Assembly (NCBI GenBank): GCA_034417895.1
Contig: DAOULT010000061.1
Location: 22,379-86,378, forward strand
Origin: Anaerolineae bacterium
Lineage (GTDB): Bacteria; Chloroflexota; Anaerolineae; CAZYHC01
Direction of reading: 5' to 3'
DNA length: 64,000 bases
The position numbers were made by a program, and so were the translations under genes. This document shows positions 1-64,000 of the stretch, piece by piece. The notes beneath the pieces were generated by a model. That model made no database searches. It saw only the letters and a list, made by a program, of their open reading frames with translations, and was not told where the DNA came from. The first letter of the stretch is position 1, and each line of letters opens with the position of its first letter.

Positions 1-1111
1 ACCAGGGACGGGCGGGCTCCTGAGCAATATTTTCCACCTGCCTTGCAAGCCCCAATAGCTCATCAATTTCTGCTTCTGTGCTCAATCGGCTCAGTCTTTT
101 AAAAAATAAATCAATTTGGAATGGCCACTGGAAGTGCTTCTCTAATTCCTCGTGCTTTTCACGTACCAGCTCAATCAATTTCTCTGGCACGCGACCTGAC
201 TCTACATCGCTACTGTATAAAGTCAGATGGTTTTCAAATACGGCGTGCATATCCTCAACGGCAGCGGACATTTTGCCCACCTGCAATTCAGCTAACTGTT
301 CGACTTGATATGTTGTCGTCAAAATCAAATAAGCGTTTTTTAGCTCGAGCGCAGTGTTGATTGCAGACAAATAAGGCGACGATGACAAATCAGCCGGGTC
401 AACACCGTTCTCAAAAGCGTCTTCAATAATATAAACAGTATTTTCAGCTAGGTCTGAATCTTGAGCGAATTCAATGAGTGAGCGGGTATCACCAGCTGTA
501 CGCTTATAAATGCTAAACCGATGTCCTGAGATTTGCCCTGCCTCGTGCAGATCAAGACCTAGATGCACGGCGCAGGTAAGTTTGCCCGCGTGTTCTGGGC
601 CATGAACGATGCAAACTCTTTCTCCATGAGTTCCAAACCCATGCTTTCGCATGTCCTCATAGCCCGGTGATGGGACAAATACCGCTTTCACTTTGCGCCA
701 TTCCTCTTTCAACTCGGCCAGTGGCAACTTATCCGTATCAGGGGCTTTTTCATCTGTCATTATAGTTTGAAAAATGTTAAGTATATCGCTTCTAACATCA
801 CTAAGTTTGACACTTGGCCCAGTTACTACGTCGCCACCCACATCGCGGCCTACGGATACGGCTCCTTCACCGGAAGCACTGACCTGCCGCCCGGCCTCTG
901 GAGCCTCAGGCGCTTCCGCTTGCTCATCGCCTGCTGGCGCTTCGGGCACGATCTCGGAAGGCTCCACTTGGGGAGTGGCCTCTAAAGCCTCAGGCGCTTC
1001 TTCTTGCTCGGCAGGCTGCCTTTCTTCCTGTTCGTCAAATTGACTGCCCAATGGCTCGTCCATTGTTTGCTCATCGGGTTGATTATTCAACGGTTCGTCC
1101 GTGATATTCAT
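1..1111 (-). CDS. Hypothetical P-loop NTPase-like protein; 5' end at 1111, 3' end beyond the window edge
   Basis: Hand translation of the minus strand gives an open frame from ATG at 1109-1111 to position 1. Because it has no stop inside the window it is absent from the ORF track. It has an acidic N-terminus (MNITDEPLNNQPDEQ...), a Gly/Val-rich segment GRQVSASGEGAVSVGRDVGGDVV, then a Walker-A-like GPEHAGKLT and a Walker-B-like VYIIEDAF. The gene is lower in GC than its surroundings. Confidence 0.45.
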   Translation of the reverse strand, partial: MNITDEPLNNQPDEQTMDEPLGSQFDEQEERQPAEQEEAPEALEATPQVEPSEIVPEAPAGDEQAEAPEAPEAGRQVSASGEGAVSVGRDVGGDVVTGPSVKLSDVRSDILNIFQTIMTDEKAPDTDKLPLAELKEEWRKVKAVFVPSPGYEDMRKHGFGTHGERVCIVHGPEHAGKLTCAVHLGLDLHEAGQISGHRFSIYKRTAGDTRSLIEFAQDSDLAENTVYIIEDAFENGVDPADLSSSPYLSAINTALELKNAYLILTTTYQVEQLAELQVGKMSAAVEDMHAVFENHLTLYSSDVESGRVPEKLIELVREKHEELEKHFQWPFQIDLFFKRLSRLSTEAEIDELLGLARQVENIAQEPARPW

Positions 1112-1213
1112 AGCTCGTTTCGCCTTTCGACTTCTGCTCTATTGTACCATAAACTGATCAATCACGAAGCAGCCTGCCTGCAATGTCCCCTCAAATGGAC
1201 ATCCGCTCTTATC

Positions 1214-1279
1214 ATTATACCACACAAAGGTTATAAACAGGTAAAGATCAGGTTAAGATTTGGTTAAAAATTTCAGAAC
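1214..1279 (-). promoter_or_regulatory. Promoter cassette copy A, read on the minus strand: four (A/T)nACC boxes at 11-bp phasing plus extended -10 GTGTGGTATAAT. It drives the minus-strand NTPase gene.
   Basis: The reverse complement reads GTTCTGAAATTTTTAACCaaatcTTAACCtgatcTTTACCtgtttaTAACCtttgtGTGGTATAAT. The geometry matches the copies at 1592-1657, 15640-15713 and 44772-44827. Confidence 0.4.
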
Positions 1280-1583
1280 ATTTGTGCTGCGCAAAAAGCG
1301 GTCTTCGGAAGCTTCTGCGTTTTGAGCGGCGACAAGACGATCTTTGGCGTGACGGGGTTGTTTTGCAAAGGTACATCACCTGCTTCACCTGGCCGGGAGC
1401 AAAGAGCCGGCCCACGCTCTTTCACTACACGTGTGGTAAAGGGCGAGCTATCGTGGTGTGTTAGTCAATGGCGAAAGGGCGTGATGTGGAAGGGGACGAA
1501 AGAAGGACAGGAAGTGAGCGGGCTGGAGCAGTGGAACTGTTGGGCAAGGCTAGGACACAAAGTCTATCACTCGAGGGCATTTA

Positions 1584-1657
1584 GAACCTACGTTCCGAAA
1601 TTTTTAACCGAATTTTAACCTGGGCTTTACCTGGTAGTAACCTTCTTGTGGTATAAT
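1584..1657 (+). promoter_or_regulatory. Promoter cassette copy A2: a GGAACgtagGTTC palindrome, four phased TTTTAACC/TTTACC/TAACC boxes at 11-bp spacing, and extended -10 GTGGTATAAT upstream of the NACHT gene
   Basis: Sequence GTTCCGAAATTTTTAACCgaaTTTTAACCtgggcTTTACCtggtagTAACCttcttGTGGTATAAT. The last ACC box ends 9 nt before TATAAT, as in the three other copies. Confidence 0.45.
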
Positions 1658-1770
1658 ATTTACGGATGGAGTAGAGCCTCCTGCGAAGATGCGGTCTCGG
1701 CCTGCTTTTGCTGTAGCGAATACCAGTTATGCCTGGGTTGCTAAGAAAGATAAAAGCCAATATAATAGGT

Positions 1771-1816
1771 ATATAAAAAACAAAGCCTCGCATGACCGCA
1801 AAACCAGCCGAGGCTT
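1771..1816 (-). terminator. Hairpin AAGCCTCG-N18-CGAGGCTT followed by a T-tract on the minus strand (intrinsic-terminator-like), inside the long 5' leader of the NACHT gene
   Basis: An 8-bp perfect stem. The minus strand reads ...CGAGGCTT TGTTTTTTATAT after the hairpin. The plus strand has no U-tract. Confidence 0.3.
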
Positions 1817-1966
1817 AGCCCAACCATGTAGCCGGAATGCGATGGAGAACCCGACTTTCTGAGGATATCATACCACAGGAGCCTGCCCCTCGCAAACCGG
1901 CGCAGGCTCTTTGTTATTTTGGCCCTTGCCGGTTTGGTGTTTCGTAGATTGTCTGGAGGGGAACTT

Positions 1967-4768
1967 ATGTCAAATAGAGAGCAGGAAATCGAGCACCTGG
2001 AGAAACTGCGGGCCAGGCATCAGGCGAACATCCGCAAGCTGGAAGAGATGCTGGCCGGGTATGGCATGGATCGTCCCTTGCCGCTGCTCAACAACCTGGA
2101 GTTCGAGCAGGAGCAGGTGCGGCAGGTAGAGGAGCAACTGGCGGCTCTCCGTGGAGAGAGGCCGGAGGAGGCTGCCGAAGAGCAGACCACTCCTGCCCCA
2201 ACAGGCGGGCGGCAGGTCACTGCTTCCGGCGAGAGGGCTGTGGCCGTAGGCGGCGACGTTAAAGGAAACGTGATAATTACACAAATGACCGCCGAAGCTT
2301 CCAGAGACTTCTGGCAGCGGTTTGCCGCTCGTCGTTTGTCAAAAGATGAGCTGCACCGGGCTACCAGCAGCTACCTGAAGCACCTGGTAGACCGCTACCG
2401 CTACCTGGACTTCAAAGGGATGGGCGTCTCTGACCGGGTGCCGCTGCGCCTGCCTCTTTTGGAGATGTACGTCCCGCTCAAGGCGCGCATTGAATTGCCC
2501 CAGGGGGAGACCTGGGCGCGCCAGTTGCAACTGGCGGGGCGCAAAGTCAGCGCCGAAGAAGCGGAAATGATGGGCCGGCGCCTGAGCGAGCCGCGCCCGG
2601 CGCTGGAGTTGCTCAGGGAAAACGACGGTCTCATCATCCTGGGCGACCCTGGCGCGGGCAAGACCACTTTCCTCAAGTACCTGGCCCTGCGCCTGGCGAT
2701 TGGGGAGGGAGAGGCTTTGGGCCTGGGAAAGCGGCTGCCCGTGCTGCTGCCCCTTTCGGCCTACGCCAACGTCCTGGCGGAGCGAGATGTGCCCCTGAAT
2801 CGCTTCATCGACGAGTATTACCAGGATCGGGGGGTCGATCTTCCCCTCGGCCCGATGCTGGACGAGGCTCTGGCGCAGGGGGGCGCGCTGCTCCTGCTGG
2901 ATGGACTGGACGAGGTCAGGGAGTTGAGCCAGCGGCACCTGGTGGTAGAGCGGGTGGTGGACTTCTTCACCTTCCAGCGGCAAAAAGGCAACAAGTGCAT
3001 TCTCACCAGCCGCATAGTAGGCTACCGGGAGGTGCGCCCCATAGCGGAGGGGCTAGCGGAATGCACCCTGGTGGATTTCGAGGAAGAGGAGATAGAGCAG
3101 TTTGTGGGGAAATGGACGGGCGCGCTGGAGCGGGCAGCGCGGGGCGAGACGCAGGTGGCCGAGTACGAAGCCGAACGGGAGCGGGAAGAGCTGCTGACCG
3201 CTATGCGTCGCAACCCTGGCGTCAGGCAACTGGCCTCCAATCCCCTGCTGCTCACCATCCTGGCCCTGATGAAGCGGCAGGGGGTCACGCTCCCTGAGAG
3301 GCGCGTGGAGTTGTACGAGCAATACGTGAGGACGCTGCTCAAAAACTGGAACCTGGCGCGTGGATTGGACCGTCCTCCCAGCCGCGATCTGGACGTGGTG
3401 GAGACCGTGCGGGTGCTGGCTCCGCTTGCTCTGTGGATGCACGAGACCAGTCCAGGGGTGGGGCTGGTGAAGCGGGAGGAGATGAGGCGCAGGCTGGAGC
3501 AGATTTACGCCGGGCGAGAGATGCCAGACCCGGAGGGAGCGGCCAGGCAATTGCTGGAAGACGTGCACGATTACGCCGGCCTGCTGCTGGAGCGGGGCCC
3601 TGGAGAGTACGGGTTCATCCACCTGACCTTCCAGGAGTACCTGGCAGCGGTGGCGATTGCCCAGCAGGGCCAGTTGGGAATTGAACCGGTGGTGGAAGCG
3701 TTGACGGCGCGCCTGGGGGACGACAACTGGCGCGAGGTGGCCCTGCTGACCATCGGATACGTGGGGATAGTGGAGCAGCGCGACAAAGCGGCTGGCGCAA
3801 CTCTGGCGAAGTTGATCGAGGCTGCGCCTGGAGAGCCTGGCCCGGCGGCGGTGCTGGCCGGGGAGGCGGTGGCGGATGCCTGGCCCGGCGGCGTGACTCC
3901 GGCTTGCAAAGAGAGAGTGGTGAGGGCGCTGGTAGAGACGTTAGGGGACGAAAAGGTGCAGGCTCCTCTGCGGGCCGAAAGTGGCCGTGTCCTGGCCCGC
4001 CTGGGCGACCCGCGTCCTGGAGTATGCACCCTGCCGCCGGAGTGGGTGGAGATACCTGGCGGAGAATTCGTTATGGGCGAGGGCAGGGAGCAACATAAAG
4101 TGAATCTGCCAGCTTTCTACATCAGCCGCTACCCGATAACCAACGCTCAGTATAAGCTCTTTGTCGAGGCCGGGGGCTATCGGGAGCGGAAATACTGGAC
4201 GGAGGCCGGATGGAAGTGGAAAAAGGACAGAGCAGAGCCGGAGCGATACGGCCCACCGTTCGACCTGCCCAACCATCCAGTGGTGGTTATCACCTGGTAC
4301 GAGGCGGTGGCCTTCTGCCGCTGGTTGAGCGAGGAGATAGGGCAGGAGGTACGCCTGCCGAGCGAAGCCGAATGGGAGAAGGCAGCGCGGGGTACAGACG
4401 GGCGGGAGTGGCCCTGGGGAAACGAGTTCGATGCGGCGCTGTGCAACGTGGGGGATACGAGGATTGGCACGACGAGCGCGGTGGGATGTTTTCCGGGCGG
4501 GGCGAGTCCGTATGGGGTGCTGGATATGGCCGGAAACGTCTGGGAATGGACGCGCAGTCTTTATAGTGAGTATCCTTATAGGGCTGACGATGGCCGTGAA
4601 GATGCGGAGGCTGGTGGCCGCCGGGTGTTGCGTGGCGGGTCGTGGTTCGATATTGAGTGGTTCGTCCGCTGTGCGTCCCGCGACTGGAGCGATCCGCTCT
4701 ACTACAACTTCAACTACGGTTTTCGGGTGGTGGCGTTGTCCCCGCTTTTTCCTACCTCTGGCCTCTGA
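1967..4768 (+). CDS. STAND NTPase of the NACHT family with an N-terminal coiled-coil, HEAT/PBS-lyase-like repeats and a C-terminal formylglycine-generating-enzyme (SUMF1/FGE-sulfatase) fold domain; NLR-like
   Basis: ORF 1919..4768. The likely start is ATG 1967, preceded by the ribosome-binding site GGAGGGG. It has a Walker A GDPGAGKTT, a Walker B LLLLDGLDEV and the NACHT ILTSR motif. The C-terminus carries FGE motifs: YPITNAQYKLFVEAGGY, LPSEAEWEKAARG, WPWGN and VLRGGSW. Confidence 0.85.
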   Translation: MSNREQEIEHLEKLRARHQANIRKLEEMLAGYGMDRPLPLLNNLEFEQEQVRQVEEQLAALRGERPEEAAEEQTTPAPTGGRQVTASGERAVAVGGDVKGNVIITQMTAEASRDFWQRFAARRLSKDELHRATSSYLKHLVDRYRYLDFKGMGVSDRVPLRLPLLEMYVPLKARIELPQGETWARQLQLAGRKVSAEEAEMMGRRLSEPRPALELLRENDGLIILGDPGAGKTTFLKYLALRLAIGEGEALGLGKRLPVLLPLSAYANVLAERDVPLNRFIDEYYQDRGVDLPLGPMLDEALAQGGALLLLDGLDEVRELSQRHLVVERVVDFFTFQRQKGNKCILTSRIVGYREVRPIAEGLAECTLVDFEEEEIEQFVGKWTGALERAARGETQVAEYEAEREREELLTAMRRNPGVRQLASNPLLLTILALMKRQGVTLPERRVELYEQYVRTLLKNWNLARGLDRPPSRDLDVVETVRVLAPLALWMHETSPGVGLVKREEMRRRLEQIYAGREMPDPEGAARQLLEDVHDYAGLLLERGPGEYGFIHLTFQEYLAAVAIAQQGQLGIEPVVEALTARLGDDNWREVALLTIGYVGIVEQRDKAAGATLAKLIEAAPGEPGPAAVLAGEAVADAWPGGVTPACKERVVRALVETLGDEKVQAPLRAESGRVLARLGDPRPGVCTLPPEWVEIPGGEFVMGEGREQHKVNLPAFYISRYPITNAQYKLFVEAGGYRERKYWTEAGWKWKKDRAEPERYGPPFDLPNHPVVVITWYEAVAFCRWLSEEIGQEVRLPSEAEWEKAARGTDGREWPWGNEFDAALCNVGDTRIGTTSAVGCFPGGASPYGVLDMAGNVWEWTRSLYSEYPYRADDGREDAEAGGRRVLRGGSWFDIEWFVRCASRDWSDPLYYNFNYGFRVVALSPLFPTSGL

Positions 4769-4967
4769 AGCTCTCTGGCCCTCTGAAACTCTGATCGCGC
4801 TCTGGTCTCTGGGGGTGGGGTTTGGGGAGAGGGCGCGCCCCCTCCCCAAAGTTTCAAACCGCCGCAGGCGATCGCGGGGGGCGAGATAGGGAGGTAGTGC
4901 TCGCCCTTGAGAGGACATTGATTTTGGCCTGGGGGCGATTGTCGTGCGAAATGGAAAGGGCCTGATA

Positions 4968-4996
4968 TTGACACACTCCTGGTTGTAGGCTATAAT
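4968..4996 (+). promoter_or_regulatory. Consensus sigma70-type promoter: TTGACA, 17-nt spacer, TATAAT
   Basis: TTGACAcactcctggttgtaggcTATAAT sits about 30 nt upstream of the ribosome-binding site AAGAGGAG and the GTG at 5030. Confidence 0.5.
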
Positions 4997-5029
4997 CAAT
5001 GCCAGCCTTAGCTCAAGAGGAGATTGAAC

Positions 5030-5284
5030 GTGATCGAAGGTAACGATAAGGACAACGAAGTGGTGAAGAGTAAGTGGGCCGGTCTGGGCTGTATAGTCCT
5101 GGGGGTGATCGGCATTATCTGGGGCGGCGCGGTGGGGGTGTTGGGGGTGATGACCATCCTGGGCGGCGATCCCTGGGACGCCTGGTTCGGCTACATCCTG
5201 ACCTGTCTGTTCATGATCGGGCTAGGCGTTTTGGCTATCGTGATGGGGCTGGCCGACCGTCGCCAGGGGCCAGAGGCGGGCTGA
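5030..5284 (+). CDS. Small hydrophobic membrane protein (two predicted transmembrane helices), hypothetical
   Basis: ORF 5024..5284. GTG at 5030 lies 8 nt after AAGAGGAG. The sequence is Gly/Ile/Leu-rich (GLGCIVLGVIGIIWGGAVGVLGV). Its 3' end overlaps ybeY convergently by about 50 nt. Confidence 0.5.
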   Translation: MIEGNDKDNEVVKSKWAGLGCIVLGVIGIIWGGAVGVLGVMTILGGDPWDAWFGYILTCLFMIGLGVLAIVMGLADRRQGPEAG

Positions 5285-5792
5285 CGTTATTCAACTGCCG
5301 CAGGATATCATCCTGTCTGGCCCACATCCTGGCCTGTTCTTCCTGGTCGGCGTGGTCGTAGCCCAGCAGGTGCAACACCCCGTGAACGATGAGCAGGCTT
5401 AGCTCCCGTTCGAGGGAGTGGCCGTGTTCTTGAGCCTGGAGGGCGGCCCGCGGGCAGGAGATCACCACATCGCCCAGGTAAGGCGTCGCAGCCCCGGCGG
5501 CCACGATGAAACCATCCCCTTCCCTCTCCAGGGAAAAGGCCAGAACGTCGGTGGGGGCATCCACGCCCCGGAAACGTTTGTTTAGCTCCCGAATGTTTTG
5601 GTCATCGGTGATGACCAGGCTCAGTTCAATCTCTCCGCTTTCCCCCTCACTGTGGAAGGTTTTGGCTACCACCTCGGCCAGCCACTCGTCGTCAAGGTCG
5701 AGGTCGATGGTGGACTGCACCCTGACCCGCAAGCCGTCTGACGTTTGAGGGGGGGAGCGGTCAGCGGACTCGCTCCGGGCTTCTTTGGGCAT
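5235..5792 (-). CDS. ybeY: Endoribonuclease YbeY (rRNA maturation factor)
   Basis: It carries the metal-binding motif HGVLHLLGYDHAD. The ORF overlaps the stop of the upstream 7TMR-HD gene by 32 nt. The true start may be the internal GTG near 5720. Confidence 0.85.
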   Translation of the reverse strand: MPKEARSESADRSPPQTSDGLRVRVQSTIDLDLDDEWLAEVVAKTFHSEGESGEIELSLVITDDQNIRELNKRFRGVDAPTDVLAFSLEREGDGFIVAAGAATPYLGDVVISCPRAALQAQEHGHSLERELSLLIVHGVLHLLGYDHADQEEQARMWARQDDILRQLNNVSPPLAPGDGRPAPSR

Positions 5793-7986
5793 TCTGTTCG
5801 ACCTCTTTCACTGCCGGTTTCGGGGCCTCCTGCTCGACCCTTCTAGCTGCCGGTTTCGGTTTCTCTTGTTCAACCTTTTTCACGGCCTGTTTCAGCGGCT
5901 CAGGATATTTCACCCTGGGGTGGAAAACGCCTTGCAGAGTTTTGACGAAAGCGGCCCTGATATTTTTCAGATCGTCCAGGGTGAGGTCGCTATCGTCCAG
6001 CTCCCCCTGGGAAAGTTTATCGTTAATGATCTTGTGCACCAGCCTGTCGATCTCCTCAGGGGAGTTGGGGCGGGCGCTACGCACGGCGGCCTCACAGCTA
6101 TCGGCCAGCATCACGATAGCCGTCTCCTTGCTCCGGGGTCTGGGGCCCGGATAACGAAAATGAGCTTCGTCCACGGCCTGCGGCATTTCGTTCTCCTGGC
6201 GAGCCTCTCGATAAAAATAGCTGACCAGACCGGTGCCTTGATGTTCGGTGATGAAATCACGTATCCTGGGAGGCAGGTCATATTTCTTAGCCAGGTCCAG
6301 GCCATCTTTGACGTGGCTGATGATGACCTGGGCGCTGGTGTGAGGATCGAGCCGGTCGTGAATGTTTGCGCCCTCCACCTGGTTATCGACGAAAAAGTAA
6401 GGCCGCACGGTTTTGCCAATGTCGTGATAGTAGGCTCCCACGCGGGCCAGGAGATCGTCGGCGCCGATACTTTCCGCCGCCTGCTCGGCCAGATTGCTGA
6501 CCAGGATGCTGTGATGATAGGTGCCCGGCGCTTTTAGAAGGAGTTGACGAAGCAGAGGGTGAGTGGGGCGAGCCAGCTCATGCAGTTGAAAGGAAGTGAG
6601 AACGCCGAAAATATTGCTCAACGGAACGAAGCCCGCCATAGTCAGACTGGCCGCCAGAGCGCCGTTGACCAGGCTGACCCCCATTAGAGTCAGCAAACCC
6701 AACGTATCGTAGTTATGGCCGGGCAGCCGAAAAGCGAGAACGACGGCCAGATTTACGGCGGCCACGTAAGCTCCCGACCGGAAAAGGATGTTCAGCCGTT
6801 CCACCCGGCCCAGAAGGAGGGAGGCCACCAACCCCCCACACAGAGAATAGGCCGTCAATTCCAGAGAACCGTCCGAGAGAAAACCGACCGTCACACTGAG
6901 CAGGATAGAGGTCATTACCGCCAATTGCGGATCGAACAGGATGGAAAGCAACATGGAGAGGGTAGCCAGGGGGAATAGATACGGCAAAATGGTGTGCCCC
7001 TCGACCATCACCTTGGCCACCAAGGCGAAGAAGATGAGCAACGAGGACAATCTCGACAGGTGGTGCAAATTTTTCCATAAATCCGGGCGGAAGCGGATAA
7101 TATACAGGGCCATAACAGACACGACGATGAGCGCGAACAGGATGGCGGCCACCACGTCCAACCATTCGATCTTGGGCTGACGCACTCCCAGGGCGTCGAG
7201 AGCTTCCACGTGCCGGGCGGTAACGATATCTCCGGCTCGCAGAATGATCTCCCCTCTTTCCACGCTCTGCGTGATCTGGGCCACCCTCTCACGAGCCTGC
7301 CGCTTGGCCTCCGTCGTCTTATCGGCGTTGTAGAAGCTATTAGGTCTGACCAGATTCTTTACCAGCTCGATGACGATGGCAGCCTGGTTTTCGGATAGAT
7401 CGAGGCTGATGTCGGTGGGCAGGGAACGTTTGGCCTCGGCCAACTGGTTTTCCTGAATTACGCGGCGCATGGCCCGGCCCAGCACCTCGCTGGTCTGCTC
7501 CACCGTCTTTTTCCATTCCTCAGCGCTGAGAACGAGAATGGCGTCAATGATTTCCGGCGAAAGGCTCAGGTCAGGGATAGCGGCGATCCATTGTCTTTTC
7601 TGCTCTAAAGTAGCGTAGGAATCGTGACGGATGGAATCGATGTAATCACATACCTGGCGCGCTTTGACTATTTGTCGGCGGGCAACCTGCGGATCGGGAG
7701 GATCGTAGACATCCCGCACCGCCGCTTCGGCCCGCGCCTTTTCCTGTTCGGTCAACACCTGGCTGACGTAGGTTTTCTGCACCGGGGCGCGAATGTCCCG
7801 CGGGCTGACATCCCCGACGTCGATAGTCACCTGGCCGATGGGCAAAATGGGGAACGCCAGGATCAAACTCATAATAATGGCAGAAAACAGTCCCAGGAAC
7901 AAGGCGCGAGCTTTTGTCTGCCAGATTATGGCCTGCTCCGTAGAAGGCACCCGTCGATTGAAATTGCCGTAGGTGTTCACCAACAT
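5761..7986 (-). CDS. 7TM-receptor domain fused to an HD/HDIG phosphohydrolase (PgpH/YqfF-like)
   Basis: It has multiple transmembrane helices and an HD motif (HHSILVSNLAEQ ... AYYHDIGK). It lies immediately upstream of ybeY, as in the conserved yqfF-ybeY operon. Confidence 0.85.
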   Translation of the reverse strand: MLVNTYGNFNRRVPSTEQAIIWQTKARALFLGLFSAIIMSLILAFPILPIGQVTIDVGDVSPRDIRAPVQKTYVSQVLTEQEKARAEAAVRDVYDPPDPQVARRQIVKARQVCDYIDSIRHDSYATLEQKRQWIAAIPDLSLSPEIIDAILVLSAEEWKKTVEQTSEVLGRAMRRVIQENQLAEAKRSLPTDISLDLSENQAAIVIELVKNLVRPNSFYNADKTTEAKRQARERVAQITQSVERGEIILRAGDIVTARHVEALDALGVRQPKIEWLDVVAAILFALIVVSVMALYIIRFRPDLWKNLHHLSRLSSLLIFFALVAKVMVEGHTILPYLFPLATLSMLLSILFDPQLAVMTSILLSVTVGFLSDGSLELTAYSLCGGLVASLLLGRVERLNILFRSGAYVAAVNLAVVLAFRLPGHNYDTLGLLTLMGVSLVNGALAASLTMAGFVPLSNIFGVLTSFQLHELARPTHPLLRQLLLKAPGTYHHSILVSNLAEQAAESIGADDLLARVGAYYHDIGKTVRPYFFVDNQVEGANIHDRLDPHTSAQVIISHVKDGLDLAKKYDLPPRIRDFITEHQGTGLVSYFYREARQENEMPQAVDEAHFRYPGPRPRSKETAIVMLADSCEAAVRSARPNSPEEIDRLVHKIINDKLSQGELDDSDLTLDDLKNIRAAFVKTLQGVFHPRVKYPEPLKQAVKKVEQEKPKPAARRVEQEAPKPAVKEVEQNAQRSPERVR

Positions 7987-8013
7987 CTGTTTTTAAAATT
8001 CTCCAACCACATA

Positions 8014-8040
8014 AGAAATAAAAGAGCGCCTCATGCGCTC
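8014..8040 (-). terminator. Intrinsic terminator downstream of yqeY
   Basis: The minus strand reads GAGCGC-atgag-GCGCTC followed by TTTTATTTC. Confidence 0.5.
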
Positions 8041-8080
8041 CCATTTCCACAGATTATTAAAAACAAGGCATAAAGTTCCC

Positions 8081-8533
8081 TTACGTTTCTGCGGCCAGAA
8101 TTTCTTTTACTACCTGGCTGACCAAACGTCCATCAGCCTTGCCTTTCAAGCCAGGCATCAGATAGCGCATGACCTGACCCATCTGAGCCGCACTGGTAGC
8201 CCCTACCTCCTGGATGGCCTGCCGGGCCACGGTTTCGATCTCCTCCCTGGACATCTGGGGGGGCAGATAGGCTAGAAGTAAGCCTAACTCGGCCTCTTCC
8301 TGCTCAATCAGATCCTGGCGACCGCCTGTGGCAAATTCAGTTATAGCTTCACGACGGCGCCTGACTTCTCTGGCTACGATCTCCAGAATCTCCTCATCGT
8401 TCAGCGGATGGCCTTGCTCGATTTCGGCATTTTTGATGGCGGCTTTCACCAGGCGAATGGTGTTTTTGCGTCGTTCGTCCTTCTGGCGTAAGGCTTCTTT
8501 CAGGTCTTGTGTCAGCCTATCTTGCAGACTCAT
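8081..8533 (-). CDS. yqeY: GatB/YqeY domain protein
   Basis: MSLQDRLTQDLKEALRQKDERRKNTIRLVKAAIKNAE is typical of YqeY. It sits directly downstream of rpsU, as in the conserved rpsU-yqeY pair. Confidence 0.85.
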   Translation of the reverse strand: MSLQDRLTQDLKEALRQKDERRKNTIRLVKAAIKNAEIEQGHPLNDEEILEIVAREVRRRREAITEFATGGRQDLIEQEEAELGLLLAYLPPQMSREEIETVARQAIQEVGATSAAQMGQVMRYLMPGLKGKADGRLVSQVVKEILAAET

Positions 8534-8572
8534 CCTCTCTCCTCAAATGACAATTGGGACTGTAGACCTCTA

Positions 8573-8773
8573 TCATCCCCGGTTGCTTTTGCGGGTTTGC
8601 CTTTGACTCTTACGCCGTTTGGCTGCTTTTTTCTTTTTGCGTTCCACGCTGGGTTTTTCGAAGAAACGACGGCGGCGCACTTCAGACAACACCCGATCCG
8701 CCTGCACCTTTCGGTTAAAGCGTTTCAAAGCACTTTCAAAAGGTTCGTCTTTTGCAACAATGATCTGCGTCAC
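8573..8773 (-). CDS. rpsU: 30S ribosomal protein S21
   Basis: The S21 core is EPFESALKRFNRKVQADRVLSEVRRRRFFEKPSVERKKKKAAKRRK. The start is GTG at 8773, with AAGGAGGGGAGG immediately upstream. The track ORF begins earlier, at 8833. Confidence 0.9.
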   Translation of the reverse strand: MTQIIVAKDEPFESALKRFNRKVQADRVLSEVRRRRFFEKPSVERKKKKAAKRRKSQRQTRKSNRG

Positions 8774-8804
8774 ATGCCTCCCCTCCTTACATTCTTTGAC
8801 TAAA

Positions 8805-8833
8805 ATTATAACCTCAGATGGCCTGAATGTCAA
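8805..8833 (-). promoter_or_regulatory. Consensus promoter for rpsU (TTGACA-17-TATAAT on the minus strand)
   Basis: The minus strand reads cTTGACAttcaggccatctgaggtTATAAT, then the 5'UTR carrying AAGGAGG. Confidence 0.5.
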
Positions 8834-8901
8834 GTAGCCCGCCTTTGAAATCCCTGGATAAGCATCCAGGGGCTGGAGGTTATCTACAGGGGCGGGCTTG
8901 T

Positions 8902-10530
8902 CTATTCCGGGATTGGGGTTTCCTCCTCTGTCACGGGTGTCTCGTCAGCAGGCTGTTCCTCTTCCGGTAGGGGCGTCTCTTCATAATAGATTTCCTCATA
9001 GGGTTCCTCTTCTGGAGGCAGAAGAAGCTCTCCGGTGGGGCAGAAGGCCAGATCGCCATCTACCAGACAGTAATAAGACAGATTACCCTGGGCTAACAAC
9101 TTCAGAGTGGCGGCCAGGCCCTCCTCGGTGGAGGCCAGAACGATCAGCGCGTGGCGGCCTCCTTTCTCCTCCAGGTAGAGAAGGGCCGTACCGTTCATCT
9201 CCAACGGGCCGATGCCTTTTATCTCTATCTTGCCCACCTTCTTTTCTTCCTCTTCCTCGGCAGCCCCTTCTGTTTCGGGAGAAGGAGTCAGAGAAGGGGT
9301 CTTGGGGCTTTTCTCTTTGGGTTGCGCGGTGGCCGTCGCCGTCGCCGTTGCGGTGGCGGTCGTCGTTCCTGTCTCCTCTTTCTTTTCCTCGGGCGGGATG
9401 AGAGTGATGTGGCGGCTTGCCAGATAGCTGTCTACTGCTTCTGTCTCGCTGTAGAGACCGATGAAAAGTGTATCATGGCGGCGATCTTCTTTCTCCCTCA
9501 CGATAAGCTGTCGGTCGGCCTTCTCAAAAGTTTGTTGCAAGATGCTGCCCTGCTCTATGGCCGCGCTGCTAATGGGTTCGGGGCCAGCATATACCAGGTC
9601 TACCTCCTGGGCGAAGAAATAAGGGAAATCCTCCAGCGGATAGCGTCGCTCCGGCTCGGTCAGGAAATCGGCGATGTTGGAGATCAGTTGGTTGTTATCG
9701 TGGACGGTGTTATAAGGCTCGGTCATGAAGGTCAGGTCGGAAAGGGCCAGCACGTGGCCTCCCCCTCCCAGGACCGTGGCGGCCAGGTCGCCTTGTTGTT
9801 CGCTCAAGGAAGAGCGGGTGTCGTCGTCGCTGACGATCAGCTTATCCTGCTGAGAAGAGATGGAGTGAGCGGCGTAAAAGACCACCTTGTTCAGACTGGC
9901 GGTAAGAGGATGCGCGGTGGGGAAATCTTGCAGGATGATATTTTGATAGTTGCCTTCATTGCTGACCATGTTATACAGATAATCGTCCCCGAAAACGATG
10001 CCAAACACAGCCGCCAGGCTGTTCATGCTTAAAGCGTCGCTCCTCAGGTCAACGGCAAAGCCGTAATCGTCGTAAATGTAGGTGAACCTGGTGGGGTCAG
10101 TGACGAGCAGGAGCTTACCACCTTTTTCCACGAATTCTTCGAGCTGTTGGGTTTCATCGTCGGTAAAACTTTGGGCGGGAGCAATGACGACCATGGCGTT
10201 CGCGTATCTGAGTTTAGCAGCCAGGTCGTCATCTGCCTCCAGGAGATCGGCGCGGTAACCACGAGCCGCCAGTCTGGAGAGAAGGGTGTTAAGCTCGGTG
10301 CTGGTGTAATTGTTGGCGTGAGCCTGGTCGAAAAGGATAGCGCCCCGCCCTTCTTCGTAGCGGTCCACAAAGCTGCTCTTGATAGCGGTCGGCACTTCGA
10401 TGCTCTGCCAATCCGGTTGGGAAACGGCGGGCGCGGTATAACGTCCAGGATACTTGAGGATCACCCAGCGGCCCACCACCGGCAGTCCGACCAACAATAA
10501 AGCCAAGATAATTTTCCCTGCTGTTTTCAC
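8902..10530 (-). CDS. Membrane-anchored hypothetical protein (possibly DUF4350/GldG-like) with a Thr-Ala linker and an acidic Pro/Glu-rich C-terminal tail
   Basis: It has an N-terminal transmembrane segment (KIILALLLVGLPVVG), a (TA)n linker and a C-terminal EEEPYEEIYYEETPLPEEE tail. It overlaps sppA by 4 nt (operon). The family assignment is weak. Confidence 0.55.
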   Translation of the reverse strand: MKTAGKIILALLLVGLPVVGRWVILKYPGRYTAPAVSQPDWQSIEVPTAIKSSFVDRYEEGRGAILFDQAHANNYTSTELNTLLSRLAARGYRADLLEADDDLAAKLRYANAMVVIAPAQSFTDDETQQLEEFVEKGGKLLLVTDPTRFTYIYDDYGFAVDLRSDALSMNSLAAVFGIVFGDDYLYNMVSNEGNYQNIILQDFPTAHPLTASLNKVVFYAAHSISSQQDKLIVSDDDTRSSLSEQQGDLAATVLGGGGHVLALSDLTFMTEPYNTVHDNNQLISNIADFLTEPERRYPLEDFPYFFAQEVDLVYAGPEPISSAAIEQGSILQQTFEKADRQLIVREKEDRRHDTLFIGLYSETEAVDSYLASRHITLIPPEEKKEETGTTTATATATATATAQPKEKSPKTPSLTPSPETEGAAEEEEEKKVGKIEIKGIGPLEMNGTALLYLEEKGGRHALIVLASTEEGLAATLKLLAQGNLSYYCLVDGDLAFCPTGELLLPPEEEPYEEIYYEETPLPEEEQPADETPVTEEETPIPE

Positions 10531-11384
10531 TTTATAACCCTTTCCTTGAGACCCAGATATAAGTAATAGATGCCCGGCGGCAACTCACTGTCCAGGCGTT
10601 GTCCTTTATTGCTCACGCCCGCATCCGGCCACAGGTCTATAGGGGAGACGCGACCGATCTCCACCACCTGGTAGGTGGTCAACCCGGCCTGGCTGGCCGC
10701 CTTCTCCACCGCATCGGAGATCGAGCCTAGAGAGTCGATCAGCCCCAGATCAAGGGCGCGCATCCCGATGTAAGCCTCTCCCTGGGATAGAGTCTGCCGA
10801 TCCACTTTCAACCGTTCTCCGCGACGGGTGGTGACCGCTTCCAGAAAGCCTTCTTTGGACATTTCCATCTGCCGGATATAGCTATCGCGAGAGGCCCCGA
10901 CAAACTTGAAAGGGCCAGTGAAGAGCAGATCCTCATCCGCGAAACTGGGCGAGGGCAGGAACGAAATCACCCCAATATTGCCCACCAGAGAAGAAGGTTT
11001 GGCATAGATGAAATCAGCAGCCACGGCCATGTAGTAAGCGCCACTGGCGGCCATGCCATCCACCGAAGCCACCACCGGTTTGGCCCCGCGCAGGTTGAGC
11101 ACCTCGTAATAAAGGCTTTCGCTGGCTGCCACCTCGCCGCCGGGACTGTCGATCTCCAGCACCACGGCTTTGATGGTATCGTCCTTTTTGGCTTTGGTCA
11201 GCAGGTTAATAGCGGTGTTCACATTCAAGCTCCATATCTCGTCCTGGATGCGGATGATCCCTATCTTGGGCTTCGGCACCACCACCAGAGAGAGAAGATA
11301 ACCAGCCGCCAGGGGCAACAAGACCCATAGAATGATGAACCCGACTGAAAGACGAAAAGAGCCACCCCGATCATTAGAGTTCAT
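10527..11384 (-). CDS. sppA: Signal peptide peptidase SppA (36K type)
   Basis: IDSPGGEVAASESLYYEV ... ASVDGMAASGAYYMAVAADFIYA, with the catalytic Ser region and an N-terminal transmembrane segment. Confidence 0.85.
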   Translation of the reverse strand: MNSNDRGGSFRLSVGFIILWVLLPLAAGYLLSLVVVPKPKIGIIRIQDEIWSLNVNTAINLLTKAKKDDTIKAVVLEIDSPGGEVAASESLYYEVLNLRGAKPVVASVDGMAASGAYYMAVAADFIYAKPSSLVGNIGVISFLPSPSFADEDLLFTGPFKFVGASRDSYIRQMEMSKEGFLEAVTTRRGERLKVDRQTLSQGEAYIGMRALDLGLIDSLGSISDAVEKAASQAGLTTYQVVEIGRVSPIDLWPDAGVSNKGQRLDSELPPGIYYLYLGLKERVIK

Positions 11385-11501
11385 TATTTTTCCAGCCTCC
11401 CACCTGAACTGAATTTCTCATTATTAGTATATCACAAGTGGTCAGGTTTATCAAATAGCAGGTTTTCATGGGGGACAGCTAAAAGCGCCAGGCCCCTGGT
11501 A

Positions 11502-11534
11502 CAAAAAAGGGCGAGGCTCTTGCGAACCTCGCCC
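11502..11534 (-). terminator. Intrinsic terminator after the M4 protease gene; a member of the conserved 3' element family
   Basis: The minus strand reads GCTGCTCCAAACATCCAACGGGCGAGG-ttcgcaaga-GCCTCGCCC TTTTTTGT. Confidence 0.55.
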
Positions 11535-11567
11535 GTTGGATGTTTGGAGCAGAGTTGTGTCCAGCTC

Positions 11568-14500
11568 TCACTTTCGGATAAGGGGCAGATTAACAGAGGG
11601 CTGCCGCACCGTAGTGGTGACCGGGCTGCCCATAGTAGGAGTCACTCCTACGACGTTTGTTATCACCGCCCCGTAGTCGTCGTTAGTGATGAGCGTCCCA
11701 GGGGCTGCATTTTTGTCCACCGTGATCGCGAAGGTCAGGGTGATGCTCTCGGTCGGGCTGATTTCCAGGCCCGACCAGGCCACTGTGTTTGTGGCACTGA
11801 TAAACGTACCACCCTGCCCGATGCTGGCGCAGCAGGTGCTGTTCGCTGGCACGGTATCGGTCACCTGGACGTTGTATTCAGGGATGGTAGGGATGGTGGG
11901 GACGGTTTGTTGCTCAGAAACCTGGCCCGGCCCCGCCCAGCCGTCTGCCAGTCCGCCCGTTGTAGCTCCGCTCGTGGCGGTGAGGACGATGGTGTAGTTG
12001 AGCACCCCGCCCGGAGCCACCGGGTCAGGAGAGTCGCTCTTGCTGATGTCCAGGGATAGGGGGGGCATGACCATAGTGGTCACCGCCGGCCCCCAGACTG
12101 GAGTGGGCACCTGCTCGCAGCATACGCCGCAGATAGTGTTGACGATGGCCTGGCCGCCGGCTAAACTGGAGATGGTCACTGTAAACACGCGATTGATGGA
12201 TGCTCCGCTGGGCAGGCTGGCTACGTTCCAGGTCACGATTCCGTCTGACTCTGTGCCTCCATCGCTGGCCGAGTCGAAGCTGGTGTTAGCGGGTACGGCG
12301 TCGGTGATGACCAGGTTCGAGGCCGGACTCGGGCCGGAGTTGGTGATGGTCAGGGTGTAGGTCAGCAGACTGCCGGCCAGAATCGGGCCCGGTTCCCCGG
12401 CCTTGTAGATGCACAGGCATGGCGGGGGAATGACCGTAGTGGTCACTGCCGTGCCCCAGGTTACAGTGGGCACCTGGTCGCAGCGCACGCCGTAGGTGGT
12501 GTTGGTGATGACCTGGCCGGCGGCTAAACTGGAGATGGTCACCGCAAATGTGCGAGTGATAGATGCCCCACCAGCCAGGCTGGACACCGTCCAGCTTACC
12601 ACATTGCCTGCTGCCAGCGTGCCTCCATCGCTGGCTGAGACGAAGCCTGTGTCAGCGGGCAAAGTGTCGGTGATGACCAGACTGGAGGCCGCGCCCGCGC
12701 CGGAGTTGGCGATGGTCAGGGTGTAGGTCAGCAGGCCACCGGCCTGGACCGGGTCCGGGTTATCGACCTTGGCGATGCTCAAGGATGGCGGGATCTCGCA
12801 AGTGCAGATGCGGAAATCGTCAATGAACCAGCCGTAAGCATCAGCCGAGCTGTCGGTGCCGATGCGGAAGCGGAAGCGCACGTTCTCCCCGGCCAGCATG
12901 CTCAGGTTAAGACGGCTGGAGATGTAGCCGTTGCTTTCCTGGCCAAAGGCCTGTCGCCCACCCAGCGGGTTGCCATAGCCAGTGTAGATGGTTCCCCTGT
13001 AGCCGTTGTGAGTGATCAACGACCCGGCGTCTTGCCACGAGGTGCCGCCATCGGTGCTGTACTCGATCACGCCGCCATCATACATGGTTGTTGCATAATC
13101 TTCGAAGGCGTAGGCGTGGTTGAAGTGCAGGTAGGGCGTGCTTCCGGCTGGCAGGGCCACGTCTGAGGTCATGGCTATGTAGTAGTCGGCGACACTGGGT
13201 TGGTTGTAGCCCCAGAGGTTGTAGACGCCGCTGGTGGCGTAGGTGGCATCGAAGCCGTAGGGATTGGCTGTCTGGGGATAGTACCACTCATCGACTCCGA
13301 CCAGCGCCGCATGAGCCCAGTTGCCGCTGGCTGTGTTCTCCATATCATCAAAGAACAGATTGTTGGGCGACTGTCCGATGGGGCAGATGGAAGACTCGGT
13401 CGCCTGGCATGATGACGGCTGTAGGTTCATCTCCGTGGCGTCCACCGCATCCTTTACCTCCTGGCAATCGGCGGCGGTGATGCCGCTGGTGCCGATCAGG
13501 TTGGTGCACGCCTGTTGCAGGCCGTTGTACAGATCGTTGTAGTCGGCGGCCGAGGTGAACATGTTGGCCTGCACTTCGTAGAAGATCTTGGCTGTTTTGT
13601 CAATGCCGATACCGGCGACGGTGTAGCCGTTGAAGATGTCGCCGTCCACCATCAGGTAGGCGGCTTTGCTGCCGACGCCCATGTTGGTATGCACGCCGCC
13701 GTTGTCCCCTTCGCCACAGTAGTAATAGGTGCTGCCCATTCTATCCGGGTCGCCATGGGCCGGTGGGTTGCTCATGTCGCGGATGGCGCCAATGGGCAGG
13801 TCCTCACCCATCTGCCAGCGGTCGGCCGGCATGTCACTGCCTGCCCCGTTGGTCAGGTCAACGAACTCGCCCCATATATCGGAGAAAGCTTCGTTGACAG
13901 CGCCAGACTGCATGTAGTAGAACAGATGCGAGGCATACTCGGTGACGCCGTGGGTCATCTCGTGGGCCACCACGTCGTCGGCCGCAGCGTAGCCCTCACC
14001 GTAGACCATTTGCTGGCCGTTCCAGAAGGCATTGGCGAAGGGGCAACTGCCTGCGTCCGGGCAGTAGCGCACAGTTTGAGTGAGGGTCATACCGGCGTTG
14101 TCGAGGCTATCCCGGTCATGCGTGTTGTAGTAGAAATCGTACGTGTCGCCGCCGTAATCGTAGGCGTCGTCCGCATCCGGTACACCGGTCGCTGGCCCTC
14201 CCTCGGTACGGACCGGGCCGGTACCAGGCAGACCTGCGGTCCAGTCGTTGTTATTGTCGTAGATCACGCGGTTTCTGGCCACGTCGATCTGGTTGAAGTG
14301 CAGAGCGACCGCCCCGGTGTGGGCATCTATCAGGACCAGTTCGCGGACGGGTTGTAGCTCCACCGGAGTCACTTCCATCCGCCAGACCAGGGCGCTCAGG
14401 TTGAAGCTCGGTCCGAGCAGGATCGGGCTGTAGATCCACAGTTCCGGCTGGCTCACCGTGAGGTCGCCGGCGTTGAGGTCATAGTATTTGGTCACCAGAC

Positions 14501-15041
14501 CACGCGCCAGTTCACGAGCGGTACTTGCCTCCAGCCGGGGGGTGGTGTTCACTTTCAGACCGGGCAGAATCTCCCCGCCGGCGGAGATGACGTTCTTTTC
14601 GGCATCCATCTGGACGATCAGTTCGCCGCCCACCACCGGGATACCCTGATAAACCTGCTGGAAACGGACAAAGGAACGGCCCCGGTCGGCCGATGTGACG
14701 CGCATTACCGTTAGCTCCTGAGCCTGGTCGGTCAGGCCGAAAAGCGGGCCGTAAGTTTCCAGAAACCGCCGGGCGGCCTGCTCTGGAGGGTCTCCCCCTT
14801 GAGGGATGGGGTGGGCCAGGTCGGTGCCGATGAACCGGACCCGGCCGGTTTGGGCGTGATAGGCAATGCTTGCCCGGCCGCCTGTTGCCCGCTGCAACTG
14901 GTCAATCAGGCTTGCGTCTGCGGGAGTTGGCGTTGGTGCCTGAGCAGGGGGGGCGGCTTGTGCGGTGACGAGAAAACCGGGAGAAAGGATCAACAAACTG
15001 AAGCAAACGACAATAGATAGAAAGCGCATTATCAATGACAT
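11568..15041 (-). CDS. Secreted M4 (thermolysin-family) zinc metalloprotease with a propeptide and C-terminal DUF11 repeat domains
   Basis: The ribosome-binding site AAGGAGGAGG precedes the ATG at 15041. It has a signal peptide, the HEXXH motif VVAHEMTHGV and the downstream GAVNEAFSD motif. There are at least three DUF11-type repeats (DNPDPVQAGGLLTYTLTI...). The C-terminus ends in PLIRK. Confidence 0.85.
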   Translation of the reverse strand: MSLIMRFLSIVVCFSLLILSPGFLVTAQAAPPAQAPTPTPADASLIDQLQRATGGRASIAYHAQTGRVRFIGTDLAHPIPQGGDPPEQAARRFLETYGPLFGLTDQAQELTVMRVTSADRGRSFVRFQQVYQGIPVVGGELIVQMDAEKNVISAGGEILPGLKVNTTPRLEASTARELARGLVTKYYDLNAGDLTVSQPELWIYSPILLGPSFNLSALVWRMEVTPVELQPVRELVLIDAHTGAVALHFNQIDVARNRVIYDNNNDWTAGLPGTGPVRTEGGPATGVPDADDAYDYGGDTYDFYYNTHDRDSLDNAGMTLTQTVRYCPDAGSCPFANAFWNGQQMVYGEGYAAADDVVAHEMTHGVTEYASHLFYYMQSGAVNEAFSDIWGEFVDLTNGAGSDMPADRWQMGEDLPIGAIRDMSNPPAHGDPDRMGSTYYYCGEGDNGGVHTNMGVGSKAAYLMVDGDIFNGYTVAGIGIDKTAKIFYEVQANMFTSAADYNDLYNGLQQACTNLIGTSGITAADCQEVKDAVDATEMNLQPSSCQATESSICPIGQSPNNLFFDDMENTASGNWAHAALVGVDEWYYPQTANPYGFDATYATSGVYNLWGYNQPSVADYYIAMTSDVALPAGSTPYLHFNHAYAFEDYATTMYDGGVIEYSTDGGTSWQDAGSLITHNGYRGTIYTGYGNPLGGRQAFGQESNGYISSRLNLSMLAGENVRFRFRIGTDSSADAYGWFIDDFRICTCEIPPSLSIAKVDNPDPVQAGGLLTYTLTIANSGAGAASSLVITDTLPADTGFVSASDGGTLAAGNVVSWTVSSLAGGASITRTFAVTISSLAAGQVITNTTYGVRCDQVPTVTWGTAVTTTVIPPPCLCIYKAGEPGPILAGSLLTYTLTITNSGPSPASNLVITDAVPANTSFDSASDGGTESDGIVTWNVASLPSGASINRVFTVTISSLAGGQAIVNTICGVCCEQVPTPVWGPAVTTMVMPPLSLDISKSDSPDPVAPGGVLNYTIVLTATSGATTGGLADGWAGPGQVSEQQTVPTIPTIPEYNVQVTDTVPANSTCCASIGQGGTFISATNTVAWSGLEISPTESITLTFAITVDKNAAPGTLITNDDYGAVITNVVGVTPTMGSPVTTTVRQPSVNLPLIRK

Positions 15042-15639
15042 GATGTTCCTCCTCCTTTTAATCTAAGGTAGATGATTTTCAAATTTAACTACGACCTGTA
15101 TTCTTATTATAAATCACCTCCTTATCCTGCATGGCAATGCCGTTAACTTGAGGGCCAAGGCGATGAAAACAACAGCCTGACCGCATCCGAAAATCCAAAT
15201 AGATAGCCGTGGAGACAGATTGCCTCTCCACATTCTCGTTGAATCTGGCGCAGCAAGCGAACAGGCGAGACGATATTGTCACCTGGTCTTTAGGCCAATT
15301 CTTAAATTAATGAGATCATATTATCGTCGATGTTCTTTGGGAGATTAGAAGATATTTTGTGGAGTAATTGTAAGACAGAGGAGGTATAATGTGCATTGAG
15401 GTTATGATGTGGCAGAACACAGAGTAGAACGGACAACAAAGCTCTATGCTCGATATAGCTCAAGTGATGGGTACTAGAACAACAGGTCTTCAGAGCCTTT
15501 TAGTACCGCGAAGTTACCAGCGTCGAAAAGAGAGTTTAGCAAATTCCTTTCGTTAGCTTGTTACTAAAATTATAAACCGTCCCCCCTTCAAAGTCAAGAG
15601 CTACAACCTTAAAATTTTGCCTAATTGCCCATTATTAAT

Positions 15640-15713
15640 ATTATACCACAAAAAGGTTATTTTTGGGTAAAGATCAGGTTAAAATTTGGTAAAAAATTTC
15701 AGAACGTATGTTC
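15640..15713 (-). promoter_or_regulatory. Promoter cassette copy B (minus strand) with the GAACgtatGTTC palindrome, located about 600 nt upstream of the protease start
   Basis: The reverse complement reads GTTCTGAAATTTTTTACCaaatTTTAACCtgatcTTTACCcaaaaaTAACCtttttGTGGTATAAT. It is about 85% identical to the copy at 1214-1295. Confidence 0.4.
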
Positions 15714-15728
15714 TAAACATGCTCAATG

Positions 15729-15768
15729 CGCAAACAAACAAAAAGCCCCCGGCCTTAACCGGAGGCTT
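15729..15768 (-). terminator. Intrinsic terminator of the alpha-2-macroglobulin gene
   Basis: The minus strand reads AAGCCTCCGG-ttaagg-CCGGGGGCTT followed by TTTTGTTTGTTTG. Confidence 0.5.
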
Positions 15769-15798
15769 CGTTTGCGCAACAGAACTATTCAAATGGTG

Positions 15799-18700
15799 CT
15801 ATTCGGAGATGGTGAACAGCCGCCCGTCGGAGCGGCCAAACACCTCCGGGAAATACATCTCGTTGGCGAAGGTGGGGATCACCCGGTATTCGCCCGGCAG
15901 GGTGGCGCGGAAGGTGTAGACGTATTCGTAGCTGCCGGCCGGCAGGTAATCGGCGAAGAGCACCATCTTCTCGTCGCGCATCTCGTAGCGGCTGTACCAG
16001 CGCCACCACCACCAGTAGAACTCCCGCCACCGCTCGTTCTGGGATTGGCGGTAGAGGTGAGGATCCCGCTCCAGCAGGCTGGTGGTCGCCAGGCTGGGGT
16101 CGATGGCCTCCGCCCCGGCCGGCAGCGGATCCTCGACGACCACGTAATACAGGTCGTGAGGAGCCACGATGGTCAGCTTGACCTGGATCACGTCGTCGAC
16201 TTTGGCACTGTCCACCTCTTCGCACTCCTTCCCCACGGCGCAGTCGGCCCTGGTGTACTGGCGGTAGACGATGATGCCCCGGTTGATGGGTTCGATGTCC
16301 TCCACGGGCAGGTAGATTTTCAGGTGAGCGGTGTAGTACAGGCGGCCCGGCCCTTCGTAGCGGCCAATGTCCAGTCGGTTGCCCTGGTCACGCAGCAGCT
16401 CGGCCACCGCCACCCGCAGCTTTATGCTCTGGTCCACGTTTTCGGCGTTCACCGCGCCAGAGGCCAGCTCTTCATCGTTGAGGGCGGCGAAGTACTCGTA
16501 CTGGCCCTGAAGCTCGCCGGTTACCACCATCCAGTCGGTCAGGGCGATCAGCGCCCAGGCCGTCTCCTGCGTGGTCTCCCAGATGCCATCCCGCCGGGCG
16601 ACCATCAGCCAGCGCACCACGTTGGGGATCAGGTCGTTGTCCGGATCCAGTTTAGCCAGGGCGTCCAGGATGATGGCCGTAGAACGGGTATCGGTGTTCA
16701 TGGCCCACCAGTCGTAGTGGGCTTCTTCCCAGTGGGCGCCGGTGGCGCTCAGGATGGCGGCGTTGTTGAGGTCGCTCAGGAGGGTGGGGAGGCGGTCATC
16801 GTTGGGGTTAATCAGGTCCAGGGTCATAGCCAGCAAAGCTCGACCGTAGTGAGATAGCTTCTCGCGATTCTCTAACAGGTCGCCGGTGTACTCACTGGCC
16901 CAGGCCGCATTTCCAGCCTCGGCCATAACGTAGAGGATGAACGCCTGACGGTTGGCCTGGCGATAGCCTTTCAGTTCGCGGCTGGTGACCAGTTGACCGA
17001 ACAGGTATTCCAGCCCCCTGGTGATGACCTCTTCCCTCACCTCGAAGCCGGCCTCGCGGGCTTTGTCCATCCCCAGGATTACGTAAGCGGTCAGGTGCGG
17101 GTTGCTGCTGGTGCTTCTGTACCACCACCCCCAGCCGCCATCGTCGTGCTGCATGAGATAGAGCTTGTTCAAGGCCGTCTCCACCAGGTCGGGCAGTATC
17201 TCCTCCAGGTCAGGCCGTTCGATGCCCAACTCACGCAGGGCGCGGTAGGTGAGCACGTTGGGCAGGAACCTGGACACCACCTGCTCGGAACATTCGTAGG
17301 GGAAGTGTTCCAGGTATTTCAGCCCGTCCTGCATCCCCGCGGCCAGAGAGGGATCGAGTTGGATCGTCAACTGACCCTGGCGTTCGTCGTAGCGGGGCGG
17401 CAGGGCTATCACTTCGGTGCGGGTGCCCTGCTCCACCAATTGTCCGCCGGTGCCGACCACCTCCGGGGCAGAGTAGCGATAGACCAGGAGCGTGCCCTCC
17501 GGGCCGGTGGTCAGCCGCGGACGGGCGGCGTCGCTGTATTCCCCGCACACGGCGCTGAAGATCAACTCAGCTTCCTCCACGTCGAGGACGGTCACGTCCC
17601 AGGTCACTTTAGCCTCCCCACCAGCCGGGATGTTGACGGTCTGTTCGGCGTCGCTGTGCAGCTTCAGGCCGCTGGAGCTGAGGGCCACCACGACGTCAAG
17701 GGCCTGGTCGGCGTTGTTGTTGACCAGGGCTGCCAGTTCGGCCCGGTCGTCTACCACGAAGAAGCGAGGGGTGACGGGGCGAACCAGCAGCGGCTTGGTG
17801 ACCAGAATCTCAGAAGTGGCCTCCCCGACCTGGGTGTTGGCGGTGACGGCCACGCCCCGGCATACCCAGGTGGTCAGGTTATCGGGCAGCGGGATCTCGA
17901 CGCTGGCCTGGCCGCTCCGGTCGGTGACTACGGTGGCGTTCCAGTAGGCGGTGTCGGCGAACTCTTCGCGCAGCTCCACTCCCGGCGGAGGCGCGGCCTG
18001 CTTCTCCTCAGCGAATTCCTCGTCTGCCGCCATCCCAGGCGTCATGGTAGCCGCTGGCGCAGGAGGAACCTCCCCCAGCATCATCCCTTCTTCTGCCCCT
18101 CTGGCGTGTTTGTCATACTCTTCGCCCCGCTCTTTGAGTTGTTCCAGCACCAGGCGGTTTATGGAGATAGCCAGGCCGCTGGAAGTGCTTACCCCCAGGC
18201 CCCGCTGGCCGTAGAAAGTGTTGACGATGGCCTCTGGCGGGCGGGGCGAAAGAGTCAGGATAGCTTTATCGACCAGGTCGAGGGAGAAGGCCGCCGCCAC
18301 CGGCTCTCCGGTATGATCGGTGGCCCGCACCTGGTAAGTCACGGTGTCGCCTGGCCCGGCCTTCTCCACGCTGGGGGTCAGGGTGATGGTCAGCTTTTGC
18401 GGCTCAGGATCGACGCTAAAGGCGGCGTAACCGACTTTGTAGTTAGCCACCGGGTTGTCTTCGTCCTGGCCCTTGACGATGACGGCTGAGACGTAGACGT
18501 TGGGCACGTGATCGAGGGTGATGGGCAGCTCGTAGACCTGGCTGTTGCTTTCCAGTTGGAGCACTTCACGATGGATGATGTTGCCCCGCTCGACAGTGAT
18601 CAGAGCATAGTGCTCGCCCTGGAAGGGAGAGGGGATCAGGATTTCAGCCGTCTCTCCCACGGTATAGCTGCCCTTGTCGGCGATGAGGTTGATGCGGTCG

Positions 18701-21700
18701 TTGTTCTCGCGTCGCCAGGAAACGTACTCGCGCCCGCTGACCCACACAAAGATGCTGCTCTGCACCAGGCGCTCGGTGGTGTCGCGCCCGTTGACCACGA
18801 TGCGGTACGATCCGCCTTTGGGCGGGATGAAGGTGGTAACCGCCTCGGCGTTTTGGTCGGTGGTGATGGTCTCCTCAAAGACCAGTTCGTTCACCGTCTC
18901 CCATTTCCAGCGGCCTCCGCCGGCTTCGTCCTCGACGAAGGTGTTGACCCACTCCCGACGGTAAACCTCCACTTTTAGCTTCTGGTTGGGGAACCGCTCT
19001 CCGGCCCAATCGACGGTCACGACGTCCACGGACATCTCTTTTTCGGCCCGCCCGATGTATTGGCGCGGAGCCAGGCCGACGTAAAATTCGCCCTGGTGGA
19101 CGACGATATCCTTCCGACCGGAGATGACCTGGTTGTCTGCGCCGGTAGCGGTGGCTTCCACGATCAGGCGACGGCTGCCCACCGGCCCTTCGCGGTCTGG
19201 AGCGACGGTCAACTGAGCGATGTTGCCCGGCAGCTCGACGATCAGTTGGCCGTTTTTATCGGTGCGCCCCGCCCCGCTGAGCACTACCTGGGGCGGTTCG
19301 GGATACCACCACCAGCAATCAAAGCAAATCCAGGGATCGTTGGTGTCGGTGAATCTGTAGCGACCGAATTGCGGCGGTTTGAAGCGATAGGTTTCGGCCA
19401 TCACGTTCCACTGGACGGGCACGTCTACCACCGGGCCGCCGAAGAAATATTTCACCTCGACGGTGGCCTTAGTAGGCTCTCCGGCCACGACCTCTTCCTG
19501 GTCGGGGGTGACGACCACCTCGAACTCCGGGGGACGATAGGCCGCCACCTGGAAACTGCCGGGGAAGTTAGAGCCTGCGAAGTTAGCCCGAATCTGGTAG
19601 TGGCCCAGAGACGCGCCCCCGGCCAGAGCCAGCTCCCCGTGGAAAGCGCCGAACTCGTCCAACTCCAGTTCCTCGTTATATACCTCCTCCCCGGCGGCGT
19701 CACGAATGGTAACGTACACTGGCTCCAGGTCGGGCAGGCCATAGTGAACGTCGTCTTCGGCGCGGATGATGCCCCGGAAGTACACCGTCTGTCCGGCGCG
19801 ATAGATGGGCCGCTCGGTGTAGACGTGGGCGCGGAAGTCACGCTTATACTCCTGGTTAAAGCCGAAGTCCCAGGACGTGACGCCGGGGTTCCACCCTTCG
19901 CCGCCCATAGTGAAGGGGGCTTCGCTGAGGACGAATATAGTGTTAGAGCGCCCGGAGCCTGTATCGAAGTGAGCCAGCCCATCGGCGTCGGTGGTGGCTG
20001 CGCCCAGCTTGTCTCCGTCCCGGTCGAGGGCCTTGAGTTCCAGGCCCGCCACCGGCCGGCCGGTAGGCAGGTCGGTGGCCCAGGCCAGCATCTCGTCGTC
20101 GGCGATCTTGAGGGTCAGGTTGGTCTCGGACACCACCAGCAGATGACGATGCCACCAGCGTTCGTAGGTCACATCCGGCGAATCGATATCCAAGAGATAG
20201 ATGCCGGACGGCAGCCTTCCCCCGCCTTCGACCAGATCGACGGGCAGGTATTGCTCTTCGTTCAGCGGCGCTTCGACCCACACCGACCAGGCCCGCATCA
20301 GGTCTCTACCAGGCGGGATGAAGTCATACCCCTCTCTCTGGGCCTGGAGGAAGTCATCCACGTCGAGGCCATAGAGCATCAAATCCAGGCGGCTGGTGTT
20401 GAGGTAGGCCACGAACAGGCGAGCCGGGTCGGCGGCGTTGTAGGTGCCCACCAAGCCGGGAACGTGCAGGCGGACCATCGGCTCCAGGGCCGCGGTGGTG
20501 AAGCGCACGGTCATCTCCTGGCCGGTGGTGTTGCCGTAGGGGTCGGCGATGTGGGGGCCGATGTGCACCTGGTAGTCGGTCGAGGGTTGGGGATTGAAGT
20601 AGAGCACAAAACTGTTATCCCAGGTGTCGAAGTAGGTGTAGACCTGGGTAGGCGAGAGCGGCGGGGTCATGGTCAGGTTGCCCATCACCGTGTCGGGGTC
20701 GATGGGGGCGTTAAAATGGATCCTGAAATCGGTGTAGGGATAGGCGTCCTTCGTCCCATCAGGGGGGGAAGTGCCGATGATGCGCGGCAGGGGCGCGGTG
20801 GTGAATCGCCACTCATAGTCAGCGCGCATCCCCTCCCCGCCGGACAGGCTGGTCACCCCGCGGGCGATGCGCACCTCATACGTCTGGTCAAAATCCAGCA
20901 TTTCCTCCGGCTGGAAAACTAAAGTGTTGGTGTAATACTCGAAGTCGCCGATCACCCGGCGGCCATCTGCGGTTTTGAGGCTGAAAGCTTCCTTGAAGGA
21001 TGAGAGGTCTATCGGCTGATTGAACTGCACCTCGATTTTGGTCACAGGGGCCACCAGGGTTTGATCGGTTGAGGGCGTAGTCCAGGTCACTTCGGGCGGC
21101 TGGGTGCTGAAGGTCCAGTCGTAATCTTCTTCCAGGAGGCCGCCGGTAGTGTCGCTGAGGCCGGCCACGACGCGGGCCGTGTAAGTGACGCCTCCGGCCA
21201 GGGGCTTATCCGGGGTGAAGATGTACATGGAGGTGTTCAGCCACTCGCCGCGGCCCGTGACTTGCGGCTCGAAGGTCAGCGGTTGGGGCAGGTCGGCCTG
21301 CTCGTCCAGGGTGGTCAGAGGCACGACGGGGCGGTTGAACATCACCGTCAGGCTGCCATCGGTCTCCACGTCGTAGCTCTCGGGGGCGGGGATGACCTGC
21401 GATACCTCCAGGTAGCCGACGGTGGTGAAGCGGAACGCATAAGTCTCTGCCAGAGAAACGCCGTCAGCGGCTTTGGCTTCCATTCCCAGGCTGACCTTAT
21501 AGGTCGTGGAGCGGGCCAGCGGCTCGGCGGGATAGAAGCGGACTGTCCTCTCGTCGGGCCACTCGAAGCGGCCTGCAACTTCAGGAGCGATGCGGAAAGC
21601 GTTTTCCACCGCAGCCTGATCCATGGCCCGGTCGAAGACCAATTCGACGGGGCCCTCCAGAGGCAACTCCTGGCCGCGCTCAGGCGTGCGCTGGATGACG

Positions 21701-21813
21701 ATGGGGGCCGGAACAGGGCCAGGGGACGCAGAGGTCTTCCTGGGCCGGCCAATGGCCCCCAAAAGCAGGCTGGTCACCACGACCAGCGTTAAAGCGATGT
21801 ACAGGTGTTTCAT
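15799..21813 (-). CDS. Bacterial alpha-2-macroglobulin family protein (about 2000 aa) with N-terminal Big_5/SbsA-type Ig domains and a CxEQ thioester motif
   Basis: The start is ATG 21813 with AGGAGGGAAG upstream and a signal peptide MKHLYIALTLVVVTSLLLGA. The thioester region is LEHFPYECSEQVVSRF. Its size and repeat architecture are typical of bacterial A2M. Confidence 0.85.
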   Translation of the reverse strand: MKHLYIALTLVVVTSLLLGAIGRPRKTSASPGPVPAPIVIQRTPERGQELPLEGPVELVFDRAMDQAAVENAFRIAPEVAGRFEWPDERTVRFYPAEPLARSTTYKVSLGMEAKAADGVSLAETYAFRFTTVGYLEVSQVIPAPESYDVETDGSLTVMFNRPVVPLTTLDEQADLPQPLTFEPQVTGRGEWLNTSMYIFTPDKPLAGGVTYTARVVAGLSDTTGGLLEEDYDWTFSTQPPEVTWTTPSTDQTLVAPVTKIEVQFNQPIDLSSFKEAFSLKTADGRRVIGDFEYYTNTLVFQPEEMLDFDQTYEVRIARGVTSLSGGEGMRADYEWRFTTAPLPRIIGTSPPDGTKDAYPYTDFRIHFNAPIDPDTVMGNLTMTPPLSPTQVYTYFDTWDNSFVLYFNPQPSTDYQVHIGPHIADPYGNTTGQEMTVRFTTAALEPMVRLHVPGLVGTYNAADPARLFVAYLNTSRLDLMLYGLDVDDFLQAQREGYDFIPPGRDLMRAWSVWVEAPLNEEQYLPVDLVEGGGRLPSGIYLLDIDSPDVTYERWWHRHLLVVSETNLTLKIADDEMLAWATDLPTGRPVAGLELKALDRDGDKLGAATTDADGLAHFDTGSGRSNTIFVLSEAPFTMGGEGWNPGVTSWDFGFNQEYKRDFRAHVYTERPIYRAGQTVYFRGIIRAEDDVHYGLPDLEPVYVTIRDAAGEEVYNEELELDEFGAFHGELALAGGASLGHYQIRANFAGSNFPGSFQVAAYRPPEFEVVVTPDQEEVVAGEPTKATVEVKYFFGGPVVDVPVQWNVMAETYRFKPPQFGRYRFTDTNDPWICFDCWWWYPEPPQVVLSGAGRTDKNGQLIVELPGNIAQLTVAPDREGPVGSRRLIVEATATGADNQVISGRKDIVVHQGEFYVGLAPRQYIGRAEKEMSVDVVTVDWAGERFPNQKLKVEVYRREWVNTFVEDEAGGGRWKWETVNELVFEETITTDQNAEAVTTFIPPKGGSYRIVVNGRDTTERLVQSSIFVWVSGREYVSWRRENNDRINLIADKGSYTVGETAEILIPSPFQGEHYALITVERGNIIHREVLQLESNSQVYELPITLDHVPNVYVSAVIVKGQDEDNPVANYKVGYAAFSVDPEPQKLTITLTPSVEKAGPGDTVTYQVRATDHTGEPVAAAFSLDLVDKAILTLSPRPPEAIVNTFYGQRGLGVSTSSGLAISINRLVLEQLKERGEEYDKHARGAEEGMMLGEVPPAPAATMTPGMAADEEFAEEKQAAPPPGVELREEFADTAYWNATVVTDRSGQASVEIPLPDNLTTWVCRGVAVTANTQVGEATSEILVTKPLLVRPVTPRFFVVDDRAELAALVNNNADQALDVVVALSSSGLKLHSDAEQTVNIPAGGEAKVTWDVTVLDVEEAELIFSAVCGEYSDAARPRLTTGPEGTLLVYRYSAPEVVGTGGQLVEQGTRTEVIALPPRYDERQGQLTIQLDPSLAAGMQDGLKYLEHFPYECSEQVVSRFLPNVLTYRALRELGIERPDLEEILPDLVETALNKLYLMQHDDGGWGWWYRSTSSNPHLTAYVILGMDKAREAGFEVREEVITRGLEYLFGQLVTSRELKGYRQANRQAFILYVMAEAGNAAWASEYTGDLLENREKLSHYGRALLAMTLDLINPNDDRLPTLLSDLNNAAILSATGAHWEEAHYDWWAMNTDTRSTAIILDALAKLDPDNDLIPNVVRWLMVARRDGIWETTQETAWALIALTDWMVVTGELQGQYEYFAALNDEELASGAVNAENVDQSIKLRVAVAELLRDQGNRLDIGRYEGPGRLYYTAHLKIYLPVEDIEPINRGIIVYRQYTRADCAVGKECEEVDSAKVDDVIQVKLTIVAPHDLYYVVVEDPLPAGAEAIDPSLATTSLLERDPHLYRQSQNERWREFYWWWWRWYSRYEMRDEKMVLFADYLPAGSYEYVYTFRATLPGEYRVIPTFANEMYFPEVFGRSDGRLFTISE

Positions 21814-21837
21814 TTTCTTCCCTCCTGATCTCAGGTG

Positions 21838-21856
21838 ATCGTGGACGTACCACGAT
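21838..21856. promoter_or_regulatory. Inverted repeat ATCGTGG-acgta-CCACGAT, about 25-45 nt upstream of the A2M start; operator-like
   Basis: It has perfect 7-bp arms and an adjacent GCCATGGC palindrome. Confidence 0.25.
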
Positions 21857-22182
21857 GGCCATGGCGCTAAATCTACCTTAGAGACGTTGGAGCTGGCGAG
21901 AAAGTTCCCCCACGTTGCTGCTGATGGGTGCATTGTACCACAGCCTCTTCAGGGGGTCAAAGAGGACAGCAGGGGCCTGGCACGACGAACGTTCGCTGTT
22001 GAAGTGCCAGGCGGCTGAAAATTGGAAAGTCGGAAAAACGCGAAGAATATGGTATAATGTCAGGCGTGGAGCGGCCATTGACCGGCTCATTCGCAGGGGG
22101 CTGACGGCGAGGTGACACCGCTAGACGAAGGTTTCAATTTCGCATTGTGTTTATCTCCGAAGAGGAGAAAGGAGAAAATAAC

Positions 22183-23892
22183 ATGTACAAACTCATCACC
22201 AAGGGACTGCGTCTACTTTTCATCGTGGCCCTGGCTGCCGGGCTGGCTCTGGGCGCGGCGCCCGTGCCGGTGGCTCACGCCGCTACGATCAATGTCAACA
22301 GCACCACCGATAACACGACCGCTGGCGACGGCACCTGTACCCTGCGCGAAGCTATCAATAACGCCAACGCCGACGCCGATACTACCGGAGGCGACTGTGC
22401 TGCCGGCAGCGGCGCTGACACCATCAGCCTTCTTGCCGGCACCTACACCCTGACGATAGTTTCCACAGACGAAGACGCCAACGCCGACGGCGACCTGGAC
22501 ATCACAGGAGGAAGCGACCTGACCATCCAGGGCGCAGGCGCAGCCACCACCATCATCGACGGCAACGGCAGCGTGACGAATGGCCGTGTGCTCCACATCA
22601 CCATAAGCGACATCACCGTCAGCATAGACGGGGTGACCATTCAGAACGGCAACATGGGAGACTGGGGAGGGGGCATCTACAACCACGGCAGCCATTTGAA
22701 CGTCGCCAACAGCATCATCTCCGGCAACCAGGCAAGCCACCACGGCGGCGGCATCTTCAACTTCGGCGGCACGGCGACCATCTCTAACAGCACCATCTCC
22801 GGCAACCAGACAATACACTACGGCGGCGGCATCGACAACAGCGGCGCGGTGACCATCACCAACAGCACCATCTCCGGCAACCAGGCAAACTGGGGCGGCG
22901 GTGGCATCCGCAACAGCGGCGGCACGTTGAACGTCGCCAACAGCACCCTCTCCGGCAACCAGGCAGACTCTGACGGCGGCGGCATCTACAACGGGAGCGG
23001 CACGACCACCCTGGACAACGTGACGATTAGCGGCAACACCGCCAGCGGCGACGGCGGGGGGGTCACCGGGGACCCCCAATATGGCGGTATAGTCAATCTC
23101 AGAAACACCATCATCGCCGGGAACACCGACACGGGCGGAGAAGCGCCCGATGGTAGCGGGACGCTTACCTCCCTGGACTACAACCTGGTAGGGAACAGCA
23201 CGGGCTGCACCATCACCCTGCAAGCGAACGACCAGATAGGCACCGGCGGCAGTCCCATTGACCCCATGCTGGGACCCCTGGCCGACAACGGCGGCGCGAC
23301 GCACACACACGCCCTGCTCATCGGCAGCCCGGCCATTGATAAGGGCCATTGCACCGACAGCGGCGGCAACCCTGTCACCACCGACCAGCGCGGCGTGGCC
23401 CGGCCACAAGGCGCTACCTGCGACGTCGGGGCATACGAGAAAGCCATTGCGCCTGGCGTGCCAGATTTGTCCATCGGCAAGAGCGCCATCCCTGATCCGG
23501 TGATTGCTGGCGGCCTGTTGACCTACACCATCAACGTGGCCGAAAGGGGCGGCCTGGTAGACGCTACCGGGGTGCAGATGACCGACACCATACCCGCCGA
23601 CACCGTTTTCGCCTGGGCCGACAACGGCGGCTCTCTGGTGGGCGGCGACGTGCTATGGTCGGGCCTGACCATCAGCGCCAGCCAGAGCATCAGCATCGCC
23701 TTTGTAGTGACGGCCAGCTATAGACCCCATGCCACCACGCTCCGCTGGTTCCTCCACAACGATCACTACCAGGCGGTCATCGCTACCACCGCAGGGATAA
23801 GCGTGGTGACAGGCAGCGCCGTGACCACCACGGTACGGGCCATTGGAGCCTATCTGCCCACCATCCAGAGGAACAACGTCATCACGCCGTAA
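22183..23892 (+). CDS. Secreted CSLREA-domain protein with right-handed beta-helix repeats (NSTISGNQA rungs) and a C-terminal DUF11 domain
   Basis: The ribosome-binding site AGGAGAAAGGAG precedes the ATG at 22183. It has a signal peptide, a GDGTCTLREAINNANAD motif, about eight NxTISGNQ(A/T) repeats and a DUF11 motif (PDPVIAGGLLTYTINV). Confidence 0.75.
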   Translation: MYKLITKGLRLLFIVALAAGLALGAAPVPVAHAATINVNSTTDNTTAGDGTCTLREAINNANADADTTGGDCAAGSGADTISLLAGTYTLTIVSTDEDANADGDLDITGGSDLTIQGAGAATTIIDGNGSVTNGRVLHITISDITVSIDGVTIQNGNMGDWGGGIYNHGSHLNVANSIISGNQASHHGGGIFNFGGTATISNSTISGNQTIHYGGGIDNSGAVTITNSTISGNQANWGGGGIRNSGGTLNVANSTLSGNQADSDGGGIYNGSGTTTLDNVTISGNTASGDGGGVTGDPQYGGIVNLRNTIIAGNTDTGGEAPDGSGTLTSLDYNLVGNSTGCTITLQANDQIGTGGSPIDPMLGPLADNGGATHTHALLIGSPAIDKGHCTDSGGNPVTTDQRGVARPQGATCDVGAYEKAIAPGVPDLSIGKSAIPDPVIAGGLLTYTINVAERGGLVDATGVQMTDTIPADTVFAWADNGGSLVGGDVLWSGLTISASQSISIAFVVTASYRPHATTLRWFLHNDHYQAVIATTAGISVVTGSAVTTTVRAIGAYLPTIQRNNVITP

Positions 23893-23924
23893 GGGGTCGG
23901 GCGGGGCTGCTCCACACGTCCAAC

Positions 23925-23954
23925 GGGCGAGGTTGTAGAAGCCTCGCCCGTTTT
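23925..23954 (+). terminator. Intrinsic terminator after the CSLREA gene; a conserved 3' element family member
   Basis: GCTGCTCCACACGTCCAACGGGCGAGG-ttgtagaag-CCTCGCCC GTTTTGT. Confidence 0.55.
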
Positions 23955-24137
23955 GTATCAGCAGAGCAGACACGGATTAGGATCACGGATTTCACGGATT
24001 GGAGTCGCGGATTCCACAAAGAATCGGTGAAGAAAATCCGTGTTGGCTGCGGCGGGCAATCGTCCTTGTCAGAAAGGGAAAAATATGGTATCCTCTGATT
24101 GGAGGAGAGATCAAAAGCGAGAACGAAGGAGTATGCA

Positions 24138-25355
24138 ATGTCAACCAAAGACTTTCCGGGCAGGGGCAAAGTAGCCATCCTCAAAACCCATCCTGACACC
24201 GTGCTGGAGGACTACCGCCGCCTGATGCACCTAGCCGGCTATCAGGAAGCCCTGCCCCAAGATAAAGAGACGATCCTCAGGATCAACATCTCCTGGCAAC
24301 AGTGGTATCCGGCCTGTTCCACCGTCCCCTGGCAATTGGAAGGGGTCATCAAGACCATGCTGGCCGACGGCTACCAGGGTTTAATCGCCGCCCAAAACCG
24401 TACCGTGGTGGTGGACGCCTACGTCGCGGAGCGCAACAACAAGCACAAGCTGGTGGTCGAAAAATACGGTTTGCGCAACGTCCATCTCTACGAGCCGCAG
24501 GTGGAATGGGTGCACTACGAACCTGAAGAGCCCTTCCTGGCGCTGCACGACGTCTATCCCGAAGGGCTTAAAATCCCCAAGATGTTCATCGGGCGCAACG
24601 TGATCCAGTTCCCTACGGTCAAGACCCACGTGTTCACCACCATCACCGGGGCGATGAAAAATGCCTTTGGCGGGTTGCTCTCGAACAGGCGGCACTGGAC
24701 ACACGGCGTCATCCACGAAACCCTGGTCGATCTGTTGAGCATCCAGCAGGATATCCACCCCGGCATTTTTGCCGTCATGGATGGTACCTTTGTGGGCGAC
24801 GGGCCCGGCCCGCGCGCCATGCGCGTCTTTGAGAAGAACATCATCCTGGCTTCGGCCGACCAGGTAGCCATCGACGCCCTCTCGGCCTATATTCAGGGCT
24901 TCGATCCCCTGAACATAGGCTTCATCCGCCTGGCCCACGAACGAGGGTTGGGAGTGGGCGACATGCGCGATATCGAGGTGGTGGGAGACGTGGACATCGA
25001 GAAGATTCGCTGGCAGGCCGAGACGGGCGATACCTTCGCCAGCCGGGGACAGAAGCTCATTTACTACGGCCCCCTGAAGCCCTTCGAGAACTTCCTGTTA
25101 CGCACTCCGCTGGTACCCTGGTCGTATCTGGCTTCGCGGGGCTATTTCGATGGTTTCTGGTATCCCTGGGTCGGTAACAGGCGGGTACAGGCGGCCCTGA
25201 ACACCAAATGGGGGCGATACTTTGCCCGGTACGGCGACGTTCCAGCGATCACCGAGCCCCTTTACCAGCCCTGGATGATGGGCCTGATTGCGCTGGGGGC
25301 CGGGCTTATGACCTTAGGCTGGTTGCGGTTGCGGGGGCGGAAGAGGAAAGGATAA
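24138..25355 (+). CDS. DUF362-family protein with a C-terminal transmembrane helix
   Basis: GAAGGAG precedes the ATG at 24138. The DUF362 assignment rests on overall similarity and is uncertain. The tail LIALGAGLMTLGWL is hydrophobic. Confidence 0.55.
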   Translation: MSTKDFPGRGKVAILKTHPDTVLEDYRRLMHLAGYQEALPQDKETILRINISWQQWYPACSTVPWQLEGVIKTMLADGYQGLIAAQNRTVVVDAYVAERNNKHKLVVEKYGLRNVHLYEPQVEWVHYEPEEPFLALHDVYPEGLKIPKMFIGRNVIQFPTVKTHVFTTITGAMKNAFGGLLSNRRHWTHGVIHETLVDLLSIQQDIHPGIFAVMDGTFVGDGPGPRAMRVFEKNIILASADQVAIDALSAYIQGFDPLNIGFIRLAHERGLGVGDMRDIEVVGDVDIEKIRWQAETGDTFASRGQKLIYYGPLKPFENFLLRTPLVPWSYLASRGYFDGFWYPWVGNRRVQAALNTKWGRYFARYGDVPAITEPLYQPWMMGLIALGAGLMTLGWLRLRGRKRKG

Positions 25356-25544
25356 TTGCGTCCCCGATGGTCTGATCGAGCGTGTGATTTCAAGATGCCG
25401 CCGCCATCTTTGCAGGCCCAATCGGAGTAATGAGCCATACCATATATAGGCTCAAAACGCTGAGCGAGCCAACATCTAGTGGTTTCTCTCGCGGCCAAAG
25501 GGCTGATGAAGACCAGGCAAGCAAAAGCAAGCGAAAATCAGCTA

Positions 25545-25573
25545 TTGACATGGGACGCATTTCGTGGTATACT
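25545..25573 (+). promoter_or_regulatory. Sigma70-like promoter TTGACA-17-TATACT, leaving a leader of about 350 nt before the small DUF11 gene
   Basis: TTGACAtgggacgcatttcgtggTATACT. Confidence 0.4.
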
Positions 25574-25888
25574 AAAGTCAACTTTCAGCAATAAACTGTG
25601 CATTTGTATCCTTACGGCTTTGCGGAGCGGAGCGGCTACGCCCCTTGTTGTCTTTTCATAAATTGATCTGGCTCTGGCTTACTCCACCTGCCTGAGGGGA
25701 GGAGAGCAGCGATGACATATGTTGTCGTCATGACCGGGGCCAGCGAAGACAGTGGGGGTGTAAAGCTTTGGTAATCTCTGAGAAAGATAAATGAAAGGAG
25801 GGAAAGAAAAGGTTACTTACACCGGTTTATTGTTAAGGAGGTAAAGAAAAGGTACAACAGGCGACTGTCAAGAAAGACCAGACGAGAT

Positions 25889-25906
25889 AGAACAGTTGAC
25901 TGTTCT
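25889..25906. promoter_or_regulatory. Inverted repeat AGAACAG-ttga-CTGTTCT next to the CTTGTACAAG palindrome, immediately upstream of the ribosome-binding site of the small DUF11 gene
   Basis: It has perfect 7-bp arms. A 10-bp perfect palindrome follows 1 nt later. Confidence 0.3.
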
Positions 25907-25927
25907 TGTACAAGAAGGAGGAAAGTT

Positions 25928-26554
25928 ATGCGTAAAACAAAAGACAATGCTAAATTCCCCTCAGGTTTATCTATTCTAATCGTCGTGGGCCTGGCCCTGG
26001 TTATGCTGCTTGCGGCCAGACCTACCGTCTGGGCTACGGGAGAGCAACAGACTATACCTACTATACCTACTATACCGACCATACCCTCTCCACTGACCAT
26101 CACCAAGACCGACTGTCCTGATCCGGTGGAGCCAGGCGCTATTCTCAACTACACCATCGTGGTCGCTGCCGTGGCCCCTGTCGTACCGGACGGGCCAGCA
26201 GACGAGTGGGCGGGGGCAGGGCAGGTTAGCTCTCGGCAGACCCTCCCTTACGGCATAGTGGTGACCGACGTCGTGCCGGCTAACACCACTTTCTCCAGCG
26301 CCGATAGCGGCGGCACGTACATCAGCGCCACAAACATGGTGGTCTGGTCGGGCCTGTCAATCACCGCCGGCGAGAAGATCACTGTACAGCTCAATGTCCG
26401 GGTCGCCCAAGGTCTATCCGTGGGAACGGTTCTCGAGAACGCCTACTACGGGGCGATGGTAACAAACACCGCGGGAGTGAGTGCTACGGTGGGTGTCCCG
26501 GTCACCACTACGGTGGCGTGGAACCCTCTGAGGCTGCCTCTCATTCGGAAGTAA
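25928..26554 (+). CDS. Small secreted DUF11-domain protein, a paralog of the protease C-terminal domain
   Basis: The ribosome-binding site AAGGAGG is present. It has a signal peptide, a TIPTIPTIPTIP repeat and PDPVEPGAILNYTIVV. The C-terminal 100 aa align with the C-terminus of the 11568..15041 protein, and both end in LPLIRK. Confidence 0.7.
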   Translation: MRKTKDNAKFPSGLSILIVVGLALVMLLAARPTVWATGEQQTIPTIPTIPTIPSPLTITKTDCPDPVEPGAILNYTIVVAAVAPVVPDGPADEWAGAGQVSSRQTLPYGIVVTDVVPANTTFSSADSGGTYISATNMVVWSGLSITAGEKITVQLNVRVAQGLSVGTVLENAYYGAMVTNTAGVSATVGVPVTTTVAWNPLRLPLIRK

Positions 26555-26591
26555 GAGCCGAGTATAGCTGTAGCTGCTCCAAACATCTGGC

Positions 26592-26627
26592 GGGCGAGGT
26601 TTCAGGACCTCGCCCGTTTTTGTTGTT
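26592..26627 (+). terminator. Intrinsic terminator; a conserved 3' element family member
   Basis: GCTGCTCCAAACATCTGGCGGGCGAGG-tttcaggac-CTCGCCC GTTTTTGTTGTT. Confidence 0.6.
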
Positions 26628-26762
26628 GGGGAGGTCTTTTTCCTGCTTTCACACAAACCACCTCCCGGGTATCTTGTCCAACGTTTCCTGGCAAGAAGTC
26701 CGCCAGGAAAGCCCTTGCTCCTGGCTTCGGCAATGACGGCGACGACAACGACGCAAGCGAAT

Positions 26763-26791
26763 TTGTCAATTTGGCCGAATGTGTGTATAAT
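26763..26791 (+). promoter_or_regulatory. Promoter TTGTCA-17-TATAAT with an extended -10 (TGTGTATAAT)
   Basis: TTGTCAatttggccgaatgtgtgTATAAT lies about 120 nt upstream of the DksA/TraR-like gene. Confidence 0.4.
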
Positions 26792-26914
26792 TCAGGGCAC
26801 GTCGGATTGGGCACACCCTGTTTTAGTCTCAAAGAGACAGATAATGGTACATTATATGGCCTGGAGTCTAGATAGGGAAATTAGCCCCGGCAACATGCAA
26901 GGGGGGTGATAAGG

Positions 26915-27295
26915 ATGAGAGCCAGAAACAAGCCGACCGGGCGAGAGCGGGAGAAGTTGGAGAGAGAACGTGAAGAAACCCAGCGCAAGCTCGAACGGAT
27001 GCGAGAGTATTTGAAGTACGAGATAGATGCCAGCGCTGACGAAGGCGATCCCGATATCTACGAGCGAGAGAAAAATCTGGCTCTGGTTCAAAGTCTGGAG
27101 CGTAAATTGGATTCCATTACCCACGCCCTCCGCCTGTTTGAGGCCGGTATGTATGGCATCTGCGAGAGGTGCGGGGAGACGATAGACCCGGCTCGTCTGG
27201 AGGCGCTGCCGGACGCTACTCTGTGCCTCAAGTGCAAGACTGAGGTGGAGAGGTTGGCTAAAAAAAGAAGAATGGTAGGATCAGGGCCTTTTTGA
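26915..27295 (+). CDS. DksA/TraR-family C4-type zinc-finger protein
   Basis: The C-terminus is CERCGETIDPARLEALPDATLCLKCK. The N-terminus is a coiled coil. Confidence 0.75.
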   Translation: MRARNKPTGREREKLEREREETQRKLERMREYLKYEIDASADEGDPDIYEREKNLALVQSLERKLDSITHALRLFEAGMYGICERCGETIDPARLEALPDATLCLKCKTEVERLAKKRRMVGSGPF

Positions 27296-27320
27296 CAACC
27301 GGCTCGATTTCTGCTAAAAT
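27292..27320 (+). promoter_or_regulatory. Promoter TTGACA-17-TAAAAT for the oxidoreductase operon
   Basis: TTGACAaccggctcgatttctgcTAAAAT overlaps the stop codon of the DksA-like gene. Confidence 0.45.
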
Positions 27321-27402
27321 ACACCAGTGATGTCCAAGGTATGCTTCAGAGAGCAAATTTTTCCCCAGGGGAAGAGTTTGCCCCTGAGAGCGTATGGTCG
27401 GT

Positions 27403-27440
27403 GGGTTAGATCCGTCCCGGGGACAATCTAACCCTATTTT
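27403..27440 (+). terminator. Terminator-like hairpin plus T5 inside the 150-nt leader of porG (candidate attenuator)
   Basis: GGGTTAGA-tcc-GTCCCgGGGAC-aa-TCTAACCC then TATTTTT. A second hairpin CAGGGG-aagagtttg-CCCCTG lies about 15 nt upstream. Confidence 0.35.
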
Positions 27441-27473
27441 TGCGCTCTACAATTCTCTATGAGGAGGGTTATA

Positions 27474-28046
27474 ATGAGTAAATGTACCGAAATCCGCTGG
27501 CATGGGCGGGGCGGACAAGGGGTGGTCACCGCCGGAAAACTTTTGGCCGATACCGCGCTGGGGACCGGCCAGTATTTCCAGGCTTTTCCTGACTACGGGC
27601 CGGAACGGATGGGCGCGCCTATTCGGGCCTACACCCGTCTCAGCCCGGAACCTATTGACCTGCATTGCCAGATCGAGGACCCGGATATTGTCCTGGTCCT
27701 GGACCCCACCCTGCTGGGCACAGTCCACGTGGCCGAAGGCCTCAAGGAGGATGGCATTTTGCTGGTCAACACCAACCAAACCCCGGCCCAAGTACGCGAG
27801 ACTCTGGGTTTCACTACTGGCCGGGTTTGCACCGTGAACGCCAGCCAGATCGCCATCGATATTCTGGGGCGGGAGATCACCAACACCCCCATGCTGGGCG
27901 CCTTCGCCAAGGTCACGGGCCTGTTCAGTCTCGATGAAATCATCGAGCAGACCCGCCACCGCTTTGGCAAGAAGTTGCGGGCCGAAATCGTCGAAGCTAA
28001 CGTGGAGGCCATCAAGCGGGCGGCCAACGAGGTGCAGACAGAATGA
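27474..28046 (+). CDS. porG: 2-oxoacid:ferredoxin oxidoreductase gamma subunit
   Basis: GAGGAGGG precedes the ATG at 27474. MSKCTEIRWHGRGGQGVVTAGKLLA is characteristic of the POR/KOR gamma subunit. The substrate is not determinable from the sequence. Confidence 0.85.
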   Translation: MSKCTEIRWHGRGGQGVVTAGKLLADTALGTGQYFQAFPDYGPERMGAPIRAYTRLSPEPIDLHCQIEDPDIVLVLDPTLLGTVHVAEGLKEDGILLVNTNQTPAQVRETLGFTTGRVCTVNASQIAIDILGREITNTPMLGAFAKVTGLFSLDEIIEQTRHRFGKKLRAEIVEANVEAIKRAANEVQTE

Positions 28047-28094
28047 CACCAGGTCAGGACTCAAAAAAATCCAAAATTTCAAGGAGGTAAAGTC

Positions 28095-28394
28095 GTGAGC
28101 GACCTTAAAGGGTGGAAAGACATCCCTATCGGGGGGGTAGTCCTGGAGGCCGGCAGCACTGTCGAGTACAAAACCGGCACCTGGCGAGCCTTCCGGCCTA
28201 TCAGGGATGTGGAAAAATGCACCAATTGTTTGCTCTGCTGGGTTTATTGCCCGGATTCGAGCATTCTGGTTGAAGATGAAAAGATGACTGGCTTCGACCT
28301 GGATCACTGCAAGGGGTGCGGCGTCTGCGCCAGTGTATGCCCGGTTAGTTGCATTGAGATGGTCGAAGAATGGAAATTTCAGGAAGAGAAATAA
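28095..28394 (+). CDS. porD: 2-oxoacid:ferredoxin oxidoreductase delta subunit (2x[4Fe-4S] ferredoxin)
   Basis: AAGGAGG is followed by a GTG start. It has two CxxCxxCxxxCP motifs (CTNCLLCWVYCP and CKGCGVCASVCP). Confidence 0.85.
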   Translation: MSDLKGWKDIPIGGVVLEAGSTVEYKTGTWRAFRPIRDVEKCTNCLLCWVYCPDSSILVEDEKMTGFDLDHCKGCGVCASVCPVSCIEMVEEWKFQEEK

Positions 28395-28433
28395 GGGCTT
28401 CTGATCCCCTACTTTGAGGAGGAACACATAATT

Positions 28434-29624
28434 ATGAGCGAATTCATGGCTTTGGACGGCAACTCGGCTGTGGCCGAGGCCATGCGCCAGATCAATCCTG
28501 ATGTGGTGGCCGCCTATCCCATTACTCCGCAGACTTCTACGGTACAGACCTTTTCCCAGTTTGTAGCCGATGGGAAGGTGGACACCGAGTTCGTCACCGT
28601 AGAGAGCGAGCACAGCGCCATGAGCGCCTGTGTGGGGGCCTCGGCCGCCGGGGCGCGGGTGATGACCGCTACGGCGGCCAACGGGTTGGCCCTGATGTGG
28701 GAGATCGTCTACATCGCTTCCTCCACCCGCCTGCCCATCGTCATGCTGGTGGTCAACCGCGCCCTGTCGGGTCCCATCAACATTCACTGCGACCATTCCG
28801 ACAGTATGGGAGCACGAGATGCGGGCTGGATTCAGATCTTCTCCGAGAACCCCCAGGAATCCTACGACAACATCATCCAGGCGATCCGCATCGCCGAACA
28901 TCCCGACGTCCTTTTGCCGGTGATGGTCATGCACGATGGGTTCATCACCAGCCACGGCCTGGAGCGGGTGGAAATCTATGATGACGATAAGGTCAAAAAA
29001 TTTATAGGCACCTACACCCCCCAACTGCCCACCATGCTGGACATCGATCATCCCGCCACTTACGGCCCCTTCGACTTCTACGACTACTACTTCGAGCACA
29101 AGCGTCAGCAGGTGGAGGGTATGTCCCACGCCAAAGACGTTATCCTTCAGGTGGGCCAGGAGTTTGGTGAGCAGTTTGGCCGTCAGTACGGCCTGTTCGA
29201 GACCTACCAGTTGGACGACGCCGAGGTGGCCGTGGTGGTTCTGTCTTCTGCGGCGGGCACCACCAGGTCGGTGGTCGATAACCTGCGGGCGCAGGGACTC
29301 AAGGTCGGGATGCTGAAACCACGCGTTTTCCGTCCTTTCCTGGCCCAGGAATTGGTCGATGCCCTGCGACACGTCAAGGTCGTGGGCGTGATGGACCGCT
29401 CCATCTCTTTCGGAGCGATGCACGATAGCGGGCCACTGTTCCTGGAACTGTGCGCCGCCCTCAAGATATACGATAGCCAGACGCCGATAGTCGATTACAT
29501 TTTCGGCCTGGGGGGGCGGGACATCGTTCCTTCCCAGATCGAAAGCGTCTTCCGTGACCTGCTGAAAATCGCCGACACGGGGGAAGTGGAGAATCTGGTC
29601 ACTTATCTGGGTGTTCGAGAATAA
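28434..29624 (+). CDS. porA: 2-oxoacid:ferredoxin oxidoreductase alpha subunit
   Basis: The assignment rests on operon context and sequence character. The gene follows porD, and GAGGAGG lies upstream. Confidence 0.85.
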   Translation: MSEFMALDGNSAVAEAMRQINPDVVAAYPITPQTSTVQTFSQFVADGKVDTEFVTVESEHSAMSACVGASAAGARVMTATAANGLALMWEIVYIASSTRLPIVMLVVNRALSGPINIHCDHSDSMGARDAGWIQIFSENPQESYDNIIQAIRIAEHPDVLLPVMVMHDGFITSHGLERVEIYDDDKVKKFIGTYTPQLPTMLDIDHPATYGPFDFYDYYFEHKRQQVEGMSHAKDVILQVGQEFGEQFGRQYGLFETYQLDDAEVAVVVLSSAAGTTRSVVDNLRAQGLKVGMLKPRVFRPFLAQELVDALRHVKVVGVMDRSISFGAMHDSGPLFLELCAALKIYDSQTPIVDYIFGLGGRDIVPSQIESVFRDLLKIADTGEVENLVTYLGVRE

Positions 29625-29642
29625 AGATGAGGAGTATATACA

Positions 29643-30578
29643 ATGGCCACTAAACTCAATTTGAAAGAGTTATCCAAAAAAGAGGATCGGCTGGCTCCAG
29701 GACACCGTCTGTGTGCCGGGTGCGGCGCTCCTATTATCATGCGCCAGATTCTATTGGCTATCGACGAGCCGGTGGTGCTCACCAACGCCACCGGCTGTCT
29801 GGAGGTGAGCAGCACCTATTATCCTTCCACGGCCTGGCGTGTGCCCTGGATGCACAATGCCTTTGAGAACTCAGCGGCCACCGCCAGCGGCATCGAGGCG
29901 GCCTATCGTTCGCTGGTCAGGCAGGGCAAAATCGAGGACCGGGACGTCAAGTTCATCGCCATCGGGGGCGATGGCGGCACCTATGACATCGGCCTCCAGT
30001 CCCTTTCCGGGATGCTGGAGCGCGGCCACAGGGTGATGTACGTCTGTTACGACAACCAGGCCTACATGAATACCGGCATCCAACGGTCGGGAGCAACCCC
30101 CTATGGAGCGCACACCACCACCTCCCCGGCCGGTTCGGTCGTCCCCGGCAAGAGACAGTTTCACAAGGACCTGACGGCCATCGCCGTGGCCCACAACGTC
30201 CCCTACGTGGCCCAGGCTTCGCCCCATCGCTGGAAAGACCTGATGCAAAAAGCTCGCAAAGGGGTGGCCGCCGATGGTCCGGCTTTCCTGAACGTGATTG
30301 CCTCCTGCAACCGGGGCTGGCGACACGACACCGGCGAGACCATCGAGCTAAGCAAGCTGGCAGTGGACACCTGTTTCTGGCCCCTGTTCGAGGTGGAGAA
30401 CGGGGAGTGGAAGCTGAACTACAAGCCCAAGAAAAAGTTGCCCATCGCCAGTTGGCTCGAACGTCAGGGACGATTCCGACACCTCTTCCGCCCCGAAAAC
30501 GAGCACATCATCGGCGAACTCCAGGCCGAGGTGGACCGCCGCTGGGAGCGACTGTTACGCCTGTGCGGCGAGGCTTAA
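29643..30578 (+). CDS. porB: 2-oxoacid:ferredoxin oxidoreductase beta subunit (TPP-binding)
   Basis: It has a Cys cluster (CAGCGAPII) and a TPP-binding region (GGDGGTYDIG). Confidence 0.85.
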   Translation: MATKLNLKELSKKEDRLAPGHRLCAGCGAPIIMRQILLAIDEPVVLTNATGCLEVSSTYYPSTAWRVPWMHNAFENSAATASGIEAAYRSLVRQGKIEDRDVKFIAIGGDGGTYDIGLQSLSGMLERGHRVMYVCYDNQAYMNTGIQRSGATPYGAHTTTSPAGSVVPGKRQFHKDLTAIAVAHNVPYVAQASPHRWKDLMQKARKGVAADGPAFLNVIASCNRGWRHDTGETIELSKLAVDTCFWPLFEVENGEWKLNYKPKKKLPIASWLERQGRFRHLFRPENEHIIGELQAEVDRRWERLLRLCGEA

Positions 30579-30604
30579 ATCACACACCTGGGCATTCAAA
30601 ATTT

Positions 30605-30670
30605 AGCCACAGAGAGCACAGAGTGCGCAGAGGTTTCTCTGAGTTCTCCGTGTCCTCTGTGGCTTTTTAA
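30605..30670 (+). terminator. Intrinsic terminator of the por operon (nested hairpins plus T5)
   Basis: An outer stem AGCCACAGAG ... CTCTGTGGCT is followed by TTTTT. An inner stem is CAGAG-gtttc-TCTG. Confidence 0.5.
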
Positions 30671-30700
30671 TCGTAACAGTATTTTTCAATTCCCTTAGAG

Positions 30701-30729
30701 TTGACCTATGAGATGTTTTGTTTTATAAT
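30701..30729 (+). promoter_or_regulatory. Promoter TTGACC-17-TATAAT for the DUF433/DUF5615 pair
   Basis: TTGACCtatgagatgttttgtttTATAAT. Confidence 0.45.
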
Positions 30730-30777
30730 TATTTGCAGGGAACAAGGGATATTATAGCACCGTAGGAGGTGTTCATA

Positions 30778-31002
30778 ATGACTTTTCAACGCATTACCGT
30801 AAACCCTGAAATTTGCAGCGGTAAACCTTGTATTCGAGGTTTACGCTTCCCTGTTTCGCGCCTGCTTGGCCTGCTGGCTGCTGGTGAAACTCCAGAGTCA
30901 ATCTTAACATCATATCCCTACCTGGAGCCGGAAGATATTCAAGAAGCGCTGCATTACGCTGCTTTTTTAGCTGATGAGCAAGTCGTAGAGTTTGCTCAAT
31001 GA
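30778..31002 (+). CDS. DUF433-family small protein (putative antitoxin-like partner)
   Basis: GGAGGTG precedes the ATG at 30778. Its length and sequence character (MTFQRITVNPEICSGKPCIRGLRFPVSRLLGLLAAGETPESIL) match DUF433 members. A 4-nt ATGA overlap joins it to the next gene. Confidence 0.7.
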   Translation: MTFQRITVNPEICSGKPCIRGLRFPVSRLLGLLAAGETPESILTSYPYLEPEDIQEALHYAAFLADEQVVEFAQ

Positions 31003-31373
31003 AAGCTCTCCTCGATATGCCAGTTTCCTCCCTGCTACTTGACGTGCTCCACGCCCACGGACATGAGGGTGTCCATGCTCATCAAATCGGCAAAGACCGG
31101 GCCTCAGATAGCGAGCTATTGGAGATAGCTCGTCGTGAAGACCGCGTGGTTATCACAGCAGATTTGGATTTCCCCCGGCTGTTAGTGCTCAGTTCGGCGG
31201 AGGGGCCAGGCGTAATTTTATTTCGAGGCGGCAATTACTCCGATAGTGAGATGTGCCATTTGCTGGAACGAGTGTTAAAAGAAGCGCCACCAGAAATTCT
31301 GAAAAGTTCCATTTGCGTTGTGGACAAAAAACGCATCCGCCTCACTCAACTACCGCTAAATCGCAGACCTTAA
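30999..31373 (+). CDS. DUF5615-family protein (PIN-like/Mut7-C-like putative RNase), paired with DUF433
   Basis: The start codon overlaps the preceding gene. Acidic residues in ITADLDFPRLLVLSSAEGPGVILFRGGNY are consistent with a PIN-like fold. Confidence 0.65.
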   Translation: MKALLDMPVSSLLLDVLHAHGHEGVHAHQIGKDRASDSELLEIARREDRVVITADLDFPRLLVLSSAEGPGVILFRGGNYSDSEMCHLLERVLKEAPPEILKSSICVVDKKRIRLTQLPLNRRP

Positions 31374-31417
31374 AGGGCAGCGGTTTAAGAGTTCCTATGC
31401 GCAGCGCATACCAGCGG

Positions 31418-31735
31418 CTAGCCTCTCAGCCCTTCCCTGACCTTTTGTAGAGTGGCGTCCCAAAGATAGCCCGTAAAAATAGCGGTGGGCCAATCCTTGA
31501 TGGCGCCGCCGGTATATTTGACGTAAAGCCAGGTCAGGAAGCCCACTATCACAGAAGCCAGAGCCACACTGACGTAAGGTCTGGCAAGCTCCCACAATAT
31601 TTGCCCCCAGCTCTTTTCTGCGGCGATGCTGATCTCCTCTGGACTTTTGGGCCTCAATATGCTCACGGCAATGGGCACCAGCGCGCTCAAAAGGACGCCA
31701 ACTATTATACCGATCAACGACTCCCAATCCGACAT
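31418..31735 (-). CDS. Small hypothetical membrane protein (2 transmembrane helices)
   Basis: The only support is the ORF and two hydrophobic helices. Confidence 0.4.
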   Translation of the reverse strand: MSDWESLIGIIVGVLLSALVPIAVSILRPKSPEEISIAAEKSWGQILWELARPYVSVALASVIVGFLTWLYVKYTGGAIKDWPTAIFTGYLWDATLQKVREGLRG

Positions 31736-31847
31736 GATAGATCCCCTCCTTTGATCTTGCTATTTGCTGATAGGTTCATTATATTGGAGCTTTAGATTTT
31801 TGTCAAAGGGAACTAAAATGGTGCGTCCTTGACGCTCACCACCGTTT

Positions 31848-31970
31848 GTGGTATCATTTCATTGTTCTCTCTATCATCGGTTGGCCGAACGAGCCAGACA
31901 AGAAACCCTCAGTCTCAACCAGTTCGTGGCTACCGCTCTGGCCCAGATCGCAAACCGAGAGTAAGATAAG
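31848..31970 (+). pseudogene. Short remnant resembling the C-terminal ribbon-helix-helix part of a HicB-family antitoxin
   Basis: Hand translation gives ...HRLAERARQETLSLNQFVATALAQIANRE*. Only about 40 codons are open, with a GTG at 31848 as a possible start. It lies immediately upstream of a DUF2283 gene. Confidence 0.3.
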
Positions 31971-31981
31971 GATGAAGGCCC

Positions 31982-32206
31982 ATGATCTTTCAATATCATC
32001 CAGACACGGATATGCTTTACATCAAACTTGCTGATGGGGCAAGTATGGAATCTGAAGAAGTTGCGCCTGGCATCGTGCTCGACTTTAACGAGCATAACCA
32101 GGTTATCGGGATAGAGATTGAGGACGCCAGTATGTTCATTGATCTATCACGAGTGGAAGTGCTAGCCTTACCTGTTGCTCACTTGAGCTTCAGTGAGAAA
32201 GGGTAA
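31982..32206 (+). CDS. DUF2283-family small protein (copy 1)
   Basis: MIFQYHPDTDMLYIKLADG ... VIGIEIEDAS fits the DUF2283 pattern. Confidence 0.65.
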   Translation: MIFQYHPDTDMLYIKLADGASMESEEVAPGIVLDFNEHNQVIGIEIEDASMFIDLSRVEVLALPVAHLSFSEKG

Positions 32207-32211
32207 TAACA

Positions 32212-35061
32212 TTACTCACCTATCCATATCTCTCCCAACACCACCCTGTCCCCCATAGCCTCTCCCCCGGCCTCGAAGGCCGGGAGGCGCGCCCCGCTGG
32301 CCTCCTCGTACATCCCAATCTCGACCACGTACCGGCCCGGCGGCGCATCGGCCCGCACCGGGAGACGGTAGGTGTCGCTCAGATATTCTCCCGGCTGCCA
32401 GCCGCTGGTAGGCGGGTCGGGGAACTTATCCTGCTGGCCCCAAATGTGGCCCGCCTGGTCTACCAGGTGGGTGAAGACCTTGTAACTTTTATCCATAGAA
32501 TGCAAAGCCTGCCAGTAAAGGGTCAGGGAGAGCGTCTGGCCGGGCGAGAGATGATCGGCGCTTAAGTCGTAGCCCACCAGCCCCACCCCCTGGCCCAGAC
32601 GCGCTTCCAGGGGATGCTGGATGTTCTGGGGCCGCTCGAAGAGAGCCGGACGGCCCTGAACGGCCACCGTCGCCAGGGTGAAATAATCCTCCCCGCAGAA
32701 AAACCATAGTCCCGATCTTCGCCTCAGCCGCGAGCGGTCGGCGGCGCGGTATAAGCCCACGACGAGACGATATCGCCCGGCCGGCGCGCCAGCCGGAAGC
32801 AGCAGGTCGTGAGGGTCGCGCACGATCTCTTCTCGCCTCCAGCCAGAGGTCGGGTAGCGGCCTGCTACTGGCCCAGACTCCTCCGCCGCCTGCCAGACTC
32901 CCTCGTCGTCCAGCAGCTCTATAAAAACGACGTAGTCTGCCAGATTGTCGGCCAGCGCTCGCCAGAAAAGATCGACGGTCAACTGACCGCCTGGCTCGAC
33001 GGTCAGGGCCGACAGGTCGTAGCCCATAAGCTCCACCTGGTGGGCGAAGTTGGCCCTGGCCGCATAGGTCATGGCTGGCGCTCCCCTGGCAGTCGGGGGG
33101 CAGCTGATTTCTACAGAACCTATCCCGATCCAGGGACCCTGGTCGCGCGCCTCCAACGCCTTCCCCGTGTGCGGATCGTACATCCCCACTTTCAACTCGT
33201 ACCGGCCAGGCGGCGTACCGGGGGGCACGGTCAGACGCAAGGGATGGCGGACGACCTGCCCCACGGCCCAACGCGCAGGGCCGTAGAGCGGGCCTGAAGG
33301 CACCTCGTCCACCTGGGCCCACAGACGACCCTGCGGCCCGAAAAGGCCACAAACGACGTGATAATCCCGCTTTGGGGCCAGCCGAGGCTCCCAATACAGG
33401 GCCAGGTCGAGGGCCTCGCCTGCCGCCACAGAGTTTAGCGCTGCTTCGTAGCCTGCCAGGGTCAGCTCGTCGTCCAGGCTGAGGTCGAGGGTGTGGGTGG
33501 GGGACGATTGGCGATTGGTGAGATAGCCCTGCGCCCTGACGTTGCTCTCCCCGCTGAAAACCCGATCGTCGAATTTCAGGCCGTGCTCGTCGAGCCAGGC
33601 GCGGACGAAGCCGTCCACATCGACTACGGTGTCGTAAGCGCGCAGCACCCACAGGCGAGGGTGGGCGGCAAAGACTCGCTCCAGGGCGTGGGCCGTCTCC
33701 TGTTCGCTGGTAGCGTAGAAATCCGAAGCCGCATCGCCCCACCCCAGGCCGGGGTCGCCGCCAATGGAGCCTGTTTGCAAGACCACCAGGCCCTCTCTGT
33801 CCGTCGCCACGTAATCCACCAGCCGCCCCCGCCAGGCGATGTCGTCATCTCCCCGGTAATAATAGAGAAAAGTGGGGTAAACGTACCCGGCGTTGACGAG
33901 CACGGCGTCGCCAAGCCGGTAGCCCTGGACGATGTGGCTCACTGCGGCGCGGTAATCGTCGCTGGCGTATTGGCTATCGAAGTGAAAGCGGTAGAAAGAA
34001 TAGCCCAAAGCAGCCACCACGATGGCCGCCCCCAGGAGGGCTATGGGCCGGGAGCGTCCGGCCAGCCAGGCCAGTCCCGCCGCCAACAGTACGTAGAAGG
34101 CCGGCGAGTAAGTGAAAACGTAGCGGATGTGGAAAAGCGGCGTCCAGAAGGAAGCCAGATAAATGAGGGCCAGCGGCCCAAAAGTGTGGCCCAAAAGCAG
34201 CAGGCCAGAGCCCGGTGAGCGGCGAAGGAAACCCAGAATGTAAATGGCCGCTATAATTAGCAATACCGGCCAGACCGCCCCCGGCGACACAGATTGCCCC
34301 AGAGCCAGAGCTGACCACGACTCGACGACCACCGTCCAGACAGAGGTGAAGGCCCGCCAGGGAGGGACGGGCGGATCAAGGGCCTGGCGCAAAGCGATGG
34401 GCAGCCAGGGCAGGTAGAGTACCACGACGGCCAGTTGGGCCAGGCTCCATTTCCGAATCCACTTCCAGGGCCGCCGCCGAGCGACGATCCAGCAGCCCAC
34501 GTAGAGATTGATGAAAATGAGCAGAAAGGCGAAATAATAAAGGACGTAGAGACCCAGCACGGCGCTCAAAACGTATCCGAGCCAGGGGCCTAAGCTCGTA
34601 CCATGCCGCAGTTGGAGCAGATAGTGGAGGGTCAGCAGGCCCAGGCAGGCCCCCAGGGTATACATCCGTATCTCCTGGGAGTACCATACATTGTAGGGGG
34701 AGAGAGCTACCGCCCCGGCGGCCAGCAACCCCACCACAGGATCGTAGAGACGCCGCCCCAGGCGATAAACCAGAGGGACAAGCAACACCCCAAAAATGAG
34801 GGACAGGAAGGCCGCCGCGAACTCGCTGGAGCCTGCCGCTCTGATCCAGAAATGCAGCAGGTAATAGTAGAGAGGAGGATGGATGTCGCCGGCCGTGTGA
34901 GCGGTCAGGGCTGGCAGACTCCTGGCTGCCAGGTGGAGACTGACCGCTTCGTCGTACCAGATGCTCTGATAGCCGAGCCTGTAGAGGCGCAAGGCGCAGC
35001 CCCCCAGAATGATGCCGAGCAATATTGCCCGCCGCCTCCCACCGAGATGGTTTTTGTCCAC
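32212..35061 (-). CDS. Polytopic membrane protein with an N-terminal GT-C fold (glycosyltransferase family 39 / ArnT-PMT-like) and three C-terminal LYW repeats
   Basis: It has the N-terminal WYDEAVS motif followed by more than 10 transmembrane helices. Three repeats of about 120 aa contain GYDL...L.LYW.AL ... PTSGW ... APGRY..VG.Y. Confidence 0.8.
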   Translation of the reverse strand: MDKNHLGGRRRAILLGIILGGCALRLYRLGYQSIWYDEAVSLHLAARSLPALTAHTAGDIHPPLYYYLLHFWIRAAGSSEFAAAFLSLIFGVLLVPLVYRLGRRLYDPVVGLLAAGAVALSPYNVWYSQEIRMYTLGACLGLLTLHYLLQLRHGTSLGPWLGYVLSAVLGLYVLYYFAFLLIFINLYVGCWIVARRRPWKWIRKWSLAQLAVVVLYLPWLPIALRQALDPPVPPWRAFTSVWTVVVESWSALALGQSVSPGAVWPVLLIIAAIYILGFLRRSPGSGLLLLGHTFGPLALIYLASFWTPLFHIRYVFTYSPAFYVLLAAGLAWLAGRSRPIALLGAAIVVAALGYSFYRFHFDSQYASDDYRAAVSHIVQGYRLGDAVLVNAGYVYPTFLYYYRGDDDIAWRGRLVDYVATDREGLVVLQTGSIGGDPGLGWGDAASDFYATSEQETAHALERVFAAHPRLWVLRAYDTVVDVDGFVRAWLDEHGLKFDDRVFSGESNVRAQGYLTNRQSSPTHTLDLSLDDELTLAGYEAALNSVAAGEALDLALYWEPRLAPKRDYHVVCGLFGPQGRLWAQVDEVPSGPLYGPARWAVGQVVRHPLRLTVPPGTPPGRYELKVGMYDPHTGKALEARDQGPWIGIGSVEISCPPTARGAPAMTYAARANFAHQVELMGYDLSALTVEPGGQLTVDLFWRALADNLADYVVFIELLDDEGVWQAAEESGPVAGRYPTSGWRREEIVRDPHDLLLPAGAPAGRYRLVVGLYRAADRSRLRRRSGLWFFCGEDYFTLATVAVQGRPALFERPQNIQHPLEARLGQGVGLVGYDLSADHLSPGQTLSLTLYWQALHSMDKSYKVFTHLVDQAGHIWGQQDKFPDPPTSGWQPGEYLSDTYRLPVRADAPPGRYVVEIGMYEEASGARLPAFEAGGEAMGDRVVLGEIWIGE

Positions 35062-35125
35062 CGCTCTTTTATCCTTCCAGACTGCTGGTGTTTTATCTTA
35101 GCACACTCCGTGCATTCCGGCAACC

Positions 35126-35153
35126 TTGACAACGCCCTCCAAAATGCTATAAT
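35126..35153 (+). promoter_or_regulatory. Promoter TTGACA-16-TATAAT upstream of dtd
   Basis: TTGACAacgccctccaaaatgcTATAAT. Confidence 0.4.
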
Positions 35154-35244
35154 GACACGACACAATTTGAAGACAAAGTGATCCAGGAGACCTTACGAGA
35201 CCATTTTGACCTGACAGAGAATGGTGATTAAGGAGGAGTAGACC

Positions 35245-35694
35245 ATGCGCGCCGTGATTCAGCGTGTCCGCAGGGCGAGCGTGGCCGTCGAGGGCGAGGT
35301 GGTGGGCGCTATCGGGCCGGGCCTGGTCATCCTGCTCGGCGTGGGCCAGGCTGATACCAGGGCCGAAGCCGACAAACTGGCCCACAAGATAGCTCACCTG
35401 CGCATCTTCGCCGACGCACAGGGTAAGACCAACCTTTCAGCCCTGGATGTAGAGGCCGAGGCCCTGGTCATTTCCCAGTTCACGCTGTACGCCAACTGCC
35501 GCAAGGGGCGCCGACCGAGCTTCACCGAGGCCGCTCCGCCTGAGCTGGCCGAACCGCTGGTGGAGCATTTTGTGATCAGGCTCCAGGAAGAGGGCATTAA
35601 GCGGATGGAGACGGGCGTTTTCGGGGCCTTGATGCTGGTGGAAATTCACAACGACGGGCCAGTGACTATCATCCTGGATACAGACAGCCTGTGA
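35245..35694 (+). CDS. dtd: D-aminoacyl-tRNA deacylase
   Basis: [33 protein letters not shown] ... SQFTLYAN ... GRRPSF. Confidence 0.9.
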
Positions 35695-35709
35695 GTTTGG
35701 AGGTATTAC

Positions 35710-36630
35710 ATGAAGACTCGTCCCTATCCCGGTGAGAGGGCTTTTGCGGGAGTGATCCCGGCTCTTTTGACTCCGCTCCTGGAGGGCGGACAGGGCGTGG
35801 ACGAAAAAGCTCTGGAGCAGGTGTGCGCCTTCCTGATAGAACGAGGAGCGCATGGACTTATGCCCTGCGGCACGACCGGCGAAGGGCCACTTTTGAGCCT
35901 GGAGGAACGGAAACGGGTGACTGAAGTGGTGTTAGAGGTCGCCAGGGGGCGGGCGTTTGTGATCGCCCACGTAGGAGCGGCCACCACTCAGGAGACCGTA
36001 GAGTTAGCCCGACACGCCCACGACAGAGGAGCAGATGCCTGTTCTATCGTCACCCCTTATTATTATCGCCTGGAAGAAGAGGCCCTGATCGCTCACTTCT
36101 CCAGGGTGGCCGACAGCCTGCCAGATTTCCCCATCTTTCTATACAACATCCCTCAAAACACCGGCAACAACCTCTCGCCCCAGGCGGTACGGACTCTGGC
36201 CGAAAGGTGCGCCAACGTGGTCGGCATTAAGGATAGCAGCGGGGACATGGGCCAACTCCTCAGCTACCTGGAGGTGCGGGGCGGGGCGTTCAACGTGATC
36301 GTAGGGAGCGACGGCTTGATCTTCCCGGCCCTGAGCATGGGAGTCCGCGCCTCGGTCTCAGGCAACGCCAACGTCTTCCCAGAGGTGTTTGTGGCCCTGT
36401 TCGCAGCCTTCCAGAAAGGCGATTATGCCGCCTGCCAAACCCTTCAGAAAAAGATCAACGCCATAGCCAGACTGATGGGCTATGGCCGAGACCTGTCCCT
36501 TTTCAAAAAGATGCTGGAGCGGCGAGGGGTTCGGGGCGGAGATGTGCGAGCGCCTTTGCCGCAAGCGACTCCAGACCAGGTGGAAGCCTGCGCCAGAGCC
36601 TTGCGCCAGTTGGGTATTGACTTGGCGTAG
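35710..36630 (+). CDS. Dihydrodipicolinate synthase / N-acetylneuraminate lyase family (DapA-family) class I aldolase
   Basis: GVIPALLTPLLEGGQGVDEKALEQVCAFLIERGAHGLMPCGTTGEG. The exact substrate is not determinable. Confidence 0.8.
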   Translation: MKTRPYPGERAFAGVIPALLTPLLEGGQGVDEKALEQVCAFLIERGAHGLMPCGTTGEGPLLSLEERKRVTEVVLEVARGRAFVIAHVGAATTQETVELARHAHDRGADACSIVTPYYYRLEEEALIAHFSRVADSLPDFPIFLYNIPQNTGNNLSPQAVRTLAERCANVVGIKDSSGDMGQLLSYLEVRGGAFNVIVGSDGLIFPALSMGVRASVSGNANVFPEVFVALFAAFQKGDYAACQTLQKKINAIARLMGYGRDLSLFKKMLERRGVRGGDVRAPLPQATPDQVEACARALRQLGIDLA

Positions 36631-36814
36631 CTATGGGGGTATAATTAAATTAGCCTACAATGTCATGGAGTGCCTGAAAGAAAAGAAGCTGGAAGCAAAC
36701 TGCGACCTGTCTCTTGATAAGGAGGTGATGTCTATCAGTTGTACTGTTGATAAGTGAAATGGTTTGTAAACCACCTGTTCACAAATCTTTCGAGGAGGAA
36801 GGAGGATTTAGAAA

Positions 36815-38155
36815 ATGCTGGATGGTAAAATCAAGCGCAGAGATTTCTTGAAACTGAGCGCGGCCACTATGGCCACCATGACCCTGGGCCGCTCATTGGC
36901 TTTTGCTCAGCCGCTCTCGCTCTGGATGAACACCCTGTTTCATGGCGGTGACGCCCAGGCCATGGAAAGGATCATCCAAAAGTTCAACGAGGAGCAGAAG
37001 GAGCAGGCGTTCATCTCCCTGACGCAGGGCCAGTGGGAGGTGTACTACAGCCAGTTGTTCAACTCCGTGGTGGCTGGTAATCCGCCCCAGATTGGCATCT
37101 GCCATACCACCAACCTGCCTGAGGTGGATGCCGCTTTGACCCACCTGGAGGAATCCCCGGCGGGCAATCTTCTGGAGGTAGCGGGGATCGAAGCCGACAA
37201 TTATCTCCCCGCGCTGTGGGAGGGCGGGGTGTACAACGGGGTGCGCTACCTGATCCCGCTGGACAGCCACATGTGGGGGACGTGGTACAACAGGAGCCTG
37301 TTCGAAGAAGCAGGGCTGGACCCGGATAACCCTCCCGATAACATGGAGGATTTCGAGGCGGCCTGCAACGCCATCATGGAGACGGGCAAACGCGCCTTCT
37401 TCGCCGCCGACCTGGGGGCCCCCAGACACATCCGCCGCGCCTGGTGCATCTTCCTGTGGCAGATGGGCGGCGAACTGTTCGACGAAGGTTACACCAAAGC
37501 CACCTTCAACGACGACATCGGAGTGGCCGCCCTGGATTTCCTGGTCAGCACGGTCACGCCCACCGATGGCAAGGTGATGGGCACCGACACGCCGGGCAAG
37601 GGCTGGAACGAGCCAGGCTCCGACGGCAACAAGCAGTTTACAGCCGGCGAACTGGGGATGCTCTGGGTCGGCAACTGGTTCTACTGGACGGCTAAGGAAA
37701 GCGGCGTCGATTTCGACTTCCACTACATCCCCAAATTGTTCGATAAACGGGTGACGTGGGGCAACAGCCACAACCTGGTCATCCCCTTGCAGGCCAGCGG
37801 CGTCTCGGACGAGGTATACGTCGCTGCCATCAAGGCCATCAAGTGGATCAACGAGAACTCCGATATCTGGGGCATCTACGGCGGACACATCCCCGCTTAC
37901 AAGCCCGTGTTCGAGAGCGCAGAGCTACAGGCGTCCGACACCTGGAAGACGTGCCTCAAGAAGTTCGTCGATATGGCCGCCGCCGAAGAGGATGGCGGCC
38001 TGGACGCCTTCCGCTACGACGTCTTCCACCCCAAGATTTCCAAGATTCTGGCCGCCATGGACCCGCTCATCGAAGAAGCTTTCAACGGCACGATGTCCCC
38101 GCCGGACGCTTTAGCCCAAGCCGAAGAGAACGTGAACGCGGTGCTGGCCGAATAA
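36815..38155 (+). CDS. Sugar ABC transporter substrate-binding protein (family 1) with a Tat/Sec signal
   Basis: The N-terminal signal is RRDFLKLSAATMATMTLGRSLAFAQ. It is followed downstream by two permease genes. Confidence 0.85.
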   Translation: MLDGKIKRRDFLKLSAATMATMTLGRSLAFAQPLSLWMNTLFHGGDAQAMERIIQKFNEEQKEQAFISLTQGQWEVYYSQLFNSVVAGNPPQIGICHTTNLPEVDAALTHLEESPAGNLLEVAGIEADNYLPALWEGGVYNGVRYLIPLDSHMWGTWYNRSLFEEAGLDPDNPPDNMEDFEAACNAIMETGKRAFFAADLGAPRHIRRAWCIFLWQMGGELFDEGYTKATFNDDIGVAALDFLVSTVTPTDGKVMGTDTPGKGWNEPGSDGNKQFTAGELGMLWVGNWFYWTAKESGVDFDFHYIPKLFDKRVTWGNSHNLVIPLQASGVSDEVYVAAIKAIKWINENSDIWGIYGGHIPAYKPVFESAELQASDTWKTCLKKFVDMAAAEEDGGLDAFRYDVFHPKISKILAAMDPLIEEAFNGTMSPPDALAQAEENVNAVLAE

Positions 38156-38175
38156 TCCAGACAGGACGAAACGGA

Positions 38176-38207
38176 GAGGCCCGGCCATCTAATATTGGCC
38201 GGGCCTC
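38176..38207 (+). terminator. Strong 12-bp hairpin after the binding-protein gene (attenuator/terminator-like; weak U-tract)
   Basis: GAGGCCCGGCCA-tctaatat-TGGCCGGGCCTC then CTTAAAGGCAGATTT. Confidence 0.4.
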
Positions 38208-38224
38208 CTTAAAGGCAGATTTCA

Positions 38225-38452
38225 ATGAAAATAGACGAGCTTGTGGAATTCTTCGATACCCACGATATGGGCGAGTATTGGGATCAAATGCCTGAAGCTC
38301 ATTTCGATATTGACATCAGGAGCAGAAGGCATATCTTCACCATTGACGCAGAGATCGCCGATAAATTGACCGAGATCGCTAGGTCGAAGCAGATACCTTC
38401 CGAGGCGCTCATCAATGAATGGTTGAGAGAGAAAATCATGGGAGAGGTCTGA
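38225..38452 (+). CDS. BrnA/CopG-like antitoxin-family small protein (orphan)
   Basis: ELVEFFDTHDMGEYWDQMPEAHFDIDIRSRRHIFTIDAEIADKLTEIARSKQIPSEALINEWL matches the BrnA-type antitoxin pattern (EFWDTHD ... ribbon-helix-helix). No RelE/BrnT-like partner is adjacent. Confidence 0.5.
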   Translation: MKIDELVEFFDTHDMGEYWDQMPEAHFDIDIRSRRHIFTIDAEIADKLTEIARSKQIPSEALINEWLREKIMGEV

Positions 38453-38458
38453 AGAGCG

Positions 38459-38668
38459 ATGGAGCAGGTGAAAGTATTCTACGACCGGGCAGGCAACACA
38501 CTCACGGTCTGGTTTGGCGATCCTGAAGATGAATACGTCTGCGAAGAAACCGGCGATGAGGTAATCTTGATGAAGGATCGGACAGGGCGGGTGATCGGCT
38601 TCGAGAAGCTCAACTTTTCTCTGCCCACCTCGGAAAAATTACGGATTGCATTTGAGGCCGTCGGTTGA
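38459..38668 (+). CDS. DUF2283-family small protein (copy 2)
   Basis: MEQVKVFYDRAGNTLTVWFGDPEDEYVCEETGDEVILMKDRTGRVIGFE. Confidence 0.6.
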   Translation: MEQVKVFYDRAGNTLTVWFGDPEDEYVCEETGDEVILMKDRTGRVIGFEKLNFSLPTSEKLRIAFEAVG

Positions 38669-38683
38669 TAGTGGAAGGGGGAT

Positions 38684-38938
38684 ATGGCTTCCAACCTGAT
38701 TTGTTCGTTGCGGGGGCATGACTGGAGTGAATGGACTGAACAGTCTCCAAACTCGTGTGATTGGGTCAGGATTTGTCGTCGCTGCGGCGCTGAGGAGAGA
38801 CAGCAGCACGACTGGAGTGAATGGCAGTATCGTGGTTTTGTGAGAGTTGGCGATTGGGAGCACGAGTTGCCGACCGAAGCGTTCAGGACCTGTCGTCGCT
38901 GTGGGGCTGAGGAAAGTCGTCAGATGTCTTTCTGGTAG
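38684..38938 (+). CDS. Small Cys-rich protein with an internal duplication (HDWSEW ... CRRCGAEE, twice); putative zinc ribbon
   Basis: Two repeats of about 40 aa each end in a CRRCGAEE CxxC motif. No family is recognised. Confidence 0.4.
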   Translation: MASNLICSLRGHDWSEWTEQSPNSCDWVRICRRCGAEERQQHDWSEWQYRGFVRVGDWEHELPTEAFRTCRRCGAEESRQMSFW

Positions 38939-38952
38939 TTATATCGTGGTGA

Positions 38953-39774
38953 GTGAGGTTCATCCGTATGGAAAGTGAGCAAACCGTGAAGCAACTTGAC
39001 AACCTTCTATCGCCGAACCAACGGCAGGCTTTGGCCGAGGTGCGTCGCAGGCTGTTGGGCGATCCCGATATCGAAGTCGAGGAAATCGTGCTGTATGGCT
39101 CCGTCGCCCGCGGGGAGGCGGATGAGGAATCCGATCTCGATCTGCTGGTGGTGACGGCCAGGCCACTCAGCCGGACTGAAAGTCACGAGAAGATAACCCA
39201 CGTTGTGTTCGAGGTGAATCTACGTTTCGACACAAACGTCAGCACCCTGGTAGTTGATCGCCACGAGTGGGAGACTGGTCTTATAGCGGTTCTGCCCATT
39301 CGAGAAGAAATCCTGCGCGATGGTGTACCATATTTCAGGCGAAATCCTTCGAGACGGAGTATCAGTATGAACACTGATGAACAGCGCGCCGAAGCAGTGC
39401 GCCGCTTTTGGGCCATGGCCCAGGAAAGCCTGGCCTCTGCCAGGCTCGTACTCGAAGCTGGTCATTATACATCCGCCCTCAACCGCATTTACTACGCTGC
39501 ATTTTATGGAGTGAGTGCTGTGCTTCTTGAGCGTCGGTTGTCTTTCAAAAAGCATTCTGGAGTTCGCACCGCGCTTCATCGAGATCTTATCCAGCCTGGA
39601 TTACTTGATTCAAAGTGGGGCAAGTTTTACGACGATCTTTTCCGGGATCGTCATGCAGGGGATTACAATGCGTTCGCTTCATTCGACCGCGAGTACATAG
39701 AGTCTCACCTTGCCCGCTGCACCCGGTTCCTGGCCGAACTTCGTCCCCTGATCACCTCGTTACCGCAGGAGTGA
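38953..39774 (+). CDS. Fused minimal nucleotidyltransferase (MNT) plus HEPN domain protein
   Basis: The N-terminal nucleotidyltransferase motif is LYGSVARGEADEESDLDLLVV. The C-terminal HEPN domain is LESARLVLEAGHYTSALNRIYYAAFYGVSAVLL ... RDRHAGDY. Confidence 0.75.
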   Translation: MRFIRMESEQTVKQLDNLLSPNQRQALAEVRRRLLGDPDIEVEEIVLYGSVARGEADEESDLDLLVVTARPLSRTESHEKITHVVFEVNLRFDTNVSTLVVDRHEWETGLIAVLPIREEILRDGVPYFRRNPSRRSISMNTDEQRAEAVRRFWAMAQESLASARLVLEAGHYTSALNRIYYAAFYGVSAVLLERRLSFKKHSGVRTALHRDLIQPGLLDSKWGKFYDDLFRDRHAGDYNAFASFDREYIESHLARCTRFLAELRPLITSLPQE

Positions 39775-39779
39775 CATTA

Positions 39780-40685
39780 GTGTTCAACAAGGTATCATCC
39801 TTCCTGAAAAGAACAGGCATCGCCGCCGAGGTGGAGGGAATTTTGTTCATCCTCCCTTACGCCGTGTTCTGGCTGCTTTTCCTGGTCTGGCCTCTCATTT
39901 ATGGCTTTTACATCAGCCTGTTCAAGTGGGACCCTTTGCGTGGCTCGAAGTTCCTGGGCTTCGGCAACTACGCGGCTCTCTTCCGCGACCCCAGGTTTTG
40001 GAACGCTTTTTTCAACACCTTCGAGTTTGCCCTCATTGCCATTCCTTTGATCGTCGTCCTGGGGCTGGCCTTCGCTCTGCTGATGAAAGGGGCCAAGGTT
40101 ATAGGCAGCCAGTTTGTAGAGGCCAGTTTTTTCTTCCCCTACCTGCTGACCGTCTCCATCGTAGCCATAGTATGGGAGTGGCTTTTCGACCCCGACTTTG
40201 GCCTGATCCTGGAATATCTGTCCGGTTTGGGGCTGAACCCGCCGGTCTTTTTGAACGATAAGCTGTGGGTCATACCGGCCATCGCCTTTACCACGGCCTG
40301 GTGGCTGGCGGGCTACAGGATGGTCATCTTCAGGGCCGCCCTGGAGGACATACCACAGGAATTATACGAAGTGGCCGAGCTGGACGGGGCCACCTGGCTG
40401 CAAAAACTGTGGTGCATCACCCTGCCGCTACTGAAACCGGCCATCTTATTTGCCGTGGTCCTGACTGCCATCTCCGGGTTCAGGGTCTTCGGCCAGGTGT
40501 TGATGATGACCGATGGCGGGCCGGGCACGGCTTCTGAGGTATTGGCCCTCTACCTGTACCGCTACGGCTTCACTTTCCTGGAGATGGGCCAGGCAGCGGC
40601 CACCGGCTTCGTTTTGCTTTTGATCGTGCTGGCCGTAACTTTGATCAGCTTCAGGCTACTGGGCTTTGAATCAGAATTGAGGTGA
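39780..40685 (+). CDS. Sugar ABC transporter permease (MalF-like)
   Basis: The ORF track starts at 39615, overlapping the previous gene. The likely start is GTG 39780, which follows the stop of the MNT-HEPN gene. It has 6 transmembrane helices. Confidence 0.8.
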   Translation: MFNKVSSFLKRTGIAAEVEGILFILPYAVFWLLFLVWPLIYGFYISLFKWDPLRGSKFLGFGNYAALFRDPRFWNAFFNTFEFALIAIPLIVVLGLAFALLMKGAKVIGSQFVEASFFFPYLLTVSIVAIVWEWLFDPDFGLILEYLSGLGLNPPVFLNDKLWVIPAIAFTTAWWLAGYRMVIFRAALEDIPQELYEVAELDGATWLQKLWCITLPLLKPAILFAVVLTAISGFRVFGQVLMMTDGGPGTASEVLALYLYRYGFTFLEMGQAAATGFVLLLIVLAVTLISFRLLGFESELR

Positions 40686-40695
40686 GAGACAGGCA

Positions 40696-41523
40696 ATGAA
40701 GGAAGGGGTGGCAAAGAAGGTCCTCAAACACCTGTTTTACTATGCCCTGGCGCTCTTATGGCTCGTTCCTATACTATGGATGGCAGATACGGCTTTTAAG
40801 CCTTCGCCGGAGATATTTGTCCACCCGCCCAGGTGGCTCCCTTCTTACCTTACCCTGAAGCACGTGCGCGGCATCCTGACCGACTGGCCTTTTGTCGAAT
40901 GGGTGATAAACAGCTTCGTGGTAGCCAGCAGCGCCACCCTGATATCCCTGGTAGTCTCGGTCTTGGCCGGGTTTTCCTTTGCCCGGCTGCGCTGGCGGGG
41001 ACGGGACATCATATTTGTGATCTTTCTAAGCTCCATGCTGATACCCTGGGAGGTCGAGGTGGTGCCCCTGTATTTCATAATGAACAAATTTCGCCTGCTC
41101 AACACCCGGCCTGGGGTTTTTCTTCCCTTCGTGGCTATGCCCATCGGCATTTTCCTGCTCAGGCAGTTTTTCATCAACATCCCCGTAGAGCTGGAGGATG
41201 CGGCCCGGATAGACGGCTGCGGCAGCCTGGGAGTGCTGTGGCACGTCACTTTGCCGGTGTCCAAACCGGCGCTGGTGGCTTTAGGCATCTACATGTTTAT
41301 CTTCTCCTGGAACGAGTTCTTGTGGTCCCTGATTTCTTTGCAAAGCCCGCAGATGTTGACCCTGCCCATTGGCCTGAAGCTCATTCGTGGGGTGCACGAT
41401 ATGGAATATGGTCTGTTTATGGCCGGCTCCTTCCTGGCCTCCTTACCGGCTTTGCTGATATTCCTGGTGCTTCAAAGGAGGATCATCAAAGGGATAGCCA
41501 TGACCGGCGGCATCAGAGGGTAG
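40696..41523 (+). CDS. Sugar ABC transporter permease (MalG-like)
   Basis: The EAA loop is EDAARIDGCGSLGVLWHVTLPVSKPAL. Confidence 0.85.
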   Translation: MKEGVAKKVLKHLFYYALALLWLVPILWMADTAFKPSPEIFVHPPRWLPSYLTLKHVRGILTDWPFVEWVINSFVVASSATLISLVVSVLAGFSFARLRWRGRDIIFVIFLSSMLIPWEVEVVPLYFIMNKFRLLNTRPGVFLPFVAMPIGIFLLRQFFINIPVELEDAARIDGCGSLGVLWHVTLPVSKPALVALGIYMFIFSWNEFLWSLISLQSPQMLTLPIGLKLIRGVHDMEYGLFMAGSFLASLPALLIFLVLQRRIIKGIAMTGGIRG

Positions 41524-43204
41524 GATAAGGCCCGTCAACAAACCTGGACCTCAATTGCCCATCTATCAACTGAAAGACGAATTTGCCGTTGAAGGCGGGA
41601 TCGAGAAAAGGGAAATCCAGCCGGGAGTGGCCTCCCCGACTTTCTTTACGCAAACTGGCGGCCCTGACAATGACCTCTCCTACAGTGACCATATTTTTCA
41701 ACGAGAGAGCCATCTGAAGCTGGCCGGGGCTGGAGAGATAGATGTCACTCAGCCTGTCCTTTACGGCCTTCAATTCCTCCAGAGCTTCCTGCAAGGAAGC
41801 CGCGCTGCGGGCCACCAGCACCTTCTCCCACATCGCCTGCTGAATGCGTCGGTGGGCTTCTTCGGCGCAGAAGCCAGAGTCTCGCTTCCGCACCGCCTCA
41901 ACCTCTTTTTGGGTCTGGGCCAAAAGGGAGGAAAAGTGGTGTTTCTTTTGGGGATGCGAAGCGGCTATGGCCGCCGCCGCCCGTCCGGCTCGCGCTCCAA
42001 ATACCTGGCAGGCGGCGTGCATGTTGCCTCCCAGCCGGTCGGCGCCATGCGGGCCGGCGGCGATCTCTCCGGCGGCGAAGAGACGGGGCACGGTCGTCCG
42101 GCCCTCATCGTCGATGCGCAGCCCGCCGTTGAAGGCGTGGGCGCAGAGGGTGATCTCCAGCAGGGAAGCCTGCGGATCGAACCCGGCAGAAAGCAGCCAC
42201 TCGTACCAGATGCGGGCCAGGGGCGTCCCGATCAGCTCTTCCCTGGGCACATTCCGCAGGTCCACAAAAACGCCCCTCTCGCCCGCCAGCAACCTTTGAT
42301 AAATGGCGTAATCCACGTACCTGGACACGTAGCGAGTGGTGAAAGGGTAATGATAGCCCCGGATGCGCAGACAGTCAGAGGGCTTGAGGCGGGCAGGCGT
42401 CTGTGCGGACAGGAACTCCTGACCGGCCCGGTCGGACAGCGGGGGGTTAAAGACGAAAATCCGGTCCAGAAACAGGCCCCTGTGCAGGGGCGATACCAGG
42501 CCCATCCCAATCTGGAAGAATTCCATGTTCTCTACTTCCGCCCCCGCTTCCAGGGCCAGGGCCTGCCCGTCGGCGGTGATGTCGGGGGTGTTCAGGTTGT
42601 GTCGGAAGAGCTGTCCCGCGCCGCCGGTAGCCAGAATGGTGGCTTTGGCCGGGAGGAGAGAAGCTTTCCCCTCTCTATCGACGGCCACCGCGCCCAGGCA
42701 TTCGCCGTCTTCCTGGATGAGCTTCACCGCCATGCTACATTCGAGGATGGGAATCTGCCGTCGCTCCACCTGGGCGCGCAGAGCCTGGCCGATAGCTTCC
42801 ACCCCACTGACCTGGAAAGCTCGTTTGCGGCTGCTGAAACAACCTCTTATCCTGACGTAAGAGCCATCGGCCTTCTTTTCAAAGGGAAGCCCCCAACGCT
42901 GCAAGTCCTGTACGCGGTCGGGCGCGTCCGCCACCAGCACGCGGGCCAGATGTGGGCTGCACACCCCCTGGGCGGCTTCCAGGATGTCAGCCAGGTGTAC
43001 GTCGGGGCTATCGTTCTCCTCTTCCTCCGTAGAAAAAGCCTGAATGCCCCAGCCCGGACTGAGCGGATAAAAAGAAGAACCGCTGCGCCCCAACAGGCCC
43101 TTATTCAGCAGGAGGACGTTGGCTCCTTCGTCTTTAGCGGCGATGGCGGCCCTTATGCCGGCCGCTCCTCCACCTATGACCAGAACGTCAACTGTTTTTT
43201 CCAT
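41513..43204 (-). CDS. FAD-dependent oxidoreductase of the succinate dehydrogenase/fumarate reductase/L-aspartate oxidase flavoprotein family
   Basis: The N-terminal dinucleotide fold is VDVLVIGGGAAGIRAAIAA. The C-terminus has ESRGGHSR. Confidence 0.75.
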   Translation of the reverse strand: MEKTVDVLVIGGGAAGIRAAIAAKDEGANVLLLNKGLLGRSGSSFYPLSPGWGIQAFSTEEEENDSPDVHLADILEAAQGVCSPHLARVLVADAPDRVQDLQRWGLPFEKKADGSYVRIRGCFSSRKRAFQVSGVEAIGQALRAQVERRQIPILECSMAVKLIQEDGECLGAVAVDREGKASLLPAKATILATGGAGQLFRHNLNTPDITADGQALALEAGAEVENMEFFQIGMGLVSPLHRGLFLDRIFVFNPPLSDRAGQEFLSAQTPARLKPSDCLRIRGYHYPFTTRYVSRYVDYAIYQRLLAGERGVFVDLRNVPREELIGTPLARIWYEWLLSAGFDPQASLLEITLCAHAFNGGLRIDDEGRTTVPRLFAAGEIAAGPHGADRLGGNMHAACQVFGARAGRAAAAIAASHPQKKHHFSSLLAQTQKEVEAVRKRDSGFCAEEAHRRIQQAMWEKVLVARSAASLQEALEELKAVKDRLSDIYLSSPGQLQMALSLKNMVTVGEVIVRAASLRKESRGGHSRLDFPFLDPAFNGKFVFQLIDGQLRSRFVDGPYPTL

Positions 43205-43465
43205 GCTCTCACCTCTCTGGCAATGTTTGATTGTCCCAGGCGCCTTTTAATTATAGCCGCTGTAGGGCGGATTGCCAAATGGGGCAAAAAGTGATAGAAT
43301 TAATGTAGATAGCAGCCCCTGATAGGAGCGGTTTTATCTCAAAGGAGAAGCCTGTCGTGGTCGATAAGGCCCTGGACAGCAGTTTCTTTACCTTCGGGCC
43401 AGGCATATCTGTCGCAGGATTTCCGTTCAGAAAGTTGTGTAATGCGCCAAACGGGTAGATAATAT

Positions 43466-44707
43466 ATGACAGATGAGAACCTACCACAAAATTCAGAAGT
43501 TGACAGCGTGGCTAGAAATCAGGTAGCGGCCCTGAAGACCCTTCAGAGCGTAGCCCAAACCCTGGCCTCCGAGTTGGATCTGGGAAAGTTGCTCAGAGAG
43601 ATCATCCATGCCTCCGTCGAGATTTTGAATGCCACTACCGGCTCTCTGCTCATCTGGGACCGCAACGACGACACCCTGGTCTTCGCTGTGACGGAGGGAG
43701 CCGAGGGCAGGAAGCTCGAAAATCGCCGCATCTCCACCCGTGAAGGTCTCGCGGGCTGGATTTTCACCTTCCGTCAGCCGGTCATCGTCGATGACGTGAG
43801 CAAGGATGGCCGATTCTTCAGCGCCATCGACGAGAGCGTGGGCCACCATACCACGTCGTTGATCGGCATCCCCCTTATGACCAAGGGAGAGATGATAGGG
43901 GTCATCGAGGTTCTGAACAAAAAATCGGGAGAAAAGTTCCACGAGCACGATCTGGAGATGCTGAGCGCCCTGGCTAACCATGCGGCCATTGCTATCAAAA
44001 ACGCCCGTCTCTACCGTGCTCTCCGCGAGGAGAGGGATCGCCTCATCGACGTGGAGGAAGAAGTGCGCAAGAAACTGGCCCGCGATCTTCACGATGGTCC
44101 GGCCCAAACTCTGGCCTCCATACTGATGAGTATCGATTTTATCCGGCAGGCCCTGGAGAAAGACCCCTCCCAGGCAGAAGCAGAACTGGAGAGCCTCGAA
44201 CAGGCAGCCAGGAAGACCCTGCATCAGGTGCGCAATATGCTTTTCGAGCTTCGCCCCGTCGTCCTGGAAGCGGAGGGCCTGGAAGCCGCGTTACGGGCCT
44301 ACGTAGAACGCCTGCGCGAAGTCGATGACATGACTATCCATCTCAGTCTGAAGGGACTCGAAGAACGAGTGCCGCCCAAAGTCGAGGAGGTCAGTTTCGC
44401 CATCGTCCAGGAGGCTCTTAGCAACGCCAGAAAACACGCCCAGGCCCGCAACGTCTGGCTGACGGTCAATCGCAGCGAAGAAACGCTCAAGGTGGTCATC
44501 AAGGACGACGGAATCGGCTTCGATATGCATAAGATAGGGCAAAAATATGCCGAAAAAGGAAGCCTGGGACTACTCAATATCCGGGAACGGTCCGAGATGT
44601 TAGGGGGGCAGGTTTCCATCAAGTCGAGGCCGGGCAAGGGCACTTCAGTCACCCTGGTCGTTCCCTTATATCAAAAAGGTTCTGATCACAAGTCATCAAC
44701 GAATTAG
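43466..44707 (+). CDS. GAF-domain sensor histidine kinase (HisKA_3 / NarL-type partner class)
   Basis: It has a GAF region, an H-box LHDGPAQTL and a C-terminal HATPase region (GIGFD ... GLLNIRER). Confidence 0.85.
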   Translation: MTDENLPQNSEVDSVARNQVAALKTLQSVAQTLASELDLGKLLREIIHASVEILNATTGSLLIWDRNDDTLVFAVTEGAEGRKLENRRISTREGLAGWIFTFRQPVIVDDVSKDGRFFSAIDESVGHHTTSLIGIPLMTKGEMIGVIEVLNKKSGEKFHEHDLEMLSALANHAAIAIKNARLYRALREERDRLIDVEEEVRKKLARDLHDGPAQTLASILMSIDFIRQALEKDPSQAEAELESLEQAARKTLHQVRNMLFELRPVVLEAEGLEAALRAYVERLREVDDMTIHLSLKGLEERVPPKVEEVSFAIVQEALSNARKHAQARNVWLTVNRSEETLKVVIKDDGIGFDMHKIGQKYAEKGSLGLLNIRERSEMLGGQVSIKSRPGKGTSVTLVVPLYQKGSDHKSSTN

Positions 44708-44771
44708 CGAAGAGGGCTAATCCAGGAATTGGCAAAAAAGAGCGCAGGTCTTGCTCTCAGAGCAAGTCCTT

Positions 44772-44827
44772 TTTTAACCAGATTTTAACCTTATTTTAAC
44801 CAGATAATAACCATAACGTGGTATAAT
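44772..44827 (+). promoter_or_regulatory. Promoter cassette copy D: four phased TTTTAACC/TAACC boxes at 11-bp spacing plus extended -10 GTGGTATAAT, upstream of the receiver gene
   Basis: TTTTTAACCagaTTTTAACCttaTTTTAACCagataaTAACCataacGTGGTATAAT. Confidence 0.45.
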
Positions 44828-44883
44828 GGAAGTGAGGCTTGACCGAAGAGCCGGACAATAACTTTCTGGAGCGGGGGAGAAAG

Positions 44884-45249
44884 ATGAAAAAGAAGGCCAG
44901 AATCATGGTGGTGGACGATAACGAAGCCATGAGGGAAAGCTTCCGGCTGATACTCTCGGCCGAGGGTTATGAGGTGGTCACGGTGGAGCGTGGCCTGCAA
45001 GCCCTGGCCAGGTTGGGGGAAAACTCTTTCGACCTGGTTCTGACCGACCTGGCAATGCCCGGTATGAGCGGTCTGGAATTGTTGGGCAACATCAGAGCCA
45101 TAGCTCCTCAAACAGCAGTGGTGGTCGTTACCGGCCAGACATCGTTGCCCTCGGCCCTGATGGCCCTGCAAAGGGGAGCCAGCGATTACCTCGATAAAAC
45201 TATGAGCGCTGAAGAGATGTTGAGCGTGATCCGAAAAACTCTAAGGTAA
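44884..45249 (+). CDS. Single-domain response regulator (CheY-like receiver only)
   Basis: ARIMVVDDNEAMRESF ... DLVLTDLAMPGMSGLELL. There is no output domain. Confidence 0.85.
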   Translation: MKKKARIMVVDDNEAMRESFRLILSAEGYEVVTVERGLQALARLGENSFDLVLTDLAMPGMSGLELLGNIRAIAPQTAVVVVTGQTSLPSALMALQRGASDYLDKTMSAEEMLSVIRKTLR

Positions 45250-45428
45250 TTGTGCGTCCTCTGTGACTGCTGGCGGTGACTGGTTTTGGGGTTTCATGGT
45301 CGGGCCAGGCACCTACCAAAAATCTGGACGCACCCACACTGAAATTGAAATGTTGACACCTGGCGACTGGTTGTGATATAATGAACGGGTCAAACTCTGA
45401 CAGCGAGAATTTACGAGGAGGTAATGGT

Positions 45429-45620
45429 ATGGAGGTTTTGACTTATCAGTGTCCCGAGTGCGGCAAGACGAGCCAGTTTGAAAATTGGGAAAACTCGCCT
45501 TACAAGGCCGAAGACCAGCCCATCTCTATGACCTGTGGCCGCTGCGCCATGTGGAAAAACTACGAAGTCACCGACGGGAGACCCAAGGGCCTGATCTTCG
45601 TGGTGACTCAGCAGTATTGA
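45429..45620 (+). CDS. Small zinc-ribbon protein
   Basis: GAGGAGG is present 9 nt upstream of the ATG. MEVLTYQCPECGKTSQF ... MTCGRCAMW has two CxxC pairs. Confidence 0.5.
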   Translation: MEVLTYQCPECGKTSQFENWENSPYKAEDQPISMTCGRCAMWKNYEVTDGRPKGLIFVVTQQY

Positions 45621-45642
45621 TCTGCTTGATCGATCTAACTAA

Positions 45643-48390
45643 ATGTACCAACGTTTGCGAAAGGGGGTAGCCAAAATCGATCCCGGCCTGGTGGTGATCT
45701 TTTTGGCTACCCTTTTCGTTATTTTTCCTTTCCTGCGGCCCGGTCTGCCCGGCACCGCCGATGCTCCCATCCACCTTTTTCGCGCCGCTGAATGGGGGCG
45801 TTGCTGGACGGAGGGGGTCTATTATCCTCGTTGGGCCCCTGACCTGGCTTTTGGCTACGGCTACCCTCTTTTCATTTTTGCTCCCCCCCTGCCTTACGTC
45901 ATCATCCAACTGTTTCACCTCCTGGGGGCCAGCCTGGAGACGGCCACCAGGCTGCTGCCCATCCTCTGTTTTCTCCTGGCCGGAGGGGGCATGTATCTTT
46001 TCGTCAGAGAGGTCATGGGGAGCAGAGGGGCAGTGCTGGCCGCAGTAGCCTACATCTATGCTCCCTTTCAGCTTCGGGAAGCCCTGATCTACGGCGGAAA
46101 CTATCCTCAACTCCTGGCGGTGGCCTTTTTCCCTTTCATCTTGTGGGCCATTCACCGGCTGGTGATTACGGGCCGCGCTCGGTACATGGTGATGGGCGCG
46201 GTCCTGTATGGCGGCCTGATCCTCAGCCACAATTTCCACGCTCTGGTCTTCAGCCCTCTCCTGCTGGCATACGCTTTGCTCCTTTTGCTTCTACACGGCA
46301 AGGGAAGAAGATTTCTGGACGTGGGCCTGACCGTTATTCTGGGCCTGGGCCTGACGGCGATCTTCTGGCTGCCCGCCCTCTACGAGCGGCGCTGGTGCAT
46401 GGCCCAGGAAGCTTTTTACCTGGAGCGCAGCGATTTACATCTGCGTTTTCTGGACTGGGGGGAACTGCTGGCTCCGCCGGTGCCCCTGGATTCCGCCGCC
46501 GCCAACCCGTACATGCCTTTCAGCCTGGGGCTGGCCGCTCTTTTGCTGGCATTGGTGGCCCTGCTCGTTTTCGCCCTGAAACGCTCCTTAGAAGGATTAC
46601 AGGCGGCTTTTTTTCTCCTGGTGCTGCTGGCTGCGGTCTTTCTGATGCTGCCCCTTTCCGCCCCCATCTGGGAGAGGATGCCCTTTCTGGCTACCGCCGA
46701 GTTCCCCTGGCGCTTTATGGGTCTGGCCAGTGTGGCGGTCGCTTTTCTGGCCGGGGCCAGCCTGCATCTGTTGGAGGGTGGAAGGGTGGAAGGGTGGAAG
46801 AAAACGCTTGCTCTCGCTGGTTGTTTACTTTTCGTGTGGCTGACCTCGGCTGTCTACCTTTATCCGCCCAGGCCCTTTGTCCTTTACGGCACCCCCTCCC
46901 TGGCCGATGCTGTGCGGTTCGAGGTGGCGACCCAGACCATCGGCACCACCACCCTGGGCGAATATAACCCGCGCTGGGTCGAGGCGGTGCCTTCTACCTC
47001 TCCTCTGGTGGAGGATTATCTGGCCGGACGCCCCCTCGATAAGCTGGACCGTGAGGCCCTGCCCGACGGTGTGCGGGCCGATAAGCTGGAACACACGGCC
47101 ATTTCCGACCGCTACCATTTCCAGAGCGCAGAGCCATTTGTGGCCCGCTTCCACACCTTCTACTTTCCTGGCTGGCGAGCTTACCTGGACGGCCAGCCCG
47201 TAGAGATCGAGATCACCAAACCCGAGGGTCTAGTGGCCGTGACCGTGCCCGCCGGAGAGCACAAGCTCCTGCTCCGCTTCGAGAGCACGCCCGACCGCGC
47301 CATTGGCGGCCTACTCTCTCTGGCCTCGGTTCTGGGGCTGGGGGCGGTGGCCGTCTTCCGCGGCGGACAGGCATCCGAACGCTCTCCCAAACGAGTCCTG
47401 CCCACGAGACAGGCCCTGGGCCTATCCTGTCTCGTGCTGGCCCTCTTCCTGGTCAAAGTGGCAATCATCGACCCTTACACCACCCTGTTCCGGCGGCGCT
47501 CTCCAGCGGGCCAGGTCATAGGGGTTGAACATCCAGCCCACGTCAACCTGGACGACAAAGTTCTCTTCCTGGGCTACGACCTGGCAAGCGACACGGTGCG
47601 CCAGGGCGAGGCTCTGCATCTGCGACTATACTGGCAGGCCCTACACCCCCTGGAAAAAAATTACAGTTCTTTCGTGCACCTGGACGCCCGGCCCGATCTT
47701 ACCACTCACGCCGGGTCCGATAACCCCCATCCGGGCGACGCCAGGGCGCAGATAGATATCCCGACGACCACCTGGAGCACTGACACTTACGTCCGAGACG
47801 AACACCACCTGGCAGTAGCGGCCCAAATCCTGCCCGTGGAGTACATCCTGCGCGTGGGGCTTTACGATCAGAAGACGAACGAGAGGCTGGCCGTGCTGAA
47901 CGACCAGGGAGAGGCGGTGGACGAGGCCATCACCTTGCAGCCCATCCAGGTATTATGGGCCAGGCCGCCGAAGCCGTCTTATCAGGAGCAGTTTGTCCTG
48001 GGTGGCAAAATCGAGTTTCCAGGCTACGATCTGAGCGGCACGGCGCTCCAGGCCGGCGATACTCTGGAAGTCAGGTTGTATTGGCGGGCAACAGCAAAAG
48101 TGGAGAGGGATTATACCGTTTTCGTGCACCTTCTGGACGAAGGGGGCCAGATGCGAGGGCAAAAAGATGGCCCGCCCGCCGAAGGCATGTATCCCACCAC
48201 CTCGTGGCGGACGGGTCTGGTGGTCGAAGACCGGCACCTGATCCCTCTAACGGTCGCCCCTGGCCGCTACCGACTGGCGGCAGGCATGTACGATTTGAAA
48301 ACACTGGAAAGGCTGGCAACCGTGGACGCCGCCGGGGAACGCCTGCCGGACGATCAGATCATCCTCGGCCAGGAGATAATCGTCAGGTAA
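45643..48390 (+). CDS. Polytopic membrane protein (putative GT-C-like glycosyltransferase) with two C-terminal LYW repeats, paralogous to the C-terminus of 32212..35061
   Basis: About 12 transmembrane helices precede repeats of LFLGYDLASDTVRQGEALHLRLYWQAL ... and EFPGYDLSGTALQAGDTLEVRLYWRA ... TTSWRTG ... APGRYRLAAGMYD. Confidence 0.75.
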   Translation: MYQRLRKGVAKIDPGLVVIFLATLFVIFPFLRPGLPGTADAPIHLFRAAEWGRCWTEGVYYPRWAPDLAFGYGYPLFIFAPPLPYVIIQLFHLLGASLETATRLLPILCFLLAGGGMYLFVREVMGSRGAVLAAVAYIYAPFQLREALIYGGNYPQLLAVAFFPFILWAIHRLVITGRARYMVMGAVLYGGLILSHNFHALVFSPLLLAYALLLLLLHGKGRRFLDVGLTVILGLGLTAIFWLPALYERRWCMAQEAFYLERSDLHLRFLDWGELLAPPVPLDSAAANPYMPFSLGLAALLLALVALLVFALKRSLEGLQAAFFLLVLLAAVFLMLPLSAPIWERMPFLATAEFPWRFMGLASVAVAFLAGASLHLLEGGRVEGWKKTLALAGCLLFVWLTSAVYLYPPRPFVLYGTPSLADAVRFEVATQTIGTTTLGEYNPRWVEAVPSTSPLVEDYLAGRPLDKLDREALPDGVRADKLEHTAISDRYHFQSAEPFVARFHTFYFPGWRAYLDGQPVEIEITKPEGLVAVTVPAGEHKLLLRFESTPDRAIGGLLSLASVLGLGAVAVFRGGQASERSPKRVLPTRQALGLSCLVLALFLVKVAIIDPYTTLFRRRSPAGQVIGVEHPAHVNLDDKVLFLGYDLASDTVRQGEALHLRLYWQALHPLEKNYSSFVHLDARPDLTTHAGSDNPHPGDARAQIDIPTTTWSTDTYVRDEHHLAVAAQILPVEYILRVGLYDQKTNERLAVLNDQGEAVDEAITLQPIQVLWARPPKPSYQEQFVLGGKIEFPGYDLSGTALQAGDTLEVRLYWRATAKVERDYTVFVHLLDEGGQMRGQKDGPPAEGMYPTTSWRTGLVVEDRHLIPLTVAPGRYRLAAGMYDLKTLERLATVDAAGERLPDDQIILGQEIIVR
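46776..46799 (+). repeat. Perfect tandem repeat (GGGTGGAA)x3 inside the CDS
   Basis: It is directly visible in the sequence. It encodes EGGRVEGWKK. The 8-nt unit is not a multiple of 3. Confidence 0.6.
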
Positions 48391-48435
48391 GAAGGGACAG
48401 GTGACGAATAACCACCTGCCCCCACTCCCCACTCC

Positions 48436-48963
48436 CTACTTTTTCGGCTCCAGGTTATAAGTCAGGCCGGTGATCTTCCAGCGCCCTTCTTCCTTTTCGA
48501 AGGTCCACTCATCTCCGCCTGGGGAGACCTCCTTGCCGATGGTGGTGGTGGAAACGGCGGTGGCTGCCGCGCCTTCGATGGTGATCTCAGCCTCGGTGGT
48601 GGCCGCCTCGTCGGGGGCCGAGGGGAAGACCAGGGTCACGTACCGCTCGCGGATGGCGTCGTGGCCTTCCCACTGACTGTCATCACTGGGGTCGTCCGGG
48701 GTGTGGTTGGCGTCGGTGATCACCCCCTCCTCGTCCCAGATGTCCAGCAGGCGGTCGATGTCCTGCTGCAAGATGCCTTCCTTCTCGGCGTTCAATAGTT
48801 GCCAGATAGCCTCCTCGTCGGTGGCGGGCACGGGCGTCGGGGTAGGCGGCTCCCTGGTGGGCATGGCGATGGGGGTGGGTGGAGGCGCGGGCGCCGCCCG
48901 ACCGCCACAGCCCCCCAAGACGATAATGACCACAATCAGACAGACAAATAAACCTTTTTTCAT
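48436..48963 (-). CDS. Lipoprotein with an NTF2-like/SnoaL-like fold (hypothetical)
   Basis: It has a signal peptide plus lipobox (VLGGCGG). The C-terminus shows an NTF2-like pattern. Confidence 0.55.
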   Translation of the reverse strand: MKKGLFVCLIVVIIVLGGCGGRAAPAPPPTPIAMPTREPPTPTPVPATDEEAIWQLLNAEKEGILQQDIDRLLDIWDEEGVITDANHTPDDPSDDSQWEGHDAIRERYVTLVFPSAPDEAATTEAEITIEGAAATAVSTTTIGKEVSPGGDEWTFEKEEGRWKITGLTYNLEPKK

Positions 48964-49080
48964 CCCTGTATAATCCCTCCTTACGAGGCCATATCATACC
49001 ACAACTATAGAAATTCAGCAAGCTTGACTGGAGGGACGGATTTCAAAACGCAGCCCCTGTGAAAGCAACGCCAACCTGAG

Positions 49081-49109
49081 TTGATAAACTTCCATACGTA
49101 TGATATAAT
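49081..49109 (+). promoter_or_regulatory. Promoter TTGATA-17-TATAAT
   Basis: TTGATAaacttccatacgtatgaTATAAT. The track ORF that starts here is spurious at its 5' end. Confidence 0.4.
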
Positions 49110-49146
49110 AATTCCAGTTCTAAGAGGCAAAATGGGGAGGTTCACT

Positions 49147-51540
49147 ATGAGTCGCAGATTTCAAATTCGCTTGTTCTGGACTATCTTCAGCAGCTTACTA
49201 TTTATCCCCATCCTGGGCCTGTTACTCCCCATGTCGGTCATCCCGACAAAAGCCCAAACCAGCAGCATCTACGGTTTTGTCACCGAGCCTGACGGAGTGA
49301 CGCCCGTGCTGAATTGCGACGTTGAGCTTTGGCCGATGCGCGCCAGCGCGCCTATAGCCTGGGATACTACCCTCATCGACGGCTCTTTCGTCTTTGCTAC
49401 CGAATCATTGTCCCCCGGCCAGTACCAGGTTATAGCCCGTCAACCCGGCGGCGCATTCGGGGCTTCTGTCCCCCATACCATTTATCTGGGGAACAACGTC
49501 ACCGATGTCAAGGTGGACCTCATCCGTCTCACCTATCCCCAGCTTGAGGGGGTGGTGGTAGGCCCGGAGGGCACCACTCCCCCAGAGGCCATAGAGGTCA
49601 ACCTGGTAAGCGCCGATGGCAAAATCTCCCAGTGGGATTCCAGCACCCCCACCAGGCACTTCAGATTTGGTGGTCTGCCGCCCGGCGCCTATACCCTTGG
49701 GGTCGAAGTGCCGGACGGCGCTCCCTTCTGGGCCCCAGGCTCGATGCCGATCACCATTGAAGAAAAAGATATCTATCAGCCCTCCAGCACCCAGTTTGTA
49801 ACCATCAAGCTGACCTATCCCCAGATTGTGGGCGCGGTCATGCAACCGGACGGCGTCACCCGTTACGAGGGAGGAGACGTCAACCTGCGCAGCGCAGACG
49901 GCACGGTCTCGCTGTGGGACAGCAGCGGCCCCGATAAAGACTTTACGTTTGGACAGGTGGAGCCAGGCTCGTACACCGTCCAGGCCATGGTGCCGGATGA
50001 CTCGCCTTACTGGCCTGCCGCGCCGGTAGAGATCATCGTCACGGAGGACGCCCAGGTGGCCGGTCCTGAGTTTGTGACCATCACCCTGAGCTATCCCCAG
50101 GTGGCAGGCGTGGTGGTGGAACCGGAAACCAACCAGCGGGTCTCCACCCCGAACGTCAACCTGTACAAAGCCGACCATTCCATTTCGGAGTGGGGTTCGA
50201 CCACCATCACCGCCCCCTTCCGCTTTGGGGGTTTGCCTGTCGGGGATTACTTCCTGGAAGCCAGTGCGGAGGGAGAAGAAACGCCCCTCCTGTCCACAGA
50301 GCCGCTGGCCGTGGCCCTGAAGGAGCCGGGCGAGTATCGGGAGAGCGGCCCCCAGACTGTGACCCTGACCCTGACTTACGTTCAGGTCAAGGGGGTGGTG
50401 GTGGAGCCGGACGGCGTCACCCGAGCCGCGGTGGAGGGAGTGAACCTGCGAAACGCGAACGCGACCATCACCCGCTGGTCCCGGACCACTATCACCAGTC
50501 CTTTTACTTTCGGCGGGTTGCCTGCCGGCGAATACGTTCTGGAGGCCAGCCTGGAGGAGACCTCGCCCTACTGGTCAACGGAGCCGCTATATGTGGCCGT
50601 CAGCGCAGAGAGCAAGTACCAGGCAGAGGCGGTCCAGTTCGTTACCCTGACGCTTTACTATCCCCAGGTGGCAGGCATCGTTGTGGAGCCGGACGGCGTC
50701 ACCCCGGCCTCGACGGGCGACGTAAACATGAAGACTCCCGATGGCGCTATCTCGCTGTGGGATACCGTCGCCGCTGGCAAATTCCGCTTTGGAGGAGTGC
50801 GAGCCGGCACCTATAACCTGGAAGCTCTGGCTTCTGAAAACTCGCCCTTCTGGAATTCGCGGGGCATATCCCTCACCATTGCCGAGGGCGAACGCTATCC
50901 CAAACAGCCACCCAGGGCTATCGTCCTGACTCTGACCTATCCTCAGATTGTGGGCCGGGTGGTAGAGCCGGATGGCGTCACCCAGCTCGGCGGCGTGGAA
51001 GCATATCTGAAGAGCGTCGATGGCACCACTGAGCAGTGGAGTACCAGCACCAGCACTACTCCTTTCCGCTTCAGCGGACTGAAAGCGGGCCACTATATCC
51101 TGGAGGTTCATTTGCCGGCCGGCGTACCTTTCTGGCCGCCAGCCTCCACGACCATCAACGTGGAGGAGAGCATCCAGGATCGCCCCCCCGAGGTCATCAC
51201 CCTGATGGCAGGATATCCTGACGTGGTGGGCAGAGTCATTTACGAGGGCCAGCCCGTGCCTGGAGCTTACCTGGGAGCTTATACCCTGGATGGTTCGATC
51301 TCTAACTGGACGTTCAGCGACGACCAGGGATATTTTGCCATCGGCGGGCTGCTCCCCGACAGGTACATCCTGGATATAACAGGCCCTGTGCCCGAAGAGG
51401 CCAGGTATTGGATCGGTCCGCCCGCCCAGATCGCCTTCGAAGTGGCGGCTGCGGAGGATGAAGGGCACACGCCTCTAGACCTGGGCGTCATCGAGTTAGT
51501 AAAATGGCCTTCGCTGGTAGACAGCCGTCTGAGTCAGTAG
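49147..51540 (+). CDS. Secreted protein made of about 8 tandem carboxypeptidase-regulatory-like (prealbumin-fold) repeats
   Basis: GGGGAGG precedes the ATG at 49147. It has a signal peptide. Repeats of about 95 aa begin LTYPQ(I/V)(V/A)G.V.EPDGVT and contain FRFGGLP.G.Y.LEA. Confidence 0.75.
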   Translation: MSRRFQIRLFWTIFSSLLFIPILGLLLPMSVIPTKAQTSSIYGFVTEPDGVTPVLNCDVELWPMRASAPIAWDTTLIDGSFVFATESLSPGQYQVIARQPGGAFGASVPHTIYLGNNVTDVKVDLIRLTYPQLEGVVVGPEGTTPPEAIEVNLVSADGKISQWDSSTPTRHFRFGGLPPGAYTLGVEVPDGAPFWAPGSMPITIEEKDIYQPSSTQFVTIKLTYPQIVGAVMQPDGVTRYEGGDVNLRSADGTVSLWDSSGPDKDFTFGQVEPGSYTVQAMVPDDSPYWPAAPVEIIVTEDAQVAGPEFVTITLSYPQVAGVVVEPETNQRVSTPNVNLYKADHSISEWGSTTITAPFRFGGLPVGDYFLEASAEGEETPLLSTEPLAVALKEPGEYRESGPQTVTLTLTYVQVKGVVVEPDGVTRAAVEGVNLRNANATITRWSRTTITSPFTFGGLPAGEYVLEASLEETSPYWSTEPLYVAVSAESKYQAEAVQFVTLTLYYPQVAGIVVEPDGVTPASTGDVNMKTPDGAISLWDTVAAGKFRFGGVRAGTYNLEALASENSPFWNSRGISLTIAEGERYPKQPPRAIVLTLTYPQIVGRVVEPDGVTQLGGVEAYLKSVDGTTEQWSTSTSTTPFRFSGLKAGHYILEVHLPAGVPFWPPASTTINVEESIQDRPPEVITLMAGYPDVVGRVIYEGQPVPGAYLGAYTLDGSISNWTFSDDQGYFAIGGLLPDRYILDITGPVPEEARYWIGPPAQIAFEVAAAEDEGHTPLDLGVIELVKWPSLVDSRLSQ

Positions 51541-51600
51541 AAGCTACGTAACAGGGGCCTGGCGCTTTAGAAGCGCCAGGCGATTGGAGAGGAAGCAACC

Positions 51601-52419
51601 ATGAAACGTATAGCGCTATTCGCAGCCCTGATTATAGTTTTGATCGCCGCCTGGGGAGGGGCGGACTTGACCTCGGGGGCCGCCCCCTTACCGGCGAGCA
51701 CCCCGCCCCCTGGGGCCGGTCAGGTTTTTTGGCACGCCCGCATCGTGCAACAATACGGGGCCCCTATGGGCGCCACCCTGATCGTGCAGACGATAGGAGC
51801 GCCTGGTATGCCCATAGAGGTCATTGCCGAGGGCGTAAATTTGCAGAACTTCACCGGCACCAAGCCGGAGTATGAATCTGCCTGCGAGTTCGTTGGACTC
51901 AAGCCGGGCACTTATCTGGTCTTCGCCCGCGACCTGCACATGGGCCTCTACGTCGATCTCAGGCGAGGTGGGTTCGCCCTGGTGGAGTTCAGGCCCTACA
52001 CCGGCTTCCCGCCGGGCGCTCCGGCCCCAAGGTGTATATTGCGGGTGGTCAATAATGTTACTCAAGCGGTGCGCCTGACCATCGAGAACTACGAATACGA
52101 CATCCAACCCAAAATACCCCAAACCATAAGCATCGATCCAGGAATTCATTCCTACACTATCTCCTCCGTCGATTACGGCTCGATCACCGCGGAGATGGAC
52201 TTCCAGGTGGGCTACTGGACGTGGAACATCGACGCCTGGGGCGACTTCGGCCCTACCCCCACCCCTATGCCAGACACAGGCACATTTGTGCAGGGCCACT
52301 ATTATTACGGCGCACTTACGCCTACACCTGCACCTACGCCCACTCCAGGAGTCACCCCAGAGGTCACAGGGGAGGTGGTGTCCTCTCCCGAAGATATGCC
52401 CGAAACGGGCGTGCCCTAG
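51601..52419 (+). CDS. Secreted hypothetical protein with a Thr/Pro-rich C-terminal tail
   Basis: It has a signal peptide and a TPTPMPDTG ... TPTPAPTPTPG tail. Confidence 0.5.
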   Translation: MKRIALFAALIIVLIAAWGGADLTSGAAPLPASTPPPGAGQVFWHARIVQQYGAPMGATLIVQTIGAPGMPIEVIAEGVNLQNFTGTKPEYESACEFVGLKPGTYLVFARDLHMGLYVDLRRGGFALVEFRPYTGFPPGAPAPRCILRVVNNVTQAVRLTIENYEYDIQPKIPQTISIDPGIHSYTISSVDYGSITAEMDFQVGYWTWNIDAWGDFGPTPTPMPDTGTFVQGHYYYGALTPTPAPTPTPGVTPEVTGEVVSSPEDMPETGVP

Positions 52420-52494
52420 TCGCCTGTTGTTGGCCGGGTGGTTATCAGGTGACTGAGCGGGTTGTTCGTGCATTATGGCAGATATAGATGACAA

Positions 52495-52872
52495 ATGAAA
52501 CGCGTTGCTCTACTCGTCGTGATCCTGGGAGCTTTGTTCCCTTTTGGGTGGCTGACCCTTTACTCTGCGCCGTATCGTTCGGTTTTCAGGTACGCCTTTG
52601 CCAGCCCATTGACCCACTTGCTGATGCACGCGGCCATCTTCTTGAGCCTGGGCTATTTGCTGGCAGTGTGCTTTTCGGGCCGGGAGCTGACGAACCGGCG
52701 CCTGTTGATTCTGATTGCAGTCGTCGTTATGGTTGCTATCTTGCAGGAGACCTTTCAATTGATGTATAAGTCACGGCTTCCTGGGGAAGCCGAATGGTTT
52801 GATCTGGGCACCGACATGGTTGGAGGCGCGGTGGGGATTATCTTGTATGGCCTCACAAAAAAGGTCTCTTAA
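52495..52872 (+). CDS. Small membrane protein, possibly VanZ-like
   Basis: It has four predicted transmembrane helices. The family assignment is weak. Confidence 0.4.
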   Translation: MKRVALLVVILGALFPFGWLTLYSAPYRSVFRYAFASPLTHLLMHAAIFLSLGYLLAVCFSGRELTNRRLLILIAVVVMVAILQETFQLMYKSRLPGEAEWFDLGTDMVGGAVGIILYGLTKKVS

Positions 52873-52893
52873 AAAGATGCCTGGGAAACAAAA

Positions 52894-52926
52894 AGCCACT
52901 CCCTGGCAAGATAGGAGTGGCTTTTA
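52894..52926. terminator. Bidirectional intrinsic terminator between convergent genes
   Basis: AAGCCACTCC-ctggcaagat-GGAGTGGCTT is flanked by A5 and T4, so U-tracts are present on both strands. Confidence 0.5.
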
Positions 52927-52936
52927 CCTGGCAACC

Positions 52937-54412
52937 TCACCACATGATCAGGCCCACGTTTATCAGGGCCTTGATCATGATCCCCAGGCCCAGAACGATG
53001 CCTGCCATCCCGCTGATCAGGGGTAAACTTTGGGCCAGGCGGTCAAGGCCGCTCATCTTTGCCAGGAAAGATTTGGAGGTGACAGTCAGGACGCTGACAG
53101 CGATCACGATGGCTCCCAGGCCGAAGCTGAAAGCCACGATCAGGGCCAGCCCGAGCAGTATCTTTTTCAGGTCTATCGCCACCAGCATGATAGCCATTTC
53201 GGTGGGGCAGGGCACCAGACTACCCGAAATAGCCAGGATAAAGATGTCTCGCAGAGGCACACGGCCTTGATCGCCACGATGATCATGATGACCATGACCG
53301 CAGCCGTGATGTCTGCCCTCGAAGTGCTCAGCCAGGTGGTTCAGGCACAGGATCATCAGCAAAAGAGCGGCGGCAATCTTTACGTAGGGGACGATGTTTT
53401 GAGGCACAAAGTAACGGGCCGCCACCATCATCACCAGGCTCAGGACGGTGGCGTTAATGGTATGGGCCAGGGTCACCACCCCACCCAGCAGGGCCGCGTG
53501 TCCTAACGTCCCCCTGGAGCCCACCAGATAGGCGGCTACAAAAGCCTGGCTGTGGCCGGGTGTCAGGGAGTGGAAAACGCCCAATACGACCGCTACAGTC
53601 AGAGCCACGATCACAAAACTCAGGCTAGAATCCGACTCCTGAAGGATGCTCCCCAGCTTCTTTTGGGCCAGGCTTTGTAACTGGCTGGGGGCCTGTTGCT
53701 GAGGGGTGACTTTCTCCGCCGGGCCGGGGGGCAACACGCAGGGCAGGTTCCGACCCTGGTAAGCGCCGCTTATGGAGGAAGAAAAGTCCTCCTCAGAGCT
53801 TTTCCCTCCGGCAGAACATCTCTTCTCCAGCCAGGCCCTCGTCTCTTCAGAGACCTCTCCCCGGCCATAGACCGCCAGGAAGCAGTTGGCCTGTTCGTTA
53901 TTGCATTGACCCAGGATATCGATCCCGCTGGATTGATCAGATTGAATCTCGTACCAGTATGAGTTCTGCCAGTCGGAATAGGTGTGGTTGGCGTATTCCA
54001 GCCGATGGACCCCTTGTATGGGACCTGTCTGCACGCGAAGACGGAGGGCGACAGGCTCCAGACCTATCGTAAACTTATCACGTTCGGGGATAACGACTTC
54101 TTCGAGCTTCCAGGCGACGGCCTCGTCGTCTATCTTTATAAGGAGGGCTTCCATCATCCGTTGCGCCCAGCCCTCCATCTCTGCCTCTGTCACCTGCATG
54201 TCGCCGCTCAAGTCTGCTTCGGCCAGAAGCTTGTGGGCGGCCAGAGTGTTAGCCCTGATCTCCAGGTTCAGGCTGATCCCCTCGGCATCGATCATCAGAT
54301 AGGACCACTGATGGGCGTGGGGATTAAGGGGATGGGCCGCCGCAGGAGAAGCGAGGAGCAGAAAGAAACTCCCTGCCAGAAACAGTGGTAGGATTCTCCA
54401 AATGATTTTCAT
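52937..54412 (-). CDS. Putative nickel/cobalt transporter (RcnA/NicO-like membrane domain with a His-rich loop) fused to a 290-aa N-terminal extracytoplasmic domain
   Basis: HSLTPGHSQ and LVPCPTEM resemble RcnA motifs. The loop HFEGRHHGCGHGHHDHRGD is His-rich. It has an N-terminal signal peptide. Confidence 0.55.
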   Translation of the reverse strand: MKIIWRILPLFLAGSFFLLLASPAAAHPLNPHAHQWSYLMIDAEGISLNLEIRANTLAAHKLLAEADLSGDMQVTEAEMEGWAQRMMEALLIKIDDEAVAWKLEEVVIPERDKFTIGLEPVALRLRVQTGPIQGVHRLEYANHTYSDWQNSYWYEIQSDQSSGIDILGQCNNEQANCFLAVYGRGEVSEETRAWLEKRCSAGGKSSEEDFSSSISGAYQGRNLPCVLPPGPAEKVTPQQQAPSQLQSLAQKKLGSILQESDSSLSFVIVALTVAVVLGVFHSLTPGHSQAFVAAYLVGSRGTLGHAALLGGVVTLAHTINATVLSLVMMVAARYFVPQNIVPYVKIAAALLLMILCLNHLAEHFEGRHHGCGHGHHDHRGDQGRVPLRDIFILAISGSLVPCPTEMAIMLVAIDLKKILLGLALIVAFSFGLGAIVIAVSVLTVTSKSFLAKMSGLDRLAQSLPLISGMAGIVLGLGIMIKALINVGLIMW

Positions 54413-54472
54413 AGGCTCTACCTGGGCTATCAGCCCCGGAAAATCTCGTGACCCGGGTAACCTACCACCTGA

Positions 54473-55558
54473 CTACGGCGACCACAGGGGCCTTATATCG
54501 TCAGCCGGGTCGTCAGTCAGCCTCCTCTGGTTGGAGCCGTCGCTATTCATAACGTAGATGTTCCAGTTGCCGTCGCGCTCGGATTGGAAGACGAGGTGCT
54601 GGCTATCGGGCGACCAGGCAGGCGCCACATCGCTCCCCTGAGCGTCGGTCAGCCTGGTCAGGTTCAAGCCGTCGCTGTCTACGACGAAGATATCGGACTC
54701 GCCCTCCGAGACCACGGCCACGAACGCGATCCTGGTCCCATCCGGCGACCAGGCGGGGGAATGGCAATCGTGAGCAGACTCCAGCAGCCGGGTCAGGTTT
54801 GTGCCATCGCGGTCGATGAGGTACAACTGGTTCAGTTCGGGGTCAGCGCGCCGCGAGGCAAAAACGAGGCGCTGATTATCCGGCGACCAGGCCGGGTAGC
54901 CATCCCGGAATTCGTCACGGGTCAGGTTAAGGCCGCGCGAGCCGTCCGCCTCAGAAGCGAAGAGGTCGGTGCTGCCCCCGAAGGTGCGGGCAAAGGCCAG
55001 GCTGCTGCCATCGGCCGACCAAGTGAAATCGTAGCCATCTTCTGGCAGGCGCTCCAGGGTAACCTGGTCCGAGCCGTCGCTGTTCATGGCTACAAAAATG
55101 GGCCCCATAGGCCCGGCGGTGGAAAAGACCAGCCGGTCGTGGCCTATCCAGGACACGGCCCAGTCTTCGCCTCTCTCTGTCGTCAGCCGGGTGAGGTTGG
55201 AGCCATCGCTGTCCATGACGTACACCTCCAGGTTGCCGTCCCGTTCGGAGGTAAAGGCGATCTTATCCCCGGATGCTCGTGGCGTGGGAGTAGCCGTCGG
55301 ATTCCTTTGCAGACTTCCCGGTATGGCCTCGCTGCCTCCCGGGCCGGGCGTGGCCGTGGGTCCCGAGGGAGTAACGGTAGGCTCAATTAACACCTCCTCC
55401 GCTTCGGGCATTTCGACCGGTTCCTGGCTGCCCACGTCCCCTTTGAGGCCGGCCCGCATTCGGAAAACGGCCCACCCAAAGAAGCATGGTATCAGTATGA
55501 GCATCGCAATTATTATAGAAGTGTTTCTGCCTCCACGCATGATACCTCCGTGCTCCAA
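54473..55558 (-). CDS. TolB-like WD40/PD40 beta-propeller repeat protein, secreted or anchored
   Basis: It has repeated DGS..L..T ... D..P.WSPDG units and an N-terminal transmembrane/signal segment. Confidence 0.7.
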   Translation of the reverse strand: MEHGGIMRGGRNTSIIIAMLILIPCFFGWAVFRMRAGLKGDVGSQEPVEMPEAEEVLIEPTVTPSGPTATPGPGGSEAIPGSLQRNPTATPTPRASGDKIAFTSERDGNLEVYVMDSDGSNLTRLTTERGEDWAVSWIGHDRLVFSTAGPMGPIFVAMNSDGSDQVTLERLPEDGYDFTWSADGSSLAFARTFGGSTDLFASEADGSRGLNLTRDEFRDGYPAWSPDNQRLVFASRRADPELNQLYLIDRDGTNLTRLLESAHDCHSPAWSPDGTRIAFVAVVSEGESDIFVVDSDGLNLTRLTDAQGSDVAPAWSPDSQHLVFQSERDGNWNIYVMNSDGSNQRRLTDDPADDIRPLWSP

Positions 55559-55563
55559 TCACT

Positions 55564-57429
55564 TTAAGAACCGCTGGCCGGGGGAAGCAGCCTGAGACGC
55601 GCTTCTTCACTCATGCCTTTCAGAATGTATAGATTGTAGCCCTCTCCTTCATAGCAATGTACCAACTGGGCGTTGACCAGGTTAGCCAGGTCTACCCGTC
55701 GACCGTCGTTGACCCTGACCTGGAAGTGCAGAGGATGCCCCTCGAAGCGGACGGTGATCTCGTCCGGCTGGCTGAAATCGTAGGTGGCTTTGGTCGGCAT
55801 GTAATCCTGCAACTCCCAATAAGCCTCCTCAGTGGTCATGTAACGCAGCCAGGGGTAGTGCTCCTCGACGAAGGATAACAGGGCCTCAAGCCCGTAGTAC
55901 ATCCCGTTCTTTTCCCCGCTGTGATCGCCCCGCCAGGGAAGCTCGTGGGGGTTGCGGGTTTCAGCCGGGTCGTCGTAGGGGTAGTTGGTGGGCGTGTTTA
56001 TCACGTCATCCGGGTGGATGAAGTGGGTCCAGACCCCGAAGGTGCCCATCTCGGACAGGAGCACGATCTTGGTCGCGCCGTCGGCAGCGTAGCCATCAGT
56101 CCAGCGCGGGATGGCGTAAAAGGCTTCGTTCCAGGGCTCCGGCCCGAACTCACGGTCGCCCCCTTCGTTAAAATCGCCGAAGGCCATGCCCCCTATGACC
56201 TTTATGGAAGGAAACGCTTCGTGCAGGGCCTCCAGACCGGCTGCGTCGTACAGGTTGTTGGGGGCGATGTAGGAGAAGGGCAGAGGGCCAAAACCATCGT
56301 AAGGCCAGCGTTCCAGCGCCTGGTTCAGAGAGTCCACCATGTTTTCGGGGCCGTCGATGCGCCACCAATCCAGGCGCAGGGATTGATGGTTGTAGCCGTG
56401 CAGGGCCATCTCGTGACCCTGGGCGCACAACTGAGAGATGTAAGGACAGAAGGGAACGATCTGGTCATTAATCTCCACCCTGGAATCCACCCACTCGGCG
56501 AAGTCCCAGGGAGGCAGGATTTTGCCGTTGTAGTTGAAGGGGATGATCCAGGTGTACTTCAGGTCGTATTTGCCTGCCAGGCGCATCATATCCGGGTACC
56601 ACACCTGGCGGTAGAATTCGGCCATGCTCAGGTCGAACTCGGACTTGATGGGCTCCAGCCTGGCGTTGGAGGACGGGGCGGGAAAATCGTCCACGTGGAA
56701 GGTGGCAAAGTTCGCCAATGAGGAGGCCGCCACCTTGGGCACGCTCAACACGGACTGCACGATGAACCCTCTGAACTCTTTGACCGACAGCCAGTCGCTA
56801 TTCCAGTAGATGACCCGGCCCTTGCCATAGGTATTTTGCCAGGCTATGGGCTTACCCCCCGCGGTTTCAATCAGCACCTTGACGCCGTCCAGGAGGATAA
56901 CGTCGAAGGCGCTCCAGTCAGCAATAAAGGCTTCCTTCAGTTCCAGACCTTGCTGGCCGGGGAAAAGATCGCCCTGGAAACGGGCGCTGTCTGCCATCAT
57001 CGCGAACGCAGGTTCGCGCGGGTTGTAGATGCCAAACACCTCGTGCAAAACCCGGTTCCAGCCCCGGTAGAGCACCGCCAATCCCCCACCGTTCTTCACG
57101 AACTCCTTGATCTGCAATACCTCCGGCCCGAGAAGGTCGTAGATGTTCTCTGTGATTATGACCAGGGCGGCGTAGTCCTCCAGGTTGCCCAGGTCGGTGG
57201 TTTTGGAAAGGTCCACAAGGTCGTAGGCGATCTTGGCGTGGTCCAGGGCCGGCTCCATCTGTTCGTAGACCCTTTCACTGCCCTCCCCGCTGCTGTCGTG
57301 GAGGACCAGAAACTTCTGATTAGTCCCACCGGTCTGAGCCGACTGGGACTGAACGGAGATTATCTGAGAGCCAGCCACCATTAATAATACGATCAACACG
57401 AAAATGCAAAGGATTTTTTTCACGTTCAT
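55564..57429 (-). CDS. DUF2194-like protein: an N-terminal GATase1-like (ThuA-like) region plus a polysaccharide-deacetylase-like region (paralog 1)
   Basis: It has a signal/anchor sequence and the motifs GGGLAVLYRGWN, GRVIYWNSDWL and HGYNHQSL. It is paralogous to the adjacent gene. The family name is from memory and uncertain. Confidence 0.6.
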   Translation of the reverse strand: MNVKKILCIFVLIVLLMVAGSQIISVQSQSAQTGGTNQKFLVLHDSSGEGSERVYEQMEPALDHAKIAYDLVDLSKTTDLGNLEDYAALVIITENIYDLLGPEVLQIKEFVKNGGGLAVLYRGWNRVLHEVFGIYNPREPAFAMMADSARFQGDLFPGQQGLELKEAFIADWSAFDVILLDGVKVLIETAGGKPIAWQNTYGKGRVIYWNSDWLSVKEFRGFIVQSVLSVPKVAASSLANFATFHVDDFPAPSSNARLEPIKSEFDLSMAEFYRQVWYPDMMRLAGKYDLKYTWIIPFNYNGKILPPWDFAEWVDSRVEINDQIVPFCPYISQLCAQGHEMALHGYNHQSLRLDWWRIDGPENMVDSLNQALERWPYDGFGPLPFSYIAPNNLYDAAGLEALHEAFPSIKVIGGMAFGDFNEGGDREFGPEPWNEAFYAIPRWTDGYAADGATKIVLLSEMGTFGVWTHFIHPDDVINTPTNYPYDDPAETRNPHELPWRGDHSGEKNGMYYGLEALLSFVEEHYPWLRYMTTEEAYWELQDYMPTKATYDFSQPDEITVRFEGHPLHFQVRVNDGRRVDLANLVNAQLVHCYEGEGYNLYILKGMSEEARLRLLPPASGS

Positions 57430-57510
57430 TCTCCTCCCAGGGGCCTGGCACTTCCAAAGGGCCAGTCACCTGAGTCAAATAGACGCGCCTTCTTCCATCA
57501 TGGGTTAAAC

Positions 57511-59400
57511 TTAAAGCTCGATAGAGGGGAGTAACACCTCGAAGCTTAGCTCCTGGCCCAAGGCCCGGATGATGTAAAGGTTGTAATCGTCCCCGTTGTA
57601 AAAGTACAAGAGTTGAGCGGATTTGACGGTGGAGATATCCAGGCGTCGATCATCGTTGAACCTGATCAGAATGCAACTGGGAGCGCCAGAGAAGGCAACG
57701 GTCATCCTGTAGGGTTTGCTGACACTGTAAATCACCTCGCCGCCGGACAGCAGGTAGGTTCCCAGACGTTGGTAAGCTCCCTCGGTGGTCATGTGGTCTA
57801 ACCAGGGATAATTGTCGTGGACGAAGGTTAGCAGAGCCTCGAACCTGTCGCCCAGCCCGTCGTTTGGATCGTCCTCGTCGCCTCGCCAGGGCAGGGTCGG
57901 CGGGCCGAGAAGGTCATCAGGACGGAGGGAATGGGTCCAGACGCCAAACAGGCCCAGTTCCGAGAGGATACGCAGCCGGGTGGGGCCGTCGAGCACGTAT
58001 CCTTCGCTCCAGCCTGGCAGGTCAAATAAAGCCTCGTTCCAGGGCTCCGGGCCGAATTCCCGGTCTCCGCCCTGGTCAAAAGAGCCAAAGCCTGTCCCGG
58101 CCACCACTTTCATGGATGGGAAGACCTGAAGCAGAGCTTGCAGACCAGTCTCGTCGTAGGCGTCGCCGGGAGGAATGTAGCTGACGGGCAGGCTCCCCAG
58201 ACTATCCGTCTTCCAGCGCTGCCTGGCTGCTTCCAGGGCGGCCACCATGTTGTTGACCTCTCCCCACTGCTCCTGGCGAAGAGGCTGGTAGTTGTAACCG
58301 GCCAGGGCCATTTCGTCCCTTCTCTGGGAGGCCAGGCGGGAGATATAGGGGCTAAAGGGCACCATCTGAGCATTGAGTTCTATTTCAGGTTTCATCCAGT
58401 CGGAGAAGTCGTCAAAAGGGGACGTGATCCGCTCGTTGGAGTTGAAGGCCACCGCCCAGGTGTAATGTATGTTGTGTCTTTTGCTCAGCGCGACCATATC
58501 CGGGTACCAGACCTGGTTGTAGAACTCGGCAGGGCTTAGATCGTATTCGCGGGCCACAGGCTCTATTTTCTGCCCGGCGGCAGGGGGCGGAAAACCTTCG
58601 ATCTGGAAAGTAGCCACGTTAGCCAGGGAAGCCACGGCCACTTCCTGGACGCTCAACACCGATTGCACGATGAAGCCCCTGAAGACCTTGTTAGCCAGCC
58701 AGTCGGTGTTCCAGAAAAGAACCCGGCCCTTGCCGTATTTGCGCTCCCAGACGAGTGGCCGGGCCTGGTTATCAGTCGAAACGGCCACGACCTGCGCTTC
58801 TCCTTCTTTGAGCGAGATAGGAGCCAGGCTGCTGAACTCGCCCAACTCGCCTTCTTCCAGTTCCAGACCCTTCACGCCGGGGAAAAGGTCCCTCTCAAAA
58901 CGCACCCCCGCCGCGCTCTGGACGACCTGCGGTTCGCCGGCATTGAGGATGCCCATAGTCTCTTGTAAGAAACCGTTCCAGGCCCGATAGAGCACGGCCA
59001 ACCCGCCGCCCTTTTCCACGTATCTCTGAATATCAAGGCTCTCCTGTTCGGCCAGGTGCCTGATATTCTCTGTGACGAAAAGGAGGCCGGTATATTCTTG
59101 CAGGCAGGTATCTTCCTGGCGTTGCTCTGGCTGGCAGAACACCCTGGTCTCGCTCAGATCCAGCGGATCGTAGGTCAGCCTGGCATAGTCCAGAGCCTTG
59201 AGCGTTTGCCTGTAAACCTGCTCACCACCCTGGTCGGAGCTATCGTGGACGATGAGCACCTTCTGTGGGGGGCCGCCGGTATAGACAAATTCCGGCTGGA
59301 AGACCACCTTCGTGGCTACGACGTAGAAGCCCGCGGCCCCTAGCAAGACGAGAACCAATATGGAAAAGATTGTCAGAACTATTTTGATCATGGCACTCAC
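57511..59400 (-). CDS. DUF2194-like protein (paralog 2)
   Basis: It shares GGGLAVLYRAWN, GRVLFWNTDWL and the overall layout with 55564..57429. Confidence 0.6.
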   Translation of the reverse strand: MSAMIKIVLTIFSILVLVLLGAAGFYVVATKVVFQPEFVYTGGPPQKVLIVHDSSDQGGEQVYRQTLKALDYARLTYDPLDLSETRVFCQPEQRQEDTCLQEYTGLLFVTENIRHLAEQESLDIQRYVEKGGGLAVLYRAWNGFLQETMGILNAGEPQVVQSAAGVRFERDLFPGVKGLELEEGELGEFSSLAPISLKEGEAQVVAVSTDNQARPLVWERKYGKGRVLFWNTDWLANKVFRGFIVQSVLSVQEVAVASLANVATFQIEGFPPPAAGQKIEPVAREYDLSPAEFYNQVWYPDMVALSKRHNIHYTWAVAFNSNERITSPFDDFSDWMKPEIELNAQMVPFSPYISRLASQRRDEMALAGYNYQPLRQEQWGEVNNMVAALEAARQRWKTDSLGSLPVSYIPPGDAYDETGLQALLQVFPSMKVVAGTGFGSFDQGGDREFGPEPWNEALFDLPGWSEGYVLDGPTRLRILSELGLFGVWTHSLRPDDLLGPPTLPWRGDEDDPNDGLGDRFEALLTFVHDNYPWLDHMTTEGAYQRLGTYLLSGGEVIYSVSKPYRMTVAFSGAPSCILIRFNDDRRLDISTVKSAQLLYFYNGDDYNLYIIRALGQELSFEVLLPSIEL

Positions 59401-59430
59401 CTGTCGCCATTCCTTGACTGATGGGGAAAA

Positions 59431-61467
59431 TCACGCACTGCTGGCCTCTTCCTTTTCAGGCTCAGGATGATAGATGTGGTAAACTACGACGCGCCCGTCT
59501 TCATAATAGACGGTTATGCTGGCTTCACTGGCGGTGTTCTCGTTTAATTGCTGGTAGCGCCTGCACCAGGCCCATAAATCCTGTCCGATCTTATCCCTCA
59601 AGGCCACCGTTTTGGCCGTAGCCGGGGCGGCAAAGACCTGTTTCTCGACGAAGATGAAAACGTGATCGGTGGGAATCCCCAACTCGGGTTTTTTGAGGTC
59701 ACGGCGGTAGGTATCGGGCGAGAAGTTTTGCAGGAAGTATTCGCTGTTCATATACCAGCCACTATCCAGAATCTGGGGCAGGTCCTCGGCTGAAGAAACC
59801 ACCGTCCATTTATAGGCCAGATAATCGCTCTTGATAGAGTACAGCACCTTGACGAAGGCGTCGTATTGTCCCAGAGGCGGCCCGGCGATGAACAGAGAGG
59901 GACTCAGGACAAGCATGGCGATCAAGACCAGCACCGTCAGCCCCAGACCAATCGCCGAGAAGGGCGGAGATGAACCTGCCAGGGATGCAGGCGTCGGGCG
60001 CAATCTCCGGCCCAGGGCGTTTACCCAGGAAACCACCTGAGTCAACTCCAGGCCCAGGACAACGCACACCAGAGGCGAAAGGATAGCTCCCCAGGCCACC
60101 GGCGAGAACAATTCGGGCAGCCCGAAACGCACCGCCTCCAGGGGCAGCGCCAAAAGCAACAGGCAGAAGCCGAACAAAATCCGGCCCGCCCGGGCTGGTC
60201 GGTCGTCCTCTCCCCGAGGCAAGACCAGCAAAGGCAAGGCCAGCAAAGCCAGGTAATAGAGGGTTGTGCTTCCCATGTATTGCTGGAGAGCGAACTCCTT
60301 TTCCGTGAAAAGGCTCCCCAGGAAGCGCCTGGTTATGTCGAGGGGGCCATTGTGCCACCACAGGCCGGCCAGGAGGCCGATGGAATAGAAAATGTTCCCC
60401 ACCACCACGGCGGTCAGAGAAGCCAGGAAAAGGCGTCTCGGATTTCCTATCCGCCAAAATCTGGCGAATAGAGCAGCGGGAAAGCCCGCCACCAGGGCCG
60501 CCAGAGCCACGAAACCCACCAGCGGATGGATCAGAAATACGGAGGCCAACCCCTGAAAGAAGAGAAGCAGCGAGGCGTTCTTTCCTTCGGCCAGGTAATC
60601 GGCCAGGAAGCCAATGGTTACAGGCAGAAGGGCGATAGCCAGCTCCAGGGGGATGATCCGACCCGGGCTTAAAGGATAGATAAGCAGCCACCCGGCAAAA
60701 GAGAAAATACTGTACAGAGCAGCGACGAGAACGGCTGGCCCCCGGTTTTTGGTGAAGCGCCGCACGGTCGCATAGATGACCGCCGCCACCAAAACACCGA
60801 TCAGTCCCTCCGTGGCTCTCAGGAGCAGTCCCTCGTCCACCATAGCAAACTGGTTCAAAGCGCTCAACAGGGCGTAAGAGCCGTAAGGATAGAGACCGCC
60901 GCTGTAAACCTCGTCCCGGCCCAGACCCTTGAGCCAGTCCAGGTGGAGATACAAAGAAGGCGTCGGAGCGGCGTTGGTGAGGGGTTCGTAAAGACGCAGA
61001 TAAGCCCCGCACCCCAGCACCCAAAGCAGCACCAGAAACCAGAGCACCTGTCCTGCGGTCGGGAGCCGCTCAGGGAGGCTCTCTCTAAAAGCTTTTTTCC
61101 GCTGTTGGTACACTGCTCTTAAATCGCTCCGTCCTTCCAGAAAATCCATCGAGGTGAGCATCGCGCCTGTAGCCGCATTTTTCAGCTCTGTCAGAGACCC
61201 GCCCTCCGCTCGCAAAAACGGCAAGCCGAAGTAGAGTAAAACGTAGCTGCCCACCAGGGAAAAGAAATCGTAAAGGCCCATAAAAGCCAGGACGTGGACG
61301 ATGATGATGGTGGCGAACGTCATGCGCACCACATCTTCCCCCCAGTGTCGCTCCCCATCCTCCGGGGCAGTAGCAAATAGCTGCCTGGGAACAAGAACGA
61401 AGAGCACCACAAACCAAAAGATGACTCTGATAGCCGAGACCACCAGCCCAAGTTCGTATTTTCCCAT
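59431..61467 (-). CDS. Large polytopic integral membrane protein, hypothetical (possibly polysaccharide-related)
   Basis: It has more than 12 transmembrane helices. No family is recognised. Confidence 0.55.
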   Translation of the reverse strand: MGKYELGLVVSAIRVIFWFVVLFVLVPRQLFATAPEDGERHWGEDVVRMTFATIIIVHVLAFMGLYDFFSLVGSYVLLYFGLPFLRAEGGSLTELKNAATGAMLTSMDFLEGRSDLRAVYQQRKKAFRESLPERLPTAGQVLWFLVLLWVLGCGAYLRLYEPLTNAAPTPSLYLHLDWLKGLGRDEVYSGGLYPYGSYALLSALNQFAMVDEGLLLRATEGLIGVLVAAVIYATVRRFTKNRGPAVLVAALYSIFSFAGWLLIYPLSPGRIIPLELAIALLPVTIGFLADYLAEGKNASLLLFFQGLASVFLIHPLVGFVALAALVAGFPAALFARFWRIGNPRRLFLASLTAVVVGNIFYSIGLLAGLWWHNGPLDITRRFLGSLFTEKEFALQQYMGSTTLYYLALLALPLLVLPRGEDDRPARAGRILFGFCLLLLALPLEAVRFGLPELFSPVAWGAILSPLVCVVLGLELTQVVSWVNALGRRLRPTPASLAGSSPPFSAIGLGLTVLVLIAMLVLSPSLFIAGPPLGQYDAFVKVLYSIKSDYLAYKWTVVSSAEDLPQILDSGWYMNSEYFLQNFSPDTYRRDLKKPELGIPTDHVFIFVEKQVFAAPATAKTVALRDKIGQDLWAWCRRYQQLNENTASEASITVYYEDGRVVVYHIYHPEPEKEEASSA

Positions 61468-61508
61468 AATTACCTCGGTTGTTATAGCCAGTAAGTATCT
61501 GCCCTCGC

Positions 61509-63152
61509 TTAATAGGCCGAATAGTAATAATAATCCAACGAATTCAGCACGCGTATAAGATACCAGGTCGAAACGGCCCCAAAGACGAAAGCTCCAACAA
61601 CCAGACCAATAATGCTATACTCGTAGCTGATCACCCGGCTGAGGAAGAACCCCACTATTATGTTAACGAGGCAGGCCAGCCCCAGAGCGCGCAGGATCAA
61701 ACCAGGCCGGGAGAGGGACAGGAAGAAAACGGCGTTCAGAAGCCCCCAGGCCAGGAGAGCGTACCCCACCATCCCCCAATTGAAGACGAAGGGCGTTATT
61801 CTGTCATCGCCCACAGAGACGTCAGGTAATGTTCTGAGCCAGTTTACCACCATGTGAGTGAAGAAGATGCTGACCACGGCCACGATCAGCAGCAGGATCA
61901 GTTGCCTGAAGTAAAAAGCCTTGAAGGTCCTGTTGTGTTCCGGTACGTCCAGCATGGCGTCGAGTTTTTCCTGAGTGGGAATGATCGTGGTGGCGAACTC
62001 GTTGATGGTGTACTCCAGCATGGCGATGGTCAGGATCAGAGAGATGAGAGCCAGGTCGATGCCCACCTCGTAGGGGGTTCTGAACCAGATGATGTAGGGC
62101 GACTTCCACCCGCCATAAGAAGCCGACCAGCCAATCAGCCGATCCAAAAAGAGGAATCCGAAGTAAAATATGCCGTATACAAAATAGGGACTCACCAGAT
62201 AAGCAGTGATGGAGTCGCGGGGCAACTGGGCCAGCTTTTGGGCGCCGGCCACATCTTTGGACTTACGGGCCAGCACCTGATAACCCCACAAAAAGGCCAG
62301 GATGTTGGCCGCCAGCATCCCAAACAGGTGGGCGATGTAGATGCCCCAGGGAGTGAAGTTCATCACCACCCAGACCAGAAGCCCACCGAGCACAGTAGCG
62401 ATCAGAATCGCCAGCCACGATTCCAGGGTATAGAGGATGGAAGCGTTCAACCACAGACAGGACAGGAGCACAAAATACATCAGGCAGACGATGATCATGT
62501 CCTGCTCGAAGAAGGGCACGATCAGGTTGAAGATGTACCACAGCACGGCCACCACCACCACCAGGATCAGCCCCACCGTAAAGAAGCGATAGCAAATGCG
62601 TTTGGCTAACAGGTAACTGTCCTGTTTCCAATAGAACATGCCCCGGCGGCTGATGATCTGGGTGAACCCGCCGGTCACGATGTAACTGGCGATGGTGCCG
62701 ATGGCAATAACGGTGGCCTGGCGCTCGCTGAAGAAAAGGTAAGCCCATAGCGAAGAACTGAGCAGGAAGAGCACAATGATCTGGGCTGTCATGGGCATGG
62801 CAAACAGGCTGCCTTTGGCGTACATCAAGATGAAACGCCCTATGCGGCGGAGGGGGTTCAGCCTCTTGACTTCCCGCGGCCCGGCCTGCTGGCCTTTAAC
62901 CCGCTGGTGGAGCCTGACGTACAATTCCTCGGCCAGCTCGAACAGGTTTTCTTCGCCAAAGTCCGCTTGAGCGTCGATGGGGCGTAATCCCCTGCTTTCC
63001 AGGGTGGCGGCCACCGCCCGGGTATCCACCGGCATACCGCAGGTTTCCAGGATGAAGTCCTCCAGTTCCCTTTTGCGCCTCTCGATGGCATCGGCGGACG
63101 GTTGTTCCAGACCCATCTGGCTTATCGCTCCTTCAGCAATGCTCATCTTCAT
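61509..63152 (-). CDS. Polytopic membrane protein with a 120-aa N-terminal cytoplasmic region, hypothetical
   Basis: It has about 10 transmembrane helices. No family is recognised. Confidence 0.55.
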   Translation of the reverse strand: MKMSIAEGAISQMGLEQPSADAIERRKRELEDFILETCGMPVDTRAVAATLESRGLRPIDAQADFGEENLFELAEELYVRLHQRVKGQQAGPREVKRLNPLRRIGRFILMYAKGSLFAMPMTAQIIVLFLLSSSLWAYLFFSERQATVIAIGTIASYIVTGGFTQIISRRGMFYWKQDSYLLAKRICYRFFTVGLILVVVVAVLWYIFNLIVPFFEQDMIIVCLMYFVLLSCLWLNASILYTLESWLAILIATVLGGLLVWVVMNFTPWGIYIAHLFGMLAANILAFLWGYQVLARKSKDVAGAQKLAQLPRDSITAYLVSPYFVYGIFYFGFLFLDRLIGWSASYGGWKSPYIIWFRTPYEVGIDLALISLILTIAMLEYTINEFATTIIPTQEKLDAMLDVPEHNRTFKAFYFRQLILLLIVAVVSIFFTHMVVNWLRTLPDVSVGDDRITPFVFNWGMVGYALLAWGLLNAVFFLSLSRPGLILRALGLACLVNIIVGFFLSRVISYEYSIIGLVVGAFVFGAVSTWYLIRVLNSLDYYYYSAY

Positions 63153-63331
63153 TTTCCTCTTTCTGTCATAAGTGCCAGGCGCATGGCGCGCCGGTCATAA
63201 TAACGTTCGCCACAGTTGTTGCAAACGAGAACCTCGACCGGAATCAAAATCACGTCGTTGCCCATCCAGAAGGATTCGTTAACTGCTTTTTTTCCAATCT
63301 CAGGACCGTGACACACGACACACTTCATCAT
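63149..63331 (-). CDS. YgiT-type (MqsA-N-like) zinc-finger protein
   Basis: AGGAGAAG precedes the start ATG at 63331 (written ATGATG in the sequence). MMKCVVCHG ... CNNCGE has two CxxC pairs. Confidence 0.5.
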   Translation of the reverse strand: MMKCVVCHGPEIGKKAVNESFWMGNDVILIPVEVLVCNNCGERYYDRRAMRLALMTERGK

Positions 63332-63423
63332 CTTCTCCTGCCAGCTCACCCTCTTGACGAAATGGGTCTTTGGCAGTATACTTTTTATATCAGCACCCTT
63401 CACCCAAAGCGAGGTGACAATCC

Positions 63424-63837
63424 ATGAAAAGACAAACACTCAGGGCTCTGCCCATCGAAGAAGAAGCGCTGGGCCAGGAGCCCGTCATCCTGGAACGAGA
63501 CGGGCAAGCAGTAGCAGCCATCATCCCTATCGCCGACTACGAAGCCTTCTGCGTCTGGCGCGAGAGCCAGGAACGTGAACGCCACTGGCGCGAGAACCAG
63601 GAAGCCTTCGAGCGTGAGCGCCGGGCTTACGACCGTCTGGAAAAGAGTCTGTTGGAAAAGTACAAAGGGCTTTACGTTGCCATCCGGGACGGCCAGGTCG
63701 TTGACAGCGATGCGGATGAGATGACCCTTGTACAGCGAGTCTACGAGCGATTCGGCTATGGACCAATGTACGTCCGCCAGGTCGGTGCTCCTTTGCCTGC
63801 GCGCCGTATATTCTCACCGAAAGTCGTCCGTCAATGA
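63424..63837 (+). CDS. Phd/YefM-like N-terminal region fused to a DUF5678-like C-terminal domain
   Basis: The N-terminus (PVILERDGQAVAAIIPIADYEAF) is antitoxin-like. The C-terminus is GLYVAIRDGQVVDSDADEMTLVQRVYERFGYGPMYVRQV. Confidence 0.5.
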   Translation: MKRQTLRALPIEEEALGQEPVILERDGQAVAAIIPIADYEAFCVWRESQERERHWRENQEAFERERRAYDRLEKSLLEKYKGLYVAIRDGQVVDSDADEMTLVQRVYERFGYGPMYVRQVGAPLPARRIFSPKVVRQ

Positions 63838-64000
63838 TACCTTACAATCAAACTTTCGAGCCACCGGCTCCTCTGCTCAACATCACCATCTTTGCCCCAA
63901 CAAATACCCACATAAGGGCAAATGTCCAGGCTCTATTGGATACGGGAGCAGAGATATCCGTCATTCCAGATGTTATCATCCGTCATCTGGCTCTGACTCC
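63834..64000 (+). CDS. Retropepsin-like (clan AA) aspartyl protease, 5' part only (continues beyond the window)
   Basis: The ATGA overlap with the previous stop places the start at 63834. It has the catalytic motif LLDTGAEISVIP. Confidence 0.5.
   Translation, partial: MIPYNQTFEPPAPLLNITIFAPTNTHIRANVQALLDTGAEISVIPDVIIRHLALT

Follow-up and report, generated by a model that had tools for sequence, protein, structure and literature searches.

A thioester alpha-2-macroglobulin gene and an M4 metalloprotease gene side by side in an Anaerolineales genome

Gene and domain content of the locus

The window, by which we mean the whole 64-kb stretch of DNA analysed here, comes from a member of the Anaerolineales (Chloroflexota) and carries two co-oriented neighbours on the minus strand, a gene for a thioester-type alpha-2-macroglobulin (A2M; ORF at 21813..15799) and one for a secreted M4 metalloprotease (ORF at 15041..11568), the A2M lying 15.8 kb from one window end and 42 kb from the other. 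A preliminary description had placed a secreted M4 protease with DUF11 repeats beside a thioester A2M of about 2000 aa with N-terminal Big_5 domains and a CSEQ motif, with an AT-rich gap of about 750 bp holding a promoter cassette between them. Our ORF and Pfam analyses agree with these annotations (protease of 1157 aa with three DUF11 domains; A2M of 2004 aa with four Big_5 domains and CSEQ at residues 1508-1511; gap of 757 bp with 40.2% GC, cassette present), and the absence of pbpC that it reported also stands, but its suggestion that the two genes could form a protease/protease-trap pair is not supported, and as an interpretation it mostly fails.

The protease gene (11568..15041, minus strand, 63% GC) codes for a prepro-enzyme of the thermolysin type, as seen from Pfam and from its match to prepro-thermolysin (5a3y, E 3.8e-54). 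Pfam places an FTP domain at residues 109-157, Peptidase_M4 at 287-368 and Peptidase_M4_C at 371-535, together with a weak InhA-like MAM match at 623-745 and the three DUF11 domains, and the catalytic domain (residues 287-535; 13437..14183, minus strand) has intact HEMTH (360), NEAFSD (383) and GGVH (448) motifs. The HExxH motif, the downstream glutamate of NExxSD as third zinc ligand, the catalytic histidine and the FTP propeptide place it in peptidase family M4 and are shared with thermolysin and bacillolysin (MEROPS M4), to which it adds the MAM-like domain, three CLIPPER (formerly DUF11) domains and an LPLIRK end. In the CLIPPER region (residues 750-1157; 11571..12794, minus strand; Pfam DUF11 E 1.3e-33), motif inspection revealed candidate Lys/Asp/Asn triads, K758/D792/N847, K880/D914/N968 and K1001/D1062/N1120, whose spacings of 34/55, 34/54 and 61/58 compare with 33/58 for the isopeptide triad K715/D748/N806 of the crystal structure 9IFR (PMC12617251). 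A phmmer search of the CLIPPER tail against the PDB gave no match, so the triads are candidates from motif spacing; the domains are probably isopeptide-stabilised and protease-resistant. The protease thus shares PF01345 in three copies and a 9IFR-like Lys/Asp/Asn spacing with the CLIPPER domains of fibrillar adhesins, where these are attached to an adhesin stalk and not to an enzyme (PMC12617251). The protease has a conserved core of about 760 aa that occurs commonly among Anaerolineae, and its orthologues carry many other tails, the three-CLIPPER tail being a lineage-specific addition.

The A2M gene (15799..21813, minus strand, 61% GC) is monocistronic, and its product is identical to the database protein P0001. 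The longest ORF begins at 21933, a start that we rejected because its ATG falls inside the conserved -10 hexamer of a promoter-like site (TTGACC-17-TACAAT with a TG extension; 21932..21960, minus strand) and because the frame upstream shows no conservation; the site itself is conserved in a relative that is 88% identical. An ATG at 21813 (MKHLY...) is the conserved start and gives 2004 aa. The N-terminal signal or anchor segment MKHLYIALTLVVVTSLLLGAIG (21748..21813, minus strand) has no lipobox cysteine, and no cysteine occurs among the first 45 residues (LLLGAIGRPRK), so the protein does not qualify as lipid-anchored. In the family at large, L-x-[AG]-C is present in about 90% of members; the pattern was found in 91 of the 107 that have an N-terminal hydrophobic segment and several more carry a cysteine, whereas the A2M of the window (P0001), P0002 and P0008 lack it. 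On this family comparison the lipobox cysteine is lost in the P0001 lineage, and as a consequence its A2M would be either released upon cleavage by signal peptidase I or retained by a signal anchor that stays uncleaved.

The Pfam architecture of the A2M comprises Big_5 (four copies), bMG3, MG2, bMG6, A2M_BRD, A2M, TED_complement and bMG10, so that every A2M domain is represented, and NCBIfam has no model for the protein. The Big_5 Ig-like domains stand in tandem at residues 38-441 (20491..21702, minus strand; four stretches, E 4.6e-55). Furthermore, family conservation in the protein interior is lowest, and length most variable, in the acidic, Pro/Ala-rich segment at residues about 1225-1282 (17968..18141, minus strand; 0.39 at residues 1231-1260, the mean being 0.73), which follows the A2M_BRD match and which we take as the bait region. 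The CSEQ thioester motif (17281..17292, minus strand), within FPYECSEQ and inside TED_complement, lies in the block where family conservation is highest (0.92), and 63 of 64 related sequences retain CxEQ. Thioester and bait regions were thus both intact by Pfam domains and family alignment. Lastly, the C-terminal macroglobulin (MG) domain (bMG10/CTMG; 15844..16278, minus strand) carries RDEK (residue 1946) and EMY (residue 1985), which align with RDDR of ECAM and with its ESMY, the latter with the glutamate displaced by one position; both ECAM motifs, RDDR and ExMY, have been described previously (PMC4498604).

A PDB search returned ECAM (E. coli YfhM, 5a42) and Salmonella Sa-A2M (4u48), bacterial A2Ms of the thioester type I to which the A2M is akin, as its best solved relatives, at E about 1e-36. 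It shares with them the MG body, the bait-region domain, a TED with CxEQ, a C-terminal MG domain whose motifs resemble RDD[RK] and, with the glutamate displaced, (E)MY, export and, in most of the Chloroflexota family as predicted from sequence, a lipid anchor. The similarity is distant and covers residues 573-1990, the alignment to ECAM beginning only at residue 573, and the A2M of the window has about 350 additional N-terminal residues with the four Big_5 domains, an extension missing in ECAM. It also differs from both in having neither a pbpC operon nor a lipobox cysteine, in a host that probably lacks an outer membrane, and in the motif context (YEC[TSA]EQ in place of YGC[LVT]EQ). MagD/YfaS, the type II form, belongs to the same superfamily, has the same domain body and also traps proteases through a bait (PMC5764988), but it has no CxEQ, in contrast to the CSEQ found here, and needs the operon partners MagA, MagB and MagF. 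No mag-type neighbour, such as DUF1175 or DUF2138 of the six-gene mag operon, was found in the window; DUF1175 and SpoIID-like neighbours appeared only beside distant Acidobacteriota relatives of the A2M, where together they indicate a mag/yfaS-like context. One of these Acidobacteriota neighbours was considered as a PBP and rejected, as it is SpoIID-like, has a sub-threshold transpeptidase match and sits with DUF1175.

Transcription signals around the two genes

The spacer between the two genes (15042..15798, minus strand), which is missing in the nearest relative, holds a terminator, the cassette and a second promoter-like site. The intrinsic terminator (15742..15769, minus strand) comes right after the A2M stop codon and consists of a 12-bp stem and a T-run (-27.6 kcal/mol, z -3.0). 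Facing the M4 gene is the 80-nt promoter cassette (15635..15717, minus strand), made up of a palindrome AGAAC-N4-GTTCT, T(T/A)ACC in four repeats phased by 11 nt, and TGnTATAAT. The window contains three copies of it, the others at 1209-1288 and 1580-1660; two metagenome-wide pattern scans gave zero matches, and the cassette was not found in the other A2M or M4 loci compared, being confined to the contig of the window. The second promoter-like site (15569..15597, minus strand) reads TTGACT-17-TATAAT and matches the consensus at 11 of 12 positions. The M4 gene is in turn followed by an intrinsic terminator (11509..11534, minus strand), which agrees in both sequence and 3' flank with the terminator behind the A2M gene of the relative. 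In addition, the A2M promoter is unrelated to the cassette that precedes the M4 gene. By these signals, the A2M and M4 genes are separate transcription units.

An Rfam scan from 10.5 to 27 kb (E<=1) returned only a chance snoRNA match within the M4 coding region and no riboswitch or sRNA in the spacer, and the 524-nt M4 leader is not unusually structured (folding z 0.06). Small ORFs in the spacer appear spurious.

Neighbourhoods of related A2M and M4 genes

The 88%-identical relative keeps DUF362 (the upstream gene), the A2M promoter and the A2M gene, in an alignment of 85-91% identity, and lacks the 4.2-kb segment of spacer and M4, the match after the A2M stop codon resuming at the post-M4 terminator. 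The best M4 match in the whole database, besides the protein itself, is only 69% identical, so an M4 orthologue appears to be missing from the assembly of this relative. The segment made up of the M4 gene and the AT-rich region with its promoter (15793..11548) lies between the A2M stop codon and the apparently ancestral A2M terminator. These data suggest that the two genes became neighbours recently; whether the segment was inserted here or deleted from the relative is inferred by parsimony with outgroups and from a 62-nt terminator match that comes from a repeated element family.

The same picture was obtained with more distant loci. M4 was found within 10 kb of A2M in none of 20 distinct Chloroflexota-type loci (tblastn E<=1e-2; 252 kb of flanks, with at least 4 kb downstream in 14), and the contexts of P0007, P0008 and P0009, at 70-71% identity, contained neither an M4 nor a PbpC homologue. 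Conversely, no A2M stood beside three M4 orthologue loci. With adjacency unconserved and a terminator between the genes, the locus does not behave as a conserved protease/inhibitor gene pair, and the adjacency is without functional signal.

The A2M itself belongs to a large Chloroflexota family, with 1382 homologues at E<=1e-10; the best 120 of these are 58-100% identical, mostly about 2000 aa long and of the same Pfam architecture, a few being N-terminally truncated. Most members would be exported as lipoproteins, with a Pro/Thr-rich linker followed by the four Big_5 Ig-like domains. All-against-all clustering of the flanking ORFs gave no partner gene conserved across the group, the sole recurrent neighbour being an ACT-domain gene at 7 loci of one subclade, and for six family members at 60-88% identity Pfam annotation of the surroundings showed unrelated neighbours. 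As far as sequence goes, the Chloroflexota A2M gene stands alone in all contexts examined; the relatives are all metagenome-assembled genomes with limited flanks, to which the absences reported here apply, and a pbpC or M4 gene may lie elsewhere in those genomes.

As the ECAM model has it, the A2M could still have a PBP1c-like peptidoglycan synthase as its partner, encoded elsewhere in the genome. Thioester A2Ms have been described as Gram-negative proteins working with PBP1c, and the statement of a linkage to pbpC is said to originate with Budd et al. in 2004. The linkage has been worded as occurring "in a number of bacteria" and "frequently", and a joint role in defence and repair has been proposed for thioester A2Ms next to pbpC (PMC5764988, PMC4498604). 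Within the 64-kb window, Pfam detected neither pbpC nor any other class A PBP gene among the 42 largest non-overlapping ORFs and tblastn with E. coli PbpC was empty, in line with the preliminary description, and the distance of the A2M from both window ends excludes an adjacent pbpC just beyond them. The premise that A2M and pbpC typically pair proved weak, since neither a PbpC homologue nor an M4 lay within 10 kb at any locus in a set of 60 distinct A2M loci drawn from many phyla, diderm ones included (tblastn E<=1e-2). Forty of these are more distant loci, 39 with an intact thioester (59 of 60 overall have an intact CxEQ), and all 40 are likewise without pbpC, so that a missing pbpC is normal for relatives of this A2M. 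The window covers 64 kb of a 122-kb contig, which leaves room for a distant pbpC, but no neighbour is conserved across the Chloroflexota A2M family and the PBP1c coupling is itself a hypothesis from gene order; we consider such a partnership improbable here.

Probable functions of the macroglobulin and the protease

All these data indicate two ordinary genes side by side and no protease/trap module, given that the adjacency is confined to one lineage and that the transcription units are separate. The reading that we hold to be probable is that of independent genes and recent neighbours, a stand-alone ECAM-like envelope trap and an M4 protease for feeding, with no functional signal in their adjacency. 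The homology to ECAM and Sa-A2M suggests a mechanism in which a foreign protease would cut the exposed, hypervariable bait of the A2M, the TED would then be let go from the C-terminal MG domain, and the Cys1508-Gln1511 thioester would acylate a lysine of the protease, which would end up caged. Such a trap would guard membrane-proximal proteins of a cell probably without an outer membrane, with no PBP1c partner; for cultured Anaerolineae, a genome analysis reported the absence of LPS and outer-membrane genes (PMC4653795). The trapping activity and the cellular location are both predictions. The M4 protease would be secreted, probably for feeding on protein, independently of the A2M.

With considerably less confidence, we regard it as possible that the Chloroflexota clade, with its length of about 2000 aa, its lipobox, Pro/Thr linker and stalk of four Big_5 domains and its lack of PBP1c or Mag partners, represents a distinct monoderm macroglobulin, acting as a protease trap in the wall zone or at the surface without being restricted to a periplasm, and that the loss of the anchor in the present lineage turned it into a released extracellular inhibitor that could buffer the cell's own proteases, M4 among them. 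It is unlikely, on the other hand, that the A2M is a complement- or TEP-like tagging or adhesion protein whose Big_5 stalk presents the thioester head for attachment to surfaces or polymers of foreign origin. Such a long Ig-like stalk is uncommon among bacterial A2Ms, conservation in the family is very high (about 60% identity over 2000 aa) and the thioester proteins TEP1 (insect) and CD109 are also among the PDB matches, but the bacterial protease traps ECAM and Sa-A2M rank first, the hypervariable bait and the candidate CTMG lock motifs are typical of protease-triggered activation and Pfam detected no adhesion domain. The least probable reading is a dedicated pair, in which the A2M shields the envelope of the producer from the neighbouring M4 or captures or regulates it: the genes are adjacent in the same orientation, both products are predicted to be exported, both families are common in Anaerolineae and the bait has a high content of Met, Leu, Val, Ala and Phe, residues such as thermolysin-like enzymes prefer, but most endopeptidases can cleave any A2M bait, which makes its composition unspecific, and the adjacency occurred in 0 of 23 other Chloroflexota contexts and 0 of 3 M4 contexts, the M4 segment is missing in the closest relative, and a strong terminator and differing promoters separate the genes.

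The protease/trap claim itself carries little weight, since the pairing stems from a lineage-specific rearrangement. A modest point that remains is the occurrence of a large, strongly conserved thioester A2M family, without pbpC in the contexts examined, in a phylum thought to be free of an outer membrane. As pbpC linkage was found in 0 of the 60 sampled A2M loci from many phyla, the picture of a periplasmic defence and repair module may be narrower than usually stated. Additionally, giant A2M-like surface proteins have been described outside the classical Gram-negative hosts in Patescibacteria (for example Ca. Vampirococcus lugosii), with a proposed role in protection against proteases (PMC9793634); these belong to another lineage, of epibiotic parasites, and are compared here by description. 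The Chloroflexota family offers a tractable target for the role of a macroglobulin on a monoderm surface. Lastly, a lineage-specific adjacency can still be functional, and a protease-secreting cell may need an A2M for self-protection, whether or not the two genes are linked.

Domain organisation of the A2M and its M4 protease neighbour

The region is taken up by two long minus-strand ORFs, and both the ORFs and their Pfam matches confirm the annotations of the preliminary description, an M4 protease with DUF11 repeats and a 2000-aa alpha-2-macroglobulin (A2M) with Big_5 domains and a CSEQ motif. The longest A2M frame opens at 21933, a start that was rejected because its ATG falls within the -10 hexamer of a promoter-like element (TTGACC-17-TACAAT) and because the frame upstream of 21813 is unconserved in the nearest A2M relative (88% identity, from an uncultured Anaerolineales MAG). 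Since this relative keeps the promoter-like site, the ATG at 21813 and a portion of the leader but not the upstream frame, the protein is 2004 aa long (21813..15799, minus strand), and it is 100% identical to database entry P0001. Its Pfam domain order is four Big_5, bMG3, MG2, bMG6, A2M_BRD, A2M, TED_complement and bMG10, with the CSEQ thioester motif at residues 1508-1511 (17281-17292). Among solved structures it is closest to ECAM/YfhM of E. coli and Sa-A2M of Salmonella (E about 1e-36); because their alignment, which spans residues 573 to 1990, begins only at residue 573, the Big_5 array constitutes an N-terminal extension.

Conservation was scored on an alignment of 41 family members, in which the top-conserved block surrounds the thioester (0.92). 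The lowest-conserved interior block (0.39 vs a mean of 0.73) covers residues 1231-1260, directly after the bait-region domain, and is variable in length, the pattern expected of a bait. In the C-terminal MG domain, RDEK and EMY align with RDDR and ExMY, two motifs by which ECAM and Sa-A2M retain the TED and, following cleavage, the bait (PMC4498604); the Glu of EMY is displaced by one position relative to ExMY. With a conserved thioester block and a bait-like variable block, the A2M retains its bait and thioester region, whose loss had been considered in the preliminary description, and judged by its sequence the gene looks functional.

The M4 protease (15041..11568, minus strand, 1157 aa) begins with the signal peptide MSLIMRFLSIVVCFSLLILSPGFLVTAQA, followed in Pfam by an FTP propeptide motif (aa 109-157), two thermolysin domains (aa 287-368 and 371-535), a weak match to an InhA-like MAM domain (aa 623-745) and three DUF11 domains. 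In a search against solved structures it matched prepro-thermolysin 5a3y (E 3.8e-54), and the catalytic elements HEMTH, NEAFSD and GGVH are all intact. Its core of ~760 aa occurs widely among Anaerolineae, joined to many different C-terminal tails, and the enzyme is most simply read as a secreted feeding protease. DUF11, renamed CLIPPER in 2025, is an Ig-like domain whose intramolecular Lys-Asp-Asn isopeptide bond confers heat and protease resistance (PMC12617251). In the M4 copies K758/D792/N847, K880/D914/N968 and K1001/D1062/N1120 are spaced similarly to the triad of the CLIPPER crystal structure; since a search of this tail against PDB sequences returned no match, they are candidate triads named by motif.

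Gene neighbourhood and transcription signals of the A2M locus

Thioester A2M genes have been reported to adjoin pbpC "in a number of bacteria" or "frequently" (PMC5764988, PMC4498604). As had been proposed, this partner is missing from the window: Pfam found no transglycosylase/transpeptidase gene among the 42 largest non-overlapping ORFs, and E. coli PbpC gave no tblastn match. Furthermore, none of 60 distinct related A2M loci, a sample that takes in Acidobacteriota, Planctomycetota, Bacteroidota, Chlorobiota and Desulfuromonadales and is biased to relatives of the window A2M, has a PbpC homologue within 10 kb. This shows that the absence of pbpC is the rule in this part of the A2M family and not a feature of the window locus. 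CxEQ is kept in 63 of the 64 compared sequences (from the 60 loci, three of which are present in duplicate, and from the window), and a Brocadiaceae locus (L048) has SSDQ where the others have CxEQ. A2Ms are classically split into type I, with a thioester and pbpC, and type II, encoded in the mag operon and without a thioester. At the Acidobacteriota-type loci L027, L031-L035, L040, L045, L047, L049, L050, L059 and L061 this split fails to hold cleanly: thioester A2Ms (CTEQ or CVEQ) stand beside DUF1175 and SpoIID-like genes, neighbours reminiscent of the mag/yfaS operon.

The A2M family comprises 1382 proteins (E<=1e-10); the best 120 of these, at 58-100% identity, are proteins of about 2000 aa, mostly full-length and of common architecture, and come, where the source is named, from Anaerolineae or Chloroflexota bacteria. 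The Pfam-annotated contexts of six members (60-88% identity) contained unrelated neighbours, with no M4 protease and no PBP. Additionally, a genome-collection scan for A2M yielded 62 loci, and tblastn with the M4 catalytic half and E. coli PbpC (E<=1e-2) detected neither in any of them. Twenty distinct scanned loci are Chloroflexota-type (252 kb of flanks; 14 of the 20 with at least 4 kb downstream of A2M), and clustering of all flanking ORFs revealed no neighbour conserved across this group, the sole recurrent one being an ACT-domain gene at seven loci of one subclade. Likewise, no A2M was found near three M4-orthologue loci (catalytic halves 59-69% identical). This A2M is from a large, unstudied Chloroflexota subfamily that lacks partner genes and is marked out by its N-terminal stalk.

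By blastn, the window is collinear with the 88% relative over the DUF362 gene (91%), the A2M promoter region (85%) and A2M itself (88.7%). Past the A2M stop, the relative's sequence matches 11547..11486, the terminator after the M4 gene, and the match extends 17 nt 3' of the T-run into nucleotides not common to other copies of this terminator family. The relative has nothing corresponding to the intervening 4.2-kb segment (15793..11548), in which a new terminator, the AT-rich spacer and M4 are located. On the other side of A2M, where the relative has about 110 nt, the window has 2.1 kb with the gene of a CLIPPER-tailed beta-helix protein of 581 aa (22147..23892). Across the whole protein database the next-best M4 match reaches only 69% identity, so the relative's assembly, MAGs being incomplete, appears to lack an M4 orthologue. 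The segment may have been deleted in the 88% relative; since M4 is also absent near outgroup A2Ms (70-71% identity), an insertion in the window's lineage is the parsimonious reading.

The two genes are separated, as described before, by an AT-rich spacer (15042..15798, 757 bp, 40.2% GC vs 63% and 61% for the genes). The A2M terminator begins 30 nt past the stop and is a GC-rich hairpin of 12 bp with a T-run (-27.6 kcal/mol, z -3.0); M4 has a separate terminator (-24.7 kcal/mol, z -4.6). Two promoter-like elements lie upstream of M4, TTGACT-17-TATAAT and an 80-nt cassette present in three copies in the window and unrelated to the A2M promoter. By sequence, A2M and M4 are two transcription units under different control. 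With no linkage in related loci, the segment absent from the 88% relative and separate transcription signals, the suggested pairing of M4 and A2M as protease and protease trap is not supported, and beyond its correct annotations the finding as posed is of low interest.

The non-coding cassette (80-85 nt; 1209-1288, 1580-1660 inverted, 15635-15717; mean identity 81%; three occurrences vs 0 expected by chance) has, in the direction of transcription, the palindrome AGAAC-N4-GTTCT, four repeats of T(T/A)ACC spaced at 11 nt and an extended -10 (TGnTATAAT). Its copies are directed at M4 (ATG about 590 nt downstream), at the NACHT/FGE-sulfatase gene 1919..4768 and at a minus-strand gene left of 1209, and searches of JGI metagenome contigs and of related loci did not find it. 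The palindrome is similar to the LexA box of Gram-positive bacteria, GAAC-N4-GTTC. In the A2M leader, about 45 nt (ACGTGGGGGAACTTTCTCG..AGCTCCAACGTCTCTAAGGTAGATTT; 21869-21925 vs L001:9780-9832 in the relative's locus) are almost identical between diverged flanks and may be a regulatory element; further down the leader the relative has an extra insertion of about 115 nt.

Variable defence and toxin-antitoxin genes often adjoin A2M orthologues (flanks of L001, L003, L071, L072 and L073), namely BREX BrxL/PglZ with nSTAND, type I R-M with AbiE, PIN/HEPN, BrnT/HigB/PemK and BrxC/Csa1, which may reflect only the abundance of such genes in Anaerolineae. The window has, 11 kb from A2M, a gene for a 949-aa NACHT/STAND NTPase fused to a C-terminal FGE-sulfatase (formylglycine-generating-enzyme-like) domain (1919-4768, plus strand), with a cassette copy ahead; a similar gene in the relative (L001:3101-5749) has an N-terminal Mrr-like nuclease domain.

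Anchoring and proposed function of the A2M

Most A2M family members start with a lipobox (e.g. LLLTAC, LLLGAC), a Pro/Thr-rich linker and the Big_5 array, and about 90% have the lipobox cysteine and a long linker. This arrangement suggests a lipid-anchored stalk that would keep the trap distant from the membrane. The cysteine is gone in the window A2M (21748-21813, LLLGAIGRPRK...), in its 88% relative (P0002) and in a further member (P0008), and there the linker is short. Such a loss would imply altered anchoring within the window's lineage, the protein being either released after signal-peptidase I cleavage or held by an uncleaved signal anchor.

By homology, the A2M would act as an ECAM-like envelope protease trap, in which bait cleavage would let the TED go from the C-terminal MG domain, the thioester would acylate a lysine of the protease, and the protease would be caged. 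LPS and outer-membrane genes were not found in a genome analysis of cultured Anaerolineae (PMC4653795); extrapolating from these, the trap would be exposed directly to the wall zone rather than enclosed in a periplasm, an aspect of a monoderm A2M that retains modest interest.

Shared C-terminal endings

Three genes within 15 kb have homologous 3' ends, at 11568-12080 (-), 23350-23892 (+) and 25928-26554 (+). Their products, the M4 protease, the 581-aa CSLREA/PMP beta-helix protein and a 208-aa protein, all have a C-terminal CLIPPER domain (44-52% identical) with ...VTTTVx6LP[LT]I[RQ][KR], and similar terminator hairpins follow the genes (11509-11552, 23907-23934 and 26574-26601). No other ORF in the window has such an ending (3 found vs 0.2 expected). 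Two of the three genes flank A2M on either side, and both are missing from the 88% relative. In addition, among 120 M4 proteases of the Anaerolineae type (P0122-P0239), at least 28 have a short tag at the extreme C-terminus whatever domain precedes it (such as VYLPLVLKNYP, IYLPLILRNAR or VFLPIILRNH; e.g. L070:12217-12301), with no transmembrane segment after it. A full-text search of the literature did not find the tag strings, and the tag may be an undescribed signal by which secreted proteins of Chloroflexota are sorted or processed. The LPLIRK of the window M4 protease looks like a variant of this tag.

Follow-up and report, generated by a model that had tools for sequence, protein, structure and literature searches.

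The window analysed here, a 64,000-nt stretch of an Anaerolineae contig, carries on its + strand a short gene, named A in this report, with genes for a DUF362 protein and a DksA/TraR zinc-finger protein as its neighbours. The gene and its product comprise the following features.

25545..25573, + strand: putative promoter-like site, TTGACA, 17-nt spacer and TG-extended TATACT (11/12 consensus matches)
25574..25927, + strand: long putative 5' leader of about 350 nt, counted from the putative 25545 promoter, purine-rich near its 3' end
25914..25921, + strand: ribosome-binding site GAAGGAGG, 6 nt before the ATG, as read from the sequence
25928..26554, + strand: coding sequence of A, 208 aa, CLIPPER/DUF11, ATG start, stop codon included
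25928..26035, + strand: predicted signal peptide, residues 1-36
26051..26085, + strand: (TIP)4 linker, 9-nt tandem repeat ACTATACCT x 3.9
26090..26515, + strand: CLIPPER (DUF11) CnaA-like Ig domain, residues 55-196 (PF01345, AF2, Foldseek)
26171..26248, + strand: lineage-specific loop insertion, residues 82-107 (…PDGPADEWAGAGQVSSRQTLPYG), AF2 block means 53-67 (low confidence)
26534..26551, + strand: C-terminal tail LPLIRK, residues 203-208, Tyr-less YLP-box-like motif
26589..26628, + strand: intrinsic-terminator-like hairpin (26589-26618, 13-bp stem, 8 GC pairs) and T-rich run

Gene calls for A exist in GCA_964534025.1 as well as in two SRA assemblies, and its protein was identical in all three. 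The predicted signal peptide starts with MRKTKDNAK, continues with the hydrophobic core LSILIVVGLALVMLLAA and ends with VWA before TG, where cleavage would fall according to the -3/-1 rule; AF2 pLDDT was below 50 over residues 13-30. The DNA of the linker scored 56 in TRF with 92% matches, and its codon usage was unlike that of the TIPTIP codons in three relatives of A described below, the protease B and the proteins P0128 and P0130. The loop-insertion cassette was seen only in the genome of A and in L007, a second metagenome-assembled genome (MAG).

Residues 109-186 of A matched Pfam PF01345 (DUF11) with 29.4 bits, above the cut-off of 24.6 (E 1.1e-6), and the AF2 model showed a CnaA-like Ig fold of 11 strands with a core pLDDT of 90-98. 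The best PDB match of the model in Foldseek was 9IFR (CLIPPER; TM 0.68, target-normalised), followed by the CnaA-type pilin domains of BcpA, SpaD, RrgA, and EbpB. A PDB sequence search with the module profile gave no meaningful match; 9IFR, which shares 14% sequence identity with A, was found by fold comparison only. Lys60, Asp114, and Asn171 of A occupied the isopeptide-triad columns of the alignment, with K60 nearly invariant and D114 and N171 invariant, and the triad was kept in all full-length aligned sequences; it is not universal in the PF01345 family. The distances in the canonical repeats of protease B, 34 from K to D and 89 from K to N, agreed with K715, D748, and N806 of 9IFR. In the CLIPPER domain of an Acinetobacter fibrillar adhesin (9IFR), a Lys-Asn bond is catalyzed by Asp (Protein Sci 2025, PMC12617251). 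The domain of A is probably locked in the same manner by a Lys60-Asn171 isopeptide bond, with Asp114 as the catalyst. A thus resembles 9IFR in a score above the Pfam cut-off, a CnaA-like Ig fold, the triad spacing, and occurrence in signal-peptide-bearing surface or secreted proteins. It differs in that a single domain makes up nearly the whole protein, whereas the domains of 9IFR form a tandem stalk in a giant adhesin, and in the 26 residues of its loop insertion.

Two further genes in the window encode proteins related to A that bear a similar tail.

11571..12089, - strand: paralogous module, last 173 aa of protease B, ending NLPLIRK (codons at 11571-11588)
22183..23892, + strand: protein C, third tail-bearing protein, 569 aa, with CSLREA, choice-of-anchor Q, and DUF11 regions and the tail AYLPTIQRNNVITP

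Protein B is an M4 protease of 1157 aa (11568-15041, - strand), in which an FTP propeptide, a catalytic domain, and a helical domain are followed by beta-sandwich extensions. An earlier note on this DNA had proposed that A is a paralog of the C-terminal domain of B, and the pairwise alignment confirmed this far beyond chance. In BLASTP, residues 44-208 of A aligned with residues 985-1157 of B at 49% identity and 64% positives (E 9e-44), two other DUF11 repeats of B matched A more weakly (E 2e-17 and 2e-9), and C matched it at 33% identity (E 9e-19). Both A and B stop right after LPLIRK, and VPANTTF of A aligned with VPANSTCC of B, as the note had described. The TIPT repeat that it had reported in A is also present, but the repeats of the two proteins are not aligned positions: the one in A (residues 42-53) lies N-terminal to the domain and outside the stretch from residue 60 to 208 given for the alignment, and TIPTIP of B sits within a loop insertion of its domain. 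The segments EQQTIPTIPTIP of A and EQQTVPTIPTIP of B were identical at 11 of 12 positions. A recent DNA exchange as the source of the common EQQT(I/V)PTIPTIP was rejected, as the codons differ throughout.

In GCA_964534025.1, the module of A was also carried by a papain-type C1 protease, P0130, and an FG-GAP protein, P0128. A further copy from the same samples, P0001 (L004 5344-5775), had neither the signal peptide nor the Lys-bearing first strand. The tail type of C recurred as YLPTIQKSYVITP on two adjacent genes of the Anaerolineales MAG L008. A profile built from A and its paralogs retrieved 10,611 DUF11 proteins among 1.84 billion representatives; the best 150 of these matches, whose C-termini were read, were mostly giant multi-repeat DUF11 proteins. 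The cluster of P0014 bears the name 'DUF11 domain-containing protein [Thermoflexales bacterium]'. As for orthologs of A, a word-indexed protein search gave P0001 only, and neither GTDB species genomes nor JGI metagenomes yielded any when scanned with A. A metagenome scan with the module alignment returned only generic DUF11 relatives with no more than 39% identity; L026, which was among them, has a duplicated YLP-box. Compared with secreted M4 (thermolysin-family) proteases with C-terminal extensions, B is of the same kind and A is homologous to its last extension, but A has no peptidase domain at all, and the combination of a CLIPPER domain and a YLP-like tail was also found on non-protease heads. 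A is the stalk and tail cassette only, as fused by the same Chloroflexota genome to several secreted enzymes.

The earlier note had also suggested that the C-terminal peptide conserved on two secreted proteins could be a sorting or anchoring signal. In NCBIfam, a comparable motif, the YLP-box, is represented by the models NF050076 'sort_motif_YLP' (cut-off 15 bits) and NF053834 'ultrashort_CTERM' (cut-off 10 bits) and is listed as a putative sorting motif, with the pattern [YF]LP-aliphatic-aliphatic-x-[RK] at the extreme C-terminus. Canonical tails passed both models, and the tails YLPVIRK of P0130 and YLPFIRK of P0128 passed NF053834 with 14.9 and 13.9 bits, respectively. The tails of A, B, C, and P0001 gave no match to either model, even at E <= 10; that of C is a longer variant, YLPTIQRNNVITP. 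Because some variants in the genome of A are missed, the current YLP-box models under-call the family. The aromatic residue before LP is replaced by Arg in A (RLPLIRK) and by Asn in B (NLPLIRK), P0001, and L007, and within the genome of A this position is occupied by Y, Y, Y, N, N, R or H. The LP-aliphatic-aliphatic-basic core is present in A as L-P-L-I-R-K-stop, and there is no C-terminal hydrophobic segment. In our own matrix, A and B scored 18.7 and 18.8 bits, inside the leave-one-out range of the canonical tails and reached by about 5e-5 of all 9-mers, although both this matrix and the regular expression were derived from tails picked by eye, which makes the scores partly circular.

By position and pattern, and not by HMM match, the LPLIRK tail is classed as a Tyr-less variant of the YLP-box, and since the tail of A falls in this class, the idea of a sorting signal agrees with a curated, uncharacterized motif. 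The two share the C-terminal LP-aliphatic-aliphatic-(x)-basic core without a membrane helix, the occurrence in Chloroflexota MAGs on signal-peptide proteins whose head domains vary widely, and the presence in the same genome of paralogs with the module of A that pass NF053834. The differences are that A and B have no Tyr or Phe and match neither model. No description, experiment, or partner enzyme of the YLP-box was found in the searchable literature, and we know of no experiment or partner enzyme.

At least seven proteins of one genome carried the motif, namely, A, B, C, P0001, P0128, P0130, and an 89-aa secreted non-DUF11 protein on L037 ending AIHLPLILK. Among 151 proteins (the 150 profile-search matches and P0001), 18 ended in the motif, with 18 occurrences within 15 residues of the C-terminus compared to nine internal ones in 386,887 residues; two internal ones, in P0057 and P0064, lie about 170 residues from the end, and the C-terminal placement is not absolute. 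Proteins of the YLP type ended 0-3 residues past the basic residue, without a helix. Signal-peptide-like N-termini were present in 13-14 of 19 tail bearers, the rest being fragments, and a C-terminal TM-like segment in none of the 19. In A, B, and C, a basic n-region followed by a hydrophobic core could be read from the sequence, which points to export. The head domains of the motif bearers included M4, C1, and C25 peptidases, SBBP and PD40 propellers, FG-GAP, and choice-of-anchor Q. The LPLIRK codons differed synonymously among A, B, P0001, and L007, where NLPLIRK recurs, and the same peptide has thus been kept across synonymous changes in four genes, which indicates selection on LPLIRK as a peptide.

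A purely structural role of the tail, as a capping strand or folding aid of this DUF11 subfamily that was inherited by duplication without any sorting role, would fit the arrangement in the window, where all three tail bearers have it directly after DUF11, always behind the last strand PVTTTV with a spacer of 4-9 residues, and it would fit the missing matches of A and B to the curated YLP-box models. The motif is not bound to DUF11, however. It also ends P0070 and P0081, where it follows a different beta-sandwich, the 89-aa L037 protein, and P0093, where it stands in two tandem copies behind a region that we take to be DNRLRE-like; L026 has the box twice, and the internal DUF11 repeats of B have no tail. 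The AF2 model of A showed no secondary structure after residue 196 and no packing of the tail on the domain, and 6/6 tail residues of A and B are identical, compared to 49% identity over the domain. We therefore consider a structural extension unlikely.

Sortase and exosortase signals are tripartite, with a motif followed by a hydrophobic membrane-spanning helix and a basic cluster. The tail of A resembles the signals of sortases, exosortases, archaeosortases, and rhombosortases (PEP-CTERM, PGF-CTERM, and GlyGly-CTERM) in being a short LP-containing C-terminal motif of exported proteins with interchangeable heads, and the choice-of-anchor domain of C belongs to a class that owes its name to the varied anchoring signals found with it. 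A has, however, no T-G, no hydrophobic segment, and no match to an NCBIfam LPXTG model, and neither a helix nor a match to an NCBIfam CTERM model of the exosortase, archaeosortase, or rhombosortase type. Because no helix follows the tail, the mechanism in A cannot be the same membrane-tethered transpeptidation.

We consider it probable that A is a small Sec-exported surface or extracellular protein, expressed from a monocistronic unit, which consists of a stalk and a YLP-like tail acting as an envelope signal. Removal of the signal peptide of about 36 residues would leave a mature protein of about 172 residues, in which the Gln/Thr/Pro linker (TIP)4 leads to the CLIPPER Ig domain and to a flexible peptide ending LPLIRK. 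The tail would most likely mark exported proteins, as a short linear signal, for retention or sorting at the cell envelope, either through an as-yet putative processing enzyme or by direct binding to the envelope. A broader reading, which we put forward only tentatively, is that YLP-type tails are a helix-free envelope-sorting or anchoring signal of Chloroflexota served by machinery unlike sortases and exosortases, with A as a minimal natural cargo. If this were true, the variation before LP (Y, H, N or R) would make the aromatic residue dispensable, A might either be present in abundance on the surface as a stalk without a head or compete for anchoring sites, and it would be an ideal reporter for finding the sorting machinery. 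Taken alone, A is a routine annotation, a secreted CLIPPER protein paralogous to the C-terminal module of a protease. It is of interest because it cleanly illustrates an ultrashort hydrophobic-basic C-terminal motif that is poorly understood and found on many exported Chloroflexota proteins. With a stalk and a tail only, it offers a convenient substrate for questions of tail cleavage, modification, or retention, and these bear on protein display in Chloroflexota, a group with a poorly known envelope biology.

Three repeated elements were located in the leader of A.

25795-25813 and 25835-25853, + strand: two direct repeats AAGGAGGnAAAGAAAAGGT, family D1, 95% identical, 40-nt spacing
25889..25906, + strand: perfect inverted repeat AGAACAGT-TG-ACTGTTCT, 8-nt arms, or 7-N4-7 in the earlier note
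25905..25914, + strand: 10-bp palindrome CTTGTACAAG, overlapping the inverted repeat and abutting the ribosome-binding site

The inverted repeat AGAACAG-N4-CTGTTCT and the palindrome that the earlier note had pointed out are both exact, and the distal promoter it had placed at 25545 coincides with the sole promoter-like site on the + strand upstream of the A reading frame; AGCTnTTGAC and GGTATAnT are common to this site and the promoters of paralog genes. The inverted repeat had no second copy in the 64-kb window at up to three mismatches, while 13 of 100 shuffles gave at least one match at this level. Nor did it occur in a further 41 kb or so of the same genome (L036, L037, and L004); this covers the region upstream of P0130, the only one readable, since the sequence upstream of P0128 falls in an assembly gap. 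Perfect inverted repeats with 8-nt arms and spacers of 0-6 nt numbered 16 in the window compared to 9.3 +/- 2.8 in shuffles, and perfect 10-bp palindromes 30 compared to 73; CTTGTACAAG occurred in one exact copy. We regard the upstream palindrome as most likely a chance inverted repeat, one that happens to lie in a long leader rich in purines.

Alternatively, the inverted repeat could form an RNA stem-loop before the Shine-Dalgarno sequence that stabilizes the mRNA or tunes translation. The whole leader folded somewhat better than shuffled sequences (MFE -109.9 kcal/mol, z -2.49, with 2 of 100 shuffles folding as well), the paralog leaders are also long (about 520 nt in B and 205 nt in P0130, measured from shared promoter cassettes), and the two copies of AAGGAGGnAAAGAAAAGGT, which are Shine-Dalgarno-like without a start codon downstream, would act as decoys before the true site. 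The local hairpin itself was as weak as in shuffled sequence, though (-7.8 kcal/mol, z 0.09), and the repeat was paired differently in the MFE structure of the full leader. No Rfam family matched the leader, the only hit being a sub-threshold one over the terminator (21.2 bits against 46), no convincing small ORF was present in it, and the k-mers common to the leaders of A, B, and C were at chance level. A regulatory stem-loop is therefore doubtful, and less probable than a structural role of the tail.

It is also improbable that A is a decaying, non-functional fragment from the duplicated 3' end of a protease-type gene. The module copy P0001 does look like such a remnant, no ortholog of A turned up in the public collections searched, and neither the Tyr of the box nor the CC pair seen in its paralogs has been retained in A. 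Several features speak against decay. The signal peptide is complete, the ribosome-binding site is of consensus type and ideally spaced, and the gene has a promoter-like site and a terminator of its own; its domain is full-length, retains every triad residue and has a core that AF2 folds with high confidence, and the intact frame gives the identical protein in three assemblies.

Least probable, and unsupported by the analysis, is the repressor control that the earlier note had derived from the palindrome, in which a dimeric repressor bound to the inverted repeat, with or without CTTGTACAAG, beside the ribosome-binding site would block transcription elongation or translation: a perfect 8-2-8 repeat followed directly by a perfect 10-bp palindrome does lie 14-39 nt upstream of the start codon, and TGTTCTWGTAC occurs exactly twice in the window, in the leaders of A (25901) and B (15471-15481, - strand), but this 11-mer is weak and was noticed post hoc (three matches at up to one mismatch compared to 0.9 expected, a number reached by 8 of 100 shuffles), no DNA-binding repressor gene is adjacent to A, and the repeat is unique, of chance frequency, absent upstream of the paralogs with readable upstream sequence, and begins 316 nt downstream of the -10 hexamer without any overlap with the promoter. 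The Gram-positive-type LexA box has the consensus GAAC-N4-GTTC, and a LexA-box reading of the GAAC and GTTC half-sites in the repeat was rejected, as they are spaced by N8.

The source samples are SRR14802572 and SRR14802574, and the other copies of the A locus belong to the same population, with three copies in total and 2 SNPs in the 575 nt upstream.

The small secreted DUF11 protein A and the C-terminal module of the M4 protease B (1157 aa; 11568-15041, minus strand) were confirmed as paralogs. In BLASTP, residues 44-208 of A aligned with residues 985-1157 of B at 49% identity (E 9e-44), the two remaining DUF11 repeats in B matched A more weakly, and both proteins have LPLIRK followed by the stop codon as their C-terminus. 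B consists of an FTP propeptide, the M4 catalytic and helical domains, a MAM-like region and three DUF11 repeats. The peptides EQQTIPTIPTIP and EQQTVPTIPTIP are identical at 11/12 residues and their codons differ throughout, which ruled out recent DNA exchange as the source of the likeness. The TIPT repeat described in the earlier note is present in both proteins, but at different positions: (TIP)4 of A (residues 42-53) is N-terminal to the domain and corresponds to a 9-nt tandem DNA array (ACTATACCT x 3.9), whereas TIPTIP of B lies within a loop insertion of the domain. The features of the gene of A, the ribosome-binding site being read from the sequence, are:

25545-25573, plus strand, promoter-like site TTGACA-17-TG-TATACT (11/12 positions match)
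25889-25906, exact inverted repeat AGAACAGT-TG-ACTGTTCT
25905-25914, exact palindrome CTTGTACAAG
6 nt 5' of the start ATG, plus strand, ribosome-binding site GAAGGAGG
25928-26554, plus strand, ORF of A, 208 aa, ATG start
26589-26618, plus strand, terminator-like hairpin 3' of the ORF

Protein A belongs to Pfam PF01345 (DUF11; 29.4 bits, cut-off 24.6), renamed CLIPPER in 2025 (PMC12617251). The solved CLIPPER member, PDB 9IFR, is a CnaA-like Ig domain with an Asp-catalysed Lys-Asn isopeptide bond giving heat and protease resistance (PMC12617251). The AlphaFold2 model of A, built from 12 aligned sequences, has a beta-sandwich core with pLDDT 90-98, a low-confidence insertion at 82-107 and no secondary structure beyond residue 196; its best PDB match was 9IFR, followed by CnaA-type pilin domains. 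Residues K60, D114 and N171 fall in conserved alignment columns with the spacing, insertion allowed for, of the canonical repeats of B and of 9IFR, and we infer a Lys-Asn isopeptide bond in A.

A Gln/Thr/Pro-rich peptide cassette of low AlphaFold2 confidence, GLAD[DEG]WAxxGQ(VSxxQ)TxP(TIPTIP), was found within the terminal CLIPPER domain at two separate loops, and only in the genome of A and in a second MAG (L007). It occupies the B-C loop in A, B and the relatives P0128 and P0130, and follows the 'VVW' strand in P0001, L007 and the second copy of P0130. Its sites, with L036, L037 and L004 from the genome of A, are:

26171-26248, in A
about 11892-11990, minus strand, in B
L036 11876 and 12056
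L037 10796
L004 5539
L007 5

A search with the module profile covered 1.84 billion representative proteins and yielded mostly giant DUF11 proteins; the C-termini of 151 proteins (the best 150 matches and P0001) were inspected. In 18 of the 151, the motif [YFLWHN]-[LFY]-P-aliphatic-aliphatic-(x)-[RK] lay no more than 15 residues from the stop, compared with only nine internal matches in their 386,887 residues. It is carried by proteins with many kinds of head domain (M4, C1 and C25 peptidases, SBBP and PD40 propellers, FG-GAP and CSLREA/choice-of-anchor Q), stands behind non-DUF11 domains in P0070, P0081 and P0093, and is duplicated in the metagenome relative L026. Signal-peptide-like N-termini were found in 13-14 of 19 motif bearers and a C-terminal membrane-helix-like segment in none of the 19. 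Where a source was named, it was a Chloroflexota MAG, from Anaerolineales, Thermoflexales or, in one case, a bin assigned to Dehalococcoidales. Canonical tails matched two NCBIfam models, NF050076 'sort_motif_YLP' and NF053834 'ultrashort_CTERM', which both carry the description 'YLP-box putative sorting motif-containing protein'; a literature search on the motif found no paper in the searchable collection. The position and number of YLP-boxes vary: in the giant proteins P0057 and P0064 the box lies about 170 aa from the C-terminus, at the boundary before another CARDB-like domain, and P0093 and L026 (949-8694) each have two tandem boxes close to the end.

The sorting signal proposed in the earlier note thus converges on a curated motif, itself only 'putative', whose HMMs do not match the tails of A and B. 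No match even at E <= 10 was obtained for A (RLPLIRK), B, P0001 and L007 (NLPLIRK) or C (AYLPTIQRNNVITP), the 569-aa CSLREA/choice-of-anchor Q/DUF11 protein at 22183-23892 (plus strand). Other evidence indicates that LPLIRK is the YLP-box element with another residue in place of the aromatic one. On contigs other than that of A, this MAG encodes two proteins that have the same specialised type of terminal domain, with the same loop insertion and the TTCCAS block: P0128, which has an FG-GAP head, and P0130, which has a papain C1 head. Their tails, IYLPFIRK and VYLPVIRK, pass NF053834, and the tails align column for column. On a position matrix trained on tails from other genomes, A scored 18.7 and B 18.8 bits, midway in the leave-one-out range; across all 9-mers of the 151 proteins, a fraction of only about 5e-5 reached this level. 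A, B, P0001 and L007 have the same tail peptide but differ synonymously in its six codons and also in their stop codons; their domains share only about 50% identity. At least seven tail-bearing proteins are encoded in about 105 kb of this genome, and two neighbouring genes in an Anaerolineales MAG carry the tail variant of C in the form YLPTIQKSYVITP.

One of these tail-bearing proteins, an 89-aa secreted protein on L037 of the same MAG (5203-5472), ends in AIHLPLILK and contains (S)YTL(N/S)G repeats and GGFW but no DUF11, which shows that in this genome the tail does not depend on DUF11. The start of its gene overlaps the stop codon of the gene for a 615-aa Peptidase_S74-domain protein. P0001 (L004 5344-5775), a 143-aa module copy with a TTG start and the tail NLPLIRK, lacks the signal peptide, first strand and Lys and is probably a gene remnant.

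These data support A as an exported single-domain CLIPPER protein with the stalk-plus-tail cassette that the same genome fuses to secreted enzymes; it is an HMM-invisible addition to the known CLIPPER domain and YLP-box tail classes. The exposed hydrophobic-basic tail would retain or sort A at the envelope, with cleavage, cross-linking or plain binding to the envelope as possible modes. Unlike LPXTG and exosortase-type signals, in which a membrane helix holds the substrate, the tail has no such helix and therefore cannot act in their manner. The head-less A might form a surface component that consists of the stalk alone, or might compete for anchoring sites.

Repressor control through the inverted repeat and palindrome, both present as described, was unsupported but not refuted. 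No second copy of the inverted repeat was found in the window (<= three mismatches) or in 41 kb more of the genome, including the region upstream of P0130; the window holds 16 comparable perfect inverted repeats versus about 9 expected, the repeat starts 316 nt downstream of the -10 hexamer, its RNA folds no better than shuffles, and no repressor gene adjoins A. Exact copies of the 11-mer TGTTCTWGTAC were confined to the leader of A and that of B, which is weak post hoc evidence.

The site at 25545-25573 is the sole promoter-like site 5' of A on the plus strand, implying that the leader is about 350 nt long. As a whole, the leader folded modestly better than shuffles (z -2.49), had no Rfam match and resembled paralog leaders no more than by chance. 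The window sequence is part of contig CAZHQI010000007 (MAG GCA_964534025.1), and the gene also occurs in two SRA assemblies with an identical protein and only two variable positions in the 575 nt 5' of A across the three copies. Two 19-nt direct repeats, AAGGAGGnAAAGAAAAGGT (25795-25813 and 25835-25853), lie 5' of the true Shine-Dalgarno sequence, are Shine-Dalgarno-like without a start codon behind them, and could be ribosome standby sites or a duplication product.

The genes of B and P0130 are located on two separate contigs of one MAG, and each has a long leader (about 520 and about 205 nt). They have in common a promoter cassette of about 55 nt, GGCAAAATTTTAAGGTnnTAGCTCTTGACTTTG..GGGGG..ACGGT(T)TATAAT:

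15569-15621, minus strand, cassette of B
L036 9738-9791, cassette of P0130

Immediately upstream of B on the same strand, with C adjoining, 15799-21933 encodes a bacterial alpha-2-macroglobulin of 2044 aa; this inhibitor, of a type that traps proteases, contains a TED domain. Large glycosyltransferases of the dolichyl-phosphate-mannose protein mannosyltransferase-like PMT_2 family are encoded near tail-bearing genes (32212-35061 and L037 43-1668, both minus strand); as pure speculation, they could glycosylate the Thr/Pro linkers. At 1919-4768 (plus strand), a 949-aa protein shows the unusual pairing of a NACHT/STAND NTPase with a C-terminal FGE-sulfatase (SUMF1-like) domain.

Follow-up and report, generated by a model that had tools for sequence, protein, structure and literature searches.

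Tandem Ig-like beta-sandwich modules without a Pfam entry on GT-C-type membrane proteins of Anaerolineae: candidate acceptor-polymer-binding domains

The beta-sandwich domains of the mycobacterial GT-C enzymes AftD and EmbC bind a polysaccharide acceptor. [quoted passage not shown] In this study, we analysed two genes in a stretch of 64,000 nucleotides from an uncultured Anaerolineae bacterium (contig DAOULT010000061.1, hereafter the window), both of which encode a GT-C-like membrane protein ending in tandem copies of one module. To our knowledge, characterised ArnT, Pmt, Bacillus subtilis YfhO and human TMEM260 do not carry this C-terminal module. Sediments, subsurface habitats and wastewater sludge harbour abundant Anaerolineae, of which few have been cultured, and as far as we know little of their envelope and sheath chemistry has been described. 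Literature searches for Anaerolineae or Chloroflexi together with GT39, GT-C or mannosyltransferase returned nothing relevant.

Both open reading frames reported in a first-pass annotation of the window are present. P1 (32212..35061, minus strand, GTG start) encodes a PMT_2-type GT-C core and three C-terminal modules in 949 aa, and P2 (45643..48390, plus strand) encodes a PTPS_related/YfhO-type GT-C core and two modules in 915 aa (ORF list, translation). The N-terminal membrane domains were described there as different from each other and GT-C-like, which agrees with Pfam matches above cut-off and the conserved WYDE loop motif. The polytopic P1 core (aa 1-365; 33967..35061, minus strand), with conserved sequence blocks and multiple hydrophobic segments in a hydropathy scan, matches PMT_2 (PF13231) at aa 61-219 with 44.1 bits (cut-off 26.1). 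The P2 core (aa 1-406; 45643..46860, plus strand; about 10-11 TM helices by hydropathy) matches PTPS_related (PF10131) at aa 81-376 with 63.5 bits (cut-off 26.4) and, also above cut-off, YfhO (PF09586; 33.4 versus 28.5 bits) and PMT_2 (37.7 bits), covering N-terminal profile parts only (5-282 of 621 in PTPS_related, 84-380 of 835 in YfhO). PTPS_related is listed in clan GT-C (CL0111), to which PMT_2 also belongs (PMC7801869). Since the cores belong to different Pfam families, the description of P1 and P2 as paralogs holds for the modules, which are clearly homologous (E 1e-15 to 1e-34), whereas the cores are only distantly related.

The WYDEAVS motif noticed in P1 is located at aa 35-41 (34939..34959, minus strand), in the first loop after TM1. 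In an alignment of 118 sequences (P1 and 117 orthologs) its W-Y-D-E residues are at least 95% conserved, and the core blocks DIHPPLYY and SQEIRMY are conserved as well. The first loop is predicted to face outwards, and D37 and E38 are candidates for the catalytic acidic pair of GT-C enzymes; the conservation of WYDEA and DIHPPLYY suggests that the P1 core is probably active. More than 1500 full-length relatives of P1 were found, the named ones being labelled 'glycosyltransferase family 39 protein [Anaerolineae bacterium]', and the named ones among 707 relatives of P2 are labelled '6-pyruvoyl-tetrahydropterin synthase-related protein [Anaerolineae bacterium]'. As regards assignment of P1 as a GT39 Pmt, PF02366 is absent from its Pfam matches at E<=1, a MIR domain is missing, and the best NCBIfam mannosyltransferase equivalog reaches only 39.7 bits against a cut-off of 900. 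As regards ArnT (GT83), the ArnT model is absent from the NCBIfam matches of P1 at E<=1, and neither P1 nor P2 matches an NCBIfam equivalog.

Between core and modules, each protein has further regions. The soluble middle domain of P1 (aa 366-525; 33487..33966, minus strand), which extends from the last TM helix to module 1, has conserved patches among orthologs and no match in Pfam, NCBIfam or PDB searches. P2 continues with a first soluble, predicted extracytoplasmic domain (aa 407-553; 46861..47301, plus strand), a hydrophilic loop of 147 aa with a YFPGW..LDG motif that recurs in fragments P0264 and P0302; this domain faintly matches the C-terminus of PgfM2 in NCBIfam. It is followed by a TM hairpin detected in the hydropathy scan (aa 554-615; 47302..47487, plus strand), whose basic connecting loop RGGQASERSPKR suggests, by the positive-inside rule, that the chain returns to the outside. 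Topology was judged from a crude Kyte-Doolittle hydropathy scan combined with that rule, and because the scan undercounts the TM helices of P1, weight was given to loop charge near the last helices instead of helix parity. Basic loops precede the last TM helix, which in our prediction puts the modules outside the membrane, consistent with the extracytoplasmic position proposed initially.

The translations, BLASTP and HMM searches recovered three modules from P1 and two from P2, as expected from the two to three tandem copies per protein first described. In P1 (minus strand), HMM domains, alignment and ortholog conservation define module 1 (aa 526-655; 33097..33486; diverged 'm1' type), module 2 (aa 669-805; 32647..33057; 'm2' type) and module 3 (aa 819-949; 32215..32607), the canonical terminal 'm3' type, which was also modelled with AF2. 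In P2 (plus strand), HMM and alignment define module 1 (aa 633-770; 47539..47952) and module 2 (aa 783-915; 47989..48387), both m3-type. The translations place the GY[DE]/L[YF]W positions at aa 537/555, 680/698 and 830/848 of P1 and at aa 644/662 and 794/812 of P2. The modules are similar far beyond chance (BLASTP of the C-terminal regions: E 2e-34, 1e-32, 8e-22 and 3e-15; 29-33% identity), and across the whole window, translated in six frames, a five-copy HMM finds just these five modules. The module was estimated at about 120 aa; its core measures about 130 aa with a repeat period of about 143-150 aa. Its motif reads GYDL...LTLYW...Y-VF-HL-D...Q-D..P..G..PT..W..GE...D-Y...PG-Y-LE-G-Y...RL. 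P1 module 1 has diverged (GYEA, LYWEP) and lacks F-x-HL and PTS.

Among the 117 orthologs, each P1 module position retains its own conserved signature. Recent tandem duplication was rejected as the origin of the repeats, as the copies are just 29-38% identical and the m1-m2-m3 order is kept across orthologs and is common to PMT_2 and DUF2079 cores. A low-complexity artefact was likewise ruled out, since the module folds confidently in the model, is conserved position by position and has homologs in the tens of thousands.

The first-pass annotation did not recognise the module as a named domain, and the modules of P1 and P2 indeed match no model above gathering score in Pfam-A (2025 copy) or NCBIfam 20.0. 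In a wider set of 80 module sequences none reaches a Pfam gathering score, CBM and Wzt_C models included. The best sub-threshold Pfam match is DUF4832 on one fragment (24.0 bits, cut-off 29.2). Profile searches of PDB sequences with 5 or 80 modules gave chance-level matches only (ribosomal protein S6, ScaR, pikachurin) and did not find Wzt chains. The beta-rich character proposed for the module was reproduced by the AF2 model of P1 module 3 (pLDDT 97.8, pTM 0.90), in which it is a well-folded all-beta domain; full-length P1 folded from its single sequence was unusable (pLDDT 39). The modelled fold is an ordinary Ig-like/E-set sandwich and not a new one: it consists of two sheets with about 7-9 strands and is superposable on E-set domains. 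The structural check suggested with the annotation, AlphaFold followed by Foldseek, returned proven carbohydrate-binding domains among the nearest structures, and the model is superposable on the beta-sandwich of Wzt-CBD. Most likely, the module represents a domain family without a Pfam or NCBIfam entry that does a familiar kind of job.

These searches also bear on lipid handling. The ML domain is the commonest faint Pfam match (10/80 modules, best E 0.0014; Wzt_C, PF14524, is faintly matched by 5/80, best E 0.019), and Foldseek finds NPC2 structures at E 3.5e-5 to 1e-4, as would be expected if the module were an ML/NPC2-like sandwich capturing the polyprenyl-phosphate-linked donor or the released carrier lipid. 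We regard this as very unlikely: the TM-scores to NPC2 (0.48-0.59) are below those to Wzt, the alternating L-x-L-x-L-x-W strand in sequence and model suggests a packed hydrophobic core and not a cavity, and a membrane-embedded lipid would hardly be served by two or three copies in tandem at a distance from the membrane.

In the 80-module alignment, W70 is invariant, and D14, H47, Q58, D60, T67, D78 and R107 as well as Y13, Y42, Y93 and Y100 are at least 90% conserved; the motif blocks holding these residues recur in the terminal-module consensus of all five core clusters. In our expectation, the fold alone would need less polar and aromatic conservation than this. W70, Y13/42/93/100, H47, Q58, D14/60/78 and R107 are named here as candidate carbohydrate-site residues. 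Alternatively, the modules might bind no substrate and act as rigid spacers into a wall layer and/or mediate homo- or hetero-oligomerisation of co-encoded GT-C enzymes. The copy number, which ranges from 1 to 4 per protein across the family, would be compatible with such a scaffold, as would the loss of some canonical residues from the internal m1 and m2 variants in the ortholog alignment. Moreover, the structural neighbours Wzt-CBD and RbmA are dimeric, and a module common to co-encoded enzymes could equally be a docking unit. However, a pure spacer would not be expected to retain about 12 polar or aromatic residues across five core families, and conservation is highest in the terminal module (116 bits versus 80-88 bits for internal ones), which lies at the greatest distance from the membrane, the opposite of what a linker would predict. 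A scaffold or assembly role is judged improbable.

The family extends far beyond the two proteins to which it was first tied. A profile search, the HMM check that had been called for, matches 28,175 cluster representatives at E<=1e-3 (19,199 at E<=1e-10). At least five GT-C core families bear the module (PMT_2/PMT, PMT_2/DUF2142-like, DUF2079, PTPS_related/YfhO and TMEM260-like), and their genes are often next to each other. Modules are fused to GT-C cores in essentially every case, and the short proteins listed with a module alone look like products of truncated gene calls. Genome loci were collected with two terminal-module peptide patterns from a narrow alignment of 13 terminal-type sequences, so that the taxonomic sample is biased. 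All 76 of the 76 loci recovered in this way are from Chloroflexota MAGs. The lineage specificity suggested earlier agrees with this, as every taxonomically named relative belongs to Chloroflexota; the restriction is judged from a locus sample biased toward terminal-type modules, taxonomy being absent from the 28,175 profile hits. In 42/76 loci, at least two module-bearing genes are adjacent and co-directional, with up to four core families per array. GT87, module-less PMT_2, GT4 and GT2 genes are neighbours of the arrays, and one GT87 gene sits inside an array. A tblastn search of 72,556 plasmids with the three-module region gave no match.

P1 and P2 themselves are solitary among housekeeping genes and outside glycan clusters, which counts against a function in envelope-polymer assembly. 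Around them lie dtd and dapA as well as genes for a sugar ABC transporter, a two-component system and an SdhA-like flavoprotein, and these housekeeping-type flanks rule out a dedicated operon in the window. An Rfam scan of the window gave no match, and since PADLOC finds nothing, the proteins are not known defence proteins.

PMT and TMEM260-like families are best known for protein O-mannosylation, and module-bearing cores of these types point to a protein acceptor, an observation that counts against polymer binding. The enzymes would then be protein O-glycosyl (mannosyl) transferases whose modules bind folded or unfolded protein substrates, for instance sheath, S-layer or beta-sandwich surface proteins. 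PMT and PMT_2 matches occur in 38 and 26 of 48 module-bearing cores and TMEM260-like matches in 7/48 (E down to 1e-35), and protein O-mannosyltransferases gave the PMT/PMT_2/TMEM260-like families their name. The gene just downstream of P2 encodes a multi-beta-sandwich protein of surface type with 819 aa, Ig-like domains often bind proteins, and arrestin and MG-domain structures are among the fold matches of the module. Yet P1 falls below the PMT (PF02366) model and carries neither a MIR nor a TPR acceptor-binding domain, and PMT_2 also includes ArnT-like lipid and glycan transferases. The DUF2079, PTPS_related/YfhO and GT87 partners and the GT4/GT2 neighbours fit polysaccharide assembly better, and the best whole-domain structural matches of the module are glycan binders. 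Protein acceptors are thus considered unlikely.

It is tempting to propose that the modules bind the acceptor polymer outside the cytoplasm, as domains of an envelope-glycan assembly system of Anaerolineae, a reading drawn from analogy to which we give an even chance. P1 and P2 would belong to a large set of GT-C-fold glycosyltransferases that is found in Chloroflexota, mainly Anaerolineae, depends on polyprenyl-phosphate sugars and works at the outer face of the cytoplasmic membrane. After the last TM helix, one to four Ig-like beta-sandwich modules of about 130 aa each would serve as tethered CBMs whose acceptor is the envelope glycopolymer, either still growing or finished, and would keep this polymer close to the active site, as the CBMs of AftD and EmbC do. 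As the same module with the same conserved residues is present on different, often co-encoded cores, they probably share one common polymer. More speculatively, and with clearly less confidence, the module might be the signature of an assembly line, undescribed so far and widespread in Anaerolineae and other Chloroflexota, that makes a major extracytoplasmic glycopolymer of the envelope; arrays of up to six or more enzymes from at least five GT-C families would each be tethered to the polymer by a new CBM family. Such an assembly line would correspond, in monoderms, to mycobacterial arabinogalactan/LAM biogenesis, and the recognition epitope of the polymer would be defined by the conserved H/Q/D/W site.

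About 28,000 cluster representatives without a Pfam or NCBIfam entry are a real annotation gap. A defined family would correct the current labels 'GT39' and '6-pyruvoyl-tetrahydropterin synthase-related' and would flag arrays that are probably responsible for a lineage-specific glycan of the envelope. Potentially, recombinantly produced module could be used as a probe for isolating and imaging the polymer.

In comparison with known systems, the cores of P1 and P2 resemble YfhO/PTPS_related and PMT_2 GT-C cores, passing the Pfam thresholds, and the conserved EL1 acidic motif is present in P1. Wzt_C (PF14524; PDB 2r5o, 6o14, 8dky) is cytoplasmic, follows an ABC nucleotide-binding domain and occurs as a single copy in a strand-swapped dimer, whereas the module comes after a GT-C membrane core, with a predicted position outside the membrane; sequence identity between the two is 10-13%, and homology is not established. 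No Pfam model for the Ig-like/FnIII accessory domains of GH2/GH3, CARDB/NEW3, RbmA FnIII or MG domains reaches threshold on the module, and the GYDL, LYW, F-HL-D and Q-D..P..G..PT..W signature distinguishes the family from these E-set accessory domains. As in mycobacterial AftD and EmbA/B/C, a GT-C membrane core is followed by several beta-sandwich domains, here predicted to be extracytoplasmic. Likewise, the AftD/Emb system devotes many GT-C genes to one envelope polymer, and a GT87 gene lies within an array here. Since the concept of a GT-C core with acceptor-binding beta-sandwich domains is established in mycobacteria, our findings extend known biology and do not overturn it.

Both genes were present as the first-pass annotation had described them. 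P1 (window positions 32212..35061, minus strand; 949 aa, translated from a GTG start) joins a PMT_2-type GT-C core to three C-terminal modules at aa about 526-655, 669-805 and 819-949, and P2 (45643..48390, plus strand; 915 aa, translated) joins a PTPS_related/YfhO-type core to two modules at aa 633-770 and 783-915, as located by motif positions and self-comparison. The shared repeat proposed for the two C-termini was recovered by BLASTP (P1 versus P2, E-values of 2e-34 to 3e-15, 29-33% identity); however, the length of 120 aa assigned to it was slightly short, since its core spans about 130 aa with a period of 143-150 aa. Fourteen columns are invariant in the five-way alignment (G-Y of GYDL; G, L, L; W of LYW; Y, L, P, W, Y, G, Y, L), and P1 module 1 is a degenerate variant. 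A six-frame search of the window (64 kb) with an HMM made from the five copies detected these modules and no others. P2 is identical to a protein on contig CAZHQI010000007.1 (MAG assembly GCA_964534025.1), where it has the same gene neighbours.

The module corresponds to no named domain, as had been suspected: the module regions of P1 and P2 reached no Pfam-A or NCBIfam threshold, and profile searches of all PDB sequences gave chance-level matches only. Nevertheless, it is abundant. Among 1.84 billion cluster representatives, hmmsearch with the five-copy profile retrieved 28,175 proteins at E<=1e-3; 19,199 of these also passed E<=1e-10, and 5,457 passed E<=1e-30. Three matched stretches were usual in the top 150, and some had two or four. 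Relatives of P1 number more than 1,500 at E<=1e-5, the best 120 mostly full-length and, where named, called 'glycosyltransferase family 39 protein [Anaerolineae bacterium]'; the 707 relatives of P2 carry, where named, the name '6-pyruvoyl-tetrahydropterin synthase-related protein [Anaerolineae bacterium]'. Short module-only entries resemble truncated gene calls.

The AlphaFold2 model of P1 module 3, based on an alignment of 80 modules (A2), is all-beta with ten strands (mean pLDDT 97.8, pTM 0.90), in agreement with the beta-rich repeat predicted earlier. Foldseek ranked NIS1, Wzt C-terminal domains, NPC2/ML, GH3 FnIII domains and CARDB as its neighbours, with the highest TM-scores (0.59-0.64) for the Wzt C-terminal domains 2r5o, 8dky and 6o14. 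On this model and ranking, which we place among the established steps, the module is an ordinary Ig-like/E-set sandwich. Identity to these neighbours is 10-15% throughout, so homology to any single one is not established. Scanned singly, the 80 modules gave faint Pfam matches to the ML domain (10), RbmA-like FnIII (9), Wzt_C (5), MG2 (5) and DUF4832 (4; best 24 bits against a cut-off of 29.2). ML-like lipid binding is one, less probable, rival explanation for the module. By predicted fold, its closest whole-domain look-alike is the Wzt C-terminal domain, a proven polysaccharide-cap binder; that domain is a dimeric jelly-roll located in the cytoplasm, and a flat sheet surface forms its binding site for the O-antigen cap (PMC9445017).

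The GT-C-like nature of both cores was borne out by matches above the Pfam cut-offs, to PMT_2 in P1 (44.1 bits, cut-off 26.1) and to PTPS_related (63.5 bits), PMT_2 and YfhO in P2; PTPS_related and PMT_2 belong to GT-C clan CL0111 (PMC7801869). Neither protein reached an NCBIfam equivalog, and PDB sequence searches with both found no chain. Since conservation of the blocks W-Y-D-E-A (first loop), DIHPPLYY and SQEIRMY reaches at least 95% in an alignment of P1 with 117 orthologs (118 sequences), the P1 core looks catalytically competent. A hydropathy scan combined with loop charges placed short basic loops inside, just ahead of the last helix (RSR in P1; KGRR, KR, EGGRVEGWKK and RGGQASERSPKR in P2). 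From this, the positive-inside rule predicts a position outside the membrane for the modules. In P2 the core is followed by a domain of 147 aa, likewise predicted to lie outside, then by a TM hairpin and the two modules. Soluble domains between core and first module (P1 aa 366-525, window 33487-33966, minus strand; P2 aa 407-553, window 46861-47301, plus strand) have no family match; the YFPGW..LDG motif of the latter recurs in other fragments.

A genome scan with two peptide patterns (YTVFTHLLD and [QH]LTLYWQA) confirmed 439 relatives, and the best 76 loci are all from Chloroflexota MAGs (labelled Anaerolineae, Anaerolineales, Caldilineae, Chloroflexota or Chloroflexi), as expected for the lineage restriction suggested before. 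The association with GT-C cores is near-exclusive. The N-terminal regions of the 168 module-carrying ORFs in these loci formed five BLAST clusters, four of which matched PMT_2/PMT, PMT_2 with a DUF2142-like signal, DUF2079 (E 1e-65 to 1e-72) and PTPS_related; the fifth had no Pfam match. Forty-eight further module proteins from the representative search matched PMT_2 (38), PMT (26), TMEM260-like (7; E down to 1e-35) and DUF2079 (1). The PMT and TMEM260-like families take their names from protein O-mannosyltransferases, which would point to the less probable rival explanation that the modules recognise a protein acceptor.

Two or more adjacent co-directional module genes occur in 42/76 loci, including a run of four PMT_2-type genes (L001) and four different core types side by side (L036). 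Loci L015 and L002 overlap on contig JAUVXJ010000002.1 (~313-336 kb) and together comprise, in ~22 kb, six module genes with PTPS_related, PMT_2 and DUF2079 cores, two GT4 genes and a 697-aa Pfam-less ORF. The 143 non-module neighbour ORFs include GT4 (8/143), GT2 (6/143), a GT87 GT-C, a module-less PMT_2 and a TPR protein. L007 is another long co-directional array of module-bearing GT-C genes. A 1,679-aa protein (L068:6471-11507, plus strand) joins two modules to a GT-C core and ends in a six-hairpin glycosidase-like domain (Bac_rhamnosid6H), apparently a fusion of transferase and hydrolase-like parts. Large Pfam-less ORFs that lie within arrays or next to them (L047:1095-3383, L051:1-1644, L015:8638-10728 and L032:6511-8601, all plus strand), the first two with one module on an unclassified N-terminal region, may be further unrecognised GT-C-like cores.

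Residues invariant or at least 90% conserved in the 80 modules include the expected core (L-x-L-x-L-x-W, glycines), the polar D14, H47, Q58, D60, T67, D78 and R107 (module numbering), and the aromatic Y13, Y42, Y93 and Y100, with W70 invariant. In 117 orthologs with three modules, the three positions carry distinct signatures; the family HMM gives its highest score to the terminal module (116 bits versus 88 and 80), and D..P..G..P...W..G is the stretch most widely kept over the three positions. Position-specific HMMs showed the order m1-m2-m3 to be common to three-module PMT_2-type and DUF2079-type proteins, and single modules to be mostly of the terminal m3 type; both P2 modules are of this type. 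The terminal consensus is essentially the same on five core clusters (LGYDL, LTLYW, Y-VF-HL-D, Q-D..P..G..PT..W..GE...D-Y, G-Y..E-G-Y, RL). The conservation of one polar and aromatic set independent of the catalytic core argues for a common ligand or partner. A role as spacer or in oligomerisation is a further, less probable alternative.

Orthologs of P1 are solitary genes in the other genomes, and so are P1 and P2 in the window. Around these two lie dtd, dapA, genes for a sugar ABC transporter and an SdhA-like flavoprotein, an NT-HEPN gene, and a GAF histidine kinase with response regulator. The latter pair (43466-45249, plus strand) lies directly upstream of P2. At three other loci (L078-L080), P1 orthologs have a hybrid kinase/regulator pair directly downstream, with sugar ABC transporter genes after it; such transporter genes are also near P1 in the window. 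The adjacency of two-component genes to both module genes may be coincidence. The toxin-antitoxin-like nucleotidyltransferase-HEPN fusion gene (38953-39774, plus strand) sits within the sugar transporter genes, with the solute-binding protein (36815-38155) on one side and the two permease genes (39615-41523) on the other; it overlaps the longest first-permease ORF. Just downstream of P2, beyond a 175-aa opposite-strand gene, an 819-aa protein with many beta-sandwich repeats (49081-51540, plus strand; CarboxypepD_reg, SdrD_B, SpaA-like, Y_Y_Y) is a possible surface protein and conceivably a glycosylation substrate; the arrangement is kept on contig CAZHQI010000007.1. A possible exopolysaccharide cluster (52937-63152, minus strand) contains a PelG-like exporter (61509-63152), two DUF2194 paralogs (55564-57429, 57511-59400), a PD40 propeller protein (54473-55558) and two large proteins without Pfam match (59431-61467, 52937-54412). 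Elsewhere the window encodes a 2,044-aa bacterial alpha-2-macroglobulin with Big_5 repeats (15799-21933, minus strand), adjoined by a 1,157-aa thermolysin-like M4 protease with DUF11 repeats (11568-15041, minus strand), two further DUF11 proteins (22147-23892, 25928-26554), and a 949-aa protein with a NACHT NTPase and a C-terminal FGE-sulfatase (formylglycine-generating-enzyme-like) domain (1919-4768, plus strand).

The best-supported mechanism, to which we give about equal chances of being right or wrong, is that the modules serve extracytoplasmic GT-C glycosyltransferases as tethered domains for binding the acceptor, presumably a carbohydrate. These enzymes would build or decorate a Chloroflexota envelope glycopolymer, probably one common to them. 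Of the steps in this mechanism, the repeat, its fold, the absence of annotation, the abundance, the GT-C association, the arrays and the conservation independent of core are shown, and the location outside the membrane, the glycan binding and the common polymer are inferred. The fold and the concept are already known. What is new is the domain family, which has no name and about 28,000 representatives, along with its use by at least five different GT-C families and the grouping of several GT-C genes in arrays in a phylum that has been little studied. More tentatively, and with less chance of being correct, the module might constitute a new CBM family that marks an as yet undescribed assembly line for a Chloroflexota envelope glycan, one to be compared with arabinogalactan/LAM biogenesis. 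The closest functional precedents of the module-bearing enzymes are mycobacterial: AftD carries three beta-sandwich CBMs, which its authors explained by a complex glycan acceptor (bioRxiv 10.1101/2019.12.22.885152), and in EmbC tryptophans of the lectin-like C-terminal CBM are needed for acceptor binding and activity (PMC3044687).
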